Source: Planctomycetales bacterium
GTDB taxonomy: Bacteria > Planctomycetota > Planctomycetia > Planctomycetales > Planctomycetaceae
Direction: 5' to 3'
Length of the DNA: 64,000 bases
Assembly (NCBI GenBank): GCA_028285345.1
Contig: JANQPT010000018.1
Coordinates: 79,779 to 143,778 of the forward strand
Both the position numbers and the translations under genes were made by a program. The notes under the pieces were generated by a model. The model ran no database searches and had not been told where the DNA came from. It saw only the letters and a program-made list of their open reading frames with translations. This document shows, in pieces, positions 1 to 64,000 of the stretch. Each line of letters starts with the position of its first letter. The stretch's first letter is position 1.

Positions 1-2
1 CC

Positions 3-203
3 GAGCGTGAAGACCTGGAGCAGCAAAAACGCCAGTCCGCTGAACAGGCGCTGCTGATCGCGGATGAGTCGCAGGAAGTCGCTCGCGAACGGACGGCCAT
101 TGCGCTGGAGCGGCAGGCGATTCAGGATGACCGCGACGCGCTATGCCGGCATCTCGAACAGTGGCTCAGCAGCCTCCATGGCGCTGCCGTCGAAGCTGAG
201 TAG
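3..203 (+). CDS. C-terminal fragment of a Glu/Gln/Arg-rich coiled-coil protein (5' end outside window)
   Basis: Open frame from nt 3 to TAG at 201-203. Translation ...EREDLEQQKRQSAEQALLIADESQEVARERTAIALERQAIQDD... has heptad-like E/Q/R composition similar to the coiled-coil of the 8966..12346 protein. The alternative ORF 64..291 is R-rich junk. Confidence 0.4.
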   Translation, partial: EREDLEQQKRQSAEQALLIADESQEVARERTAIALERQAIQDDRDALCRHLEQWLSSLHGAAVEAE

Positions 204-362
204 CGCGGCCACTGCTTTTTATTTGCCGAAGCCAGGCGGGCGATTGCGCTGGCCCGGTTCCATGCGTATGCAGCCGCTTGATTGTCTGTGATCGGTCCAG
301 CGGGCTACAATCACGTCCGTGCCCCGGCAGGGCTTGGCTCGGTCCCTACTCGCAAGCGGACA

Positions 363-2081
363 ATGATTATGGCGGCTTCCGAATCTCCGTTGGTCTTGAT
401 CCTAGGTGCCGGCATTAACGGGACGGCCTGTGCGCGGGAGTTGGCACTCAACGGCGTCTCTGTGGTGATCGTCGACACGTCGGACGTCGCGTTCGGGGCG
501 AGTTCGAAATCAACGCGATTGATACACGGAGGTCTGCGCTATCTGGAATACGGCGAATTCGATCTGGTGCGAGAATCGCTGGAGGAGCGCACGCGGCTGC
601 TGAGGTTGGCGCCGCAATTTGTCAGACCGCTGCGATTGTGCATTCCGGTGAACAACCGCTTTTCGGGCCTGCTGCCCTCAATGCTTCGATTCGTCCGCCT
701 GGAGCGCTGGGCGGAGACCTGGACGCAGTGGCGGCAGAGCCACGAAGCGAACCACGAAACGCGCGGCTCGTGGCTGGTTTGGATGGGTCTGCAAATGTAC
801 GGCTTGTATGCCCAGGACCGTACGCTGCCGGGCCATTCGATTCACAACACCGGCGAAGAGGGGCTTCCGGAAGTTGATGGGGAAAAGTTTCCGTGGCTGT
901 GCGCCTACAGCGACGGGCAGATTGTCAACTCCGAACGTTGGATCGTGGCGCTGCTCAAAGATGCGGAACATCTTGCGGCGGCCAAGGACCGCCGATTCGA
1001 TCTCTACACCTATCACAAAGCGGTGATCGATGGAGACGAGGTCGATATCGTTCCCGTTGATGCGCCGGGGCAAGCCACGGAACGCGTTCGCCCGTCGGTG
1101 ATCATCAACGCGACCGGCGCGTGGGGCGATGCGACGCTCTCCGATCTGCACGTCGACACGGAGCAACTCTTCGGCGGAACCAAAGGCAGCCACGTGCTGA
1201 CGTATAACGAACAACTGAAGTCGGCCTTGCACGGAAAAGGCGTTTACGCCGAAGCGGCCGACGACCGACTGATTTTTGTGTTACCGTTTGACGACGCGAT
1301 GCTGATCGGCACGACCGATGAGCCGTTCACCGCCAGTCCTGAGACCGCGACTGCCACCGATGATGAGATTGACTACCTGCTCAGTGCGGTCAACGATCTG
1401 TTTCCGACTGTTCACCTGACGCGGGACGACGTATCTCTGACGTACAGCGGTATTCGTCCGTTGCCGAAATCGTCGGCCAAGACGACCGGTGCCGTTACGC
1501 GGCGGCACTGGATTGAAGAGGAGCGGATTGGCGAGATTCCTGTGCTTACACTGGTGGGGGGTAAACTGACAACCTGCCGGGCGCTGGGGGAGCAGACGGC
1601 CGATCGGATCCTCAGTTTGTTGGAGATACCGAGAATCGGCGAGTCGCATGATCGAGTGATCCCCGGTGGAGAGAACTATCCCACCGATGACGCCGCACTC
1701 CAAGCTGAACTGCAGCGGATCGCGGACAGCCACCAGTTGGCGATCGAACAAGCCGCGGCGGTCTGGAGATTCTTCGGAACAGATTCCGAGAGGGTGCTGT
1801 CAGCGTGCTTGGGATTGCCCGGTGAAAACGTGATTGGGACACATATTCCGCTGTCGGTTGTGAATTGGATCGTTGAAAACGAATGGGTGAGCAATCTCGG
1901 CGACTTGGTTGAGCGACGGCTGCTGCTGATGTTTGAGCGTGACCTTTCGCGCAGCAGCTTACAACAATTGGCGGAACTGCTGGCGGATTGCGGCAGATTT
2001 GAGAGCAGCGAAATCCCAGGCGAGATTGATCGCACGGTCTCACGCCTGCGGGAATTCTACGGGAGAACCATCGCTGATTAG
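363..2081 (+). CDS. FAD-dependent glycerol-3-phosphate dehydrogenase family oxidoreductase (GlpD/GlpA-like)
   Basis: N-terminal Rossmann dinucleotide fold LVLILGAGINGTACARELALNGVSVVIVD. GlpD signature RLIHGGLRYLEYGEFDLVRESLEERTRL. Length ~570 aa. Start chosen at ATG 363 (MIMAASE), just before the beta-alpha-beta motif. Confidence 0.7.
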   Translation: MIMAASESPLVLILGAGINGTACARELALNGVSVVIVDTSDVAFGASSKSTRLIHGGLRYLEYGEFDLVRESLEERTRLLRLAPQFVRPLRLCIPVNNRFSGLLPSMLRFVRLERWAETWTQWRQSHEANHETRGSWLVWMGLQMYGLYAQDRTLPGHSIHNTGEEGLPEVDGEKFPWLCAYSDGQIVNSERWIVALLKDAEHLAAAKDRRFDLYTYHKAVIDGDEVDIVPVDAPGQATERVRPSVIINATGAWGDATLSDLHVDTEQLFGGTKGSHVLTYNEQLKSALHGKGVYAEAADDRLIFVLPFDDAMLIGTTDEPFTASPETATATDDEIDYLLSAVNDLFPTVHLTRDDVSLTYSGIRPLPKSSAKTTGAVTRRHWIEEERIGEIPVLTLVGGKLTTCRALGEQTADRILSLLEIPRIGESHDRVIPGGENYPTDDAALQAELQRIADSHQLAIEQAAAVWRFFGTDSERVLSACLGLPGENVIGTHIPLSVVNWIVENEWVSNLGDLVERRLLLMFERDLSRSSLQQLAELLADCGRFESSEIPGEIDRTVSRLREFYGRTIAD

Positions 2082-3619
2082 CCGGCATCGGGTGCGTTCT
2101 TGAGGCGAATTTGCTCGATCAGCTCGTCGATGGAGACCGGGTTGTCGGTATTGACCGGAACGGCATGGGGACGTTCTTTTGAGGCGAGTGGTTCTTGATT
2201 GTTGATCTGCCACTCCAACACGCTCAGGTCCGCGTCGGATACATCGCCGTGCCGCTTGCGAAGGCGGTCGCGGAGCTCGTCAACGGGCGCGGTGAGATCG
2301 AGAATGACCAGCGGCACACCCACTTCATCCGCCAGGCTGCGGAACTCATCGCGAAATTGCCGCTTGAGAAATGTCGCGTCGACGATGGCGGTGAATCCGC
2401 CGTCGAGCACGTGCCGGGCCGCCTGTGCCAACCGTTGATAGGTCGACAACGTCGCTTGCTCGGAATATAGCGACGTCTCCGATTCCGCAGCAGCGAACAA
2501 CCTTTTGCGCTCGACGTCGGAGCGGAGCCGGACTGCGGGAAGTTGTTGGAGCAATTCCTGCGTGAGTGTGCTCTTGCCGGAACCGGAGAGCCCGTGCGTC
2601 AGAATCAATTGCGGGTGTTTGGTTTGCGTGTAACGTTCCGCCAAATCGAGATAACTTTGCAGCAATTCTTCATCGGCCGCCCGTTCCTCGGCGGTCAGGT
2701 CGGGCTGAGCCAACCGCAGCGCCGTCACCTTGGCCCGGACGGTCGCGCGGTAGACCAGGTAGTAGCGCAGCACCGGCAGCCCCGCATAGTCGCCGGCTTG
2801 TTGGAGATAGGCATTGAGAAACCGCGCCGCAAGGTCGTCCCGGCCGCGGTCGCCGAGATCCATGACGGTAAAGGCGATCTCGCTCAACACGTCGATCCAC
2901 CGTAGCGAGGAGTTGAATTCGATACAGTCGAACAGCAACACGCGTGCGCCCTGCAGAATCATGTTTCGCAGGTGCAAATCGCCGTGGCATTCCCGGACGA
3001 AGCCGGCTTGCCGTCGCGCTTGAAAGTCCGGCCGGCGCCGTTCGAATTCGACCTCGGCCCACTCCCGGAGTCGATCAACCTGGCCCCGGTGATCAGAATT
3101 CAGATTCGATGGGTTCAAATGGCGGAAGTTCTCGGCCACCGGTTCCCAGACCGCTTGAGGTGTACCGTATGGCGAATCCGCGTCGGCGACGGCGATTCGC
3201 GCGTGAAACTCGGCGACCTCCGCCGCCAACGCGTCAATGTGACGCGGCAACAACTCACCGCGATCCAGCATGCTATCCAACAGCGCGTCTTGCGAGAATT
3301 GACGCATCTTCACGGCATACTCGATCGCCGGGCCGCTGCCGCCGATATGCGGATCGTCGGGGCTGCCGGTGATCTCGATGACTTCGAGATAGATGTCCTC
3401 GGAAAACCGCGCATTGAGCCGCAATTCTTCATCGCAGCATTGCCGGCGTTTGTCCAAGGTCGAAAAGTCGAGGAAACCAAAGTCGACCGGCTTTTTGATT
3501 TTGTAGGCGAACTGTCCCGTCAACAGCACCCACGAAATATGCGTCTCGAGCAATTGCACCTGCGCGACGGGATGATCGTACGCCTCGGGCCGCTGCAATG
3601 CTTGAATCAGTTGGTTCAT
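2078..3619 (-). CDS. Bifunctional phosphotransferase-like (APH/choline-kinase fold) / P-loop kinase protein
   Basis: N-terminal half (ETHISWVLLTGQFAYKIKKPV..., Brenner-like HGDLHLRNMIL) resembles the aminoglycoside phosphotransferase/protein-kinase-like fold. C-terminal half has Walker A HGLSGSGKSTL and a Walker-B-like VILD. Same architecture as proteins annotated 'bifunctional aminoglycoside phosphotransferase/ATP-binding protein'. Start ATG overlaps the truD stop (ATGA). Confidence 0.6.
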   Translation of the reverse strand: MNQLIQALQRPEAYDHPVAQVQLLETHISWVLLTGQFAYKIKKPVDFGFLDFSTLDKRRQCCDEELRLNARFSEDIYLEVIEITGSPDDPHIGGSGPAIEYAVKMRQFSQDALLDSMLDRGELLPRHIDALAAEVAEFHARIAVADADSPYGTPQAVWEPVAENFRHLNPSNLNSDHRGQVDRLREWAEVEFERRRPDFQARRQAGFVRECHGDLHLRNMILQGARVLLFDCIEFNSSLRWIDVLSEIAFTVMDLGDRGRDDLAARFLNAYLQQAGDYAGLPVLRYYLVYRATVRAKVTALRLAQPDLTAEERAADEELLQSYLDLAERYTQTKHPQLILTHGLSGSGKSTLTQELLQQLPAVRLRSDVERKRLFAAAESETSLYSEQATLSTYQRLAQAARHVLDGGFTAIVDATFLKRQFRDEFRSLADEVGVPLVILDLTAPVDELRDRLRKRHGDVSDADLSVLEWQINNQEPLASKERPHAVPVNTDNPVSIDELIEQIRLKNAPDAG

Positions 3620-4716
3620 GCGTCCGGCAGATCATGTGTCGGTTTCATAAATTCCCGCAACAGCGTTGTGGCGTAGACGCCGGCGGGAAGCTGAAACCGA
3701 AAACGGATTCCAACAGGGGTTGGTTCCAGTTGTAGCTCTTCAGGGCGGACGATGTAAGGTCTGCGGGTCCCCGACGTCAGTTGTCGAAATTGCGTGAAGG
3801 CGGCCGCGTCGAGTCCGGATTTCTCCAGCAGGCCGCGTTCGCGGTCGGCGACCGCTCCGCTGGGCGATTTCATTTTGGGGCCAAACAGCGGGCCGGTGAT
3901 CAACGTTTCGCCGCCGTCGAACCGCACTTGCTCGACGGCGGCATCTTCGGCCACAAACGGGCCGCGCGACGCCGCAACTTGCATCACGTCACCCGGCAGG
4001 ACCTTGTGCAACAGCCCGTCGGTTAACCTTTCCGCGAGGGCGGTATTGAACAGTTTGGCCTGCGCCGCGGAGAGGGCCAACTTCAACTGGAATCGCCGGC
4101 GACGGTAAGGAATGTCGGCGGCACGCTGTTCGCCGCGCAGCAGCGCGAAGCCCAAATCGGCTGTAGCGCCGTGATGGCCGAATCGTTGCTCACCGTAGTA
4201 ATTGGGAAAACCGAGCGCGGCAATCTGTTCGGCAATCGCGCCGGCCGTTTTCAACGCGTCATCGGCGGGGTCGCGAATCACGATCTCAAAGCGATTTCCC
4301 CGCAGTTGACCGGTGCGGAGTTTGTTGCCGTGCCGCGTGGAGTCGAGGACCGCGATCTGCGGCGATTCGACTTGGCCGATTCGCGGTTCACACGCAGCGG
4401 GGACGGAGAGGAACTGCCGCGTCACGGCCTGCTTGTCCTTCATGCCCGCGGCGCCGATATTGGACTGCGAAATGCCGAGCGTACGGGCGACGTGCTGCAG
4501 CAGATCACCGGCGGCGACACCCCGTTTTTCGATCCAAAGAAACAGGTGCTCCCCCGCGCCGGAGGGATGATAGGCGGGGACTTCCTCGACGATGAAATCC
4601 TCGACGGCCTGTTTCAGCCGCCCGCCGATTCCGGGCGTACCGGAGGTTAAAAACGGCAGATTGGACAACGTGTGCATTCCCCAGCGGAAGTTTGACATTC
4701 GCCGGCAATCGGCCAA
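3616..4716 (-). CDS. truD: tRNA pseudouridine(13) synthase TruD
   Basis: TruD hallmark NYYGEQRFG. N-terminal GIGGRLKQAVEDFIVEEV...SGAGEHLFLWIEKRG pattern. ~350 aa. Alternative start at 4677 (MHTLSN). Confidence 0.75.
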   Translation of the reverse strand: MADCRRMSNFRWGMHTLSNLPFLTSGTPGIGGRLKQAVEDFIVEEVPAYHPSGAGEHLFLWIEKRGVAAGDLLQHVARTLGISQSNIGAAGMKDKQAVTRQFLSVPAACEPRIGQVESPQIAVLDSTRHGNKLRTGQLRGNRFEIVIRDPADDALKTAGAIAEQIAALGFPNYYGEQRFGHHGATADLGFALLRGEQRAADIPYRRRRFQLKLALSAAQAKLFNTALAERLTDGLLHKVLPGDVMQVAASRGPFVAEDAAVEQVRFDGGETLITGPLFGPKMKSPSGAVADRERGLLEKSGLDAAAFTQFRQLTSGTRRPYIVRPEELQLEPTPVGIRFRFQLPAGVYATTLLREFMKPTHDLPDA

Positions 4717-4729
4717 TAATAGGCGTCTT

Positions 4730-4802
4730 GCCCCGTTCGTCTAGTGGCCTAGGATACCGGGTTCTCAGTCCGGTGACACGGGTTCAAATCCCGTACGGGG
4801 TA
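4730..4802 (+). tRNA. tRNA-Glu (anticodon CTC)
   Basis: Hand-folded cloverleaf: acceptor GCCCCGT/ACGGGGT, anticodon stem CCGGG/TCCGG with loop TTCTCAG (CTC), T-arm ACGGG-TTCAAAT-CCCGT, discriminator A. Strong similarity to bacterial tRNA-Glu (GTCTAGTGGCCTAGGA D-region). Confidence 0.85.
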
Positions 4803-5270
4803 CTGAATCGGTCGCGCTCGCTTTTTGATCCTGAAGCAGTTGCTGTTGCGCACGCACGCTCCACTTTGATGCGCGCTTCTGAAGATCGCATGTTGGCGGG
4901 ATCGCTAACTGCGCCAAAACTCCCTGCCCGTGTCCCACATTGCGTCACACCGGGCGCAATAAAACTCGATTTTGTCACCCTCGTCGAATTTCGGAATCTT
5001 CTTCATTCTGGAATGATACTGCGTCGTGCCGCATAGGGGGCATCGGTAGATGTCGCGGAAAAATCGTCATACCAATAGGTCGCCGCCAAGAATCCGACGA
5101 TCCCTGCGGCCAGCGTGATGCTCGGCCATACGTAAATCACCACGACTCAGCGTTATGCAAACGCCGACGAGGACAAGCTGCGCAAGCACCAGGATGATGC
5201 TTTGCAAACAACCACTTTGCGCGAAGAATATTCGTCCACTATCATGTCGCTGTGGCTGAGGCACTCCAGA
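4771..5270. repeat. Direct repeat copy A (3' half of tRNA-Glu plus ~450 bp downstream)
   Basis: ggtgacacgggttcaaatcc...ctgcgccaaaactccctgcccgtgtcccacattgcgtcaca...cttcattctggaatgatactgcgtcg...catcggtagatgtcgcggaaaaatcgtcataccaataggtcgccgcc is repeated with ~85-90% identity at 6411..~6900. Confidence 0.8.
5003..5264 (-). pseudogene. Frameshifted paralog of the small 2-TM membrane protein encoded at 6612..6851
   Basis: C-terminal peptide ...RFFRDIYRCPYAARRSIIPE* is in a different frame from upstream ...RILGGDLLV. Copy B has gcggaaaaagtcgtcat where copy A has gcggaaaaatcgtcat (1-nt indel), and reads continuously ...DDFFRDIYRCPNAKRRCIIPE*. Confidence 0.55.
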
Positions 5271-5367
5271 GATCCCGAATTTGCCAAGCTGCCGAAAAGC
5301 AGCTTAACGAAGTTTCAACCTGAATAGTTTTCGCAAATACTGTGGGCGGACTGGCGAATGACATATT

Positions 5368-5817
5368 ATGTCTGCCATGTTTCGAAGATTTGAGAAGCTG
5401 CACCTCATCCCGTCGGCCCCAAGTCGCAAGAGAAAAGTTGTCGCGGGATTCCTCTTCGTGTGCTTCGCCGTCCTGGCATCTGCGATCCGCCTCTCGCGGC
5501 CCGATTTCCACGTGCTTCCAGCTCTGACACCTTGGGATTTCGGTGGCACGTCGCCAAACTTTTTCGTCGGCGCCGCCTGTCCTCTGATCGCGTTCTTTCA
5601 GAACAAATCGCTTGATCTTCGCGAGTACGTCAAAGTCACGACCGCAGCGGCAGTCGGAATCAGCATCTACGAAATTCTGCAGATTTGGATTCCGAACCGA
5701 ACATTCGATGGAAACGACATCGTCGCGTCGTTTGTCGGATCGTTCTGCGGAATACTGGTTTGCCTGCCCGTCTTCTTTCTGAGTACCAAGCCAACCCGCG
5801 ACAATCGGTCTGAATGA
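5368..5817 (+). CDS. VanZ-like family membrane protein
   Basis: Multiple TM helices and the VanZ-type motif YEILQIWIPNRTFDGNDIVASFVGSF (E-x2-Q-x4-R-x-D-x2-D...N-x2-G). Lies in the unique segment between the two tRNA-associated repeat copies. Confidence 0.5.
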   Translation: MSAMFRRFEKLHLIPSAPSRKRKVVAGFLFVCFAVLASAIRLSRPDFHVLPALTPWDFGGTSPNFFVGAACPLIAFFQNKSLDLREYVKVTTAAAVGISIYEILQIWIPNRTFDGNDIVASFVGSFCGILVCLPVFFLSTKPTRDNRSE

Positions 5818-6020
5818 AACGGGCCAGTTTTCGCGGCTGCGAGGAAGAGGTCTTTGATTCAGACTCGATTCGCATTCCCACATCGAGGCAGTGACGCGTC
5901 GCAGGTTGACCGCCCCGACATGTTCGGCACGCCTGACTGTGCTTCACAAGACTCAGCGGTGGCGGTGACACATGCGCATGTCACGACGGTTGATGATTTT
6001 GAGGACTTGCAGCCTGGTTC

Positions 6021-6269
6021 TTACAAGGCTTCCAGGATCTCTTGAGGAGACCGACTGTCGACAGATACGACCGTGAGCCTGGAAGTATCAGCCCAAATGA
6101 TCTTACCCTCAACTCCGCAAAGCGCCGCCAATGAACGATCACCCTCATCTGATTTCGAGAGGATGTCGCCGAGCGTGGCTCCACGCATTGCTTTGAACAT
6201 GCCAAACCCTGTCCCGAGAAGGATGTATTGTTGATCCTGTTCGTCTTCGTGGCGCACGATTACAGCCAT
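6021..6269 (-). CDS. Hypothetical small protein (82 aa)
   Basis: Non-low-complexity ORF MAVIVRHEDEQDQQYILLGTGFGMFKAMRGATLGDILSK... in the insert between repeat copies. No recognisable motif. Coding status uncertain. Confidence 0.25.
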   Translation of the reverse strand: MAVIVRHEDEQDQQYILLGTGFGMFKAMRGATLGDILSKSDEGDRSLAALCGVEGKIIWADTSRLTVVSVDSRSPQEILEAL

Positions 6270-6402
6270 GAATTCCCTCTTGCATATTCTTGAAACTTAT
6301 CAAACGTGATTGACCTTACTACCACTAAGGCTGACGGACGATTATACAGGTTTCCGACCAGTGCTGCACGACTTTCATCTCTCCACAAAGTGAATCGGTT
6401 TG

Positions 6403-6439
6403 CTGAGTTCGGTGACACGGGTTCGAGTCCGGTAGGGTG
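6403..6439 (+). pseudogene. Degenerate 3' fragment of tRNA-Glu (anticodon-stem/T-arm/acceptor 3' strand only)
   Basis: gagttcggtgacacgggttcgagtccggtagggtgtac aligns to tRNA-Glu positions ~38-73 (cagtccggtgacacgggttcaaatcccgtacggggtac) with substitutions. It has no 5' half, so cannot form a cloverleaf. Confidence 0.7.
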
Positions 6440-6900
6440 TACGCGATGGGTCGCGTTTACGAACTGGCGTCGCTCTGACGGTCGCTGCCGAAGACCGCAT
6501 GTTGGTGCCATTGTTAACTGCGCCAAAACTCCTTGCCCGTGTCCCACATTACATCACATTGGTCGCAGTAAAACTCGACTTTGTCGCCCTCGTTGAATCT
6601 CGGTTTCACCTTCATTCTGGAATGATACAGCGTCGTTTTGCATTGGGGCATCGGTAGATGTCGCGGAAAAAGTCGTCATACCAATAGGTCGCCGCTATGA
6701 ATCCGACGAGGGCAACTGCGGAGAGGTGAAACCAGACGTCCTGCCTTTCAATCCGTGTGGCGGCGACTAACGTGAGCGCGGTTATGATTAGAAAGTAGGC
6801 GGTGTGCCGGCGACTTCGCTTTGCGAACTTGTGATCGATTTCTTTGCGCATTGTGTAAGCCGAAACATTGTCTGCGCCCGCAATCGCGGCAGAAGTTCAC
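6411..6900. repeat. Direct repeat copy B (partner of 4771..5270)
   Basis: See copy A. The offset between copies is ~1.61-1.64 kb. Copy B carries the intact small membrane-protein ORF. Confidence 0.8.
6612..6851 (-). CDS. Small 2-TM membrane protein (79 aa)
   Basis: MRKEIDHKFAKRSRRHTAYFLIITALTLVAATRIE...SAVALVGFIAATYWYDDFFRDIYRCPNAKRRCIIPE has two hydrophobic helices. Its 3' end lies inside repeat copy B. A frameshifted paralog lies in copy A. Confidence 0.45.
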   Translation of the reverse strand: MRKEIDHKFAKRSRRHTAYFLIITALTLVAATRIERQDVWFHLSAVALVGFIAATYWYDDFFRDIYRCPNAKRRCIIPE

Positions 6901-7286
6901 GAGTGCTCTTGGCGCGAACGGATGCGCAGGATTAATAACACCAGACCGGTCAGGCCGACGACTACCCATTGCAGTGCGGGGACGAGGAATACGGCCCATC
7001 GTTGCACTAAGCGGTAGTCCGGATCGGTGTGGTAGCGGTAGCTGTCTTCGGCGAAGAGGTAGATGCCCCAGGCGGAGATGGCGACGGCGATTGCCAGCAG
7101 CAGCCAGGAGCGGCGCGGGTTGTTGCGCTGCATCCAGCTCATACCGGCCAAGACAAAGTAGGGCGCGACGACCAACAGCGCGGCCACGACATCGCCCGGC
7201 GCGAGGTTCGTCGTGCTGGTACAGCAGAGGACGACTTCGACGGCAGCGGCCAACAGGCAGAGTCCGATGGTGAGTTTCGCAGGCAT
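6897..7286 (-). CDS. Hypothetical integral membrane protein (129 aa, 4 predicted TM)
   Basis: Uninterrupted ORF with four hydrophobic segments (LCLLAAAVEVVLCC, VVAALLVVAPYFVLAGM, LLLAIAVAISAWGIYLF, AVFLVPALQWVVVGLTGLVLLIL). Confidence 0.5.
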   Translation of the reverse strand: MPAKLTIGLCLLAAAVEVVLCCTSTTNLAPGDVVAALLVVAPYFVLAGMSWMQRNNPRRSWLLLAIAVAISAWGIYLFAEDSYRYHTDPDYRLVQRWAVFLVPALQWVVVGLTGLVLLILRIRSRQEHS

Positions 7287-7462
7287 GTTCGGCGCTTATT
7301 TAGAAATCTTGACCTGATAGGAGACAACCTCACTCGCGGCGGTTGCGGCCAATTATACGCCGCCTGCGGCCGGTTGTGCAAAACGTCGTAGATTGCTCGC
7401 CGCAATTGAGGGTCAATGAACCGAAACTGTTGAACTGACAACGTGCTCAGCGAATTGGCGGA

Positions 7463-8860
7463 TCAATTGGCCGAATCACCCAGTTCCCGCAATAGCCGAA
7501 TCGCCGTCTCGGCCATCTTTTCTCCGTTGCCCGGCTGGACGCGGGAGTTGACGGTTTCGTAGCTCCCCTCGACGAACGCTTTTTTGGTCGGGATGTAGCC
7601 GGGAGCGTCGTTGGCGAGTTCGATGACGAGCGTCGTGGGAAACGGGGAGGCCTGTTTGATGGCGATGCCCAGATCGACGAAGACTTCGCCCGGCAAAGTG
7701 ACGATGGCGACTTGCGGACTGAGGCGGAAGGCCTGGACTTCGAGGGGAATGGTGTCGACGCCGCGCAGTTGCAGCGCGGAGATCTTGTAGGCCTCGACCC
7801 GTTTGAGGAAGGGGACCTTGCGGTCGGCGACCGACTCCATGGTTTGGGCGGCGGCGGCGATTTGTTCCGACGTAAACTGCTGCACCGGCGCCGGCAGGAT
7901 CGCCGATTTGACCGCCAGTGACGGCGCGCCGACCGGCTTTAATTGCTTGAGACCTTTGATGACCGATTCGGACAGCATGCTGCCGATTTCCTGTGCGGAG
8001 CGGCGGCCGCGGGTGGTGACATCGACGTGGTTGATGTCGCCGCAGGTGCCTGATCCGAACAACGATACGTAGTCGTCGCGGAAGTGCGAACGCAAACTGT
8101 CCTGCAAATGTTTGGGGTAGTCGCCGGAGTACTTTGTCCCGCCGACCGTGTCGAGATGCAGGGCGAATGAGACGATTGCGGCAAACGGTTTTCCGCTGCC
8201 GGCGGCGGTCAGTTCGATCAGGCCGACCTCCGGATCGATCGGGCCGGCGGCGCGGATGATGTTGGGGTTTTGCTGCCCCGGATTGAAGCGGACGGTGCCG
8301 TTTTTCATGTGGAAGCGGCGATTGAAGGAGAGCCGGTCGTCGTGGGCATAACCGGCGGCGAGCTTGACCGGCTGCAGGTTTTTCTGCGCCTGTTGAATCG
8401 ACTTGGCGATGTTGGCGGCGAGTTGTGCAGGATAGTCGACTTCTTCGTGGATGTCCCGGCCATGTTTTTTGACCGTCTGGCGATGAAAGTGGGCGCGGAG
8501 TGCGCCGAAATAGAGCGGGCCGGTATGCGAATGCGTGGCGGCGACGGCGATGTGCTCATACGGGATCCCGGTCAGCTCGGCCGCCTGGCGGCGCGCCTTG
8601 GTGGCGACGTCGAGCGACACCCCGCTGATGTCGACGAACACCAGTGCCGCGGATGTGGAGCCTTGTTTGAAGACGATCGCTTTGGCGTAGAGCGGGTCGA
8701 GGATTCCTGTGCTGAGCCGTTCGCTGAAGTAGCCGCTCATGCGATACGGCACCGGCGGCGTGACGTCGACGACGGCTACGCCAGCGGAGAATTCCGCCGC
8801 GGCGGCAGATTGGATTAACGTCAAGCAACAGGATATGGCGAGAATGATTCGCAGTTTCAT
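7463..8860 (-). CDS. Secreted neutral/alkaline ceramidase-like hydrolase (N-terminal domain family)
   Basis: Signal peptide MKLRIILAISCCLTLIQSAAA. Motifs VDVTPPVPYRMSGYF and AATHSHTGP resemble the neutral ceramidase N-domain (ADITGE...MMGYG ... ATHTHSGP). 465 aa. Confidence 0.55.
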   Translation of the reverse strand: MKLRIILAISCCLTLIQSAAAAEFSAGVAVVDVTPPVPYRMSGYFSERLSTGILDPLYAKAIVFKQGSTSAALVFVDISGVSLDVATKARRQAAELTGIPYEHIAVAATHSHTGPLYFGALRAHFHRQTVKKHGRDIHEEVDYPAQLAANIAKSIQQAQKNLQPVKLAAGYAHDDRLSFNRRFHMKNGTVRFNPGQQNPNIIRAAGPIDPEVGLIELTAAGSGKPFAAIVSFALHLDTVGGTKYSGDYPKHLQDSLRSHFRDDYVSLFGSGTCGDINHVDVTTRGRRSAQEIGSMLSESVIKGLKQLKPVGAPSLAVKSAILPAPVQQFTSEQIAAAAQTMESVADRKVPFLKRVEAYKISALQLRGVDTIPLEVQAFRLSPQVAIVTLPGEVFVDLGIAIKQASPFPTTLVIELANDAPGYIPTKKAFVEGSYETVNSRVQPGNGEKMAETAIRLLRELGDSAN

Positions 8861-8965
8861 CGGAGGATGCTTTCAATTCTACGATTGCGCTGTCGGCGCT
8901 TTCGCCTCGGCGGGCGGATTATCTTGTGGATGAAACCTCGCCGCTTGCATCAGTCGCCAAATACG

Positions 8966-11900
8966 TCAACCGACCGGAGGCACGTCGCTGGGCATTTGGT
9001 CCGGTTTGGCTTCTCCGCTGTCGCCGGCGACCGGCGGCGCGTCGGGCAGGCCTTGTTTCTCGCGTTCGAAGCGTTCCCGCTCGGCGCGGAATGATGCGAT
9101 TGCGTCGCGAAAGCGCTGCTGTTCGTTTTGAAAATGCTGGACGTCCGCCTGGAACCGGCGGTGGGCTTCCTGCAGTTTTCCCTTTTCGCCCTCCAGATGC
9201 TCGCGTTCGAAGACCAATTCGGTCGCCTGCTGATGCTGCTCCTGCTCCGCGCGGGCCTTGTCGTTTTGGAAGGCCTGAACCGCCTCGCGGAACCGCTGCT
9301 GTTCGGCGAGGAATTGTTCTTGCTGCTGGGCGAATTCGGGATCACCCGGGGACGCCGCTGCCACGGGTGCTGCGCGAAGGGCGGCGAGTTCTTGCTCTAG
9401 CTTCTGTTTTTCCTCGCTCAACCGTGCCTGTGTTGATTGCGACTGCGCGAGCTCATTTTTCAGCTTCTCGAATTGTTCTTGATCGCCGGAGGCGTTGACA
9501 TCGTGCCCCATTTCGAATTTGAGCACTTCGGCGTTGAAGTGTTGCTGATCAGTGCGGAGTTTGTCCCGGTCCGCATCAAGTTTTTGCTGCGCGTCGTTGA
9601 GCGATTCGCGATCTTTGAGCAGACTGTTCTGTCCGGCTGTCAACTGCTCTTCGCGGGCCGTGAGATCGGAGTTGCGGCGCTCGAGGTCCGATTGCTGTTG
9701 GTCAAACTGTGACCGCGCGGCCGCCAATTGTTGCCGCTCCTGCTCCAGCTTCTCCCGTTCCTCCGAGGAGATCTCCGGCGCTACGGGCGGAGGAGCGGCG
9801 GCGAGTTTGTCTCGCTGTTCTTGAAGGGCCTGTTGTTCGACGTGCAGCTTATTTCGCTGGGCGTCGAGTGCCTCGCGGTCGCTGCTGAGTTGCTGGATTT
9901 GGGACTGCAATGCCTGCTGATCGGCCGCAAGTTTTGCGGTTTGTTCGTCGAACTCCGCACGGGTTCGCTCCCACTCTTGCTTCTGGGAATCCAGTTGCCG
10001 GCGTTCGTCCTCCAAGGCTGAGCGCTGCTGATTGAGCTCGTCTAATTCTGACGCGTCGACGGTCGCATCGGCAGCGAAATCCTGTTGCGTGACTTTTTCG
10101 TTGAATGCGTCCGTATCGCGCCGCAGTTCGTCCCGCTGAGCCTGCAACTCTCCCTGTTGGCGATCGAGTGCCTCGCGGTCGGCGGCCAGGGCTTGCTGCT
10201 GTTGATCCAGTTCCTGTTGGCGTGATTCGAGTTCGCTTTGCTGTGCCGTGAAATCGGACTGTTGCTGATCGAACTCACTACGGGCCTGTTCGATTTCCGC
10301 GCGCTGTCCGTCGAGCTCACCTGCGCGACGATCGACCTCGTCAGCGCGGGATTCGAGTGCCGTGCGCTCCTCTTGAAGCTGTGATTGCAACTGCTGGACG
10401 TCCGCGGCTTCGCTGGAGGCTTGTGCCTGCTGCGCCTGGTGGGTCTCCATTTCCTTCTGGAACTCGGACTTCTCGCGCTGCAAGGTTTCCCGCAGTTCCT
10501 GCGCTTGGGCCTGCTGCTGTTCCAGTTCTTTACGATCGGCGGCCTGTTTTTCGACTTCGTCCGCGATCTGCTGCTCCCGCTGTGACAACTCCTCGTCGCG
10601 TCGTTGGGCCTCAGTACGCTGTTGTTCCAAGTCGGCCCGCTGTTGGTCCAAATCGGACTTTTGTTTCTCCCAGTCCGCCATCTGGGTTTCGAGCGCGTCG
10701 CGATCCTCCTGCAGACGCTGCTGCTGTAGTTGCTGAAGCTCGACCGCTTCACCGCGGCTCTTTTCGTCCTCAGCGGATTTGTCGAGCGCGGCCTGCTGTT
10801 CTTGGCGAAACTGAGCAAGTTCCGTTTCGAGCTCTTCTCGTTTCTGCTGCAATTCCGTTTTCTCGGCCTCAAGATCCTGAGATTGGGTCGAGAGTTTGGC
10901 GAACTGGTTCTTCAGATCGGCCTGAGTCTGTTCGGCTTCTTTCTGCGCGGCTTCAAACTGTTTGCGTTCTTCCTCAAATTTGGCGCGCAGCTCGGCGATT
11001 TCTTTTTGCGCTTCTTCGGACTGAGAAACTCCGACGAGCGCCGCTTCCCGTTTCGCCTCGATACCGGCTAATTCTTCCCCGAAATTCAACTGCTCCGCCA
11101 GGAACTTCTCGTGTTCTGCCTGGAACTGCTGTTTTTCCTCCTCAAACTGCGTGCGCTCCCGGCCCAATTCTTCGAGACGCTCGGTGAGCTCTTCGAGCCG
11201 CTTGTCGTGCTCGGTTTGAAGTTCTTCCCGAATGTCGGCCAATTCTTGTTTTTCGTCCCGGAGCAGCAGTTGCGCTTCCTGAAGCTTTTCCCGCTCCGAC
11301 TGCGATTCTTTTTCAAACTGACGTTGTTGTTTCTGCAACAGTTCCCACTGTTCATCGAGCGCAGCGTGAGCCAATTTGGAAACGCCCGAGGCGGAATGGG
11401 AGACCTCGTTGACGGCGGCGACGTCGGAGACAAATTCCGCGTGCGAATATTCGGATGCTGAAGGTGATACCCCACCCGGCAGCACGATATCAGGAGGTTC
11501 TTCAACCGGTTTCAATGAGGACTCGTCGACTTCCTCGACATCGGGAAATGGCGGAAGTTCGTCGACTCCTGAGAGGGATAACTGATCGTCGTAGATGGAG
11601 TCCTCACTTGCATTGGACGACTCGGAAAAGCTGGGGCCGGTGTAGTGGATCCGCATGCGGTAGTTCTGAACGTCCAGAACCTCGCCGTCCTCAAGCAAGT
11701 GACACGCGACCTGCTGGCCGTCGACGGAAACCGTATTGCGGGAGAGTAAGTCGATCACCCACAGGCCTTGCGACGTTCTGAGCAAGGAACAATGGACCCG
11801 GGGATTGCCACCGGCGATGCGGATCTTGCAGCCGGAGACTTTGCCGGCCAGCGTCAACATGCGGCTGACGGCCCAGAAGCGGTTTTCACCGTCCTCGCGG

Positions 11901-12346
11901 AGGAATTCCAAATCGACTTCCGGCAGGGGTCCGCATTCGTCTTCGTAGCGGTTCAGAGGGTTGAGATTACCGAGCGAGAATTCGGAGCTCTTCCCCGCGA
12001 AGGGGTCGTCCGGTTCGACTTCGAGGGAAAATGATCCGATCCGCGCGCGGCGTCCGGGGACGAGCCAATCGGCGCGGCGGGGTCCGCCGGCCCAGTGGGT
12101 TCCGTTGCGGCTTCCCAAATCGACGCAAAACACGTTGCCGTTGACGACCTGGAGGTAGGCGTGACGCGAACTGACCTTGGCACAATCCAAAGTAACGTCG
12201 CAATTCGAGGAGCGTCCGATCACCGCATAGGGAGACTCGATCGTCGTCACCCACGTTTCATCGGTTTTGGTGTCCGTCAGCGCCAGCCGAATCGGTCCCT
12301 CTGCCCCCGTGGCCTTGCGCAACATTTCAACCAGCTGCTCATCCAC
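8966..12346 (-). CDS. Tandem-FHA domain protein with ~800-aa Glu/Gln/Arg-rich coiled-coil
   Basis: FHA1: AVIGRSSNCDVTLDCAKVSSRHAYLQVVNGNVFCVDLGSRNGTHWAG. FHA2: FWAVSRMLTLAGKVSGCKIRIAGG...HCSLLRTSQGLWVIDLLSRNTVSVDG. The remainder is E/Q/R/L/A-rich heptad repeats (EELQTEHDKRLEELTERLEELGRERTQFEEEKQQF...). 1126 aa. Confidence 0.8.
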   Translation of the reverse strand: MDEQLVEMLRKATGAEGPIRLALTDTKTDETWVTTIESPYAVIGRSSNCDVTLDCAKVSSRHAYLQVVNGNVFCVDLGSRNGTHWAGGPRRADWLVPGRRARIGSFSLEVEPDDPFAGKSSEFSLGNLNPLNRYEDECGPLPEVDLEFLREDGENRFWAVSRMLTLAGKVSGCKIRIAGGNPRVHCSLLRTSQGLWVIDLLSRNTVSVDGQQVACHLLEDGEVLDVQNYRMRIHYTGPSFSESSNASEDSIYDDQLSLSGVDELPPFPDVEEVDESSLKPVEEPPDIVLPGGVSPSASEYSHAEFVSDVAAVNEVSHSASGVSKLAHAALDEQWELLQKQQRQFEKESQSEREKLQEAQLLLRDEKQELADIREELQTEHDKRLEELTERLEELGRERTQFEEEKQQFQAEHEKFLAEQLNFGEELAGIEAKREAALVGVSQSEEAQKEIAELRAKFEEERKQFEAAQKEAEQTQADLKNQFAKLSTQSQDLEAEKTELQQKREELETELAQFRQEQQAALDKSAEDEKSRGEAVELQQLQQQRLQEDRDALETQMADWEKQKSDLDQQRADLEQQRTEAQRRDEELSQREQQIADEVEKQAADRKELEQQQAQAQELRETLQREKSEFQKEMETHQAQQAQASSEAADVQQLQSQLQEERTALESRADEVDRRAGELDGQRAEIEQARSEFDQQQSDFTAQQSELESRQQELDQQQQALAADREALDRQQGELQAQRDELRRDTDAFNEKVTQQDFAADATVDASELDELNQQRSALEDERRQLDSQKQEWERTRAEFDEQTAKLAADQQALQSQIQQLSSDREALDAQRNKLHVEQQALQEQRDKLAAAPPPVAPEISSEEREKLEQERQQLAAARSQFDQQQSDLERRNSDLTAREEQLTAGQNSLLKDRESLNDAQQKLDADRDKLRTDQQHFNAEVLKFEMGHDVNASGDQEQFEKLKNELAQSQSTQARLSEEKQKLEQELAALRAAPVAAASPGDPEFAQQQEQFLAEQQRFREAVQAFQNDKARAEQEQHQQATELVFEREHLEGEKGKLQEAHRRFQADVQHFQNEQQRFRDAIASFRAERERFEREKQGLPDAPPVAGDSGEAKPDQMPSDVPPVG

Positions 12347-12653
12347 GATTTCCGGTCCCTTCTCCTCTGCTTGAAGTCAACAATTGACTGTTTAAGCCTG
12401 CATTCTGGGCGGTTCGTAACGCGGAAGTCAAGGACTGTCTCGTGCCTGGAGAAGCCTCCGACAAGATTGGCTCTCGGCGAACGGCACAGCTTTCCCGACG
12501 CGACCGCCGCACGTGGGGGTTTCGTCCGATTTGACAACGAGTCCGGTGGAGATAAACTGGCGCTCCAAGCAGAGAACGAAGTATGCGCGGGTGATTTTTG
12601 ATCCGCCGCGAGACTTGATACTGAGATTGCTGTTGAGAAGTGAGGTAAGAGCG

Positions 12654-14564
12654 ATGTCACAAGCAGCCGACAAAGAGCAGTTTACGTTTCAAACAGAGAT
12701 CAAGCAGCTATTGCATTTGCTGTCGCATTCTCTGTATCAGAATCGCGAAATCACGATCCGCGAATTGGTCTCGAATGCATCGGATGCACTGGACAAGATG
12801 CGGTTTATCCAACTCAATGAAGAGGAGTACCGCGACGAAGCTGCTTTGGAGATTGTGCTCAAACCGGACGAAGAGGAGCGGGTGCTCTCGATCGTGGACA
12901 ACGGAAACGGGCTGACACATGACGAGTTGGTGGAGAATCTCGGCACGATCGCGCACAGCGGGTCGCTGGAATTCCTCAACAAACTCTCCGGCGACGCCCA
13001 AGCGGACCTTTCGCTGATCGGGCAATTCGGCGTCGGTTTCTATTCGGCGTTTATGCTGGCCGACCGGGTCGAGGTCTTAACCCGCAGCTATCGTGACGAG
13101 ACCGGTTGGCGGTGGGAGTCCGATGGAACCGGAAGTTTCTCGATCGAGCCCGCCGAAGAATCGCTGCCCCGGGGCACCTGCGTACGCTTGCATCTGAAGG
13201 AAGGTCACGAGGAGTTCACTCGCGAGGAGCGGCTGAAGTACATCATTCGCAAGCATTCCTCGTTTGTTCCGCACCCGATCAAATTGGGCGACGAGCAACT
13301 GAACGAGCAACGGGCAATTTGGTCCGAACCGAAGAGTCAGTTGAACGACGAAGACTACGACAGTTTCTATCAGTATCTGACGCATCGCGCCGACGAGAAA
13401 CCGCTGTGGCGGTTGCATCTCTCGGCAGATTCGCCGATCCAATTTCATGCACTGATCTATTGTCCGGAGACGAACCTGGAGTCGATGGGATTCGGACGGG
13501 TCGAACATGGAATGCATCTGTGCGCCAAACGGATCCTGGTGCAGGACGATTGCCGCGAATTGGTTCCCGAATATCTGCGGTTTCTGTACGGCATCGTCGA
13601 TTCGGCGGACTTGCCGCTAAATGTCTCCCGGCAAGCGCTGCAGGACGACACCGTGTTTCGCAAGATCCGGAAAGTTCTTATCAAGCGGGTGCTGGATCAC
13701 CTGGCGAAAATGGCGGCGGACCAGACCGACGAATACCTCCGATTCTATGAGCAGTTCGGCACCATTCTCCGCGAAGGGGTGAGCACCGATTTTGAAAACC
13801 GGGAGAAGATCGCCAAGCTGATGCGATTTCAATCGTCGGAGGTGAACGAGGGTGAGAATCCGACGTCGCTGGATGAGTATCTCGAACGGGCTGGAGACGA
13901 TCAAAAGCAGATCTATTACCTGGGCGGAGCGGATTTGGCGGCGATTCGGAAGAACCCCAATTTGGAGATCTTCCGTAAGAAGAACTTGGAGGTGTTATAC
14001 CTTGCCGATCCGATCGACGAGATCATGCTCTCGAACTTGCACACCTACCGCGAGAAGCAATTGACCTCGATTGATGCCGCCGACGTGGAGTTTCCCCAGA
14101 CGGAGGATTCCGACAGCGGCGAAACGGACGCGACCGATCAAAGCGAATCGGCCGACGCGACCACGCCGGGATTTGAAAAAGTGGTGAACTTGTTCAAACA
14201 GGCGTTGGGCGAGGATGTCGAGGACGTGCGCGCCTCGAAACGGCTGACGGACAGCCCGGTCTGCCTGGTGAACCCTGAAGGTTCGATGAGCACGCAAATG
14301 CAGAAAATGCTGCAGATGACGACGAAAGATTTTCAAATGTCCAAGCGGATTCTGGAAATCAATCCCTCCGCCCCGCTGATTAAGCGGTTGGGCGATCTGT
14401 CGGGAAACGCGGACCATGACGACTTCATTCGCCAATGTGCGCGGCAATTGTTCGCCAACGCGATGCTGCTGGAGGGGCTTCCTCCCAACGTCGAGGAGGT
14501 CGTCAACCGCACGCAGTCGTTTATGTCGGAGCTCGCGGAGAAGCGGTCACCGATTATTACGTAG
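12654..14564 (+). CDS. htpG: Molecular chaperone HtpG (Hsp90)
   Basis: Hsp90 N-terminal signature YQNREITIRELVSNASDALDKMR, GQFGVGFYSAFMLADRV, full length ~636 aa. Start set at ATG 12654 (MSQAADKEQFTFQTEIKQLL), preceded by gaggtaagagcg. The ORF track's 12513 start adds 47 non-conserved residues. Confidence 0.9.
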   Translation: MSQAADKEQFTFQTEIKQLLHLLSHSLYQNREITIRELVSNASDALDKMRFIQLNEEEYRDEAALEIVLKPDEEERVLSIVDNGNGLTHDELVENLGTIAHSGSLEFLNKLSGDAQADLSLIGQFGVGFYSAFMLADRVEVLTRSYRDETGWRWESDGTGSFSIEPAEESLPRGTCVRLHLKEGHEEFTREERLKYIIRKHSSFVPHPIKLGDEQLNEQRAIWSEPKSQLNDEDYDSFYQYLTHRADEKPLWRLHLSADSPIQFHALIYCPETNLESMGFGRVEHGMHLCAKRILVQDDCRELVPEYLRFLYGIVDSADLPLNVSRQALQDDTVFRKIRKVLIKRVLDHLAKMAADQTDEYLRFYEQFGTILREGVSTDFENREKIAKLMRFQSSEVNEGENPTSLDEYLERAGDDQKQIYYLGGADLAAIRKNPNLEIFRKKNLEVLYLADPIDEIMLSNLHTYREKQLTSIDAADVEFPQTEDSDSGETDATDQSESADATTPGFEKVVNLFKQALGEDVEDVRASKRLTDSPVCLVNPEGSMSTQMQKMLQMTTKDFQMSKRILEINPSAPLIKRLGDLSGNADHDDFIRQCARQLFANAMLLEGLPPNVEEVVNRTQSFMSELAEKRSPIIT

Positions 14565-14740
14565 CGACCCGGATCAACGGCCCCGCTGAGTCGGCGGATG
14601 TATCACGTCGCTAAGCGGGTTGAGCCGAATCTTTCTTGACGGACGCAGAGTGTCGTGAGACAATTCTGTTGTCGTGTGTGGAGATGCGTCTCTCCGTCTG
14701 TCTTGAAATCCCGAAATTGAATTTGTCTAGGATCAAAAAC

Positions 14741-15412
14741 ATGTCCGCCAAACACCTAATGTTCGCCTGCTGTTTGGTTCTCGTCTCCGTGACAGGTGCC
14801 GCCGCTGCGGAAATCTCGGGAGAGTACCTCGAGGCCCGAAGTTGCGATGTGTGGACCGGCCCCTGTTTCGCCAACGGAGAAATCGGCCTGTCGGGCAAAG
14901 AAGCCGTGATGGCCTGGAAAGTCGACAAAGGAAAGTGGAACGGCGTGAAACTGGACAACCTTTCCGCGGTGCTCGTCGTCAAGGCTGAAGACACGTTGGG
15001 GTTTGGCGGTTCGTTCGACATCAATCCCGACCCGATCAAGTCGGTCATTCTGGTCGACAAGAATGCAAATGACCAACAACGAAAAGCGCTGATCGCGTTC
15101 GTGAAGGATTCGGCGAAGAAGTTGACCAAACATGTGCAATGTGTCGAGCAGACCGAGATCGATTTGAAGAACGACCACGTCAGCGGCGTGGGCGTGCTCA
15201 AAGCGGGCAAGTTGGCGAAGATCGAAACACGCGAGCTGAAAGATGGCGATTGCATCTGTACCAACGAGGATGTGTTCTATCCCCCGCTGACCGACGTTGA
15301 GAATTCCCACCCCGCCTATACCACGAAGCTCAGTTTCGCCGGCAAGGGTCTGAACAATACCTGGAACCTGCTCGGACAACGGAGCGCCTTCCTGGCGACA
15401 TTCGAAAAGTAG
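14741..15412 (+). CDS. Secreted hypothetical protein with conserved Cys pairs
   Basis: Signal peptide MSAKHLMFACCLVLVSVTGAAAA. Cys in ARSCDVWTGPCF, HVQCVEQ, DGDCICT. Followed by a terminator. The antisense ORFs (14611..15264, 14756..15448) are rejected. Confidence 0.6.
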   Translation: MSAKHLMFACCLVLVSVTGAAAAEISGEYLEARSCDVWTGPCFANGEIGLSGKEAVMAWKVDKGKWNGVKLDNLSAVLVVKAEDTLGFGGSFDINPDPIKSVILVDKNANDQQRKALIAFVKDSAKKLTKHVQCVEQTEIDLKNDHVSGVGVLKAGKLAKIETRELKDGDCICTNEDVFYPPLTDVENSHPAYTTKLSFAGKGLNNTWNLLGQRSAFLATFEK

Positions 15413-15452
15413 TCGCTGGGCGGGACTGGTCACAGGTACAACATGCACACTT

Positions 15453-15492
15453 GAGCGGGAGGGCCGGTTTTTGCCGCCTCCCGCTAGTTTTT
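15453..15492 (+). terminator. Rho-independent terminator-like hairpin
   Basis: gcgggagggccggtttttgccgcctcccgc stem-loop followed by tagttttttg, 40 nt after the stop of the 14741..15412 CDS. Confidence 0.55.
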
Positions 15493-15623
15493 TGCCGGGA
15501 GGCGGTTGCTAAACCTGTCAACGGCGCGCGACTCGGATACAATGGAACTGACGGGCGAGAGCCGCTCGTCATCACTGTCAAACCTAATACATCTAATTCT
15601 TTGCAACCAGTCGAGGCACTTCG

Positions 15624-16301
15624 ATGAAATTGCGATCTGTTGTGGTCCTGCTCTGCTGTCTCAGTGCGGGACACCTTGTTGCTGCGGAATCCTCCCATAA
15701 GATCAAGACCGTCAAAGGCCACCCGAAAGGGCTCTCGGAAAAAGTGGCGGCGCGGATCCATGAGACCGGCTATCAGATCACCGGTCCCGACGGCGTGGTC
15801 GGGATTATCTGGCCGGCGAAGGAGATTCCCGTCAAAGCGAAGTTCAAGCCGACGTTGAGCGTCGCCTACCCATTCGCGAATGGAGAATTACTCGGCGCCG
15901 TCCATTTTCCCAAGGGAACAATGGGGTTGGATTTTCGTGCTCAAGAGATTGCGGCTGGCGTGTATACCCTCCGTTACGGACAACAGCCCGAGGACGGCAA
16001 CCACCTGGGCACGAGCGACATCCGCGATTTTTGTCTCGCTCTGCCGGCGGCCAAGGATAAGGATCCCAAGCCGATTGCTGACGAAATGCGCCGCAACGAG
16101 TCGTCGGCCGAGGCGGCTGGTTCGACACATCCGGCGATCTTCTTGATGAGCGCACCGCCCAAGAAGCCGGAGAAAGAAGCGAAGCTGATCCACCACGAAG
16201 ACGAAGATTACTGGATCTTGCAAGTTCCCACGACTTCTAAGGCCAAAAAGAAGACTTCGCCGATCACGATTCGGATCGTTGTCGTTGGATTGGGTGAATG
16301 A
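15624..16301 (+). CDS. Secreted hypothetical protein (225 aa)
   Basis: Signal peptide MKLRSVVVLLCCLSAGHLVAA. Lys-rich C-terminus. Its stop overlaps the next gene's start (tgATGatg). Confidence 0.55.
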   Translation: MKLRSVVVLLCCLSAGHLVAAESSHKIKTVKGHPKGLSEKVAARIHETGYQITGPDGVVGIIWPAKEIPVKAKFKPTLSVAYPFANGELLGAVHFPKGTMGLDFRAQEIAAGVYTLRYGQQPEDGNHLGTSDIRDFCLALPAAKDKDPKPIADEMRRNESSAEAAGSTHPAIFLMSAPPKKPEKEAKLIHHEDEDYWILQVPTTSKAKKKTSPITIRIVVVGLGE

Positions 16302-16894
16302 TGTTCCGCGCCCGAGTCTTGGTGTTGACGGCGTTCGCGCTTTGTGTGCTGTGCTGTCGAGTCGGCCGAACCGATGAGCAAAAGCCGTCTGCGAATGCCA
16401 AAGCCGGTCAAAATGGCGACGAGCCGACCGGTGAGGTGCGTGTCGTACTTCTCAAGGGGACGGTTACGTTTCTCGGACCCGCTCTGCGCAAGCAGGGAGT
16501 GAAGGCCTACAAGGAGATGGACCAGCAGGTCGTGTTGATCACCGACGGCGGCGAGATGGTGCCGCTGGTCGCCGACTGGCGAGGCCGGGCGTTTTATCAA
16601 GACAAACGGCTCCGCGACCGCAAAGTGGAGTTGGTCCTCCGCCGGCGGTCCAAGATTCCCTACGCACAGGTCATGTCAGTCTATACGTTCGACGATAAGA
16701 ACCGCCGACAATACACCGACTATTGGTGCGACATCTGTTCGATCCCGATGTACGAAATCAAGGATTGTGAATGCTGTCAGGGCCCGATCCGCCTGCGTTT
16801 TCAAGACCGCCCGCTGCCGTCGTACATTCGAGAGCAACTGAAGAGTGACGAGCGGAAGGATTCGCAAACCAAGCCGGACGATAAAGCCATGTAG
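16298..16894 (+). CDS. Secreted hypothetical protein with C-terminal Cys cluster (198 aa)
   Basis: Signal peptide MMFRARVLVLTAFALCVLCC. CDICSIPMYEIKDCECCQGP motif. Translationally coupled to the upstream gene. Confidence 0.55.
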   Translation: MMFRARVLVLTAFALCVLCCRVGRTDEQKPSANAKAGQNGDEPTGEVRVVLLKGTVTFLGPALRKQGVKAYKEMDQQVVLITDGGEMVPLVADWRGRAFYQDKRLRDRKVELVLRRRSKIPYAQVMSVYTFDDKNRRQYTDYWCDICSIPMYEIKDCECCQGPIRLRFQDRPLPSYIREQLKSDERKDSQTKPDDKAM

Positions 16895-17005
16895 GGTGCG
16901 TTGCGACGCACCGCCTATTTGTTGCATAAAGCATGGTGCGTCGCGACGCACCCTACGAAACTGACAAGACGCTGATTTCCGTTTCACCGCACCCTACGAA
17001 ACTGA
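16891..17005. repeat. REP-like palindromic element cluster (hairpin + CCCTAC tail), 3 units
   Basis: gtagggtgcgttgcgacgcacc (inverted unit), then ggtgcgtcgcgacgcaccctacgaaactga (18-bp perfect palindrome ggtgcgtcgcgacgcacc), then caccgcaccctacgaaactga. Same family as 49942..50085 and 59788..59808. Confidence 0.7.
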
Positions 17006-17027
17006 TCGCCGGACGTTTTCGAACCGC

Positions 17028-17984
17028 ATGGATTGGAATCTCAATCATCGAGCGCTCACTCTGGTCGAGGATTTGCCGCAGCGAGCCGATCAACTGCGGA
17101 TTCGGCAGCAGGAGATTTCCGGCGGGGGCACGGTCTGGGATTTTGGCGTCGATGTCCCTGGCAGCCTCGGGGCGGGACTGGCGCTGGCGGAAATCTGCAC
17201 CGCCGGGCTTGCCGAGATGTCGCTGCTGCCAGGCGAAGTTGCCGGAGGTAGTTGCCCCCACATTGGGGTCGCCGCCGAGCAACCGGTCGCGGCCTGTTTA
17301 CTCAGCCAGTACGCCGGCTGGCAGATCGCGGTGGAGGATTTCTTCGGCATGGGTTCCGGCCCGATGCGAGCAGCGGCGGCGCGTGAGGAGTTGTTTGATA
17401 AGCTCGCCTATCGTGAACAGCCCGGTCTGTGCGTCGGCGTGTTGGAAACCGATCGTCTGCCGGATCAGAAGGTGATCGACTTCATTAGCGAGCGGACGGC
17501 AATACCGGCGGACCAAATCACGCTTCTCGCCGCCCCGACCGCGAGTCTTGCCGGCACGCTGCAGGTCGTCGCGCGCGTCGTGGAAACGGCGCTGCACAAG
17601 CTGTTTGAACTCGAGTTTGACGTCACGCGAATCGTCAGCGGCTACGGCGTTGCGCCGCTGGCGCCGGTCGCCGCCGATTTTCTGTCGGGAATCGGGCGTA
17701 CCAACGACGCAATCCTGTACGGCGGGCGAGTTAAGTTGTGGGTCACCGGCGACGACGACTCGCTGCAGGCAATCGGGCCGCAAGTGCCGGCGGACTCTTC
17801 TGATGCTTACGGTCGGCCGTTTCTGGAGATCTTCGAAGCGGCGGGGCGCGATTTCTACAAGATCGACCCGCATCTGTTCAGCCCGGCGGAGATTACGTTT
17901 CAGAACATCGAGACCGGCCGTACGCACCGTTTCGGCCGGGTTGCTCCGGAAATCGTTGCTCAATCGTTCGGATTTTCCGGCTAA
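17028..17984 (+). CDS. mch: Methenyltetrahydromethanopterin cyclohydrolase (Mch)
   Basis: 318 aa. Motifs recalled from archaeal/methylotroph Mch: GGGTVWDFGVDVPGSLGAGLALAEICTAGLA, YAGWQI...FFGMGSGPMRA, LLAAPTASLAGTLQVVARVVETA, YGVAPLAPVAAD...GRTNDAILYGG, FYKIDPHLFSPAEIT. H4MPT-linked C1 genes are known in Planctomycetes. Confidence 0.7.
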   Translation: MDWNLNHRALTLVEDLPQRADQLRIRQQEISGGGTVWDFGVDVPGSLGAGLALAEICTAGLAEMSLLPGEVAGGSCPHIGVAAEQPVAACLLSQYAGWQIAVEDFFGMGSGPMRAAAAREELFDKLAYREQPGLCVGVLETDRLPDQKVIDFISERTAIPADQITLLAAPTASLAGTLQVVARVVETALHKLFELEFDVTRIVSGYGVAPLAPVAADFLSGIGRTNDAILYGGRVKLWVTGDDDSLQAIGPQVPADSSDAYGRPFLEIFEAAGRDFYKIDPHLFSPAEITFQNIETGRTHRFGRVAPEIVAQSFGFSG

Positions 17985-18001
17985 AATCCCGGTCAAGAAC
18001 C

Positions 18002-18871
18002 ATGCTGATTGCCGCCCTTGCAAACGCCGATAGCTGGTACCGACACGACCTGGAGCGGGCGGCGGTTGAGCGCGGGCATCAATTCGTGCGGGTCGATTTC
18101 CGGCGGTTGACGGCACAAATCTCGGGGAAGCGGGGACGAGTCAGCAGCGAAGAGTGCAATCTGCACGAATGCGACGCGGTGATTGTCCGCACGATGCCGC
18201 CCGGGTCGCTGGAACAAGTCGTCTATCGCATGGACGCACTGGCCCGTTTGGAAGCGTCGGGGACGGTGGTCGTCAATGCGCCCAAGGCGATTGAATGTGC
18301 GGTGGATAAGTATCTGACGACTGCCAAATTGCAGGCGGCGGGGCTGGCGGTGCCGCGGACGATAGTTTGCGAAGACTCCGAAGCGGCCATGACGGCGTTT
18401 GAAGATCTGGGCGGCGATGTGATCGTCAAACCGCTGTTTGGCTCCGAGGGCCGCGGAATCTTGAGAGTCTCCGATCCCGATCTGGCATTTCGGACGTTCC
18501 GCACGTTGGAACGGACGCAGGCGGTGTTGTACCTGCAGGAGTTTATCGAACACACCGGCTCCGATCTGAGGGCTCTGGTGCTGGACGGCCGCGTGATCGC
18601 CGCGATGCGGCGGCATGGCAACGGCGATTACCGCACGAACATCTCCCGCAACGGCCGCGCGGAGCCGGTGGAATTGTTGAAACGAGAACAAGATCTGGCG
18701 CTCAAAGCGTCCGCAGCCACCGGCTGCCGATTCGCTGGCGTTGATCTGTTGTACGACCGGTCGGGTAAGGTGTACGTGATTGAAGTCAACGCGGTTCCGG
18801 GGTGGCGGGCGCTGTCGCGGGTGACGGACATCGATGTGGCAGGCCTGCTGGTTGAGGGGCTGGAAGGTTAG
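18002..18871 (+). CDS. RimK-family ATP-grasp ligase (candidate cofactor alpha-L-glutamate ligase, MptN-like)
   Basis: ATP-grasp fold: DKYLTTAKLQAAGLAVPRT, GGDVIVKPLFGSEGRGI, LYLQEFIEHTGSDLRALVLDGRVIAAMRRH..DYRTNISRNG, FAGVDLLYDRSGKVYVIEVNAVPGW. Directly downstream of mch. Confidence 0.65.
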   Translation: MLIAALANADSWYRHDLERAAVERGHQFVRVDFRRLTAQISGKRGRVSSEECNLHECDAVIVRTMPPGSLEQVVYRMDALARLEASGTVVVNAPKAIECAVDKYLTTAKLQAAGLAVPRTIVCEDSEAAMTAFEDLGGDVIVKPLFGSEGRGILRVSDPDLAFRTFRTLERTQAVLYLQEFIEHTGSDLRALVLDGRVIAAMRRHGNGDYRTNISRNGRAEPVELLKREQDLALKASAATGCRFAGVDLLYDRSGKVYVIEVNAVPGWRALSRVTDIDVAGLLVEGLEG

Positions 18872-19287
18872 TCAGGCACAAATAACCGGCCTGCCAATTG
18901 TAGAAGGCTGCGCAGCTCGACGTTTTTGAGCGAGTTGAATCGGAGCAGCCTCGCAGTGACGCGTCCGACCGCAGTCAATGGAATTATCTGTCCCTCCTCA
19001 AGCCGAAAGTGCTCTCGCCACAGGTCATGACGCGGATGAAACAACGGTGCTAAATCGTCAGTTTCCGGATCGATTGAAGCAATATCGCTCCCTTTAAACC
19101 GATTGCAGAGGAAACATGCCCATGCTAAGTTCGCCTCGGTCGTCTTGCCCCCATGCTTGACCGCGATTATATGATCTGGTTGATGAGAGAACATCACGTC
19201 ATTGGCATGAATCAGACAATACTCGCAACGGTCTCCCGCACGCTGGCGAGCGCGCGTGCGGAGTTGGGCGGGTACTCGATCGCTCAT
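18868..19287 (-). CDS. HNH endonuclease
   Basis: CEYCLIHANDVMFSHQPDHIIAVKHGGKTTEANLAWACFLCNRFKGSD: the C-x2-C...H-x3-H...N...C-x2-C HNH motif. 139 aa. Confidence 0.8.
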   Translation of the reverse strand: MSDRVPAQLRTRARQRAGDRCEYCLIHANDVMFSHQPDHIIAVKHGGKTTEANLAWACFLCNRFKGSDIASIDPETDDLAPLFHPRHDLWREHFRLEEGQIIPLTAVGRVTARLLRFNSLKNVELRSLLQLAGRLFVPD

Positions 19288-19293
19288 GAGCGC

Positions 19294-19533
19294 TTACCGA
19301 TTGAGCCGTGCCTTGACTAGTCGCATCAACAATTCGGCCTGTTCGAACTGATTCAACTCTCGTTGCTCGTCGGGCGTTATTGTGCCGGCATTCTGCTTAT
19401 ACAACAGCTCACCGGCGCGCTTTTGCACATCCTGAGAGGGATGGAATTCGAGTAACTGCTCATGCGTCGGGTTGGATGTCAGCAGGTCGGCAATCTCTTC
19501 AAGTATTCGGATTGGTTCCTCAGCAATTGACAT
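19294..19533 (-). CDS. Small hypothetical protein (79 aa) immediately upstream of the HNH endonuclease
   Basis: ORF MSIAEEPIRILEEIADLLTSNPTHEQLLEF... ends 6 nt before the HNH start. Acidic, helical composition. Confidence 0.4.
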   Translation of the reverse strand: MSIAEEPIRILEEIADLLTSNPTHEQLLEFHPSQDVQKRAGELLYKQNAGTITPDEQRELNQFEQAELLMRLVKARLNR

Positions 19534-19657
19534 CGATCAACAACCTTTCGCTAAAATGGTGGCAAAACCTTACAACATTATCCGGCGAATTGTGTTCTCC
19601 GGTCAAGGCGATTCGGTTTGCCTCAATTGATCATCTGATTCTAATAGGCACCCCCAA

Positions 19658-20614
19658 ATGAAATCCTACTCCCGAGTAATGAAGCAACTTGCCGGCGTTC
19701 TGCTGATCGCGAACCTGACGGTGACTGCGATTGCGGACGATCCAAAATCGCCGCCGGCACCACCGCTGGAGCGGCTTAGTGAAGAGGGCTGCCGGGCGAT
19801 TGCGCGGTTTTACGATTACGATAACTCGATTCCGCTCGAAGCGCGGGTCGTCGAGAAGAAAATGAAGAAGTTCGACGGCATCCCCCGTGAAAAGATTGTC
19901 TTTCGCGGCGGTGCCGGGGAGTTGGTGCCGGGGTATTTTCAGCGTCCCGAGACGGATGCGAAGCAGGTCCCCTGTGTGTTGCTGTTGCACGGCTGGTCCG
20001 GGGCGAAGGACCGCTGGTTTCAGGATGGCGGTTACATCAGCGGCGGCAACGTCCGCAAGGCACTATTGGAGGCGGGCTATGCCGTCTTCGCACTCGATGC
20101 CCAATGTCACGGCGACCGCATTTCGGTGAACGACTTCGCACCGGTCAATCATTACCGTGAAGAGGGCCCGCAGCCGCGGAAGGGTTATTTGACGCAGGAG
20201 GAAATCTACCGGCAGACGGTCGTCGATTATCGCCGGGCGATCGATTATTTGATCTCACGGGGCGATATCGACCCGGAGCGGATCGGCCTGGTCGGCTACA
20301 GTATGGGAGGCACGCAGGCGTTTTTGCTGACCGGCGTGGAGCCGCGAATCAAAGTCGCCGTCGCCTGCGTGACGCCGAAGGAGCGGGACAAGTTCTCGCC
20401 CATCGCGCCGCAAAATCAAACCTACGGCATCGGCGAGCGGCCGTTTTTGATGATCATGGGCCGCAGCGACCCGATGTGCAGCCCCGAAGTTGCGAAACAG
20501 CTTCACGCGATGCTGCCGGCGGAGTCGTCGAAGCTGATTTTCATCGACGCGGGGCACAAACTGTCGCTGGACTACGTGCCGCACGCGGTGCGGTGGGTGA
20601 CGGAGCGGTTGTGA
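19658..20614 (+). CDS. Secreted alpha/beta-hydrolase (dienelactone hydrolase / esterase-like)
   Basis: Signal peptide MKSYSRVMKQLAGVLLIANLTVTAIA. LLLHGWSG oxyanion region. GYSMGG nucleophile elbow (G-x-S-x-G). Downstream His/Asp candidates. Confidence 0.7.
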   Translation: MKSYSRVMKQLAGVLLIANLTVTAIADDPKSPPAPPLERLSEEGCRAIARFYDYDNSIPLEARVVEKKMKKFDGIPREKIVFRGGAGELVPGYFQRPETDAKQVPCVLLLHGWSGAKDRWFQDGGYISGGNVRKALLEAGYAVFALDAQCHGDRISVNDFAPVNHYREEGPQPRKGYLTQEEIYRQTVVDYRRAIDYLISRGDIDPERIGLVGYSMGGTQAFLLTGVEPRIKVAVACVTPKERDKFSPIAPQNQTYGIGERPFLMIMGRSDPMCSPEVAKQLHAMLPAESSKLIFIDAGHKLSLDYVPHAVRWVTERL

Positions 20615-20635
20615 TTGTATGACGTTTCTCATGGG

Positions 20636-21160
20636 ATGACTCTGAGGCAGATGCCAATCATGAGTGAAAACGACCCGTACCGTAAATTGTATCCGCCCTC
20701 GCCAACGCCGACCGATGAGACTTGCTCCTGTCCCGCCCAGCACCCTGCCAAGTTGATGTGCGCACTGGGATACAACCCGCTGCATTGCATGGAATGCAAT
20801 AAGGAAATTCTTCCAAGTTCTCTGGGGATTGGTGCAACGCTTGTCGATGGAATCGCCAACTGGCGAGCTATTTACGACGCAATTGATCGCCTTTGGTTGG
20901 ACTCTGCCGAGTACGAACTTTGGGCTGAACACGAGCTGGCAGAGATATCGAGTCCCGTAAATAGACGTGGCCGCGAAATCAGCAGCGCGATTAATGAACA
21001 GCACAAATGCTATTATTGGTACTTCCAGAATCAATCAGTGGACGATTTCGAGCCGATATCAAACTGTCCGGTCTGTGAGAAACTGCTTGACGTATACACG
21101 GGTGGAATCTTCCGACAATTGACTTGCGAACCGTGCGGCTTGGTCACGGTCGGTGAGTAA
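20636..21160 (+). CDS. Hypothetical Cys-rich (zinc-ribbon-like) protein
   Basis: CSCPAQHP...CALGYNPLHCMECNKE and CPVCEKLL...CEPCG suggest two Zn-ribbon-like units. The ORF track starts at a TTG at 20615. The first ATG is 20636. Confidence 0.45.
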   Translation: MTLRQMPIMSENDPYRKLYPPSPTPTDETCSCPAQHPAKLMCALGYNPLHCMECNKEILPSSLGIGATLVDGIANWRAIYDAIDRLWLDSAEYELWAEHELAEISSPVNRRGREISSAINEQHKCYYWYFQNQSVDDFEPISNCPVCEKLLDVYTGGIFRQLTCEPCGLVTVGE

Positions 21161-21238
21161 CGCTAGGCTCGACATTGTCAGAAATCATCTGCCAGCGGCC
21201 ACGTAAAGAACCGCGTTTGAGGCGTCTCGGCTCAAATC

Positions 21239-21907
21239 ATGGAACTACCGACCGACATGCTCGCGGAGATTGACCGTCTTGGGGAAAGTCGTGCGCGCAT
21301 TGAGAGGCTGAGTAAAGAAGAGGGACTAGAGTTTGCTCGCTTTTTTCTGCAAGAAGCGAGTAAATGTGCAGCGTTGTTCGACAAATGGTTCCCACAGCTC
21401 CAAGAATTCGCTGAAGGCGCGCGCCGGGCGAATCCAATACCGGTGGAAAGTGACCTATCACCAACCGAACTTGCCTTCCGTCGGATACTGCAGCCGAAGA
21501 TTGCCAGCGCAGAGCGAGTTCCCCAGCGAAACAACTACACGGCTGCAATCTTCACGGCACCGTTGGTGGTGCTCCCGCTCGTCATCGCTGAATGGCCATC
21601 AACCTATCGAAACAGAGTCTTTTTAACTGCGGATGAATTCAAGGAGTGGAATAGGAATTACGACGAACCAAAGTATTCACCGTGGTGGTACGTTTATCAG
21701 TATTGGGAGATTGAACCAAATCCGCCGCAAGATTTACTTTGGCTTAAACGTTCACAGTATACGTTGCCCCCGCATGCGACTTCACTGCTCGTTTCCTGGG
21801 GATTGTGTTTAGATGCAATTGCAGGTCGCGGAGAAGGCGAATTGTGGCACCTCGACCAGAGTGGTTGCGAAACACGAACAGCTCATTCATGGGAAGAGTA
21901 TTTTTGA
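21239..21907 (+). CDS. Hypothetical protein (222 aa)
   Basis: Long ORF at the start of the lower-GC segment. No recognisable motif. Confidence 0.45.
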   Translation: MELPTDMLAEIDRLGESRARIERLSKEEGLEFARFFLQEASKCAALFDKWFPQLQEFAEGARRANPIPVESDLSPTELAFRRILQPKIASAERVPQRNNYTAAIFTAPLVVLPLVIAEWPSTYRNRVFLTADEFKEWNRNYDEPKYSPWWYVYQYWEIEPNPPQDLLWLKRSQYTLPPHATSLLVSWGLCLDAIAGRGEGELWHLDQSGCETRTAHSWEEYF

Positions 21908-21997
21908 ACTGCTACTGGCCGATACCGCAAGATTGAAATGTTTCAATCAGAGTGCTGACTGCCCGAGTCGCAAAGAGCTTTAGAACATCTCATCACC

Positions 21998-22285
21998 ATG
22001 CCAAGAGATTTCGATGAGCCGACGGATCTGTCTGACCGCATCCGCAACATTCTTCTCCTTAATTGGGATCCGATAGGAACTCGCGCATTCGTTGAATTCG
22101 ATCGTCAAAACGACGAATACGATCCGTAAATTCCCAAGATCATCGATTTGTTACGGGATGGCGCGGATGCTTACAAGTTAGCGAAGCACCTTCTGCAGCT
22201 TGAGACTGTGGCGATGGGTCTGCCGGGGAATCCGGAGCGATGTGAGCACGTCGCGAAGATGTTACACGATCTGATGTCGGTCTGA
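21998..22285 (+). pseudogene. Small ORF interrupted by a single in-frame TAA (22127..22129)
   Basis: MPRDFDEPTDLSDRIRNILLLNWDPIGTRAFVEFDRQNDEYDP-TAA-IPKIIDLLRDGADAYKLAKHLLQLETVAMGLPGNPERCEHVAKMLHDLMSV*. Both halves are in the same frame (verified codon by codon). Neither half is in the ORF track because each is under 60 aa. Confidence 0.45.
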
Positions 22286-22292
22286 CTTACCA

Positions 22293-23036
22293 CTATTTAG
22301 GGCTAAATTGAAAGTAGGCCGCGCGAAAATAGAGACAGACTGCAAAATAGAACAGCTCTTCGTCCTTTGGCAGTTTCTGAGCATCAGACTTGTTGATCAC
22401 CAAGTCTGGGTTGGGCCGTGGCGTCGTGTAAAGAAACGCTAGCGTACAAATCATGAACAGAATATAGAAAAAGTCCGACGGTGGCGGGTTCCATCCGAGT
22501 CGCATCGAGAGCGTATCGCCGGAGGGTCTTTGGATGGGAAGACCATCCACAGTCACGACTTTTGTTCGTTTCGTCTTACTATTTGTACGATCGATCGTTC
22601 CAAATAATTCACCATGATGAATCAGTTGCCATTGAATTGGCCAGCTGATCCCCAAGAATTTTCGATACTCGCTGAAGCGTATTTCACCTATCTGACATCC
22701 ATTGAGGTATATTCCTACGAATTCGGAATTAGTCGTCTTATGATGCACGCACTCGATGGCAGTACCATCAGTTAGCAGGATCACCGTGTAGCCACGCAAA
22801 TCGCCACGCCGCCAGCTCTTTCGACCAAAGACATTGCCAACGAATTTATGTGTCACACTTGTCGAGAGGTTCAACGAATACATGCCGTTGGAGATGAAAC
22901 CACTGCAGGCGAGTTCAGGCAACGTGAATCGAACGTGCTTGTCGAAATGCTTCAAGTTTACTTTGTAGCAAGTTCGGTCGCGCACCTCATCGACCATTGA
23001 CCCACAAACTTCGTGAGAAAACTTGAAATCTAACAT
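22293..23036 (-). CDS. Hypothetical protein with C-terminal TM segment (247 aa), low-GC gene
   Basis: Long ORF in a ~45% GC stretch (vs ~60% flanks). Hydrophobic FFYILFMICTLAFLYTT near the C-terminus. Confidence 0.5.
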   Translation of the reverse strand: MLDFKFSHEVCGSMVDEVRDRTCYKVNLKHFDKHVRFTLPELACSGFISNGMYSLNLSTSVTHKFVGNVFGRKSWRRGDLRGYTVILLTDGTAIECVHHKTTNSEFVGIYLNGCQIGEIRFSEYRKFLGISWPIQWQLIHHGELFGTIDRTNSKTKRTKVVTVDGLPIQRPSGDTLSMRLGWNPPPSDFFYILFMICTLAFLYTTPRPNPDLVINKSDAQKLPKDEELFYFAVCLYFRAAYFQFSPK

Positions 23037-23122
23037 GTCTTCGATGGCCGGAGAATCGCACGCGTATTTTCAGCGGTGGAAGGTTCGTGTTGTGCTGCCT
23101 TCACTTCCGTCGAAAGCCTGAC

Positions 23123-23668
23123 CTACTTCTCAACTTCCCGACGATCATCATTCGCTTCGCGCAGCAGTTGAGCTTTTCGCGATTGATAGCGCCGCAGGCC
23201 TTCCTGATAGGCTTGGGCTTTCTGGTGCGTCTTCAGTCCCCCGAAGATGGCGAAACCGATAAACAGAAGTCCGAACACAGCCATCGGCGGAAACATCGCG
23301 CCGGCCATGACCGTCCAAAATATGCCGAAGATCGCGACCACGAACGACATGGTGACGCTCATTGTCGAGGGCAGATGTTGCCGGCCGTGCTTGTCGGTGA
23401 CCATGTAATCGACCAATTCCCGCTCCCATTCTCGATCCAGCGCCTCGACTGCATGGTGGTGTTCGATCCGCTCCAACCGGTCGAGCATCTCCTCCTGCCG
23501 CTCGCCGATTTGATCGAGCTGTTCGGTAAACGCCGAACCGTCTCCATGACGGATCGCCAACCGCGTCGAGCAGTGTGTGCAGGTGACGAACTTGGTCGAC
23601 TCCGCGACTTCCAGCGGCGCGCCGCAATGATTGCAATTGAGGGAAATGAGTTGCATGATAACTGACAC
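23123..23668 (-). CDS. Zinc-ribbon / 2-TM membrane protein (181 aa)
   Basis: N-terminal CNHCGAPL...CTHCST Zn-ribbon. Two TM helices (MSFVVAIFGIFWTVMAGAMF, MAVFGLLFIGFAIFGGL). Basic C-terminal tail. Confidence 0.55.
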   Translation of the reverse strand: MSVIMQLISLNCNHCGAPLEVAESTKFVTCTHCSTRLAIRHGDGSAFTEQLDQIGERQEEMLDRLERIEHHHAVEALDREWERELVDYMVTDKHGRQHLPSTMSVTMSFVVAIFGIFWTVMAGAMFPPMAVFGLLFIGFAIFGGLKTHQKAQAYQEGLRRYQSRKAQLLREANDDRREVEK

Positions 23669-23734
23669 ACTTGCCGGTGTTTGTGCGAGAACCGAGCTAG
23701 TCTATTCGTCTAATTTGTAGCAAGGGAAGAGCTC

Positions 23735-24019
23735 ATGAGTTCAGTGGAGAAGCAACCTCAAATCGTTGATTGGATTCGGAGTCTGCTCGAAGTCGGGTTT
23801 GTTGGATCGGTCGTCCTGATTGGACTCGGTGTCGTATGGTTGATCATTGGCGGTCCAATCGTCGCAGCATCAAACCCCGATGGCGAACTGCATTTCGAAT
23901 GGGACGTGGCCTGGGCGTACTTCTCTGGTTGCTCGATTGCGGCATTTTGGTGTGGATTGGGAGTGATTCTCGTCGATATCCGAGATCAATTGGTCGCTCT
24001 TAAAGGACAGAATGCTTGA
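23735..24019 (+). CDS. Small membrane protein (94 aa, 2 TM)
   Basis: VGFVGSVVLIGLGVVWLIIGGPIVAA and CSIAAFWCGLGVILV hydrophobic helices. Confidence 0.4.
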   Translation: MSSVEKQPQIVDWIRSLLEVGFVGSVVLIGLGVVWLIIGGPIVAASNPDGELHFEWDVAWAYFSGCSIAAFWCGLGVILVDIRDQLVALKGQNA

Positions 24020-24052
24020 AATCGATCTCGTGCAGCAGCGCAAACGGCGATT

Positions 24053-27000
24053 TCATGCTACCGGATCACCAAATCCGCCGCCACCGGGCGATTCGATCGT
24101 CAAGATATCTCCCCGCGCAACTTCCAGTTGCACTTTGCCGCCTAAATTCTCCGATTCCTCGCGACCGGCCCGTTGCCGTGAATTGACGCCCAATTTGCCC
24201 GGCTCGCCTCCTTGCAGCCCGAACGGCGGGTACGGTCCGCGGCGTTCGGTGAGTAGCGAGACCTGCAGTTTTCGCAAGAATTCAATCCTGCGAATAATCC
24301 CGTCGCCGCCGCGATGCCGCCCTGCTCCACCGGAGCCGCGGCGGATGCTGAATTCGTGCAGCCGGACCGGATAACGACGCTCAATCACCTCCGGGTCGGT
24401 CAGCCGCGTGTTGGTCATGTGGGTGTGGACCGCGTCGGCGCCGTCGGCGTCGGCCGTCGCACCGCTGCCGCCGCAGATCGTTTCGTAATAGCCGAATTGC
24501 TCGTCGCCGAACGTGAGGTTGTTCATCGTCCCCTGGCTGGCGGCGGCGACTTCGAGCGCGCCGAGCAATGCGTCGACCACGCGCGACGAGGTCTCCACGT
24601 TACCGCCCACCACGGCGGCGCAGCGGGCGGGATCGTCGTGCTCCGGCGGGTTGAGCAGGCACTCCGGCAAAATGATTGTTACCGGGAACAGCACGCCGCT
24701 GTTGAGTGGAATGTCTTCGTCGATCAAACAGCGAAAGACATACAGGACCGCTGCCGTTACGATGCCGCGATTGGCGTTGAGATTGCCGTCGATCACCGGC
24801 CCGGTCCCGCTGAAATCGACGGTTGCCATCTCGCCCTGAATCGTGATCTTCACCGCAATCGGCGAACCGTCGTCGAGGTGATCGACACGCTGATATTCTC
24901 CGTCGGGAATCTTCGCGAGCGCCATCCGCATTTTGCGGTCCGCCGCGTCCTGAATGTGCTGCATATAGGCCTGCACGACCGGCAACGAGTAGCGGTTAAC
25001 CAATTCGGATAGTAGATTCACGCCGTTGTTATTGGCGGCGACTTGTGCGGAGACGTCTGAGAGGTTTTCCTCGACGGCCCGTGTGGGACAGGGCGCGGTG
25101 GTGAGGAGTTCGCGCAATTCGGCCTCGCGCGACAGTCCGGCGTCGACCAATTTGAAGTTGCGAATCAGCACGCCCTCTTCGCCGAGGTTCTTCGAAAACG
25201 GCGGGAGGCTGCCGGGGATGATGCCGCCGATTTCCGCATGATGCGCCCGGCTGGCGGTGAAGAACAGCAGTTCGCAGGTCTGCTGATCGTGCACCGGTGT
25301 GACGACGGTGACGTCGGGCAGATGCGAGCCGCCGCGATACGGGTCGTTGGTGACGAAGACGTCGCCCGGCTGCAGGTCGGGATTGTCCGCCAGAATTCGT
25401 TTGACCGTTTCGCTCATCGCTCCCAGATGAACCGGGATGTGCGGTGCGTTGACGACCAGATCGCCTGTGGGCGAGAAAATTGCGCAACTGAAATCGAGCC
25501 GCTCTTTGACGTTCGTTGAGAAGGACGTCTTTTGCAGCGTGATGCCCATCTGTTCGGCGATCGAGGCAAACAGATTGTTGAAGATCTCCAGCATCACCGG
25601 ATCGGCCTCTGTGCTGTGTTGCTCGGCGGCTGTGTCGCCGGAATCGGAAATCAAGATCTCGCCGCGGGCGGTGATCTCGGCGGTAAATCCGGGATCGATT
25701 ACGACCGTTGACGTCGGTTCGCAGATGATCGCCGGGCCGGTGAAGCAATCGCCCGGCTGGAGTTCGCTCCGCTCGTAGACTCCCGTCGGCCAACTCCGGC
25801 CGCCGAACCAGGTTTCGGTTGTCTCGGCCGGTTCGGGATGCCGCTTGACGGTTGTTGTCGACTCGTCGTCCGCGTGGGGCGTTGTGCCGATGACTTCAAC
25901 GCGGGCGACTGCGACTTCGATCTCGCGTCCGGCATGTGCGTAGCCGTAGAGTTGGCGGTGCAGTTCCTCGTAGCGGCGGGCATATTCGCCGTCATCGGGC
26001 GCCGGAACGTTGATTGTCGATTCGACGCCGCGATACCGCATATCCAACGAGCGGATCGGCGGCGCAATCAGTGCTGCGTCGATGCCCTCCGCCGCGACTT
26101 CCGCTTGCGCCTGCCGCTCCAACTGTGCGAACACCGGCTCAAGTTGCTGCAACTGCTCGGGCGAATAGGTCTGCAAGACGGACGCTTCGGCATGCCGCCG
26201 CACGTCTGCCAAGCCGATCCCATAGGCACTGAGGATTCCCGCCAGCGGATGGACCAGCACTTGCCTGATTCCCAGCGCCCGCGCGATGGCGCAGGCATGT
26301 TGGGCGCCGGCGCCGCCGAAGGTGACCAGCACGTAGTCGCGGGGATCGTAGCCCTTGGCAACGGAGATGTTGCGAATCGGCCGGACCATGTTGGCGTTGG
26401 CGACTTTGAGAAATCCTTCGGCCAGTTCGATGGGCGTATAGTGCGTAGCGAGCGCAGATTGCGAGATCACGTCGCACAGCTCCGCCAGTTTTCGTTCGAC
26501 GACCCCGCGGTCCAATGGGAATGGAAATCGATCGGCCGGAATCTTGCCAAGGAACAGGTTGATGTCGGTGACGGTCAGCGGACCGCCCCGCCCATAGCAG
26601 GCGGGTCCGGGTGAGGCTCCCGCGCTTTGCGGGCCGACGGTTAATTTCACGCCGTCAAAATCGCAAATGCTGCCGCCGCCGGCAGCGACCGTTTCGATCG
26701 AGAGCATCGGCGCGACGACGCGGACGCCCGCTTTTTGCGTTTCGAACTCCAACTCGTACCGCCCGTCGAATCGCGAGACGTCGGTGCTGGTGCCGCCCAT
26801 ATCGAAGCCGATCGACTTTGCAAACCCCGCCCGCTGCGCAACTCGGGAGAAACCGATCACTCCGCCTGCCGGCCCCGAGAGGATGCTGTCCTTCCCGACA
26901 AAACGGTCGGCATCGACGAGGCCTCCGGCCGAGGTCATCATCTTCAGGCTGCTGGTCCCTAATCCGCTCCGTAGTTCGCCGACATACTGCCGCAGAATCG

Positions 27001-27868
27001 GATTCAGGTAGGAGTCCATCACCGTCGTGTCGCCGCGGGAGACGATCTTGATGAGCGGCGAGAGACGGCTGGAGGTACTGATCTCCGTGAAGCCGACGTC
27101 GCGGGCGATTCGCTCGATGAGTTCCTCGTGCTGTGGATTCGAGAAGGAATGCAGCAGGCAGATGGCGATCGAGTCGACGCCGGTACCCCGCAAATCTTGC
27201 AACTGCCGCCGCACGGCGTCTTCATTGGGAGAATGGAGCACGTTGCCATCGACGTCGACCCGCTCGTCGATTTCCACGACCTGGGTGAAAAGGGGTTGCG
27301 GCTTGCGGATCGCCAAGTCGAACAGCCGAGGCCGGTCCTGGTTGGCGATCAGCAACACGTCCTTGAAGCCGCGGGTGGTGATGAATCCCGTTCGCGCGCC
27401 GCGCCGTGTGAGCAGTGCATTGGTGCCCCGCGTTGTGCCCAGCCGCACGGAGACATCCGGGATCGCCTGGTCGAGCGGCAGGCCCAGCAGATAGCGTATC
27501 GCCACGACCGGTGCCTCTTCGCCGCTGGTGAGCTCGTAGTTTGTTCCGCCGAGGAGGGACTCCGGAATCGGCCGTTTGAGCGCGATTTCACCGGTCCGGC
27601 TGTCGAAATCGCTGACGGTGTCGGTATGCACGGCTGAGCCGTCATCGTCGAGAAAGCGGATTTCGTAGCCGTGCCAAAACTGCGGCGGGTCTTCGCAGCG
27701 GGATGGGTCGCGTATTGCCCGATCGCCGATTGTTTCAGAGACGCGTCCTTTGGTCACTCCCGTGCTAAGCAACTTGCGCTGAATTAAGCGGCCGCTGGGG
27801 TCGCGGGCAATGCAGTCGGTGAACGTACCGCCGACGTCGATCCAGAATTCCCAAACAGCCATCGGCAC
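24053..27868 (-). CDS. 5-oxoprolinase (ATP-hydrolysing), fused hydantoinase A/B (HyuA-HyuB) type
   Basis: 1271 aa. N-terminal hydantoinase/oxoprolinase N-domain, Hydantoinase_A core and C-terminal Hydantoinase_B region (…[38 protein letters not shown]…). Size and order match OPLAH-type fused enzymes. Confidence 0.8.
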
Positions 27869-27908
27869 GGTTATTGGTTATGAGACGTAATAGACAAAAA
27901 TCATTCAT

Positions 27909-28121
27909 CGCGGAGACACGGAGCAGAAACAAATCCGAAGCACGAAATTCGAGATCCGAAACAAATTCAAAATACAAAACTCAAATGGCTGAAACATGTG
28001 AGATTAGGCCCAGCAGGAATCTGTAGACCGAAATGTTTTGGTCATTGGATATTCGGACATTCGAATTTGTTTCGGATTTCGTGCTTCGAATTTCGTATTC
28101 GAAACCTTCGTGTCTCCGTGA
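27909..28121. repeat. MITE-like intergenic element with inverted CGGAGACACGGAG termini
   Basis: Left end cggagacacggag (27911-27923), right end cgtgtctccgtg (28109-28120, reverse complement). The interior has internally repeated gaaat(t/c)cgaa/aagcacgaaat/ccgaaacaaattc units in inverted orientation. It fills the whole intergenic space. Confidence 0.6.
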
Positions 28122-28164
28122 TTTCCTAAATCTTAACCGACAGTCGGCAAGTGCGCAACCAATT

Positions 28165-29250
28165 CTATGCACGGTACAACTCAGCCACGTGTTCGCCGTA
28201 GCCGTTGTATTTTTGGGTTGGATGCTTCTCCATGGTGCCGAGCATCCATTCTGTTTCCTGGCTCCAGCGCGGGTGCGGGACCTCGGGGTCCACGTTGGCC
28301 GTGAAGCCGTATTCGTGCGGCATATAGGTATTCCAGAACGTGGCCGGCTGCTCTTTGGTGAGCGTGATCCGCACGATCGATTTGCAACTTTTGAAGCCGT
28401 ACTTCCAGGGGACGACGAGGCGAATCGGCGCGCCGTGTTGTTTGGCCAGCGGCTGCCCATAGATGCCGGTGGCAATGAATGCCAAATCGTTCATTGCTTC
28501 TTCGATGGTCAGCCCCTCCGTGTAGGGCCAGGGATAGGAAAACAGCACCGACGACATATTCGGCCCGTCGAATGTGGGCAGGCCCGCCTTTTCGTCGGCT
28601 TCGTTCGGCACGTCAAATGTCTGAAGCGCGACGAACTTCGCGCCGCTTGACGGTTCAACCTTCTCAAGGAGTTTGCTCAGAGGAAACCCGGTCCAGGGGA
28701 CGCACATCGCCCACGTTTCGACACAGCGATGCCGATAGGCCCGTTCCTCAAACGGCATCATCTTGTAGATGTCATCGATATCGAATGTCTGCGGCTTACC
28801 GCACTCGCCGGTGACTTCAAACTTCCAGGGATGCGGCTCGAAATCGTCGACGACTGCGAAGTTGGCTTTGCCGCCGGAGAATTCGTAAAAGTTTGTGTAG
28901 CGGGCCGCCTCTTCTTGTTTGGTCTCCGGGCGTCCGTATTCGAAATGGGGATTTCGGCGGGCGCCGAATTTGTTGTCCTTGGCTTCTTCCCATCGATCGT
29001 ATTCGGACCCGGCAGGATCGTCGGCCCGCTCCCCAAGCGTCTCCGGCAGGTCGACTTTTCCGGCTTCAAGCACCTCGGTATCGGTAGCGCGATGACATCC
29101 CGACACGAGCGACGACAGTCCCAAACCCGCTGCACCCATGCCCATCGCGGCCAAAAAGCGGCGCCGATGGAGTTTGCGGGCGGCGTAGACCGCCTCCGGG
29201 GTGTGCCGGCTGTCCGGGACGTGCCAAATTCTGCGCTGGTGATAATGCAT
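28165..29250 (-). CDS. msrP: Protein-methionine-sulfoxide reductase catalytic subunit MsrP (YedY-type molybdoenzyme)
   Basis: TAT signal RRRFLAAMGMGAAGLGL. Near-collinear similarity to E. coli MsrP: NFYEF, EERAYRHRCVETWAMCVPWTGFPLSKLL, GAPIRLVVPWKYGFKSCKSIVRI, HPRWSQETE, NGYGEHVAELY. Confidence 0.85.
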   Translation of the reverse strand: MHYHQRRIWHVPDSRHTPEAVYAARKLHRRRFLAAMGMGAAGLGLSSLVSGCHRATDTEVLEAGKVDLPETLGERADDPAGSEYDRWEEAKDNKFGARRNPHFEYGRPETKQEEAARYTNFYEFSGGKANFAVVDDFEPHPWKFEVTGECGKPQTFDIDDIYKMMPFEERAYRHRCVETWAMCVPWTGFPLSKLLEKVEPSSGAKFVALQTFDVPNEADEKAGLPTFDGPNMSSVLFSYPWPYTEGLTIEEAMNDLAFIATGIYGQPLAKQHGAPIRLVVPWKYGFKSCKSIVRITLTKEQPATFWNTYMPHEYGFTANVDPEVPHPRWSQETEWMLGTMEKHPTQKYNGYGEHVAELYRA

Positions 29251-29338
29251 CGTCGATCGCCCTAGTTACATTCTTGTCAAAGTTGTACTTTCAATTGTAG
29301 AAGCAGGATCGACTTTGAAAAGCCGGATGTGCGTCCGC

Positions 29339-30118
29339 TCAGCGATAACCCTTGCTCTTCAAAAACTGAATCAGTTGCGCGGGGTGGTCGCTTTGAATCG
29401 CGTGGACTCCCAGATCGAGTGACTTTTGAAATCCGGACGGCTGGTCGTTTTCTCCGAGGTTGTCGACCCAGATCTCGGCTCCCGCATCCCGGGCGGCCTT
29501 CGCGAGTTCCGGCGTCCAGTCACGCACGTTGCCGTCGAACGTTTCGGCCATGAGGTCGCGGCGGATGGATCTGATTTTCTCCACAGAACCGGGGTTGGGG
29601 GGCATGATCCAAATCTTGGGGTTCAGCTTCTTGAATTGGCGAAGGTCGTCGTAGGAACTGTAGACGATCACTTCCTCGATCATGTTCTGCCGTGCGACAA
29701 CTTTGACGACCTCCAGGACCGGCGCTTCCTTGTGATCGACGTAGACCTTGATTTTGCCGCGGCAGAAGCGGAGCGCCTCTTCGAACGTGGGCACCTTCTC
29801 GGAATCGCCGACGGTCAATTGCTGTATTTTGACGTAGGTCAGGTCTTTGACATTCCCCGTGCCGTCGGTGGTGCGGTCGACGGTGCGGTCGTGCATCAGC
29901 ACCAAGACGCCGTCCCGGCTGCGGCGGACGTCGACTTCGACGTAATCGCAGCCGAGATCGATCGCGTGCTGAAAGGACTTGAGCGTATTCTCCGGAGCGT
30001 TTTTGTGTGCGCCGCGATGGGCAATCACCCTGATCCGCTTGGGGTTCGATTCTGCCGCAGCCGTCATGCCCGCGATCCTCATCAAAACTGTGAGCAGCAG
30101 GAACAGACGAACGAGCAT
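29339..30118 (-). CDS. Glycerophosphodiester phosphodiesterase (GDPD family)
   Basis: IAHRGAHKNAPENTLKSFQHAIDLGCDYVEVDVRRSRDGVLVLMHDRTVDRTTDG is the GDPD catalytic signature (HR...ENT...E.D). N-terminal signal/TM MLVRLFLLLTVLMRIAGMTAAA. Start set at ATG 30118. The ORF track's 30259 adds 47 aa. Confidence 0.75.
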   Translation of the reverse strand: MLVRLFLLLTVLMRIAGMTAAAESNPKRIRVIAHRGAHKNAPENTLKSFQHAIDLGCDYVEVDVRRSRDGVLVLMHDRTVDRTTDGTGNVKDLTYVKIQQLTVGDSEKVPTFEEALRFCRGKIKVYVDHKEAPVLEVVKVVARQNMIEEVIVYSSYDDLRQFKKLNPKIWIMPPNPGSVEKIRSIRRDLMAETFDGNVRDWTPELAKAARDAGAEIWVDNLGENDQPSGFQKSLDLGVHAIQSDHPAQLIQFLKSKGYR

Positions 30119-30333
30119 GAGTATTTTCCCCCGATCATGGCTGCGGCCATTTGCGCCGGCGATTAATTCGAGAATCTGCAGTATTCGGGGAAACTGTAAG
30201 AACCCGCACCAACCGCGAATTCCCGCTATGGTCTCCGAATTTCGTGATCCAATCTCCAAAAAACTTCGTTATCCCAGAGGCCATGCCGAGACGCGTTGCA
30301 TAATAGCAACATGTTACCAAAGGGGAACGCCCA

Positions 30334-30945
30334 ATGTGGGAAACCGTGCAGACCTATTTCAGCGGACCGATGCTGGTGCCCAGTGCGCTGTTGGCGTTGG
30401 TCTTGTTGTATTGGTTGTTCGTGATCTTAGGCGCGTTCGACATGGACGTCCTGGATATCGACGCCGACTTAGATATCGGCGGCGACTCCATTTTCGGCAT
30501 CGGATTCGTCGCATTGCGATTTCTGAATATCGGCGACGTGCCGATCATGGTTTGGTCTAGCGTCTTTGGACTCAGTTTTTGGATCATCACCGCGATGGTG
30601 GTCCGATTGTTTGCGGACGGGATTTCCGCAAGTCCTGTCGTCGCAGTGATCGGCAGTGGATTGGTTGCGATGTTCTTGTCCAAACTGATCACCAATCCGC
30701 TACGCGGAAAGTTTAATGCGAAGGAACCCAATACGGTCGCCGATTTGATGGGACAGACCTGTGTCATCACGGCTGAAACGAATAAACAGTATGGCCAGGC
30801 CGAAATACGAACGTCGGCAGCGCCATTGCTTCTAAACGTAAGAACACTTGAAGGAACCTTGGCCAAAGGGACGCAAGCCAAGATTGATGATTTCGACGCG
30901 GAAAACCACCTGTATTATGTAAGCGGTTCCGAAGGAAAGGTGTGA
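30334..30945 (+). CDS. NfeD/YqiJ-like membrane protein (flotillin-associated, OB-fold C-terminus)
   Basis: N-terminal TM helices, acidic DIDADLDIGGD loop, and C-terminal beta-rich domain (GQTCVITAETNKQYGQAEIRT). Placed immediately 5' of the flotillin gene, as in E. coli yqiJ-yqiK. Confidence 0.6.
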   Translation: MWETVQTYFSGPMLVPSALLALVLLYWLFVILGAFDMDVLDIDADLDIGGDSIFGIGFVALRFLNIGDVPIMVWSSVFGLSFWIITAMVVRLFADGISASPVVAVIGSGLVAMFLSKLITNPLRGKFNAKEPNTVADLMGQTCVITAETNKQYGQAEIRTSAAPLLLNVRTLEGTLAKGTQAKIDDFDAENHLYYVSGSEGKV

Positions 30946-30949
30946 GAAA

Positions 30950-33052
30950 ATGCCTTGGCAAGAATTGATAATCGTAATCGCTGGGATTGGAGTCGTTGCT
31001 CTCGGGCTTGGAGTCGGCTTTGCGCGGTTCTTCCGCAAGGTTGGTCCGGAAGAAGCTCTAGTCAAATCGGGTGCGGGCGGATTGAAGGTTGCAACTGGAA
31101 ACGGGATGTGGGTGATTCCCATCATGCACCGTGTCGAAACAATGGACCTCTCCGTCAAACGGATCGAAATCACGCGTCGCGGTGAAGCGGGCCTCATTTG
31201 CAGAGACAACATCCGCGCCGACATCGAAGTTGCCTTCTTCGTCCGCGTGAACAACACCGGCGAGGACATCAAAAACGTCGCGCAATCACTCGGCTGCCGA
31301 CGCGCGTCCGAACAGCGGGCTCTCGTCGAGCTGTTCGACGCCAAGTTCTCCGAAGCCCTCAAAACGGTCGGCAAGCAGTTTGATTTTGTCGAACTGTATA
31401 ACGAGCGGGACAAGTTCAAGGTCGAAATCCTCAAGGTCATCGGCACCGACCTCAACGGCTATATCCTTGATGACTGTGCCATCGACTACTTGGAACAGAC
31501 GCCGGTTGAGATGCTCAGCCCGAATAATATTCTCGATGCCGAAGGCATCAAGAAAATCACCGATCTGACAGCGCAGGAGCACATCCAGGCGAACGACATC
31601 ACCCGCGAAAAAGAAAAGACGATCAAGAAGCAGGACGTCGAAGCCCAGGAAACGATTCTGGAGCTCGAACGGCAGCGGGTTGAAGCGGTTGAGAAGCAAA
31701 AGCGGGAAATCGCCGAAGTCTCCGCCCGCGAGCAGGCTGAAGCGAAGCGCGTGCAGGAAGAAGAACGTCTTAAGGCAGAACGGGCACGGATTACGACCGA
31801 AGAAGAGGTCAGCATCGCCGACGAAAATAAGGACCGGCAGATCATCGTCGCCCGCAAGAGCAAGGAACGGACCGACGCGGTCGAGACCGAGCGGGTTGAG
31901 AAGGACCGCCTGTTGGAAGCGACCGAGCGGGAACGGGTCGTCACGTTGGCCCAGATCGAAAAAGACAAAGCGGTCGAAGTCGAAAAGCGGAATATCCAGG
32001 ACGTGATCCGCGAGCGGGTGGTTGTCGAGCGGGCGGTCGTCGAGCAACAGGAAAAGATCAAAGACACCGAAGAATTCGCCACCGCCGACCGTTTGAAACA
32101 GGTCACGGTCACCAAGGCGGAAATGGAAGCCCAAGAATCGTTGGTCAAGGAAGTCAAAGCGGCCGAAGCCTCCAAAACAGCGGCCGAACTGCTGGCCGAA
32201 CAGCGCGTCGTCGAAGCGGAAGCCGAACGGGCAGCCGCCGAGAAGGATACGCAGGCGCAGAAAATGCTCGCCGAAGCCAAAACGGCCGACGCGGCCGCCA
32301 TCGGATTGGCGGATGCACAGGTGCTGGAAGCCAGAGCGGTCGCCATCGAAAAAGAAGGCACGGCCGAGGCCAACGTCCTGCAGCGCAAAGCGGTCGCCGA
32401 AGCGAAGGGCATCGAAGCCAAAGCGACGGCCGTCGAAAAGCAAGGCACAGCCGAAGCGAGCGTGATGCACCTCAAGTTCACCAGCGAAGCGAAGGGCATC
32501 GAGGAAAAAGCCAACGCCATGAAACTGTTCGACGGCGTGGGCCGCGAACACGAGGAATTCAAGCTGCGATTGAACAAAGACAAGGATATCGAAATCGCCG
32601 CGATTTCGGCGCAACAGGAAATTGCCGAAGCGCAGGCGGACATTGTCGGCGAAGCCCTCAAGTCGGCCCGCATCGACATCGTGGGCGGCGAAACGACCTT
32701 CTTCGACAAGATCGTCGATTCGATCAAGGGCGGAAAAGCGGTCGACCGCTTCGTGCACAACAGCGAAGTACTGACCGACGTGAAGAACTCATTCTTCAAC
32801 GGCAATCCGGACTACTTCCGCGACAAGTTGCAAGATTTTGTCGGCCAGTTCAACATGAGCTTCGACGATGTCAAGGATCTCAGCATCGCCGCATTGATCG
32901 GCAAGATGCTCACGCAGTCCGAAAGCGACGAAACGACGTCGGAACTGCAGCGGCTGCTCACGATGGTCAAAGGGACCGGCCTGGCCGATAAAAAGGTCGG
33001 CACGCTGAACATCGGCGGCCAGACCCTGACGATCGGCGGCAAGGACTCGTAA
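30950..33052 (+). CDS. Flotillin-like SPFH/band-7 protein (YqiK/FloT type) with long Ala/Glu-rich coiled-coil tail
   Basis: N-terminal TM plus SPFH core (GPEEALVKSGAGGLKVATGNGMWVIPIMHRVETMDLSVKRIEI...ICRDNIRADIEVAFFVRV). Then ~400 aa of EA/KA-rich repeats (flotillin domain). 4-nt gap from the NfeD-like gene. Confidence 0.8.
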   Translation: MPWQELIIVIAGIGVVALGLGVGFARFFRKVGPEEALVKSGAGGLKVATGNGMWVIPIMHRVETMDLSVKRIEITRRGEAGLICRDNIRADIEVAFFVRVNNTGEDIKNVAQSLGCRRASEQRALVELFDAKFSEALKTVGKQFDFVELYNERDKFKVEILKVIGTDLNGYILDDCAIDYLEQTPVEMLSPNNILDAEGIKKITDLTAQEHIQANDITREKEKTIKKQDVEAQETILELERQRVEAVEKQKREIAEVSAREQAEAKRVQEEERLKAERARITTEEEVSIADENKDRQIIVARKSKERTDAVETERVEKDRLLEATERERVVTLAQIEKDKAVEVEKRNIQDVIRERVVVERAVVEQQEKIKDTEEFATADRLKQVTVTKAEMEAQESLVKEVKAAEASKTAAELLAEQRVVEAEAERAAAEKDTQAQKMLAEAKTADAAAIGLADAQVLEARAVAIEKEGTAEANVLQRKAVAEAKGIEAKATAVEKQGTAEASVMHLKFTSEAKGIEEKANAMKLFDGVGREHEEFKLRLNKDKDIEIAAISAQQEIAEAQADIVGEALKSARIDIVGGETTFFDKIVDSIKGGKAVDRFVHNSEVLTDVKNSFFNGNPDYFRDKLQDFVGQFNMSFDDVKDLSIAALIGKMLTQSESDETTSELQRLLTMVKGTGLADKKVGTLNIGGQTLTIGGKDS

Positions 33053-33094
33053 AGATATTCGAACGTTGACGAAGTGGATTTGAAACCACAGAGT

Positions 33095-33255
33095 CACGGA
33101 GACACGGAGAGTTGCTAAACTGCAGCCGAATCGTTTACTTCGGTGATATCAAGGCACCAAGGCAGCTTTGAATCTCCCGACTTCGTGAGTTCCGCCACAG
33201 AAATTCTCAAGCTGTGCGTCGAGAGTTTTATCTGTGTGCCTCCGTGCCTCCATGG
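33095..33255. repeat. MITE-like intergenic element with inverted (CACGGAG)n termini
   Basis: Left cacggagacacggag (33095-33109), right gtgcctccgtgcctccatgg (33236-33255, reverse complement ccatggaggcacggaggcac). The interior is unrelated to the 27909 element. Sits between the flotillin stop and the giant ORF start. Confidence 0.6.
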
Positions 33256-33265
33256 TTAATTCAAT

Positions 33266-36200
33266 TTGCAGAATTCTGGACACGCCCCCATGGCTCAAGC
33301 AGAACTCGACAAGACAGCCGCGGAGGAAGAAGCCGCGCCGGCGGTTGAGCTGCAGGGCAGTACGTATGAGATTATCCGCAACCGGCTGAACACGCACGGG
33401 ACGGAGCTTCGCAGCCGGCTGGAGCAGCTCAACGACGCCCGCAAGGAGGTGTTCGGCTCGATCGACACGGTGCTGCTCTCTACGGAGCGGATCACCACCG
33501 AGCATAACTGTGAGCCCCGCGACATGGTCGCTGTCGGGAACCGATTCTTGTTCGGCTACAACGTGCATTTCGGCCTCAAGTCGGAACGGCACCTCTCCGA
33601 CGTCTTCTCAGCCTACGAATTCAAAGAAGGCGGATTCCACGAACTGCCGCTGGACATCGTTTCCGACCCGCGGTTTGAAAAGGACTTCCAGGACGTTTAC
33701 CGCTACTACAAGAACGCAGTGTTCGCCAAGTTTTTCGTCCGCGGGCCGCACTTGTATATGATCTTTCGCGTGGGCAAGGGTGTCCACGACATTAAGACCT
33801 TCAAATGGGCCCTGCAGGGCGACGAGTTGGTCTACGTCGACAATCGCAGCGACCACGAAGTCCGCTACCCTCCACAACACGAGTTCGAGTGGACCCGCAC
33901 GCACCGCGATCTGCATCAAACCGGCCAACACCCGCACATCTCGATCGAAGACCGCATCTTCGTCGAGACCATCGGCGGGGATTTGACGATCAAAGTCGAG
34001 AACAACACCGACTCGGGCGAGGGCATTTATTCCGAACCGGTCGACGACCCGGACCAGACGCTCGACGATGCGGAAATTTATTACGCCGCCGTCGGCAACG
34101 TGATTCTGCTGAAGGTCAAACCTTACCAAGAGCAGACATTTCGCTACTTCGTCTACAACGAAAAGCTGCAACAGGCGCAGCGGCTCGACGCACTGGAATA
34201 CGCGTGCGTCCTGCTGCCCGACGACCACGGGTTGATCTTCGCCGACGGCTACTATTTGCAGACGGGGTTGTGCAAGACGTTCGGCAGCAATCTGGTCGAC
34301 ATGATCTTCGAACGCCGCATCGCGGCGGCCAACGGTGAAGATTACCTCTACGTGTTTTATAACCGTCTGGCCGGCGTGTATGTGCTGTTGCAATACAATC
34401 TGATCGAGCAGCGCGTGGAAACACCCGTCATCTGCAACGGTTTCACGTTCTTCCCCAACGGCGAGATGGTCTGCTTCAAGGCGCAGGAGGAACCGCAAAA
34501 GCATCATGCGGTGCAGGTTTGGCAGACGCCGTATGTGGGCGAAGACTACGTGCCGCACTCGCAGACCGACTCGTTCCTGTTCAAGATCGGCAATAAGGAT
34601 ATCGTCCGCGGCATGGCGGAATGCCATGAACTGCTGGAGTTGATTGAAAAAGAGGACACGTACGCCAATCTGTACGTCGACATCACCAAAGAAGCGAGCG
34701 GCATCGTCGATTCGTACTTTTGGGTCGACAAGCCGGAGACGTTTGACCTCAAAGAGCCGCTGGTCAAGATTCGCGACGCCGCATCCGCCGCCGTTGATGA
34801 GTTCGACAAAGTCGTCCGCGTCAAACAGGACACCGCCCGGCAGACCAAACGGGTCAGTGAACAAGCCCGCGAGATCATCTCCGCCGTCGGCCATAAGCGG
34901 TTCGACCACATCAACGATTTCGTCGGATCGCTCAGAGATCTGCGTTCGGTCCGGGGCGACATCATTTCGCTCCGCGATCTGCGGTATGTTGACGAACCGC
35001 TCGTTGAATCACTGGAGAACGAAGTCTCCGAACAGGCGGACAAACTGGCACAGCGGTGCGTGACGTTTTTGCTCGACCCGGCGGCGCTCACGCCTTACGA
35101 GCAAAAAGTCGCGGCTGAACAAGGGAAAATCGACGGTCTCACAAAAGTCACCGATGCCAAAGCGGTCGAGGAGGACATCTCCACCAGCGCCACGGAATTG
35201 GAGATGCTGATCGAGATCGTCAGCAACCTGAAGATTGACGACGCCACACAGCGAACGGCGATCATCGACAACATCTCGGCGATTTTCTCGACGGTCAACG
35301 CCGCCCGCGCGGCCCTGAAGAACAAGACGCAAGAGTTGCTCTCGGTCGAAGGCATCGCCGAGTTCAACTCGCAAATGAAGCTGCTCAACCAGGGGGTCGT
35401 CAACTACCTCGACATCTGTGACACGCCGGAGAAGTGTGAAGAATTCCTCACCAAGGTGATGATCCAGATTGAGGAATTAGAGGGCCGGTTCGCGGAATTC
35501 GACGAATTCGTCGTACAGCTCAGCGAAAAGCGGGAAGAAATTTACAACGCGTTTGAAACGCGCAAGCTGTCGCTGGTCGAAGCCCGTAACAAACGCGCAA
35601 GCGCCCTGGCCAATGCCGCCGACCGGATTCTCAAAGGGATCAAGACCCGCGTCGACAGCCTGGAGTCGATCAACGACATCAACGGCTACTTCGCGTCGGA
35701 CTTGATGATCGAAAAAGTCCGCGACATCGTCGAGCAGCTCAAGGAACTTGACGATACGGTCAAGGTCGACGACATCCAAAGCCGGCTCAAGACCGTCAAG
35801 GAAGATGCGGTCCGGCAACTCAAGGACCGGCAGGAGCTGTTTGTCGAAGGCGACAACATCATCAAGCTGGGCGAGCACCGCTTCTCCGTGAACGTGCAGG
35901 CGCTCGATTTGACAACTGTGCTCCGCGACGGCGAGATGAATCTGCACCTTACCGGAACGAACTTCTTCGAGCCGATCAAAAATGAGACTTTGACCGCGAC
36001 CCGTGACGTCTGGGACCAAGAGGTCGTCTCCGAGAACCGCCAAGTCTATCGCGGCGAATATTTGAGCTACAAAATCCTGCAATCGCTGCGGGAACCGGGC
36101 GCCGAGCCGTCGCTCGACGAACTCCACAACTACGACGAAAAACAATTGGCCGCCTACGTGCAGCGGTTCATGGGGCCGCGTTACGGCGAGGCTTACGTCA

Positions 36201-38656
36201 AAGGCGTGCACGATCAAGACGCGGCAAAACTCCTCGCCGGCCTATTGGAGATGGAAGCGACGATCGGGCTGCTCCGCTATCACACCCGCGCCCGGGCGAT
36301 GGCGTCGGTGCTGTGGCAGCACTTCGGTGACAAGAAACACAAAACACTGCTGGCCGCGAAGCTGAAGGGATTCGGCGCTGTTGCGGAATTGTTTCCGCAG
36401 ACTGCCGCCCAAACGGACTACATCACAGAACTCAGCGAGGTGCTTCAAGCTGCCGCAGCTGAGTCGGAGTTGTTCTCTGAGGAGTTCCTCGATCCCGCTG
36501 CGGAATACTTGTTTCACAACTTGTCGACCTCCGGCGAGGCGATTAGTCCACAAGCGGCGCAACTCTATCGCGATTTCGAGGAACACCTGCAGCGCAGCGG
36601 ATTCTCTGACAAGTATGAAAAGTCGCTCAAGGCGGTCCACCGTGACCCGGCCAGTGCTTTCTCTCTGGTTCGCGATTGGGTGCGTGCCTTTGTCGAGCAG
36701 CAAGACGGCGCGGAGCTAAACGACTATGTCGACGAAGTCTCGGCCCTGTTGCTGGCAGGCAAGCTCAACGACCTGCACATCGTCAACGCCGACGTCACCT
36801 GCGAAGTCTCCGGCCTTACGGGCACGCATGCCGTGATCCACGAAGGAGGATACGACCTCAATTACAGCCGGTTTACGCACAAACTGGCCGCATATGACGC
36901 TCAGGTTGTGCCACGCTACAACCAATATGTGCAGCTCAAGAAAGACATCGTTGACGCCTCACGTGACGAAATGAAACTGGAAGAGTTCCGGCCCCGCGTG
37001 CTGACCTCGTTTGTCCGCAACCGGTTATTGGACGAAGTTTATCTTCCGCTGATCGGCGACAACCTGGCCAAACAGATCGGCGCCGCGGGTGAAGGCAAGC
37101 GGACCGACCGCATGGGCTTGCTCTTGCTGGTCTCGCCTCCGGGATATGGCAAGACGACGTTGATGGAGTACATCGCCAATCGGCTGGGGATTATCTTCAT
37201 GAAGATCAACGGGCCGGCGATCGGGCATCAGGTTACGTCGCTCGATCCCAATGAGGCCCCCAACGCCGGCGCGCGCGAAGAAGTCGAGAAGCTGAACCTC
37301 GCCCTGGAAATGGGCGACAACGTGATGATCTACCTCGACGACATTCAGCACTGCAACCCGGAGTTTCTGCAGAAATTCATTTCACTCTGCGACGCGACCC
37401 GCAAGATTGAAGGCGTGTATAAAGGCCGCACGCGGACTTATGATCTGCGCGGCCGCAAGGTCGCCGTTGTCATGGCCGGGAACCCCTATACTGAGAGCGG
37501 CGAGAAGTTTCAGATTCCCGACATGCTCTCCAACCGGGCCGATATCTACAATCTGGGCGAGATCATTGGCGAGCATGCGGCGTCGTTTGAAATGAGCTAT
37601 TTGGAGAACTGCCTCACCTCTAATCCGGTGTTGAATAACCTGGCCAGTCGCAGCCAAAGAGATGTGTATGCCGTGATCCGCATGGCGGAGCGCGACAGCG
37701 CCGAAGGGGCCGACCTGGAGGGAAACTATTCGGCCGAAGAACTGGGCGAGATGGTCTCCACCATGAAAAAGTTGATGACGGTCCGTGACGTGATTTTGAC
37801 CGTCAACCGCGAGTACATCCGCTCCGCCGCCCAGTCCGACGACTACCGCACCGAACCGGCGTTCAAACTGCAGGGTTCGTACCGGAACATGAACCGGATT
37901 GCCGAAAAGGTCGTGCCGGTAATGAACGACGACGAGTTGCAGGCGCTGATTGTGTCCAACTACGAAAACGACTCGCAGACGCTCACCTCCGATGCCGAAG
38001 CGAACATGCTCAAATTTAAGGAGTTAATCGGCATCCTTAATGACGAGGAAGCGAAGCGTTGGGCGAACATCAAGAAGACCTTTTCGCAAAACGTCAAGCT
38101 CCGCGGGGTCGACGCCGACGACAAGGTTGGGCAGATTATCGTGCAGATGAGTTCGTTCACGGACGGGCTGGACGCGATTCGCGACGCGATGACGGCCGGG
38201 ATTACTCAACTCGTGCGGCAGGGCGAGGGCTCAGAGTTGGACGAACATTTTACACAACTTTCGGCGCAGATCAGCAGCCTGCGGGAAGGGCTGGACGCAA
38301 TTCACGGCAGCCTTTCCGACGGAATCCCCGCGCTGGTGACTGCGACAGAGCGTCCCGATCCGCCCGCAGTGGTGCAGAAACCCGCAGCGCCCCCGCCGCC
38401 CTCAGACGAGAGCATCATTCAGACATCCGCCGGATCGCAGAAGATCACCGTCGTCAACAAACTGCCCCGCAGCGTCTACAACGTGCTGCAACAGCAATTC
38501 GACCTGATGCGGAATTGGATGAAGCCGCTGTTGGAATCGACCACAACGCAATCGGCGGAAATCGAGAAACTTAAGGAAACCGTCATCCAATGTCTCAAGG
38601 ATTACAACCGCATGCTCCGCCGCATCGAGCAGGACGACAAATCGAAGTCATCGTGA
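33266..38656 (+). CDS. Giant (1796 aa) multidomain protein with a single MoxR/dynein-type AAA+ ATPase core
   Basis: Walker A LLLLVSPPGYGKTTL (nt ~37133-37159). Walker B VMIYLDDIQ (nt ~37328-37342). Sensor/Arg-finger region VAVVMAGNPYTESGEKFQIPDMLSNRADIYNL. N-terminal ~600 aa globular, ~600 aa helical/coiled-coil middle, helical C-terminus ending in a Pro-rich stretch. Possible true start at MAQAELDK (33290). Confidence 0.7.
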   Translation: MQNSGHAPMAQAELDKTAAEEEAAPAVELQGSTYEIIRNRLNTHGTELRSRLEQLNDARKEVFGSIDTVLLSTERITTEHNCEPRDMVAVGNRFLFGYNVHFGLKSERHLSDVFSAYEFKEGGFHELPLDIVSDPRFEKDFQDVYRYYKNAVFAKFFVRGPHLYMIFRVGKGVHDIKTFKWALQGDELVYVDNRSDHEVRYPPQHEFEWTRTHRDLHQTGQHPHISIEDRIFVETIGGDLTIKVENNTDSGEGIYSEPVDDPDQTLDDAEIYYAAVGNVILLKVKPYQEQTFRYFVYNEKLQQAQRLDALEYACVLLPDDHGLIFADGYYLQTGLCKTFGSNLVDMIFERRIAAANGEDYLYVFYNRLAGVYVLLQYNLIEQRVETPVICNGFTFFPNGEMVCFKAQEEPQKHHAVQVWQTPYVGEDYVPHSQTDSFLFKIGNKDIVRGMAECHELLELIEKEDTYANLYVDITKEASGIVDSYFWVDKPETFDLKEPLVKIRDAASAAVDEFDKVVRVKQDTARQTKRVSEQAREIISAVGHKRFDHINDFVGSLRDLRSVRGDIISLRDLRYVDEPLVESLENEVSEQADKLAQRCVTFLLDPAALTPYEQKVAAEQGKIDGLTKVTDAKAVEEDISTSATELEMLIEIVSNLKIDDATQRTAIIDNISAIFSTVNAARAALKNKTQELLSVEGIAEFNSQMKLLNQGVVNYLDICDTPEKCEEFLTKVMIQIEELEGRFAEFDEFVVQLSEKREEIYNAFETRKLSLVEARNKRASALANAADRILKGIKTRVDSLESINDINGYFASDLMIEKVRDIVEQLKELDDTVKVDDIQSRLKTVKEDAVRQLKDRQELFVEGDNIIKLGEHRFSVNVQALDLTTVLRDGEMNLHLTGTNFFEPIKNETLTATRDVWDQEVVSENRQVYRGEYLSYKILQSLREPGAEPSLDELHNYDEKQLAAYVQRFMGPRYGEAYVKGVHDQDAAKLLAGLLEMEATIGLLRYHTRARAMASVLWQHFGDKKHKTLLAAKLKGFGAVAELFPQTAAQTDYITELSEVLQAAAAESELFSEEFLDPAAEYLFHNLSTSGEAISPQAAQLYRDFEEHLQRSGFSDKYEKSLKAVHRDPASAFSLVRDWVRAFVEQQDGAELNDYVDEVSALLLAGKLNDLHIVNADVTCEVSGLTGTHAVIHEGGYDLNYSRFTHKLAAYDAQVVPRYNQYVQLKKDIVDASRDEMKLEEFRPRVLTSFVRNRLLDEVYLPLIGDNLAKQIGAAGEGKRTDRMGLLLLVSPPGYGKTTLMEYIANRLGIIFMKINGPAIGHQVTSLDPNEAPNAGAREEVEKLNLALEMGDNVMIYLDDIQHCNPEFLQKFISLCDATRKIEGVYKGRTRTYDLRGRKVAVVMAGNPYTESGEKFQIPDMLSNRADIYNLGEIIGEHAASFEMSYLENCLTSNPVLNNLASRSQRDVYAVIRMAERDSAEGADLEGNYSAEELGEMVSTMKKLMTVRDVILTVNREYIRSAAQSDDYRTEPAFKLQGSYRNMNRIAEKVVPVMNDDELQALIVSNYENDSQTLTSDAEANMLKFKELIGILNDEEAKRWANIKKTFSQNVKLRGVDADDKVGQIIVQMSSFTDGLDAIRDAMTAGITQLVRQGEGSELDEHFTQLSAQISSLREGLDAIHGSLSDGIPALVTATERPDPPAVVQKPAAPPPPSDESIIQTSAGSQKITVVNKLPRSVYNVLQQQFDLMRNWMKPLLESTTTQSAEIEKLKETVIQCLKDYNRMLRRIEQDDKSKSS

Positions 38657-38767
38657 TCCAATTGCCAACCGCCGGCCCTGCCGGGGTTTCGCTGATGCCC
38701 AAACAAAAACGGGACCGGACGCAACAAGCGCCGGTCCCGCAATTCGTTTCATGGGCGTGTGGTCGGG

Positions 38768-39007
38768 TTATCCAAGCGACTCGTAACAGCCCCGGCCCGT
38801 GTGGCGGCATTCGCCGTCGCCGACCAGTTGGTCGTCCGGCCCGTAGGTGGCCTGTGTCTTGCCGCACCAGAAATTACCGTCGCCGGTAATCCATTCATCG
38901 CGGGGAAGCCCGGAATTGAGGTACATGCCCTTGCAGAGCAAGTTCAAGCACCGCTCACCTGTCGGCTGTTGGTCTTGTTCGTCGATGATCGGAAGTTGCT
39001 CAGCCAT
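38768..39007 (-). CDS. Small Cys-rich protein (79 aa, 6 Cys) downstream of the Mo-hydroxylase FAD subunit
   Basis: MAEQLPIIDEQDQQPTGERCLNLLCKG...NFWCGKTQ...GDGECRHTGRGCYESLG. Starts 3 nt after the FAD-subunit stop on the same strand. Confidence 0.4.
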   Translation of the reverse strand: MAEQLPIIDEQDQQPTGERCLNLLCKGMYLNSGLPRDEWITGDGNFWCGKTQATYGPDDQLVGDGECRHTGRGCYESLG

Positions 39008-39010
39008 CTG

Positions 39011-40006
39011 TTACAGACCTCCTTCCAGCAATCCGGCGGATCGCAAAATCGCCCGCTTGACCGCAGTCTTGGCAAGTTGAACTTTGTAACCGTTATCCTT
39101 CAGTGGAGTCGCGCGGCTGACGGCTGCTTCGCCGGCCAACTGAGCGGTCTCTTCCGTGACCGGTTGGCCGAGCAGTGCGCTGGCGGCTTCTTGTGATACC
39201 CACGGAGTCGGCGCCACGAAGCCAAGCACGATGCAGGCATCGCTGACCCGGCCGCCGCTCAGTTCCAATGTCGCCGCAGCGGAGGCCAACGGCCAATCCA
39301 GCCCTGCCGTCTGCAATACGTCGTAATTGCCGCTCACCGCACCCGCGATCCGCGGCAGCCAAACGTGCGAAACCAACTGGCCCGGCTTGAGCACGGTTGT
39401 TCCCTGCCGCTCTGTGCGCGGTGTTTTGTAGAAATGCTCCAGCGGGAGTACTTCTTCGTCTTCGGGTCCGGGACCGATAATCCGCACTTGGGCACCCCAG
39501 GCGATCATTGCGGGAGCAAACCGCGTCGCGGTGACGTACTTTGCCGGTCCGGAGTTTCCGAAAACAGCGTGATAACGGCCGTCGCCCAGTTCGGGCAACG
39601 ACTTGCCGTTCTCCTGCGCCAACAGGCCGTAGCCGCTGCGGTAATACCAGCAGTTCGGCAGATGGCACAAATCGCCGGCGATTGTCCCTGACGATTGGAT
39701 TTGGATGGCATGCACGGCATCGGCCGCCTGCACGAGCGAGGCGTAATCCGCCAGGAGCGGATTTTCCAAAACGTCGTCCAAGGTGACCAGTGCGCCGACC
39801 ATTACGCCGCCGTCGGCTTCATAGACTTGCTGCATGCTCTCGATATTGCGGATGTCGACCACCCGATCGGGCCGAATCACGTCAGCCTGCATCAGCGCAA
39901 TTAAATCGGTCCCGCCCGCGAAGATGGCGGTCTGTTCCGGATTGTCGCCCATCAGCTCCAACGCTTCGGTTTCGGTTCGGGGATCGGCGAATTCAAACGA
40001 CTTCAT
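39011..40006 (-). CDS. Xanthine-dehydrogenase-family FAD-binding subunit (CoxM/PaoB-like)
   Basis: MKSFEFADPRTETEALELMGDNPEQTAIFAGGTDLIALMQADVIRPDRVVDI is the FAD_binding_5 N-terminus. Start ATG 40004-40006 overlaps the Moco-subunit stop (ATGA). The ORF-track extension to 40366 is in-frame junk overlapping the upstream gene. Confidence 0.75.
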   Translation of the reverse strand: MKSFEFADPRTETEALELMGDNPEQTAIFAGGTDLIALMQADVIRPDRVVDIRNIESMQQVYEADGGVMVGALVTLDDVLENPLLADYASLVQAADAVHAIQIQSSGTIAGDLCHLPNCWYYRSGYGLLAQENGKSLPELGDGRYHAVFGNSGPAKYVTATRFAPAMIAWGAQVRIIGPGPEDEEVLPLEHFYKTPRTERQGTTVLKPGQLVSHVWLPRIAGAVSGNYDVLQTAGLDWPLASAAATLELSGGRVSDACIVLGFVAPTPWVSQEAASALLGQPVTEETAQLAGEAAVSRATPLKDNGYKVQLAKTAVKRAILRSAGLLEGGL

Positions 40007-42216
40007 GCAGCACCTCCCTTCTGCAGCGCGTCCAGAACCCGTTGCGGGGTCAAGGGGAGCACTGGCACGCGGACGCCGGTGGCGTTGGCCACCGCATTGG
40101 AAATGGCGGCCCCCGGCGAAATGACCGGCGGTTCGCCTAAACCGACAACTCCGCGATTGTATTCGCTCGCCGGCTGATACATTTTGACTTGCAGGTTGCC
40201 GATGTCGCCAATCCTCGGCACCTTGTAGTCCTCCAGGTTGGCGTTCAGATAGCGGCCCGTGTGATTGTCCATGATCCGCTCTTCCATCAGAGCATACGAG
40301 ATGCCCATGATCATGCCGCCATAAACCTGGCTGCGGGCGGTCAATTCGTCGATGATCAACCCGCAATCCTGCACACAGACGAAATCGTTGATGCGGATTG
40401 TGCCGTCTTCAGTATTGACCGACACGTCGGCCATTTGCACTCCGCCGACCGTGGAGGACGTGAGCCCATCCTTGGTACCGCGGCCGTTCACTCCTTGAAC
40501 TTCCAAAGGCATCGGTCCGATCAGGGCCGTCGCCTGTTGCCATGTGCAGACTTCCTGACCTCCGGAGACGATCTTTCCGCCTCGAGCGGCCAGGGCATCG
40601 GCCGGGACATTAAACTTCTTGGCGACCAAATCGAAGATCTGCCAGAGTGCGTCTTGGGCGGCTCGCCGATGAGCACTGGAGACCCCGCCAACGGTGATAC
40701 TTCCGCCGGAGGCGCCCGATTTCGGGTACTTGCTCGATCCGAGGTTCACTTTGACCTGATCGAGATTGAGCCCGAACGTTTCTGCCATCACGATGGCAAT
40801 GACCGTCCGCGTTCCCGTACCGATGTCTTGGCTGCCGAGAAATGTTTCCACGGAGCCGTCTCGGTGCACCTTCAGCAGGCACGAGCAGGGACCAGCGCCC
40901 CCGCCCCAGGTGTGCAGCGCCAAGCCGAGACCCCGCTTGACCGGGCCGTTGCCACCCCCTTTGCCGTGGGGATGCCACTTGGCTTTCCAATCGATCATCT
41001 CCGCCGCGATCTTCATCTGATCCCGGTAGACGTCGGCGCGGTCAGCAAGACCTTTTGAGACCTGATTCAGATTCTTCATGAACAGGTCGTAGCTATCCAT
41101 GCCCATTTTCGCCGCCAAGTCGTCCATGGCGGTTTGGGTCATGGCGCAGAGTTGTGGATGCGGGGGCGCCCGCCATGCCCGGTTTGGTCCGGTGTTGCAG
41201 ACCAAGCCAGTCGCTTTGCGGTTGCGGTTGGCGAAGTCGAAGACATAGGGAATGCCGCTCAACCTCACCGTCCCGCCACCGGTGCCGTTGGTGCCCCAGT
41301 GATCGCTGTCCCAAGCGACGATGTTTCCCTCGGAGTCGGCCGCGATGGTGACTTCAATGAATCCCGAGGGACGTGTTCCGGCAATCTTCAGGTCTGTGGC
41401 GCGATCCAACATCAACCGCACCGGCTTGCCCGCCGCTTTGGCCAATTCCGCACAGGCAATTCCCCATTCATCGGCGGCAAACTTCGAACCGAAGCCGCCT
41501 CCTTCGTAGTCGGATTGCACATGCACGGCCGTTTCATCCAGCCCGAGCGCTCCTGAGAACTGCCCTGGAGTGCCGGACACATTCTGCGTGGAGAGATGAA
41601 CCTCCAGCTTGTCGTCACCTTGCCACTCGCAGTGTGAACCGTGGGGCTCCAGACACATATGACTGATGGTGTGGACACCGTAATAGCCCTTGTGCACGAC
41701 AACTGCGTCGCTGATGGCGGCCGCCACGTCGCCTTTTTTGTTATCACCAAGTGACTTCAGCCGCTTGATCCCGGTTTCCTCTTCGGCTTTTTTCGCTCCT
41801 TCGATGTCTTCTTCGTCGACGAAAAACGGTAGCGGCTCATACTCGATCTCAATGGCCCGCACGCCGTCGGCGGCGATTTCAGGGCGATCGGCGGCCACGG
41901 CCACAATTGGCGCGCCGTCCCAGCGCAGTTCCTTCGACTCGCCGGTTTCGATATCGTATGCCGTCGGAAATACGTAGACCGCCCGCACTCCCTCCACCTG
42001 CGTCGCCGGATCCACGTTCAGCTTTTTGATTTTGGCGTGTGCCTGGTTGGACGTGAGCAGTCTGGCGTACAGGGTGCCCGGAGTGTTGATATCAGCGGAA
42101 TATTTTGCGCGGCCGGAGGATTTATCGGCGGCGTCGATCCGTTGGATATCCTTGCCGATCAATACGTTGTCAGCGCGGGGTCCCCAAGTGTGTTCCCGTT
42201 TGGTTTCTTCCGCCAT
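40003..42216 (-). CDS. Xanthine-dehydrogenase-family molybdopterin-binding large subunit (PaoC/CoxL-like)
   Basis: a/b-hammerhead N-terminus (GKDIQRIDAADKSSGRAKYSADI) and aldehyde-oxidase/xanthine-DH Moco domain. C-terminal GEPPVISPGAAISNAVANATGVRV. Start taken at MAEETKREH (42214-42216). Confidence 0.8.
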   Translation of the reverse strand: MAEETKREHTWGPRADNVLIGKDIQRIDAADKSSGRAKYSADINTPGTLYARLLTSNQAHAKIKKLNVDPATQVEGVRAVYVFPTAYDIETGESKELRWDGAPIVAVAADRPEIAADGVRAIEIEYEPLPFFVDEEDIEGAKKAEEETGIKRLKSLGDNKKGDVAAAISDAVVVHKGYYGVHTISHMCLEPHGSHCEWQGDDKLEVHLSTQNVSGTPGQFSGALGLDETAVHVQSDYEGGGFGSKFAADEWGIACAELAKAAGKPVRLMLDRATDLKIAGTRPSGFIEVTIAADSEGNIVAWDSDHWGTNGTGGGTVRLSGIPYVFDFANRNRKATGLVCNTGPNRAWRAPPHPQLCAMTQTAMDDLAAKMGMDSYDLFMKNLNQVSKGLADRADVYRDQMKIAAEMIDWKAKWHPHGKGGGNGPVKRGLGLALHTWGGGAGPCSCLLKVHRDGSVETFLGSQDIGTGTRTVIAIVMAETFGLNLDQVKVNLGSSKYPKSGASGGSITVGGVSSAHRRAAQDALWQIFDLVAKKFNVPADALAARGGKIVSGGQEVCTWQQATALIGPMPLEVQGVNGRGTKDGLTSSTVGGVQMADVSVNTEDGTIRINDFVCVQDCGLIIDELTARSQVYGGMIMGISYALMEERIMDNHTGRYLNANLEDYKVPRIGDIGNLQVKMYQPASEYNRGVVGLGEPPVISPGAAISNAVANATGVRVPVLPLTPQRVLDALQKGGAA

Positions 42217-42218
42217 GA

Positions 42219-42845
42219 TCAAGCACCTCCCTTCTGACACAGTTCCAGTGCGGCCGCGGTGACGCCCGCATAGGTGCCGCAACGGCAGATGTTACCGCCC
42301 AGTCCCTTGCGGATTTGCTCCAAGTTGGCGCCGGGGTTCTTGTTCAGGAACGCCCGCACCGCAACCACGAACCCGGGCGTGCAGTAACCGCACTGAGTCG
42401 CATCGTGTTTGACGAATGCCGTAATCACCTCGTCGACGTTCTTGCCCTCTGAGAGGCCTTCCACGGTGGTGATATTTTTGCCTTGCTCGGCGAAGGCCAG
42501 CCGCGTGCCGGCGGCGACGGCTTTTCCGTCAATGATCACCGTATCGGCGCCGTCGTTGCTGGAGACGCCCACGTCCTTTGCGCCGGTCAGGTTGAGGTCG
42601 TTCCGCAATGCGTCAAGCAACGTCACCCGTGGTTCGAGCATCAAGGTGTGCTCTTTGCCGTTGACGGTCAGTACGACTTTTTGCGCCTTAGAAGACTTGA
42701 GCCGGGAGGGCTTCTTCGCTTCTGCAACCGCTTCGGTCGCTTGCGTAGCGACGGCGGTTGCCGCGACGGCGGCTCCCGAGCCTTGCAGGAATGCGCGGCG
42801 GCTTAAGCCCGATCCGCGTCCTGAGGAATGTTCTCGATCTCGCAT
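42219..42845 (-). CDS. TAT-exported [2Fe-2S]-type small subunit of the Mo-hydroxylase, with degenerate N-terminal cluster site
   Basis: Twin-arginine signal GLSRRAFLQGSGAAVAATAVA. C-terminal cluster motif QCGYCTPG...CRCGTY is intact. At the N-terminal ferredoxin-type site, LTGAKDVGVSSNDGADTVIIDGKAVAAG aligns to canonical LTGxxxGCxxxxCGACTVxxDGxxxxSC with all four Cys replaced (V, D, D, G). Confidence 0.75.
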   Translation of the reverse strand: MRDREHSSGRGSGLSRRAFLQGSGAAVAATAVATQATEAVAEAKKPSRLKSSKAQKVVLTVNGKEHTLMLEPRVTLLDALRNDLNLTGAKDVGVSSNDGADTVIIDGKAVAAGTRLAFAEQGKNITTVEGLSEGKNVDEVITAFVKHDATQCGYCTPGFVVAVRAFLNKNPGANLEQIRKGLGGNICRCGTYAGVTAAALELCQKGGA

Positions 42846-43210
42846 CAGCAGGTCTCTCCCCAAAAAGCAAAGTTGAGATGCCACCGGACGTTTGATTGAT
42901 CCTCTGGCGGACGCGTAAAGCTCCGGCACTGCAGGGCTCACAGACAACATCAACCTAATCAACCAACACCATTACAGTTATCAAGTTTCAGAACCGAATC
43001 CAAGCAAGAACGGCAATTTTTTCGATTTTGACGCTTGCGAAATCCACGCGAAGTTTACTGGCGTTTCGCGAGCGCGTTGAACGAGCATTCGTGAACGGCA
43101 TGTCCGGCGGAAGTGCTATGATCACGACCGGCGGATCTGTTTGACCAATGTTGAGGCCGCGCGGCGTATTTTTGTGGATATCCTCGTGCGCGCCGGTTTA
43201 TCATCGAACT

Positions 43211-43528
43211 ATGCACCACGAGTTCCCACAAGTCACTCACTGTCTCACGCATCAGCTTCCCGAGGACCAGACGAGCATGCTCGGTCTGGTCTGTTGCGAG
43301 TGCAAACATCGTTTGTACGCCGATCCTCCGCAGGGATCTCCACGCGGCTGTTGGGAAAGCCAGCCGGCCGCTTATTCGCTCGACCGGCGCCCCTGCTTTG
43401 TCTACACGCTGATGTGGGACGACTTTCGCATTCGTTCGTTGCACCCCGCCGATTCGGCGGAAGACGCGCGGTCGCCGCTCAATCGAAACGACGCGCAAAG
43501 CACGCGGCCGCTTGACGAATCGTGGTGA
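43211..43528 (+). CDS. Hypothetical small Cys-containing protein
   Basis: MHHEFPQVTHCLTHQLPEDQTSMLGLVCCECKHRLY... ORF in an otherwise gene-free 0.7-kb gap. Weak support. Confidence 0.25.
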   Translation: MHHEFPQVTHCLTHQLPEDQTSMLGLVCCECKHRLYADPPQGSPRGCWESQPAAYSLDRRPCFVYTLMWDDFRIRSLHPADSAEDARSPLNRNDAQSTRPLDESW

Positions 43529-43638
43529 GCGCTGGAAGAATTGAGCATTGTTGCCGGCAGATTGCATTTTGTTGCGCATCGTGGTGGTCCGGATTGCGAT
43601 CGCCCCGAACTCCGATGTCGGCGTGACTTAACCACGAC

Positions 43639-44616
43639 GTGACTCCGATGCCAAACCGCAGCGTCTACTTCAATGGAGAGTTTGTCCCCGAATCCGAAGC
43701 ACGGGTTTCGATCTTTGATTCCGCGCTGATGTTCGGCGACATGGCGTTTGAAATGACGCGCACGTTTGCGCAACAGCCGTATCGGCTCCGTGATCACCTG
43801 GAACGGCTGTTTGCATCGATGCGGCTGTTGGAGATTGATTGCGGGTTGACGATCAATGAGATGCTGCGGCTGACGGAAGAGACATTGTCCCGCAATCTGA
43901 CGACGGAAGCGGAGGACGTCGACTGGCAAATCATGCACGATGTTTCGCGGGGGCCGCTGTCGCTGTACAGCACCGTGTTTCCCGACGGCGGGCGGCCGAC
44001 CGTTTCCATCAATTGCTGGCCGCTGATCAAACATATGGGCCAATTCGCCGCGAGCTACACCGACGGCGTGGACGTGGCGATTGTCGCCCAGCCGGCGATC
44101 CCGGCGACGATGCTCGATCCCAAAGCCAAAACCCGCAGCCGGGCGCACTACCAAATGGCCTTGTTACAGGGTGCGCGGCTGGGCAAGGGAGTCTGGCCGC
44201 TGCTGGTCGATCCCGACGGCTATCTGGCCGAAGGTCCCGGCTGGAATCTGTTTCTGGTCAAAGACGGGACGATCTATTCGCCCGAACCGCGGAACATCCT
44301 GTTGGGCGTCAGCCGCTCGACCGTCGCCGAACTGGCGGAAAAGATTGACGTTCCCTTCGAATCGACGAATCTGGGGCGCTACGAGGCGCTGCAGGCGGAC
44401 GAGATGTTCTGCACCGCCACGACGTTCTGCGTCGTGCATGCCCGCTCGTTTGAAGGACAGCCGGTCGGAGACGGACGGCGCGGTCCGATTGTTACGCAAC
44501 TGCAGCGGGCATGGACCGAGTACGTGGGCGTCGATTTCATTTCGCAGGCGCAAGATTACGCGCGGCGACTTCCTGTTTGGGAACAACGGGAGATCGCCGC
44601 GCGAAAATGCGATTAG
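43639..44616 (+). CDS. Class IV (fold-type IV PLP) aminotransferase (branched-chain/D-amino-acid aminotransferase or ADC-lyase family)
   Basis: YFNGEFVPESEARVSIFDSALMFGDMAFEMTR N-terminus. EGPGWNLFLVKDGTIYSPE, ILLGVSR, and the E..F....TT region are typical of the IlvE/Dat/PabC fold. 325 aa. Confidence 0.7.
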   Translation: MTPMPNRSVYFNGEFVPESEARVSIFDSALMFGDMAFEMTRTFAQQPYRLRDHLERLFASMRLLEIDCGLTINEMLRLTEETLSRNLTTEAEDVDWQIMHDVSRGPLSLYSTVFPDGGRPTVSINCWPLIKHMGQFAASYTDGVDVAIVAQPAIPATMLDPKAKTRSRAHYQMALLQGARLGKGVWPLLVDPDGYLAEGPGWNLFLVKDGTIYSPEPRNILLGVSRSTVAELAEKIDVPFESTNLGRYEALQADEMFCTATTFCVVHARSFEGQPVGDGRRGPIVTQLQRAWTEYVGVDFISQAQDYARRLPVWEQREIAARKCD

Positions 44617-44880
44617 CCACGTGCGTTAGCGCCAAATAGCACTTTCTTCACAAAAAGTTTGATATCACGTGGCGAACAGACAGGATTGAGCACAATGTCT
44701 TGCGCTGGGTGCCATGGTCTCACGCCGACAGGCGGGTGACCATGCCGCGTGGGATTCTCCACAACCGCATGCTCACTCGTCACTTCGTGCCGCGAGAGCA
44801 TGGCACCCGCGCTAGCGTCCGGTTTTCGCTTTGACAAAAAACCGTGGGCTAGCGCCCAGCGGCTGATCAATAAACCGCCT

Positions 44881-45360
44881 TTAGCGATATTGGGCGCGCT
44901 GTTGCATGGCTTCGATCACGTGCTCGCTCACGTTACCTTGGCGGAGCTGGATCAATCCGTCGGTCGTCATATCAAAGATGCCGCCGCGGCGTTTGATCTC
45001 GTTGACGATGATGCGATCGCTCATGCCGTTTTGCGCCAATTTGATCACGTCGTAGTTGTTCATCGCTTGTTGTTCAAATTTGCGTTGTGCTTCCTGGTGC
45101 TGGGCATGACGGGCGTACATGTCGCGCTCTTCGGCGTTGTCCTTTGCCTTGCCCATTGCTCCGCCCATCAGCGCGCCGGCTCCGCCGCCGATCAAGGCGC
45201 CGAGATCGCGGTTGCCCGTTTGGTGCCCGATAATCGCGCCCAGTCCAGCGCCGCCGGCACCACCGACGACGGCACCTTTTTCCGTATTGTTCATATGCTC
45301 GCAGCCCGCGGCCAGCGCCAGCAATGCGGGGAGAGTGATGATCCACTTCATCTGTGACAT
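44881..45360 (-). CDS. Glycine-zipper lipoprotein (SlyB/Pcp-like)
   Basis: Lipobox LLALAAGC. Gly-zipper GAVVGGAGGAGLGAIIGHQTGNRDLGALIGGGAGALMGGAMG. Confidence 0.6.
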   Translation of the reverse strand: MSQMKWIITLPALLALAAGCEHMNNTEKGAVVGGAGGAGLGAIIGHQTGNRDLGALIGGGAGALMGGAMGKAKDNAEERDMYARHAQHQEAQRKFEQQAMNNYDVIKLAQNGMSDRIIVNEIKRRGGIFDMTTDGLIQLRQGNVSEHVIEAMQQRAQYR

Positions 45361-45640
45361 AATCCGCTCCGTCTGTTTTGAGAGGTTTTGCGCAACGCGA
45401 TCGGGAAAACCAGACAGGTCTCCGAATATCGAGATGCTGTAGAAAGTGTGATAGAGAGAGTTGAGAGAGGCGGGGATTTTCTATATGTGGCGGATCAGGT
45501 CAAGAGGAAATAATCGACGTCACAAATCGACACATTCGCATCCGGAGCGGTGTTCTATCAATTTCTGTATACTTTGCTTAGGACCACATTTGATCCCCCC
45601 GAACATTCGCCCCTCGAAACCACGCCCGGAAAGAATCAAC

Positions 45641-47059
45641 ATGCACATTCAGATACTGCGGAATGTTCTGTGCTTTGTGGTCTGCTTAGCGGCCTTTAAC
45701 TGCTGTCAACCAGCTGTGAGCTACGCAGCGGAGACGCCTCCCAACTTCATCGTGTTCCTCGCCGACGACCAGGGCTGGGGCGATTTGGGCTGTTACGGGC
45801 ATCCGGTGCTGAAGACACCGCACATTGACAAGTTTGCCCGGCAGGGGATGCGGTTTACGCAATGTTATGCGGGCAGCGCGTTTTGTTCGCCGTCGCGGTC
45901 CGCGATTCTCACCGGACGGACGCCGTACCGTAACGGCGTATTCACCTGGCTGCCTGAGCGGGACAGAGTGCACCTGCGCAGCAGCGAAATCACGATTGCC
46001 AAACTGCTCAAGCAGCGCGGTTATGCAACGTGCCACGTCGGCAAGTGGCATCTCAACGGCTTTTTTAACTCGCCCCAACAGCCGCAACCGAATGACCACG
46101 GCTACGATCACTGGTTCGCCACCCAGAACAACGCTGCGCCGAATCACAAAAATCCGGTCAACTTCGTCCGTAACGGCCAGCCGGTCGGCAAACTGGAGGG
46201 CTTTTCCTCGATCCTGGTCGCCGAAGAAGCGATCCGCTGGCTGCGCGGTCAGCGCGATAAGTCAAAGCCGTTTTTCATGACCGTCTGGACGCACGAGCCG
46301 CACCTGCCGATCGAGTCGGACCCGAAATTCATGGCGCTGTATGAAGGGGACGACGATCTCAAGCAGCACCACGGCAACGTCAGCCAGTTGGACCACGCCT
46401 TCGGCATGTTGATGCGCGAATTGGACGAGCAGCAACTGGCGGACAACACGTTTGTGATTTATACGTCGGACAACGGACCGGAAGGGCGGCTGGACGACAA
46501 TGGTTACCCCATCGGCCGCAACAAACGGACGCGGGGCTCGACCGGCGGACTGAGGGGCCGCAAGCGTGACATGTACGAAGGGGGCATTCGCGTGCCGGGG
46601 ATCGTCCGCTGGCCCGGTCACGTCAAAGCGGGCACGGAATCTGACCAGCCGATCATCGGTTCTGACGTGTTCACCACGATCTGCGAAATCATGAAGATCC
46701 CTCTGCCTGCCGACCGCACGATCGACGGAGCCAGCATGCTGCCCGCGTTTGCGCAGAAACCGATCACCCGCGAAATCCCTCTGTATTGGCGCTGCTACAT
46801 TGCCAAAGGGCCGATCACCGCGATGCGGATCGGTGATTGGAAAATCCTCTCCGACGAAGCGTTGACCACTTTTGAGATGTACAACATCAAAGACGACCCG
46901 CGCGAGCAACACGATTTGGCGACCTCGCATCCGCAGAAATTCCGGGAAATGCGGGAACGGTTTCGCAAGTTGAACGCGGAAATCGAAGCGGAAGGCCCGG
47001 ACTGGTGGAAGGGGTATCGCCGTCCGGGTCGGCGGAAGCGTCCTACGGCCAAACCGTGA
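45641..47059 (+). CDS. Sulfatase (formylglycine-dependent arylsulfatase family)
   Basis: Signal peptide, NFIVFLADDQGWGDLGCYGHP, and FGly motif CSPSRSAILTGR (C-x-P-x-R). Start at ATG 45641 (MHIQILRNVLCFVVCLAAF). Confidence 0.85.
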   Translation: MHIQILRNVLCFVVCLAAFNCCQPAVSYAAETPPNFIVFLADDQGWGDLGCYGHPVLKTPHIDKFARQGMRFTQCYAGSAFCSPSRSAILTGRTPYRNGVFTWLPERDRVHLRSSEITIAKLLKQRGYATCHVGKWHLNGFFNSPQQPQPNDHGYDHWFATQNNAAPNHKNPVNFVRNGQPVGKLEGFSSILVAEEAIRWLRGQRDKSKPFFMTVWTHEPHLPIESDPKFMALYEGDDDLKQHHGNVSQLDHAFGMLMRELDEQQLADNTFVIYTSDNGPEGRLDDNGYPIGRNKRTRGSTGGLRGRKRDMYEGGIRVPGIVRWPGHVKAGTESDQPIIGSDVFTTICEIMKIPLPADRTIDGASMLPAFAQKPITREIPLYWRCYIAKGPITAMRIGDWKILSDEALTTFEMYNIKDDPREQHDLATSHPQKFREMRERFRKLNAEIEAEGPDWWKGYRRPGRRKRPTAKP

Positions 47060-47357
47060 TCAAACGGCACCAGACACCCTTGCAATAGACGTCAAATTGA
47101 TTTCACCAAAATCATATCGACTAATCCATGATCTCTCCCCACTGGTGGTCACTTCCACTAACACACTGGAAACAAAAGGGTTAAGAAAAACTGTATCCAA
47201 TTGTCGATTTGGCACACCGGTTGCAATTGTGTCTGTCATGTCCGGCGGAGGCGAGAAACTGTGATCCGACCGGTAAGCCAGCACAAATCGCTCTGAAATC
47301 GGTCGGGGAAGACTGATCAACGGCGATCGGGAATCTCAAACGAATTGGATACATATC

Positions 47358-48008
47358 ATGAAGCTTCTTAACATCAGCTTGACCCTCGTCGCTCTGGCCA
47401 CCCTCGGAAACATTGCCTCGGAAGCGAACGCTCAGAACCCCATTATCGGCGGCGACGAGCGGACCGACTACTACTACGATCCGTTCAACGATCACACCTA
47501 CATCAACCGCGAGCGAGTCAGCGTTCGCGAAAGTGCGTTGGACTGGGACCGGATGCACGTTGACCCCGGTTCGCGGCGATACGTCGACCGGTACTTCCGC
47601 GATCGTCAGGGCTTTTTGGTCCACGAGTATGGTTGGACCTGGACCAGCAACGGACGTCCTCACGGCAAACTGACGCGGCGTCGCGTTCGCCACTATCCGA
47701 ACCCGCGTCCCGGCTGTGGTGGCGGCGGCGGCTTTCCCGGCGGAGGAGGCGGCGGAGTCAGCATCGACGACCGGGAGACGGTGATTTACAGCCAGGGCGG
47801 CAACAGGCGTCCGGGTCGGGGCAACAATCCCCGCCGGGGTGGCGGTGTCACCGTCGACGACAAGCAAACGATCATTTTCGATGCGGGCAACAACCGCAAT
47901 CGCAATAATCGTCGCAACATCAAGCCGAACAACCGTCGTCGCAATAACGCCGGTAGCAACAAGAAGTCCCGCGGCCGAAAGCCGGTTTTCTTCGGCGTCT
48001 CACGGTAA
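47358..48008 (+). CDS. Secreted protein with Gly/Arg/Asn-rich low-complexity C-terminus
   Basis: Signal peptide MKLLNISLTLVALATLGNIASEANA. C-terminal GCGGGGGFPGGGGGGV...NRNRNNRRNIKPNNRRRNNAGSNKKSRGRK. Confidence 0.5.
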   Translation: MKLLNISLTLVALATLGNIASEANAQNPIIGGDERTDYYYDPFNDHTYINRERVSVRESALDWDRMHVDPGSRRYVDRYFRDRQGFLVHEYGWTWTSNGRPHGKLTRRRVRHYPNPRPGCGGGGGFPGGGGGGVSIDDRETVIYSQGGNRRPGRGNNPRRGGGVTVDDKQTIIFDAGNNRNRNNRRNIKPNNRRRNNAGSNKKSRGRKPVFFGVSR

Positions 48009-48394
48009 TGTGAATCACTGAAATCTCTTATCTCAAAAACGGCGGCCGTCGGAAGCAATCTTCCGGCGGCCGTGCTCTTTTCTTTGCTGAGAACACGCCC
48101 GAAACGCACGCACAGCTTCGATTTCGAGGAAACGATCGCCCGCAACGCATTTCTCTCAAAATTCGCCTTGCCGGTCTCAGTCGTATCCCGTACGATCCCC
48201 GCCCGTCGGTTCGACGGCGATCCAAACTCCTGACGACGTTCACCGCTGCCTTCTTCCTGGATTGGCCGAATGCCGATCGCTTTTGAGGAGTATTCCTCAT
48301 CGACAATCTGCCGAGTCTGCATCCAGGCAGCCATTACGCCAAGGACCTAAAATCGGTCCTGCCGCGCGAAGTCTTTCGCCGCAACCCCAGCCAA

Positions 48395-49459
48395 TTGGTG
48401 TGGCTACCGGTGCATCTGTCGATCATTGCGGCGGCAATTGCCACGCTGCTAACGGCTGGGATTTCTTGGCCGGTTCGGCTGCTATTGGCGGTCGCGATCG
48501 GACACAGTTACGGCTGTCTGATGTACCTGGCCCACGAGATTCTGCACGGCTCGGTCGTCAAAAACGGGGCGCTGCAGAATTGGCTCGGCGGGCTGTGTAT
48601 GCTGCCCTACTGCATCGGCCCGGAGCATTGGAAGGCGTGGCACAACCGTTCGCATCATTGCCACACATCGCAAAGCGGCCGCGACCCCGATTCGTTCGGC
48701 AACGTACATATGATCATGAAGGTCCCCCTGGCCAAGTTCACGGCCAAGCTGGCGCCTGGGTCGGGCTACCGGCGGAGCTGGCTCTTCATGGGGTTTTGGT
48801 TTTCCTTCCACGCGATGGTGACGCTGTTCGTGCACAGCAAATACTACCAGTACTGGAATCCGGCCCGCAGGCGGCGGCAGATCGCGCTCTTTTTTGCGAA
48901 GGTCACGTTTTGGGGGGCAATCGCGGCCTTGGTCGGACCGACGCAGTTCTTGTTCATCTATCTTCTGCCGATGATCGTGGCGAACTGCGTGCAGATGTCG
49001 TACATCAGCACGAACCACCTGTTTTGCGACGCGACCGAAGAGGAAAACGATCCGCTGGTCAACTCGCTGACGGTTTCAACGCCCCGGTGGATGAGTTGGC
49101 TGCACCTGAATTTCGGCTACCACGTCGAGCATCACATCTTTCCCTACCTGAGTTCCAAACACGCGCCAAAGATTCAGGCCGCGCTCAAAGAGCATTATGG
49201 GACCCGGTATCATGAGATGCCTCTCGGCCAAGCGCTCCGCGTGCTGTACCAGACGCCGCCGGTGCATTTGAGCCGGCAGGAGTTGGTGGATTTGCGCAAC
49301 GGGGCCGTTTTCAGCACACTGGGGCCCAACGGCGAACTGCCGGAGCGAATCGGCGAAGTTCCCGTTCCGGTACGTCCGCGCAAGCGCAACAAGCCCGACA
49401 GCACTATCATCCCAATCAATCCGGAGGTCGGCGAGCCGCAGCAGCGCCGCGCCGCATAA
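48395..49459 (+). CDS. Membrane fatty-acid desaturase (three His-box family)
   Basis: His boxes HEILHGS (HxxxH), HNRSHHCH (HxxxHH), HVEHHIFP (HxxHH), plus multiple TM helices. The overlapping ORF 48262..49215 is rejected. Confidence 0.75.
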   Translation: MVWLPVHLSIIAAAIATLLTAGISWPVRLLLAVAIGHSYGCLMYLAHEILHGSVVKNGALQNWLGGLCMLPYCIGPEHWKAWHNRSHHCHTSQSGRDPDSFGNVHMIMKVPLAKFTAKLAPGSGYRRSWLFMGFWFSFHAMVTLFVHSKYYQYWNPARRRRQIALFFAKVTFWGAIAALVGPTQFLFIYLLPMIVANCVQMSYISTNHLFCDATEEENDPLVNSLTVSTPRWMSWLHLNFGYHVEHHIFPYLSSKHAPKIQAALKEHYGTRYHEMPLGQALRVLYQTPPVHLSRQELVDLRNGAVFSTLGPNGELPERIGEVPVPVRPRKRNKPDSTIIPINPEVGEPQQRRAA

Positions 49460-49473
49460 CCGCTCCAGCGCGA

Positions 49474-49773
49474 TCACCAGCCGTAGTAGTAATAATACTG
49501 CGGCCGCATTACGACGACAGGTGCGGGCTGATAGACCGTTACCGGATAGACCACCGGCGGCGCCGAGTAGACGAAGGGGGGCGAGTACCGGTAAGTCACG
49601 ATCGGCGCCGGCGCAACGACCATCGGGGCGGGATAGTAATAAAGCGGCGGCAACACGTAGCTCGACGGCGGAGCGGAGTAATAAATCACATCGCCCGCTG
49701 AAGCCGTCTTTGTTCCGCACGTCGAACCGGTCGCGATCACCAGGGCGGCGACAATTGCTAATCCTCGACGCAT
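49474..49773 (-). CDS. Small Tyr/Pro-rich lipoprotein (99 aa)
   Basis: MRRGLAIVAALVIATGSTCG lipobox, then YYSAPPSSYVLPPLYYYPAPMVV...PQYYYYYGW. Strong SD-like ggaggggaag upstream of ATG 49773. The ORF-track 5' extension is rejected. Confidence 0.55.
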   Translation of the reverse strand: MRRGLAIVAALVIATGSTCGTKTASAGDVIYYSAPPSSYVLPPLYYYPAPMVVAPAPIVTYRYSPPFVYSAPPVVYPVTVYQPAPVVVMRPQYYYYYGW

Positions 49774-49941
49774 CTTCCCCTCCAGATTGTAAAAGCGGTC
49801 ACTGAATGTCTCTGCTGATCGCAATCCCTGCTTTGTTTCATTCACACTGTACCGATCGGGGAGAGGGAATTTCCAGTCCAAATGCCCCGGAGAGTTGGAT
49901 TGGGGGTGCACGACGCACTTTGCGCGGCGGGAACCATTTCT

Positions 49942-50085
49942 GTAGGGTCCGCTGTGCGGACCATTGAGTTGATGGGAAAACGCCCCAATTGACAGCTTGC
50001 TTGCCGAACAAAAACAAATCACAAGAATGTGAATTTTTCATTCGAGATGCGAATCTTCCGTCCTGGTCCGCACAGCGGACCCTAC
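49942..50085. repeat. REP-like inverted pair (GTAGGGTCCGCTGTGCGGACC ... GGTCCGCACAGCGGACCCTAC)
   Basis: Two 21-nt units in inverted orientation separated by ~100 bp, each a hairpin (ggtccgc/gcggacc) plus a CTAC tail. Same family as 16891..17005 and 59788..59808. Confidence 0.7.
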
Positions 50086-50136
50086 GCCAAATGAAATGTC
50101 AAACCGCCTCGTGCACCCGTCGGATTCAACGACGTC

Positions 50137-51228
50137 TCAGCGGCGAAACTTGTCGGACCAATACCGCGTCCGCGTCAGGTAATAGTCGGCCGGCCGGTCG
50201 CCGTAGTCTTCGTAGCGGTAGCCGGGAATGGTCTTCGAGACCGCCGGCTCGATCTGCGTCCCCTCGTGCCACTCGTTGAACGAGGTCACTCCAATGGCTG
50301 CCGGTTTGACGTCAATCGCCGCCCGAAACATGCGGTCGTAGTAGGCGCCGTTTTCGCGGCCGCGCAAGTTCTTGCGGTTCCACGGGCGAATGCGTAAGTC
50401 GTTGTAGCCCGGCGCGACGCAGGGTATGAACAGCCGCTGATGTTCCTCCGCCCATCGGGCCAATTTGTGCCAATTTTCGGTCGTCGAACCGTAAGTAAAG
50501 CCGTCACTGGCGAAGTACGTGTAAAAGCCGTCAAAGTGCGCAGCCAGCATTCGCCGGCCGTCGTTGTCTTTGACCCACAGACCGATCATGACGCAGTCGT
50601 ACTTTGTCCCGCGAATCGTCTCTGCGCCGCCGGGCGCGAGAATTGTCGCCCAGTCGGCGTCGGGCACCAAATAGGAATCGTAGATATAAAACATCGGCCG
50701 GCGTTTTTCCGGAGAACGATACAGGCCGGGGTGATCGCCGAATTTGTCGATCAATCGGACGATGGCCGCCCGGGTCGTTTTTGCGTTTCGCCCGGCAAAC
50801 GGTTCCAGATGAAAATTAACCGTCAGCCCTGCGCGAGCAGCCTCGTCGAACAGCAACTGCAGGTTCTTGTCCGTGTCCGATCTCGGGCCCCACCAGGAGG
50901 TGCAGACGACTTCGATGCCCGCGTCGCGCATTTGCTGCATGTGCAGTCGGACGACTTCGCGGTCATTGGTGCTGTAGCAGCCGAGCTGAGGATAGAAGTT
51001 GGCCCCGATGTCGTCTCCACCCGGGAAAGATCGGGGCGGGCCGTTGCGGACGCTGACCGCGTGGTTCCAATGTTGATAGCCGCCATCAACCTTGGGGTTG
51101 CGGTACCAGGGATAATAAAACGCATGGACACTGCGGGGAGTTTGCGGGGGCGATTTCTCAGCGGCCCTTGCACAGAGAGGGAAGAGTCCGAGCGAACCGA
51201 CCGCAAGTATCATCAATACGCGCGACAT
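50137..51228 (-). CDS. Glycoside hydrolase family 99-like protein (endo-alpha-mannosidase-like)
   Basis: Signal peptide. AFYYPWY...YQHWNH N-terminal motif and SFNEWHEGTQIEP, which I recall as conserved in GH99. 363 aa. Confidence 0.45.
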   Translation of the reverse strand: MSRVLMILAVGSLGLFPLCARAAEKSPPQTPRSVHAFYYPWYRNPKVDGGYQHWNHAVSVRNGPPRSFPGGDDIGANFYPQLGCYSTNDREVVRLHMQQMRDAGIEVVCTSWWGPRSDTDKNLQLLFDEAARAGLTVNFHLEPFAGRNAKTTRAAIVRLIDKFGDHPGLYRSPEKRRPMFYIYDSYLVPDADWATILAPGGAETIRGTKYDCVMIGLWVKDNDGRRMLAAHFDGFYTYFASDGFTYGSTTENWHKLARWAEEHQRLFIPCVAPGYNDLRIRPWNRKNLRGRENGAYYDRMFRAAIDVKPAAIGVTSFNEWHEGTQIEPAVSKTIPGYRYEDYGDRPADYYLTRTRYWSDKFRR

Positions 51229-51249
51229 CGCGGCCTCATTTCCAAACGG

Positions 51250-54200
51250 CTATTTGGGGGGATGTTCGACGGAAATTGGCTTGCCGTCACGATCGGTCAA
51301 CCGGACTCCGAAGGCCCAGCGTGCGCCGAGCTGCGTGACCTTGATGAGCACCCGATTCACGCCCTTGCGGGCCTTGACCGGAAGGGCATTTTGATCGGGC
51401 GCGTAACCCCGCCCCCCGTCGGTGTCGAAACGCCCCGCCTCTTGGCCGTTGAACCAGCATTTGAAACCGTCGTTACTGCCGACTTGCAGCACCAGTTCAC
51501 GATCTTGGGGAAGATTGAACTCGGCGTACGCGTAAGCCGCGACACCCGCCATCGGACCGTAAAGGGTCGCCAGGTCCACCATGCCGTTTTCGTCGTCGGT
51601 GACAAAGTTTCGCCATTCAAGCGCCCGGCCGGCCACAGTCTGCTTGTGGTGGACATCGACATTCGGCTCGCCCACCATCACCGCATCGATGGGGTGTTTC
51701 TCGTTCCACGGCACGGGGGCGATTAAGCTCCAGCGGCTAAGTCCACCGTTGCGGTTAGTTTGCTCGTCGATGGGAGCGCCAAGCTGCTCCAGATTTTGCA
51801 GCACGAGATCGTAGACCTCGTCGCTCTGAGTGCTCTTCAGAGTCCGCTTCAGAGCCGCCACAAGCTGCGGCTTATCGGCGGGATTTTGTCGGGCCTGTGC
51901 TACGAGTGTCGAAACATGTTCGAGGACTACCTTCTGATCGCCGTAGCAAACAATGCCGCCGTCTGTCAGGCTCACCAGAATCCGCCCGTCTCGGTCGACG
52001 GCCAGCCCGCCGGGGCGCGCGTCGCCGGGCAAAGTCCGTTCCCATAACATGTGGCCGTTGTTGACGTCCAGGGCGCAAATAATCCAGCGCGAATGACGGC
52101 TGCGCGCTTTGGGCATCTCGCAGATGGCCAGCACCGCATTGGGTGTCAACGTGAGGGCGATCGTATCGCTGCCGGCCAGCGATTCGGCCACCCAGCGCGG
52201 CTTCGGCTTTTTGCCTCCCTGCAGGTACTTCTCAATCGCGTCCGCGTCGTAACACGCGGGAACGGCCAACCGGCCGTCGACCATCGCCATAGCGTCGTCG
52301 TTCCAGGTCGGCGGAATTTTTCCTTGATGCAATCTCTGGGCGTTGCCGACGCCCCGCTGCGGCTGGATCGCGAAGCCGGCGAACTGTCCCGGATTAACCA
52401 CGTTTTCAATCGGCGAAAATCGCAGCCGACCGCCGAGGATCAAATGCTTGTCTCTGAAGATGCCGATCTCTTCGCCGCGATTGCCTTGAGGAGAACCGTC
52501 GCCGGGAGAATTGCCCAGATATTCGCCAGTCTTCAGGTGATACGCCGCCGGTGAGACCACGTTTCCGCCCGGCATCCACAAGCGCCCTTCGGCAATCGTC
52601 AAATCACCGTGGGCGGAAACCCCTTTGCGCAAGTCGGGATCGAGATGCCCGGAGGAATGGTTCTGCCAAATGATCTCGCCCGTCTTGGCGTCCAGCGCGA
52701 AGACGTAAGTGCCGTCGTAATCGATCATCCCCGCCGCCGCGTAGGCGATGCCGTCCTGCACCAGCACTCCGGTGTGCACCGGCCAGATGGAAGAAAGGTT
52801 GCCGTAGATCGGAACCCGCCGCTGGGCCGGAGCGGCGCGGAAACGCCACAGCAAATCTCCGCTGGCCGCGTCGAGTGCGTAGACGTAGCCGTCGCCCGAA
52901 CCGAAGTAGGCGCGGCCGTCGGCAATTGTGGGGGGCTGCATGATCGGACCGCCGGTGAGGAAGGCCCATTTCAGGTTGCCGCTGACTGCGTCGATCGCGC
53001 GAATCTTGCCATCGTCGCCCGCTTGATAGATCAACCCGCCCGCCGCCGTGACAGGCGTCGGCCGATAACCGGGCGTCGCCGGCTGAAAGTCCCAAATCTT
53101 GCCCACACCGGCCGGCGTGCCGACCTCGGTTGCCGAACCGCGTGAATTGCCGCCGCGATAGCCGGCCCAGTCTGCCGGCTGCACGGAAACGGCGGTATCG
53201 GGATTCAACGTCTGTCCGGTCTTTTCCAGCCGCTGCTCGTTGGTCGCGGTTTGCTCAAATTTGAAATCGCCCGCCGAGGCGAGCGCGATGCGGCCGAGGA
53301 CCATCAAATTGCAATCGCAGGGCCACGGACCAGTGTAGAGCAAGCCGTTGGCGGCGACGACGCCGTCGTTACAACCGGGGCGGAATGCGCCGTTGAACAT
53401 GACTTTCTTTCGCTCGCGGTCATAGCGAGTCAACCCGTCGGGCCAGCCGCGGCAAAACAGCGAATCGGAGGTGCCTGTCAGCCGCGCGCAGGAGCGTTTG
53501 GTGAATCCCAATTCGCCCCGCACGTCGCCGGTGGCGGGGTCGATCATCTGTGTCGTCCCATTCTTGCCGACTCCCAATATGACACTGTCGTCCAAGAACA
53601 AGGCGTTGGGATTGTTCGTCGTTTTTCTTTTATTCCAGAGCGGATAACCATCCGACGTCGAGATGGCGACCACATTCATCCGCGTCTGTCCTTGAAAGAT
53701 CAGCGCGTCGGGAGTGTGGACGCACATCGTCATCGAGCGGAACCCGGGCGTTGACGACAACCCGCGTCCTTCCTGCGCAATCATTTTGCGGACTTCGGGG
53801 TCTTTGTTCTCCCAGATCTCCCGGCCGGTCTTGGCATCGAGGCCGACGATCCGTGAGTCGGGTGCGTAGAGAAAGATCTTTTCGCCCCCCATCACCATGC
53901 CGCGTGAGTCGATCGGCGTCTTTTCCTTGTGGATCCAGCGGCGTTTTTTGGCGTCGAGGTCGTAGGCAACGAGCGTCTTACCGAATCCCCACGGGACACG
54001 TTTTTTGTAGTAGCCCTTGCTCAGTTCACCCCAACTCCAGTGGGTGCGCTGGCTGCGGACAATCATTGTTTCGGTTTCGCCCCCTTTGTCGCCCACCAGC
54101 GCGTATAGCATGCCATCCTGCAGCGCCATCCATTTCCATTGGCCCCGCGCGCCGGCGACATCGATGCGGCCGATTTCGTCGCCGGTCTCCGGATTGAGCA

Positions 54201-55140
54201 TTAACACCCCGCTGCCGTCGGTGTCGATCATGTAGAATACGTCGTCGGTGGCAATGAATGCGGAGCGGTGCACGAGATATCCGGCGGGCAATTTACGCGT
54301 CCAGAGAATCGTGCCGTTGTAGCCGTTGCGGGCGATCAGCGTATTCAGCCATTCCTCTTCGCGTTTGTGATGGGCAATGTGGCCGATGGCATTAAACATC
54401 CGCCCGCCCGCCGCGGTGGTGATCGCGGGCATCGAAATGTAATACGGCAATCCGAGCCATTTGGTCATGTACGGCGCTTTGATGACATTGTCTTTGGAGA
54501 CCGGGTTGTTGTCCGGGCTGTGTTCCCAGTGCGTCCAGTCGTCGACCCCTTCTTGCGGCGGTTTGGTGAGGATCGCCCAGGTGCCGAATTCGTCGGAAAC
54601 GACTTTTGCGTCGGCGACGTCGGCTTTTTTGATCCAGCTTTTCAACTGATCGGCGCTCAGATCGCCGCCGCCGGCTTTCGCTTGGCCGAGAATCGCCTTG
54701 CCCAGCGGCCGCAATGCCCGCAGCACTTCCGCCGGTTTTAGTTGCTGCAACTTGTCCGGCGTCAGGTCCGTTGCCAGCAGCAGGTCGATGGTGTTTTCCG
54801 CATACGGCAATTGCTCCGCGCTGCCGGATTCGAGCACGCAGCGGGAACCGTACAATCCAGCCGCGTCAACGGCTTTGCGGGCGGATGCGACTTTGGCCGC
54901 GTCGGCGTTCCAACCGTGCACGAACAGCTCGGACGCTTCCGTGAGATTTTGCAACAGGTCGTCGTCCCGCCAGCCAATGACGGTGCAAAGTCCGCGGTCA
55001 ATCCCGGCCGTTTCAACAAGATGCACGGCCAAATCGCTGGAATATTGTTGCGCGCGGAGCGTGCGACTGGCCGGCGTCGTGACGAGAATCAACGCGAGCG
55101 CGCAGATCAACAACGATCCGTTGCGGAATGGACGTGCCAT
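51250..55140 (-). CDS. Giant PQQ-repeat beta-propeller protein with N-terminal methyltransferase-like domain
   Basis: Signal peptide MARPFRNGSLLICALALILVTTPA. N-terminal LCTVIGWRDDDLL...VHGWNADAAKVASARKAV (class-I MTase-like). Multiple PQQ-type repeats (GLIYQAGDDGKIRAIDAVSGNLKW, RAYFGSGDGYVYALDAASGDLLW, IAYAAAGMIDYDGTYVFALDAKTGEIIW). Start at ATG 55140. The ORF-track extension to 55296 is rejected. Confidence 0.7.
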   Translation of the reverse strand: MARPFRNGSLLICALALILVTTPASRTLRAQQYSSDLAVHLVETAGIDRGLCTVIGWRDDDLLQNLTEASELFVHGWNADAAKVASARKAVDAAGLYGSRCVLESGSAEQLPYAENTIDLLLATDLTPDKLQQLKPAEVLRALRPLGKAILGQAKAGGGDLSADQLKSWIKKADVADAKVVSDEFGTWAILTKPPQEGVDDWTHWEHSPDNNPVSKDNVIKAPYMTKWLGLPYYISMPAITTAAGGRMFNAIGHIAHHKREEEWLNTLIARNGYNGTILWTRKLPAGYLVHRSAFIATDDVFYMIDTDGSGVLMLNPETGDEIGRIDVAGARGQWKWMALQDGMLYALVGDKGGETETMIVRSQRTHWSWGELSKGYYKKRVPWGFGKTLVAYDLDAKKRRWIHKEKTPIDSRGMVMGGEKIFLYAPDSRIVGLDAKTGREIWENKDPEVRKMIAQEGRGLSSTPGFRSMTMCVHTPDALIFQGQTRMNVVAISTSDGYPLWNKRKTTNNPNALFLDDSVILGVGKNGTTQMIDPATGDVRGELGFTKRSCARLTGTSDSLFCRGWPDGLTRYDRERKKVMFNGAFRPGCNDGVVAANGLLYTGPWPCDCNLMVLGRIALASAGDFKFEQTATNEQRLEKTGQTLNPDTAVSVQPADWAGYRGGNSRGSATEVGTPAGVGKIWDFQPATPGYRPTPVTAAGGLIYQAGDDGKIRAIDAVSGNLKWAFLTGGPIMQPPTIADGRAYFGSGDGYVYALDAASGDLLWRFRAAPAQRRVPIYGNLSSIWPVHTGVLVQDGIAYAAAGMIDYDGTYVFALDAKTGEIIWQNHSSGHLDPDLRKGVSAHGDLTIAEGRLWMPGGNVVSPAAYHLKTGEYLGNSPGDGSPQGNRGEEIGIFRDKHLILGGRLRFSPIENVVNPGQFAGFAIQPQRGVGNAQRLHQGKIPPTWNDDAMAMVDGRLAVPACYDADAIEKYLQGGKKPKPRWVAESLAGSDTIALTLTPNAVLAICEMPKARSRHSRWIICALDVNNGHMLWERTLPGDARPGGLAVDRDGRILVSLTDGGIVCYGDQKVVLEHVSTLVAQARQNPADKPQLVAALKRTLKSTQSDEVYDLVLQNLEQLGAPIDEQTNRNGGLSRWSLIAPVPWNEKHPIDAVMVGEPNVDVHHKQTVAGRALEWRNFVTDDENGMVDLATLYGPMAGVAAYAYAEFNLPQDRELVLQVGSNDGFKCWFNGQEAGRFDTDGGRGYAPDQNALPVKARKGVNRVLIKVTQLGARWAFGVRLTDRDGKPISVEHPPK

Positions 55141-55277
55141 GGGGGGACCTCCTCTTGTCGCGGAAACGAGAGACCGTGGGGTGCAAGCGCGTGCCAACCC
55201 GTTCAGCCTAATCCGGAGCGAACGGCCCGTCAACGTGCGGGCGGAAAGCTCGTTCGCAAATGCCGGTTTTGGTGAAC

Positions 55278-55336
55278 CACGGAGACACGGAGGCACGGAG
55301 TTTCTTACCTCGTTCCCAAACTCCTGTTTGGGAACG
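55278..55336. repeat. (CACGGAG)n motif plus palindromic hairpin
   Basis: cacggagacacggaggcacggag (55278-55300) followed by the perfect hairpin cgttcccaaac-tcct-gtttgggaacg (55311-55336). Related to the termini of the elements at 27909 and 33095. Confidence 0.55.
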
Positions 55337-55350
55337 CAATTCCCCGAAGC

Positions 55351-56349
55351 TCAGCTTGCAGTGCGGTTCCAACTCAGCGATTGACGTTCCAAAGTAACGG
55401 GATGCAGAAGCTCAAGGATCACTTCGGAATCGTCCTGCAGCGGTTTGCCTGCCCAGCGTATCAGATTACTGAAGTCGCAATGCGGCATTTCGACGACGTC
55501 GTAGTAGTCACCGTTGATCCTCTGTATTCCCAGCAACTCCCAGCCGATCAAATTCTCCCGGTTAGAGGAAGTGGTCCGAGAATACGCAAGGTCACTGATA
55601 ATCAATCGTCCTTCGTGTTGCCGCAATCGAAGCCCGAGAGTGTATGTCCGGACGAAACCGGTTACAAAATGCGTCAAGGTTGATTCGCTGAGATAGTGGG
55701 AACGCGGACCGTAGCTAGCTGTCAGTGAGTTGAGGAACGTCTCACACAGTGCTTCGTCGTTAAGTTGCCCGGCTTGACGAGCGATGCGTTGATAGCGTTT
55801 GCGCAGTCGATCTCTCGCCTCCTCCAGCGGCGTGCCGTGGACTTTTTCGATCAACAGCTCCGCCTTGATCCGCAGACGCCACCGCTCGCACCATTGGCCA
55901 CTGTTCGGGGCGTATGCTTCATGGCGGCGCGGGTAGGTCTCGTCGGCATCGAAGTCGTGATTGGCCGACGTAAAGTACTCGGCGAAATAAGCTGCTTCCC
56001 GACAACGTACTTTGTAGCGTGCTCGAACCAGTTTGGGAAAACTGAAATCCCTCCGCTTCGCCAAGTCGTCGAGCTGGTGTTGGTATTGCAGAAACTCCGC
56101 GTAGTCGGATTTCAGAAAATACATGCGCCGCGGATCGAGCCGCTGCAAGAATTGATCCAGCCACGCTGCGGAGAGCTGGTCGTCCAGCGGCTTGGGCGTC
56201 AGATGTGTTTGCTCCAGCACTTCGGCGACAGTGCGGACTGTCGCGCCCGGATCGTAACCAGTCTCGGCACTGTTCGCCGCAGGCACGCCGAATAGAAAGA
56301 ACGCAATGTAGATGAGGATCTGCAACTGCAGTCGCGAGCGGCCAGACAT
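55351..56349 (-). CDS. Secreted hypothetical protein (332 aa)
   Basis: Signal peptide MSGRSRLQLQILIYIAFFLFGVPAANSA. Faint resemblance to a tail-specific protease N-domain (LDPRRMYFLKSD), not assertable. Confidence 0.5.
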   Translation of the reverse strand: MSGRSRLQLQILIYIAFFLFGVPAANSAETGYDPGATVRTVAEVLEQTHLTPKPLDDQLSAAWLDQFLQRLDPRRMYFLKSDYAEFLQYQHQLDDLAKRRDFSFPKLVRARYKVRCREAAYFAEYFTSANHDFDADETYPRRHEAYAPNSGQWCERWRLRIKAELLIEKVHGTPLEEARDRLRKRYQRIARQAGQLNDEALCETFLNSLTASYGPRSHYLSESTLTHFVTGFVRTYTLGLRLRQHEGRLIISDLAYSRTTSSNRENLIGWELLGIQRINGDYYDVVEMPHCDFSNLIRWAGKPLQDDSEVILELLHPVTLERQSLSWNRTAS

Positions 56350-56473
56350 GATGAGTTCTAACCCTAGTCACAATTCGAATCATCTTCGTGGACAGGACAG
56401 CCGGCAGTCTATCAGGAGTTCTCGAGATTCAACAAGACTTTGTCGAGGACGGCGTGGATTGAACGGCTGTTTG

Positions 56474-58543
56474 CTAGTTGCTCGACGTTGAGATCACCGT
56501 CCGACCCAGATCCCGGTCTTCGATCCGCAACGTCGAATCCGGCGGCACTTGGAACGCGAACAGTTCCAGCGGAATCGCCTTTGGGTAGTCCACTGAATAA
56601 CTGGACTTCGGCGACCGGCAGCCGCACTGCCGCCGGCGGACCATTTTGCTTTCGCGGTCGAACCAATACGTCCGCATACGGAACTCGGCATCCGCTGCTC
56701 TGATCTGCACTTCGAAGTCGTCGGGCAGGGCATGGATCGGCGAGAAATAATCGTCCCGCGCATCGGCCAAATAGCGATAGGCAACTTTTTCCAGCGTCGC
56801 CCCGTCGCGCTCTTCAAGCTCGCTTGTCTGCGTCGCCTTGAGCCTGTTCGCGGTACTTTCGATCCGCCGCTTTGATACGATTTGTAGCGAATTGCTGGCC
56901 AACGACGGCCAATCCGTACCCGGATGGCTGACGGTGACAAGGTTGCGCTGCCGATCCCAGTCGTAGCGCCATCGCGAATTCTGCACCAGCACCCGCTTTA
57001 ACCGCTGGTTGGGGTCGCGGACTTCGATCCGCATGCCCACATTGGGGACAAACCAGCCCTCTTCAATGACCCTAAGCGGCGCCGACGCCGGGCGGCCGCG
57101 GCGCTTTTGTTTTCTCCAGTTGTAGGTGTCATAGGAAAACTTTTTCCAATGGCAGGTCGGCGCCACGTCGAACGTTCCCCCGAACGTCCGCGGTGCACGA
57201 TTGTGCGGCCGTTTCGGCTGCGGCAGCAACTTTTCGGTCTGTGGGTGAACGGATGAAGTTTTGGCATTCGCCCCTTCCAGCCTCCGCAACTGCTCGACTG
57301 TCACAATCTCATGCCGCAGGTCGCCGTAGATGACTTGGTAGCGGCCGTCTTCGAGCCGCCAGCGGACGAGCACTTTTTTGCCGTCCTTTGGGCCGACGCT
57401 TTTTCCGTAATACTTGATGTCCGGGTTGGATTGATAAAGCTGGTGCAGCCGACTGAAGCCCTGACTGACGGTTTGGATCTGCACGTACTCGTCGCGGCGC
57501 GTGTCTTGGGGCCGTCCGGACCAGGGATGAATGCCGTAGCGTTCAGCGACCTGTTCGGCGGGGATTTGGGCATTGTTGAGCCGCGCGACCTGCGGATAGC
57601 TGCCGTCAAGCATTTTGGCATAGAGCCGAAATGCCTCGCAGATTTTCTCCACGCGTTCCTCCAAGGAAGGAATTGACCGCGTGCGCTTTGTATATCCGGC
57701 CGGGGGTGTCGGGGCGAAAAGCTGATCGTCGAGGTCGACGTTCCAGCGAATGTCGAACAGCCGCCAATGCAGCGGCGGCCTCCACGGTTTCGCCGCCAAG
57801 GTGAAATGGACCTCGACGGGGAGATCCGTTTGGGGATCGACCCACACCTGCACGACCCCTTTATAGAAGTCCGGCTCGATTTTCTGCAGATTGATCTCGT
57901 AGCCCCGCGCCGTTGTCTCGCCGATTTTTCGCGTTCCCAAATCGCGGTCCGCCTCCGCGCTGTATTGGCCCAGTTTTTCGATCGACGTTACGGGCGTCAT
58001 GGCCTCAAGAAAGATCGGTTTCTCAAAATAAACCTTCGCTTCGTGGTTGATCTCGATTCCGGGACGCTCGGAAGAACGTATCGCGGTTTCCAAAAGTTGA
58101 CCTTTGCCGTCTGACACTTCCCACCGCCAATGTCCGCCAGCCTTCCAGTACCGCTTCGTGCTCCCCGATTTTGCGTCCTTGGACTTCGGGTCATCGCCCA
58201 GATAGAAGACGTCGCTCAGCATGTACGATTTGGCCTCGCGAATCGCTTTCGCCGTCTGGGCCATCGCCAGACGCGGCGGGGACAACAAACTCGCCCCTAC
58301 GATCGCCGCAACTGCAAGAGCCGCTGCAGTGCTTGCCAGCGAGAGTGGATGCCGGATCACAGAGCGAATCCGATCACGCAGACGGAACCGCGCAGCCACC
58401 GGTTCTGACGCATCACCGTGGCCCAACACGATGTCGCGAGCTTTCGACACCGCGCGCTGCGTGGTTTCAAACGAAACGGGAATCTGATTGAGTGCCTCGA
58501 TTCGACGTTCCGGAGATTGGTCGACGTCGTGATTCGGTTTCAT
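56474..58543 (-). CDS. Anti-sigma factor-like membrane protein with large extracytoplasmic domain
   Basis: Start ATG 58541-58543 overlaps the ECF sigma stop (ATGA). Cytoplasmic N-terminus, single TM (LSLASTAAALAVAAIVGASLL), ~600-aa periplasmic region. Confidence 0.6.
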   Translation of the reverse strand: MKPNHDVDQSPERRIEALNQIPVSFETTQRAVSKARDIVLGHGDASEPVAARFRLRDRIRSVIRHPLSLASTAAALAVAAIVGASLLSPPRLAMAQTAKAIREAKSYMLSDVFYLGDDPKSKDAKSGSTKRYWKAGGHWRWEVSDGKGQLLETAIRSSERPGIEINHEAKVYFEKPIFLEAMTPVTSIEKLGQYSAEADRDLGTRKIGETTARGYEINLQKIEPDFYKGVVQVWVDPQTDLPVEVHFTLAAKPWRPPLHWRLFDIRWNVDLDDQLFAPTPPAGYTKRTRSIPSLEERVEKICEAFRLYAKMLDGSYPQVARLNNAQIPAEQVAERYGIHPWSGRPQDTRRDEYVQIQTVSQGFSRLHQLYQSNPDIKYYGKSVGPKDGKKVLVRWRLEDGRYQVIYGDLRHEIVTVEQLRRLEGANAKTSSVHPQTEKLLPQPKRPHNRAPRTFGGTFDVAPTCHWKKFSYDTYNWRKQKRRGRPASAPLRVIEEGWFVPNVGMRIEVRDPNQRLKRVLVQNSRWRYDWDRQRNLVTVSHPGTDWPSLASNSLQIVSKRRIESTANRLKATQTSELEERDGATLEKVAYRYLADARDDYFSPIHALPDDFEVQIRAADAEFRMRTYWFDRESKMVRRRQCGCRSPKSSYSVDYPKAIPLELFAFQVPPDSTLRIEDRDLGRTVISTSSN

Positions 58544-59076
58544 TATCGATCCTCCCCAATTGAGGCGGTGTTGACTCGAAGTTTTTTGCGGACCGCCTGC
58601 AGACCCTTGCTGCACAGCGAGCGTACTTGATGCGGCGACTTTCCAAGCTGGGCCGCGATGTCGTCGTAGGGTTGTCCCTGCAGATACCGCAGCAGAACGA
58701 CTTCGCGATATGACTCTGGAATCGCATCTAAGGCGGCCAGAATCTGTTCGACCTGCTCGTGAATCTCCGAACGGTCCACGCCGTTTGATTGAACCGCCGC
58801 AGCAACGTGAGACGATGATAGGTTGGAAGTTGACTTCCGATCGCGCCGCCAATTGAACGCCGCGTTAATCGCCGCCCGGCGGAGGTATCCTGGCCAGTTC
58901 TGAATTTCTTTCCGCTGCCGGGGCCGCTGAAGCACTTTCAAGACGATCTGTTGGAGCAATTCCTCGGCCGCGTGTTCGCACAACGTGATCCGTGCCAGCA
59001 GCCGGTGCAATTCCGGACCGATTTCGTCCAGTGCGGCCAACAGCGGTTTCAAGTCATCTTGCACACGGCTCTCCAT
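58543..59076 (-). CDS. ECF-type RNA polymerase sigma factor (sigma-70 regions 2 and 4)
   Basis: Region 2-like YLRRAAINAAFNWRRDRK. Region 4 HTH PESYREVVLLRYLQGQPYDDIAAQLGKSPHQVRSLCSKGLQAVRKKL. 177 aa. Confidence 0.8.
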   Translation of the reverse strand: MESRVQDDLKPLLAALDEIGPELHRLLARITLCEHAAEELLQQIVLKVLQRPRQRKEIQNWPGYLRRAAINAAFNWRRDRKSTSNLSSSHVAAAVQSNGVDRSEIHEQVEQILAALDAIPESYREVVLLRYLQGQPYDDIAAQLGKSPHQVRSLCSKGLQAVRKKLRVNTASIGEDR

Positions 59077-59296
59077 TCATGCCATTCGCAAGATATGACA
59101 CGCTACGGCGACTGGCGCACCTCACGAATTGCGGCGATGTGCCGATTTTTTCGGTCGGTCGCGAAGTTGGCGAACGAACTGCGGAGACGCGTGTCTTTTT
59201 ACAGGGGTTGGCTGTAATCGGCCGCCTGAACGGATTCGCAGAACCGCGTTGTAGATTTGGGGCTGACTCGGCGTATAAAATACAGGATCACAAAAA

Positions 59297-59669
59297 CCGG
59301 AGTGGGCTAAGCGGCCGCTGCGGGGCACATGTTGCTCCGGAGAGGAAAGTCCGGGCTCCACAGGGCGCAGCGGTGGGTAACACCCACCGTCCGCGAGGAT
59401 CGGGAAAGTGCAACAGAAAGTATACCGCCCGTAAGGGTAAGGGTGAAATGGTGGGGTAAGAGCCCACCGCGAGGCGGGTGACCGTCTCGGCACGGCAAAC
59501 CCCGCTGGGAGCAAGACCAAGCAGAGAGCAGTTCCGGGAAGTCCGCTTCCCGGACGCGGACCGGCCCGGGCCGTTACGACTTTCGGGTAGGTTGCTGGAG
59601 GCGTCGGGCAACCGGCGTCCTAGACAAATGGCCGCTCACGACACAACCCGGCTTATCGGCCCGCTCCGG
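59297..59669 (+). ncRNA. rnpB: RNase P RNA (rnpB), bacterial type A
   Basis: Universally conserved GAGGAAAGTCCGGGCTCCACAGGGC (P4 5' strand). GGTAAGGGTGAAATGGTGGGGTAAGAGCCCACC (P10-P12 region). ACAACCCGGCTTATCGG 3' P4 strand. P1 pairing between ccggagtgggc (59297-) and gcccgctccgg (-59669), followed by a T-run. No plausible protein across it. Confidence 0.85.
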
Positions 59670-59787
59670 TTTTTTTGTGATTCTCCGCGCCGCCGCGCAA
59701 CTCAAACCGACCGTTTGCGGTCGTGCTCGATTTGCGGATGTCGGGGATTCACTCATGCTGCACTCTTAGATTGACAATAATGAAATC

Positions 59788-59808
59788 GGTCCGCACAGCG
59801 GACCCTAC
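59788..59808. repeat. Solitary REP-like unit GGTCCGCACAGCGGACCCTAC
   Basis: Identical to the unit at 50065..50085. In the intergenic region between rnpB and the 59821..60513 gene. Confidence 0.7.
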
Positions 59809-59820
59809 TTGCTTGTCCAT

Positions 59821-60513
59821 TCAAGTCGACCGGCCACGGGCGGTGTCGCGCTGCAAGAAATCGTTGATCTCGGCGATCAGCCAATCGCGCTCGGCCGTTG
59901 TGTCGCATGGCAGGCGGAACGTTCCTTTTTCGTAAACGATTTCGGCGGCATAATGCTGCCACATCTGCGATGGCGACTCTTGCCGCCAAGGCACATCGCC
60001 CACCCGCGCCGTTTGCACCAAAGCGCGATCAACTCTTTTTCGACGTCGCCAGAACTGGAAGTCCACCTCCGTAGCCATATGCTTGGAATCAATGATCAGT
60101 GTGCGGCGACTGCGGGCACTCCACAACACTCCGCCGAGCAAACCCACGCCCATCAAATAAAACGGGACGAAGAACAAGCTGGCTCCATTTTCCTCCGACC
60201 ATGTTTTCATTGTCAGAAACCCGAAGAAGGCGAACCAGACCACGGTTAGGCTGAGGAATGTCCAAGCCGATGAGGTCATGCCGCGCGGGGGGAGTTGCAC
60301 TGTCAGCGAATCCTCCTCGCGTTTGACGATCGCCAGAGCATCATAAGGACGTTCGAGCAGCTCTTGTCTCGTATCCTCTGCGGAAGAGAATCCCTCCACC
60401 ACATCGGCGAGCGGAAAGACTTCGTTACAAAACCCGCACTTGCCCCAGCCGGCCTCCAGCGCGATGTTTTGTGCTGGTATTGCTGACAGGCAGGCGGGAC
60501 AGATCGCTTTCAT
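59821..60513 (-). CDS. Zinc-ribbon / 2-TM membrane protein (230 aa)
   Basis: N-terminal CPACLS...CGFCNE Zn-ribbon, two TM helices (WTFLSLTVVWFAFFGFLTM, LFFVPFYLMGVGLLGGVLW), cytoplasmic C-domain. Same architecture as 23123..23668. Confidence 0.55.
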   Translation of the reverse strand: MKAICPACLSAIPAQNIALEAGWGKCGFCNEVFPLADVVEGFSSAEDTRQELLERPYDALAIVKREEDSLTVQLPPRGMTSSAWTFLSLTVVWFAFFGFLTMKTWSEENGASLFFVPFYLMGVGLLGGVLWSARSRRTLIIDSKHMATEVDFQFWRRRKRVDRALVQTARVGDVPWRQESPSQMWQHYAAEIVYEKGTFRLPCDTTAERDWLIAEINDFLQRDTARGRST

Positions 60514-60553
60514 GATGATACGACAGACCGTCTGTGGCCGATTTACAGCTCAT

Positions 60554-61324
60554 TTACTTAAGACGTTCAAACGGCAGACTCAGCGACTCTTCATTAAACA
60601 GATCGGCGTTGGCGGGATCGCGGATGGCAGCGGCGATCGTCTCCGTGGAGGAATCGAGTCTGACTGCCGGATCAATAAATACAGGTTCCTCTCCGGCACT
60701 GTCGCGTCTGGGACGCTCGGCGATCTTGACTCTCGGATGAGTTTCTTGCGGTAAAGATTTGTCGGTCTCTGGATCGAGGGCGTGAACTTTGGGGCCCTTT
60801 TCGCTGACGGTGCCGGATAGCACACCGGCGTTGATCAATCGCGCCGCAGCTTTTGCGCTCATGAAGACCAAGTTGACTCGATCGTGGGAAGGCTGCTCAA
60901 CCTTAATGAACATATGGACGGAATCTGCCAGCGAATCAGCCGTCAAATCAGGCGGCATGCCTTGGTGAATGTCGGCTTCATAGTCGGCGTTCAGCAGCAG
61001 ATTTAGATACAGCTGATTGTCAATGGTATTGAAATAGCCAAGTAGCTCGAGGTGCCCGGCCGTTTGTTGGTCGGTCTTTGGCTGGCTCACGAACAAAAAC
61101 CGCATCAATCCGCGGGAGCCTGTCCCCATGTCCACATGGGCCGCGCTGACATGAATGAACTTAGTGTCGCGGGTATCAGATTCAGGAGAGCGCCAAGTAC
61201 CGATGAAGTCGCGCTGCAGCTTCGCGTCGGAAAGGCTCGCGGCGGGATGCTTGGAGGTCACGTCCCAATTGCACCCTGCGAGGCCAATGAGCGCCATCAG
61301 CGTAACCGTGCGATACAGTTTCAT
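60554..61324 (-). CDS. Hypothetical lipoprotein (256 aa)
   Basis: MKLYRTVTLMALIGLAGC lipobox (start ATG 61324). Confidence 0.5.
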   Translation of the reverse strand: MKLYRTVTLMALIGLAGCNWDVTSKHPAASLSDAKLQRDFIGTWRSPESDTRDTKFIHVSAAHVDMGTGSRGLMRFLFVSQPKTDQQTAGHLELLGYFNTIDNQLYLNLLLNADYEADIHQGMPPDLTADSLADSVHMFIKVEQPSHDRVNLVFMSAKAAARLINAGVLSGTVSEKGPKVHALDPETDKSLPQETHPRVKIAERPRRDSAGEEPVFIDPAVRLDSSTETIAAAIRDPANADLFNEESLSLPFERLK

Positions 61325-61396
61325 GGCGAGCTCCACGAGCAAGGACGATGTGCCGGTGTTATGCCGTCATTCTAGTCTAGGCAGCGAGCGACACAA

Positions 61397-63025
61397 CTAT
61401 TTTGGTTCGGTCTTGATCGCATGTAAGGTTCTCCGCGTGGCGATGTACAAAGCGCCGTTTACGGCCGTGAGGATACCTTCAACGCAGTCGTCCATCTGAT
61501 TTCTGGAGATGAGTTCCCTAGTTTTCGCATGCTTGAAGATCAAAACTTCTCCATCTTCGTTGCCGATGTAAACGCGGTTTCCGGCAATCAGTGTCGATTG
61601 ATACGACAATGCTGAAAGACTGTAGGTCCAATATCCTTGACCTGTTTCGGCATCAACACAGTGGGCATTTCCGGCGATGTCGGTAATGTAGAGCAGATAG
61701 TCCTTGATCGTTGCATTGGAACTGGTACGATGAAACCTCTCGAACGTGGAAAGTTCTCCGTCGCCGTCGGCGTCTAACCCTTGATAGTGCCAAATAACAG
61801 CCGAGTTCGGATTGGGCTTTGTAAAGTCGCCCGCTTCGGGATCGCAAGCCTGTATGCGTTTGTGCGCGATCGGGCGGCCGGGTTGTGACTTGTTGAACAC
61901 CAATTCGGGACTGACATCGCCACGTTTAGAGGGATCGATGCACCACAGGTGGCCCGGACCCTCTCCATGCTCGCCGTCTTGGCCTCCCGCTATGTACACA
62001 CGATCTTCGTAGATCACCGGCATCGCAACCAGATTGTTACGCTCCGACCGACCCCACGAGTCCCATTTGCTCGTTTTGGGATTGCAGTCGAATTTCCAAA
62101 GTAATTTCGCTTTGCCATCAACATCGCCCGCCGGATCAAAGCTGTACAGCCAGCCGTCACCGCCGGCGAAGATCACTTGGGGACGGCCGGCAAGGACTCC
62201 GTAGGCGGGAGACGACCACTGGCCGTGCAACAGATTGTGACCAGGAGAGTTGTCCGACCAGACGACGCGGCCGGAGTTTTTATCGAGGGCCAGAAAGCTC
62301 GGTGCGTCGGGAGCGGGGATCGTAATGTGGTCGACGCTAATGCCGTTCCCCGTATTCAAGAAAATCAGGTCGCCCGCTCCCGTCACAGAAGAGTTGGACA
62401 GGTTATGCGGTCGAACCCCAAGTTCGCCCATCATGTCCAACTTCCAAATCACGTCCGCCTCAAGCTTGTCATTCGACGGTTCGGACGCATAGGGGCCGTC
62501 GTTGTTCCCGTCATGAAACCCGTCGGTATCGAGGCAGACGACTTCGCAGCGATTCGTGACGAACCAGACTCGGTCTTTTTCGACATACGGGGCACTGCAA
62601 ATGGGATTGCCCGGATAGTCGTGGACGCGGCCCGTCGGGAGCCGTTCGCTGGAGTATTGCCAGAGCAGCTTTCCGTTTGCCGCATCGAAGCATAGCAGGC
62701 AGGCGATGTCCTGTTTTGCGGGGTAACGCTCTACATATCCGACGTTGGCACTCCCAATTAAAACTTTGCCGGCCGACACGACGGGCGAGGCAGTGAAACC
62801 GGGCGGCCATCCGCCGTTGCGAATCTTGGCAGACCACGTGATATTGCGGCCGCTGCCAACGTCCCACTCGACGGGTAGGTTTATGTCCTCGAAAACATTG
62901 TTTCGAGACGATGGCCAGCGGCGAAACAGCGTTGCATTGTCCTCCTCTGCTCCGGCATCCCTCAAGGCGGAAAGCGATAGCAGAATTGCGATTAGGCAAA
63001 TGCAACTCAATTGAGCTCGCGACAT
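61397..63025 (-). CDS. Secreted PQQ-repeat beta-propeller protein
   Basis: Signal peptide MSRAQLSCICLIAILLSLSALRDAGA. Repeated PQQ-like blades (GKVLIGSANVGYV, DRVWFVTNRCEVVCLD, DRVYIAGGQDGE, NRVYIGNEDGEVLIF, GALYIATRRTLHAIK). Confidence 0.7.
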   Translation of the reverse strand: MSRAQLSCICLIAILLSLSALRDAGAEEDNATLFRRWPSSRNNVFEDINLPVEWDVGSGRNITWSAKIRNGGWPPGFTASPVVSAGKVLIGSANVGYVERYPAKQDIACLLCFDAANGKLLWQYSSERLPTGRVHDYPGNPICSAPYVEKDRVWFVTNRCEVVCLDTDGFHDGNNDGPYASEPSNDKLEADVIWKLDMMGELGVRPHNLSNSSVTGAGDLIFLNTGNGISVDHITIPAPDAPSFLALDKNSGRVVWSDNSPGHNLLHGQWSSPAYGVLAGRPQVIFAGGDGWLYSFDPAGDVDGKAKLLWKFDCNPKTSKWDSWGRSERNNLVAMPVIYEDRVYIAGGQDGEHGEGPGHLWCIDPSKRGDVSPELVFNKSQPGRPIAHKRIQACDPEAGDFTKPNPNSAVIWHYQGLDADGDGELSTFERFHRTSSNATIKDYLLYITDIAGNAHCVDAETGQGYWTYSLSALSYQSTLIAGNRVYIGNEDGEVLIFKHAKTRELISRNQMDDCVEGILTAVNGALYIATRRTLHAIKTEPK

Positions 63026-63141
63026 GTTTCGCCCCTCTCGCTGAACAACGAGAACCATTCGGGGTTACGATTACAGGTCCAGCGCAATGATATGCAATCG
63101 GAGATGCGAGTTGCCAGACGGAACTTGACGAATCTATTGCG

Positions 63142-64000
63142 TCAATCCACCGCCTGCAACGTCTCGGCGTAGCGTAATTCGCCGGTCTTGCCGTCGAAGT
63201 ACTGAAAGATCACTTGCGGATGCGGGTAGGCGATCCAGCGGTGGGTGCCTTCCTTCTGCGGGTTGTCGAAGACGTTGTTCACCTGCACGACGCAATAGGT
63301 CGGCGACTTGAGTAGAGGCCGGGGGATGTCGCCTTTGAAATAGGTGGACCAGCGGATGTCGCAGGCACGGGGGCCGTATTGGAAGCGGCCGTTGGGGGGG
63401 CGGTCGCCCTCGTCGGTGACAAGATGGTTTTGCGAGTTGTGCGGGCCGGAGGCGAACTCCCAGACGCGGTCGGTGATTTTGATTACGAAACTGTTGTGCA
63501 GATCGCCGGTGAGGACCATCACCCGTTTGCCGAGACCGTCCCAGAATTGGATGAACTCTTCCCGTTCGGCGAGAAAGACCGTCCAGGCATCGTCCTTGTT
63601 TGTCGCGCGGACCGCGCCGCCGCCGACGTGCGGGACCATGAAATTGACTGACGAGATCACAAACAGAAAATCAGCGTCGCTCTGCTGCATGCCCTTTTTG
63701 AGCCACGCTTTTTGATCCTTGCCCAGCATCGAGAGTCCCGGCTGTGCGGGGCGGCGGGTGTCGTGCATTTCGCGTTGAGAGCGGGTGTCCAGAAAGAAGA
63801 ATTCACAGTTGGCAAGTTTCACGCGATAATAGGAGCGGCGGCCGATGGAATAGGCAATTTCGGCGTCTTCCTTGGCGGGAGGACGAATTTTGAGCCGGTG
63901 TTTGTCCAGCACCTCGATTATTTCGTAGACGCCCGCGTTCGCTTCGCCGCCAACTTCGTCGAGCGCATTGTCATTCACGCCCGCAGTCGCGCCGCCCCAA
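63142..64000 (-). CDS. PhoD-like metallophosphatase (alkaline phosphatase D family), 5' end beyond window
   Basis: LGKDQKAWLKKGM, VISSVNF, MVLTGDLHNSFV are PhoD-type calcineurin-like motifs. The ORF is open to the window edge. The internal Met at 63978 is probably not the true start. Confidence 0.6.
   Translation of the reverse strand, partial: WGGATAGVNDNALDEVGGEANAGVYEIIEVLDKHRLKIRPPAKEDAEIAYSIGRRSYYRVKLANCEFFFLDTRSQREMHDTRRPAQPGLSMLGKDQKAWLKKGMQQSDADFLFVISSVNFMVPHVGGGAVRATNKDDAWTVFLAEREEFIQFWDGLGKRVMVLTGDLHNSFVIKITDRVWEFASGPHNSQNHLVTDEGDRPPNGRFQYGPRACDIRWSTYFKGDIPRPLLKSPTYCVVQVNNVFDNPQKEGTHRWIAYPHPQVIFQYFDGKTGELRYAETLQAVD

Follow-up and report, generated by a model that had tools for sequence, protein, structure and literature searches.

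The window analysed here, a stretch of 64,000 nucleotides from a member of the Planctomycetales, contains a unit of four genes that encode an FeS-binding small subunit, a molybdopterin-binding large subunit, an FAD-binding medium subunit and a small Cys protein (Table 1). The gene order FeS-Moco-FAD, the open reading frames and their coordinates agree with an earlier sequence-only reading of this DNA; all four genes lie on the minus strand. The gene overlaps described there were recovered in part: the large-subunit and FAD genes share an ATGA overlap, whereas the small- and large-subunit genes are separated by a 2-nt spacer and the FAD gene and the 79-aa ORF by a 3-nt spacer. A promoter and terminator consensus scan returned nothing over the shuffle expectation and missed the hairpin located 3' of the last gene. 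No paralogue was found within the window. Judged by the sequences of its subunits, the module is a TAT-exported Mo-hydroxylase of the xanthine oxidase family.

Table 1. Features of the four-gene unit, with positions in the window
Feature	Coordinates	Strand	Remarks
Small subunit	42845..42219	-	208 aa; TAT signal, cluster-less N-terminal beta-grasp domain and FeSI-binding C-terminal domain
Twin-arginine signal core, residues 14-34, LSRRAFLQGSGAAVAATAVAT	42744..42806	-	TIGR01409; aligns with the PaoA signal
N-terminal ferredoxin-fold domain, residues 56-131, without [2Fe-2S] ligands	42453..42680	-
Former FeSII ligand loop	42507..42569	-	Gly93, Asp98, Asp101 and Gly113 in place of four Cys
C-terminal FeSI domain, QCGYCTPG...CRCGTY	42231..42452	-	Cys152, Cys155, Cys187, Cys189; Fer2_2
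Molybdopterin-binding large subunit	42216..40003	-	737 aa; a/b-hammerhead, MoCoBD_1, MoCoBD_2 (Pfam)
FAD-binding medium subunit	40006..39011	-	331 aa; FAD_binding_5 and CO_deh_flav_C (Pfam)
79-aa protein, fourth gene of the module, without signal peptide	39007..38768	-	4 invariant Cys
Intrinsic-terminator-like hairpin and U-run closing the four-gene unit	38701..38741	-	RNA fold -32.2 kcal/mol, z = -5.8

The small subunit has lost all ligands of the N-terminal [2Fe-2S] cluster (FeSII) and has kept the motif of the C-terminal one (FeSI), as the sequence-only reading had claimed and as alignment to PaoA/CutS-type small subunits confirms. In the alignment to characterised enzymes (PaoA, CutS, quinoline oxidoreductase, and Methylobacillus aldehyde oxidase) and to 120 homologues, the four FeSII Cys positions are occupied by the Gly and Asp residues listed in Table 1. 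Of the replacing residues named earlier, Asp, Asp and the last Gly stand, whereas by the C-x4-C spacing (G-VSSN-D) the first Cys corresponds to Gly93 and not to Val94. Thus, the C-x4-C-x2-C-x11-C site of the Mo-hydroxylase family is absent from this subunit and the FeSI site (C-x2-C...C-x-C) is present, with all four of its ligands intact and located in columns that are invariant among the homologues; the sole other Cys is C203. Pfam identifies Fer2_2 (PF01799) alone (5.7e-25), and Fer2 (PF00111) does not match the isolated N-domain even at E<=10, compared with 1.3e-8 for a Cys-containing homologue (P0012). All 37 small-subunit sequences matched in PDB carry Cys at every FeSII position. Despite the loss of ligands, the N-domain is predicted to fold still like CutS and PaoA: Foldseek superimposes the predicted small subunit on CutS, PaoA and CoxS at about 2 Å rmsd across both domains, and the AF2 model of the N-domain has pLDDT of 73-88 outside the ligand loop, which is its least confident part (pLDDT 57). 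The TAT signal proposed earlier for this subunit (SRRAFLQG) passes the TIGR01409 cut-off (21.2 bits vs 16.7), and the Pfam TAT_signal score of 19.7 bits lies under its own cut-off. Signal-like N-termini are absent from the large, FAD and 79-aa proteins; since the FeS subunit alone bears the twin-arginine signal, its partners would be exported as hitch-hikers.

Moco-site residues and FAD-binding motifs are intact in the other subunits. In the large subunit, Ald_Xan_dh_C, MoCoBD_1 and MoCoBD_2 (PF01315, PF02738, PF20256) all score over their gathering cut-offs, and the Gln of STQN, the GGGFG motif, the Arg of WRAP and the Glu of GLGEPP, which we take to be catalytic or Moco-contacting, align with the matching residues of PaoC. 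The FAD subunit matches FAD_binding_5 (PF00941, 1.3e-28) and CO_deh_flav_C (PF03450, 1.2e-15). Its motifs AGGTDL and GT[IL][AG]GDL (GTIAGDL in the window) are conserved in 11 of 11 operons, and from these motifs we infer that the subunit would bind FAD. None of the Cys-less operons examined lacks the FAD gene; with its domains matched and the gene under purifying selection, the observation that an FAD subunit is retained despite the loss of FeSII holds. This subunit also has a PaoB-like loop insertion in which three of the four [4Fe-4S] Cys are lost and only the first (C119) is left, and the PaoB-type four-Cys motif is likewise absent in all 11 planctomycete operons examined.

Comparison with known systems revealed PaoABC as the best PDB sequence match (PaoA 5g5g, 1.3e-31 for the small subunit; PaoC 5g5h, 7e-62 for the large one; identity about 36%). 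The two systems share several features: (i) an FeS/FAD/Moco heterotrimer, (ii) a twin-arginine signal carried by the FeS subunit alone, and (iii) an equally placed loop insertion in the FAD subunit. The PaoABC-like logic suggested earlier for this locus therefore survives with respect to export via the FeS-subunit signal and fails elsewhere. The genes are arranged as FeS-Moco-FAD-79aa in the window, compared with paoA(FeS)-paoB(FAD)-paoC(Moco)-paoD; the window enzyme lacks the FeSII ligands and keeps one of the four PaoB [4Fe-4S] Cys; and its fourth gene encodes the 79-aa Cys protein in place of the XdhC-like PaoD. The NCBIfam equivalogs failed (PaoA, 149.4 vs 322; PaoC, 314.9 vs 1180), and no XdhC/PaoD gene was found with Pfam among the called genes within about 8 kb at 11 planctomycete loci. 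A four-Cys [4Fe-4S] motif in the FAD subunit is characteristic of PaoABC (PMC13404670), and PaoB and PaoC are known to be exported by hitch-hiking on PaoA (PMC4273604).

The three-subunit aldehyde oxidase of Methylobacillus sp. KY4400 (PDB 5Y6Q) ranks second among the PDB matches of each of the three subunits, and it alone matches the FAD subunit over its full length in a single stretch (7e-27); unlike the window enzyme, it has both [2Fe-2S] sites and the four FAD-loop Cys. In structure, the predicted small subunit comes closest to CutS of aerobic CO dehydrogenase (1FFU; TM 0.89, rmsd 2.0 Å), and CutM is the top sequence match of the FAD subunit, which in CO dehydrogenase also lacks [4Fe-4S]. 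However, CO dehydrogenases (CutS/CutM, 1FFU; CoxS/CoxM, 1N5W) are cytoplasmic and contain both [2Fe-2S] clusters, and their large-subunit equivalogs failed here (TIGR02416, CO_dehy_Mo_lg, 114.7 vs 991; NF040766, 196.9 vs 950). The aldehyde oxidoreductases of Desulfovibrio gigas and D. desulfuricans (MOP, 1SIJ/1DGJ) belong to the same family and also have a shortened cofactor chain, which shows that the Mo/FeS core can do without a downstream redox module. The shortening is opposite in the two cases: MOP lacks FAD and keeps both [2Fe-2S] clusters, whereas the window enzyme has kept FAD and lost FeSII. Literature searches on Mo-hydroxylases without FeSII and on PaoABC-like enzymes of planctomycetes brought up nothing relevant.

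We defined the module, which is not a curated family, by a TAT small subunit, a large subunit, an FAD subunit without the [4Fe-4S] Cys, and a protein of about 75 aa with the pattern RC..KG..GDG..WC..GPD..C..R.C. It was found in the window and at nine other loci (L001, L003, L005, L167, L169, L170, L171, L173, L175). The sequence-only reading counted six Cys in the fourth protein; there are five (20, 25, 48, 67, 74), four of which are invariant across 33 homologues. The complete set of invariant positions is R19, C20, K26, G27, G42, D43, G44, W47, C48, G56, P57, D58, C67, R72 and C74. Pfam and NCBIfam profiles do not match this protein, its 57 homologue clusters are all unannotated, and its AF2 model is uninformative (pLDDT 46). 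The gene occurs alike in Cys-less operons, in Pirellulales, and in Cys-containing operons, including L003, L169 and L170 where it also follows the FAD gene; it is therefore no specific replacement of FeSII, contrary to the earlier suggestion that it may substitute for the lost cluster, and may be a family-wide accessory.

The loss of FeSII is widespread among relatives of the window enzyme. The Cys at the FeSII positions are missing in 73 of the 120 nearest homologues, and among the best 120 Pirellulales relatives all 120 are Cys-less at FeSII and all 120 retain four Cys (CCCC) at FeSI. The best 150 representatives at 50% identity include 133 CCCC sequences and 8 Cys-less ones, the latter all close relatives of the query. 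In other phyla, 163 of about 165 small subunits among the matches listed are CCCC and none is Cys-less (loci fetched); these matches, from genome and metagenome contig scans, are almost all distant Cys-containing relatives and were re-used as a negative control, and the operons were obtained by exact look-ups of their proteins. The FeSII Cys are kept in about 300 small subunits of other lineages examined. Orthologues share the degenerate site, a point that the sequence-only reading had proposed to check. One of them is encoded in the finished genome of the cultured strain Symmachiella dynata Mal52 (CP036276.1; small subunit at about 2.34 Mb, beside Mal52_18900), which has the same synteny and S-D-D-S at the ligand positions. 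The orthologues being Cys-less too and the window holding no paralogue, neither a frame or assembly error nor a known dead paralogue, both named earlier as possible refutations, was encountered.

The replacing residues follow clade boundaries. In the Planctomycetaceae clades, ligand 3 is Asp in all 72 full-length Cys-less sequences, and in nearly all 72 ligand 1 or ligand 2 is also acidic (Asp or Glu), with acidic positions that differ by clade (G-D-D-G vs D-S-D-S). A large sister clade from the Pirellulales, which has the same operon, carries Ser, Asn or Thr in place of each of the four Cys. The change from Cys to Asp at ligand 3 requires two nucleotide changes per codon and arose independently in at least two lineages. 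That several lineages arrived so strictly at Asp for ligand 3 could mean that this residue has a more specialised task, e.g., metal binding, than that of a simple plug.

Cys-containing orthologues from planctomycetes (P0012/L003, P0107/L170, P0103/L169) have the same four-gene module with 64-72% identity per subunit, an FAD loop likewise without the [4Fe-4S] Cys, and the same small Cys ORF; unlike the window, they contain the C-x4-C-x2-C-x11-C site and match Pfam Fer2. The Cys-less operon sits at the locus orthologous to theirs, with no duplicate, and the flanking genes of the Cys-containing orthologues (DUF1326, MCH, hydantoinase, MOSC) are often shared. In neighbour-joining trees of only 14 taxa, built on the large and FAD subunits, the window clade was monophyletic with the CCCC operons L003 and L170 in 493 of 500 bootstraps, and the Asp-type Cys-less set was monophyletic in 0 of 500. 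The window clade also keeps the Asn before ligand 2, as in its CCCC relatives. Its grouping with Cys-containing relatives implies that FeSII was lost at least three times independently.

All four genes of the operon have dN/dS of about 0.07-0.17 (N-domain, 0.08-0.13; FAD gene, 0.09-0.15; 79-aa ORF, 0.10-0.17), values that are qualitative only, as dS is saturated (above 1). With the ligand columns removed, N-domain identity is 74% within the Cys-less set vs 73% within the Cys-containing set; by this comparison, purifying selection on the N-domain is as strong as in the Cys-containing relatives. A search of all three subunits for residues co-varying with the loss (new Cys, His, aromatic) found changes inside the ligand loop only.

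The explanation that we propose, with a probability of roughly 0.4, is an active, TAT-exported Planctomycetota four-gene Mo-hydroxylase in which FeSII was eliminated in the window lineage and FAD would be reached from FeSI in one long step. The substrate would be oxidised at Moco as before, electrons would still arrive at FeSI, and the exit site would still be FAD, with one long tunnelling step in place of two short ones. The N-domain would persist for a structural purpose, joining the FeSI/Moco core to the FAD subunit. In its emptied cluster pocket, side chains with carboxylate or hydroxyl groups (Asp98 and Asp101 in the window, Ser in Pirellulales) would take up the space and satisfy the backbone amides formerly hydrogen-bonded to the cluster. 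Taking the FeSI-FeSII and FeSII-FAD distances in bovine XDH and CODH to be about 12.4 and about 8 Å, respectively, we estimate from such structures that the step from FeSI to FAD would span 17-20 Å edge to edge. At this distance the Moser-Dutton ruler would give roughly 10-400 per second, slow, yet within the turnover range of the family. Physiological electron-transfer chains normally keep each step below about 14 Å, which counts against the long step. An adequate single step would account for FeSII being repeatedly dispensable and the FAD subunit never so.

Alternatively, the enzyme may be active while electrons leave FeSI or Mo for an external periplasmic acceptor (O2, cytochrome) or for the 4-Cys protein instead of FAD, with the N-domain and the FAD subunit serving as a scaffold for assembly and Tat hitch-hiking. 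We regard this as unlikely, though as a serious competitor. If electrons really left through the 4-Cys protein in the whole family, FeSII would no longer be needed and its repeated loss would be explained; the family-specific fourth gene does encode four invariant Cys under purifying selection, and the exit cluster of PaoB is already missing family-wide (11 operons). That protein, however, has no signal peptide, CxxC pairs or confident fold, and in known structures FeSI lies buried beside the pterin. That all subunits are needed structurally is plausible because PaoB and PaoC hitch-hike on PaoA (PMC4273604), but subunits kept purely as scaffold should tend to erode or vanish, as in the FAD-less Desulfovibrio enzyme, and the FAD motifs are invariant in lineages long without FeSII. 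The likeliest state of the enzyme is that of an active hydroxylase with either a long FeSI-to-FAD transfer or such a bypass. For the phylum, the odds seem to us slightly to favour the broader statement that Planctomycetota repeatedly evolved and long kept a working FeSII-less Mo-hydroxylase, in which either a 17-20 Å step would be sufficient or there would be an unrecognised exit, possibly the 4-Cys mini-protein.

It is improbable that the Asp-rich pocket (Asp98, Asp101, plus Asn97) binds another metal or cofactor, as a relay or as a regulatory or structural site. The uniform Asp at ligand 3, the second acidic residue in nearly all of the 72 sequences, and the repeated two-nucleotide origin of Asp would fit such a site. 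Yet the Pirellulales operon, whose four positions are occupied by Ser, Asn or Thr, precludes a metal site common to the family, the acidic positions vary by clade, and redox-active relay centres are rare in carboxylate-only sites. The metal pocket raised in the sequence-only reading is thereby weakened, all the more as neither His nor Cys was gained nearby or, in co-variation with the loss, in any subunit. Less probable still is a pseudo-enzyme, i.e., a complex that lost redox catalysis and became a periplasmic binding, sensing or structural protein. A broken canonical wire is the classic mark of an inactive paralogue, and the XdhC/PaoD maturation gene is not near the operon at any of the 11 loci; but conservation, with dN/dS near 0.1, extends to the residues for Moco binding and catalysis as well as to the FeSI ligands and the FAD motifs. 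Moreover, the operon sits at the orthologous locus and is not a duplicate, and the window contains no paralogue. An artefact of sequencing, assembly or frame and a recent pseudogene can both be practically dismissed, as nothing was found to speak for them, the reading frame is uninterrupted and under strong purifying selection, an independent NCBI record (P0001) holds the identical protein, and the pattern recurs in dozens of independent assemblies and in the finished genome.

The two-cluster wire has been treated as an invariant of the family, and a recurrent, selected FeSII-less form challenges the need for FeSII in reaching FAD. If the proposed active FeSII-less enzyme is real, the full chain given in textbooks, Moco-FeSI-FeSII-FAD, would not be a strict requirement. 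The module would then offer a natural test of electron-transfer distance limits, in which Cys-containing orthologues at 64-72% identity are built-in controls and matched pairs with and without FeSII, including one from a cultivable host, would allow the contribution of the relay cluster to be measured. Cultured S. dynata Mal52 is the entry point for such a study. In addition, the analysis delimits a four-gene module that is specific to Planctomycetota and includes a strictly conserved, as yet uncharacterised 4-Cys mini-protein.

The frequent downstream position of MCH raised the question of a functional tie to H4MPT C1 metabolism, which was rejected as strong evidence: the block is absent from the Pirellulales loci, and in the window and in S. 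dynata it is rearranged to about 21 kb away. Automated labels such as '(2Fe-2S)-binding protein' and 'YagT' credit hundreds of planctomycete proteins with a higher cofactor content than is warranted.

The four genes of the operon are separated by a 2-nt spacer (small/large), an ATGA overlap (large/FAD) and a 3-nt spacer (FAD/79-aa ORF), so that only one of the two gene overlaps proposed in the sequence-only reading exists. The first three genes carry a Shine-Dalgarno-like GGAGGT in their last codons (K/E-G-G-A/L), 6-10 nt ahead of the next start codon; this arrangement points to coupled translation across the whole operon. Given the tight junctions, the GGAGG gene ends and the terminal hairpin, the four genes form one unit. 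The twin-arginine motif of the small subunit, SRRAFLQG, scores above the NCBIfam TAT cut-off.

Features of the operon and of its surroundings in the window
Feature	Coordinates	Strand	Remarks
DUF1326	14741-15409	+	in block 14741-18871
Two unknown genes	15624-16301, 16298-16894	+	in block 14741-18871
Methenyl-H4MPT cyclohydrolase (MCH)	17028-17984	+	in block 14741-18871
RimK-like ATP-grasp gene	18002-18871	+	in block 14741-18871
Fused hydantoinase/oxoprolinase A+B	24053-27868	-	1271 aa
DUF3686/DUF7902/AAA ATPase	33266-38656	+	1796 aa; converges on operon 3' end
Hairpin plus U-run, 3' of last gene	38741-38701		-32.2 kcal/mol, z = -5.8
79-aa ORF, fourth gene	39007-38768	-	
FAD (medium) subunit	40006-39011	-	331 aa; Pfam FAD_binding_5 plus CO_deh_flav_C
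Large subunit	42216-40003	-	737 aa; Pfam a/b-hammerhead plus MoCoBD_1/2
Small subunit	42845-42219	-	208 aa; Pfam Fer2_2 only
Gene-end GGAGGT	42219-42235, 40003-40020, 39011-39025	-	small, large, FAD genes
Cys/His-rich gene	43211-43528	+	~105 aa; divergent, just upstream of operon
Class-IV aminotransferase	43639-44616		adjoins the next two ORFs
Gly-zipper lipoprotein-like ORF	44881-45360	-	
Putative sulfatase-like ORF	45461-47059	+	

Over its whole length, the small subunit aligns with PaoA, CutS, CoxS, quinoline oxidoreductase and the small subunit of the Methylobacillus aldehyde oxidase (phmmer, PDB sequences). In these alignments and in a MAFFT alignment of 120 sequences, all four ligand positions (C-x4-C-x2-C-x11-C) of the N-terminal [2Fe-2S] site, FeSII, are non-Cys: Gly93, Asp98, Asp101 and Gly113. 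The isolated N-domain has no Fer2 match at E<=10; in a Cys-containing homologue this segment matches Fer2 at 1.3e-8. The C-terminal site, FeSI, retains Cys152, 155, 187 and 189, and the protein has one further Cys only. Thus, the loss of the N-terminal ligands and the intact C-terminal motif, both noticed from the sequence alone, are confirmed, with Gly rather than the originally read Val at the first ligand.

A sequencing or assembly artefact is excluded, since the same loss (S-D-D-S) is found in the complete genome of Symmachiella dynata Mal52, a cultured marine planctomycete that has this operon between the same neighbours, a Gly-zipper protein and a class-IV aminotransferase before it and a DUF3686/AAA protein of roughly 1800 aa (1810 aa) after it. 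This synteny places the window organism in or near the genus Symmachiella. The degenerate site is also shared by orthologues: the nearest 120 homologues, mostly from planctomycete MAGs, include 47 with all four FeSII Cys and 73 without, and ligand 3 is Asp in every full-length Cys-less sequence among them. With ligand columns excluded, N-domain conservation is 74% in the Cys-less set vs 73% in the Cys-containing set. All four genes have dN/dS values (Nei-Gojobori; qualitative, since dS is saturated) of 0.07-0.17; that of the N-domain, in Cys-less lineages, is 0.08-0.13. An AF2 model (32 homologues) keeps the two-domain fold at pLDDT 73-88, superposes at about 2 A on CutS, PaoA and CoxS, and is uncertain only in the former ligand loop (pLDDT 57). 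The small-subunit gene is not a decaying gene.

Among the loci listed, about 165 small subunits come from other phyla; 163 have all four Cys and none is without FeSII ligands, the rare other patterns, such as GDCC, looking like spacing shifts. Of the best 150 matches among 1.84 billion 50%-identity representatives, 133 have all four Cys and 8 are Cys-less; these 8 are all among the closest relatives and include two more types, Q-D-D-G and all-Ser. The all-Ser type represents a large Pirellulales clade, whose best 120 matches all lack the FeSII ligand set (no more than one Cys remains) and without exception keep the FeSI Cys; the four-gene module is identical in make-up at two Pirellulales loci. 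The typical ligand loop there is S-x-D-x-S-S-G-A-S; at loci L173, L174 and L175 the small subunit lies at 8001-8630, with Ser, Asn or Thr at the four positions. A CN_hydrolase gene lies upstream of the Pirellulales operon in both contexts examined.

In a neighbour-joining tree of concatenated large and FAD subunits (1014 ungapped columns, 14 operons, three outgroups), the window's clade grouped with the Cys-containing loci L003 and L170 in 493/500 bootstraps, and Asp-type Cys-less operons were monophyletic in 0/500; an earlier 12-taxon tree and the small-subunit tree agree. The window small subunit is 72% identical to the Cys-containing homologue P0012, with which it shares an Asn before ligand 2, vs 64% to the main Cys-less clade. 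Because it is implausible that all four ligands and the cluster were regained, these distance-based, sparsely sampled trees imply at least three independent losses: in Pirellulales, in the main D-x-D clade(s), and in the window's G/S-D-D-G/S clade. Asp at ligand 3, two nucleotide changes from Cys, is convergent in two of them.

The enzyme would still be a working hydroxylase, its N-domain a cluster-free adaptor with Asp or Ser side chains filling the pocket. An FAD subunit with intact motifs is kept in every FeSII-less lineage; on the simplest reading, FAD would therefore still be in use, with electrons passing to it from FeSI in a single long step. A rough estimate for this step, from inter-cofactor distances in bovine XDH and CODH and the Moser-Dutton relation, is 10-400 per second, comparable with turnover numbers in the Mo-hydroxylase family. 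The main rival reading is a bypass: electrons would exit FeSI to an external acceptor or to the 4-Cys protein encoded by the fourth gene. A replacement metal site in the former FeSII pocket is less likely: the all-Ser version in Pirellulales speaks against a shared one, and in no subunit does a Cys, His or aromatic residue co-vary with FeSII loss. Also less likely is a pseudo-enzyme; Moco-site residues, FeSI and FAD motifs are conserved while the FeSII ligands are absent. A non-exhaustive literature search found no description of an FeSII-less member of the family or of the planctomycete module. For specialists in molybdoenzymes and electron transfer such an enzyme is of real interest, and the cultured strain makes it experimentally accessible.

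The product of the fourth gene is always 71-81 aa long and has invariant RC, KG, GDG, WC, GPD, C and R.C positions; in the window it has five Cys, not six as first counted. The suggestion that it substitutes for the lost cluster does not hold, since the gene is present also in operons retaining FeSII, which rules out a specific replacement; it could be a family-wide accessory or subunit.

In the databases the operon best matches PaoABC and the Methylobacillus aldehyde oxidase, and a PaoABC equivalog is ruled out by NCBIfam scores short of the equivalog cut-offs. A four-Cys [4Fe-4S] motif in the FAD subunit is described as characteristic of PaoABC (PMC13404670). The window FAD subunit shares the loop insertion of PaoB; however, whereas the loop binds [4Fe-4S] in PaoB and 5Y6Q_B, the planctomycete loop of the same length keeps one of the four Cys. 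Its new form, CHLPNCW[YF][YF]R.G.GLL...R.HA..GN.GPAKFV, is highly conserved in Cys-containing and Cys-less operons. The loop (residues ~110-165, invariant C114 and C119) is among the subunit's most conserved stretches and is seen also at L001, L003, L005, L167-L171, L173 and L175. Unlike PaoABC, none of the 11 operons has an XdhC/PaoD-like gene nearby.

In several other planctomycete genomes, the Mo-hydroxylase operon is directly followed by the DUF1326-MCH-RimK block; in the window the block is about 21 kb off on the other strand and is thus rearranged. The same fused hydantoinase/oxoprolinase gene flanks the operon at L003, L005 and L168, with MOSC, cyclophilin and D-Glu cyclase genes. The putative sulfatase-like ORF was assigned by visual inspection of its motif LADDQGWGDLGCYGH. 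The product of the divergent upstream gene, which contains MHHEFPQVTHCLTHQ...CCECKHRLY..., has no Pfam or NCBIfam match and might be a regulator; its counterparts in S. dynata (L171, 4459-4770) and L001 are 75-77% identical.
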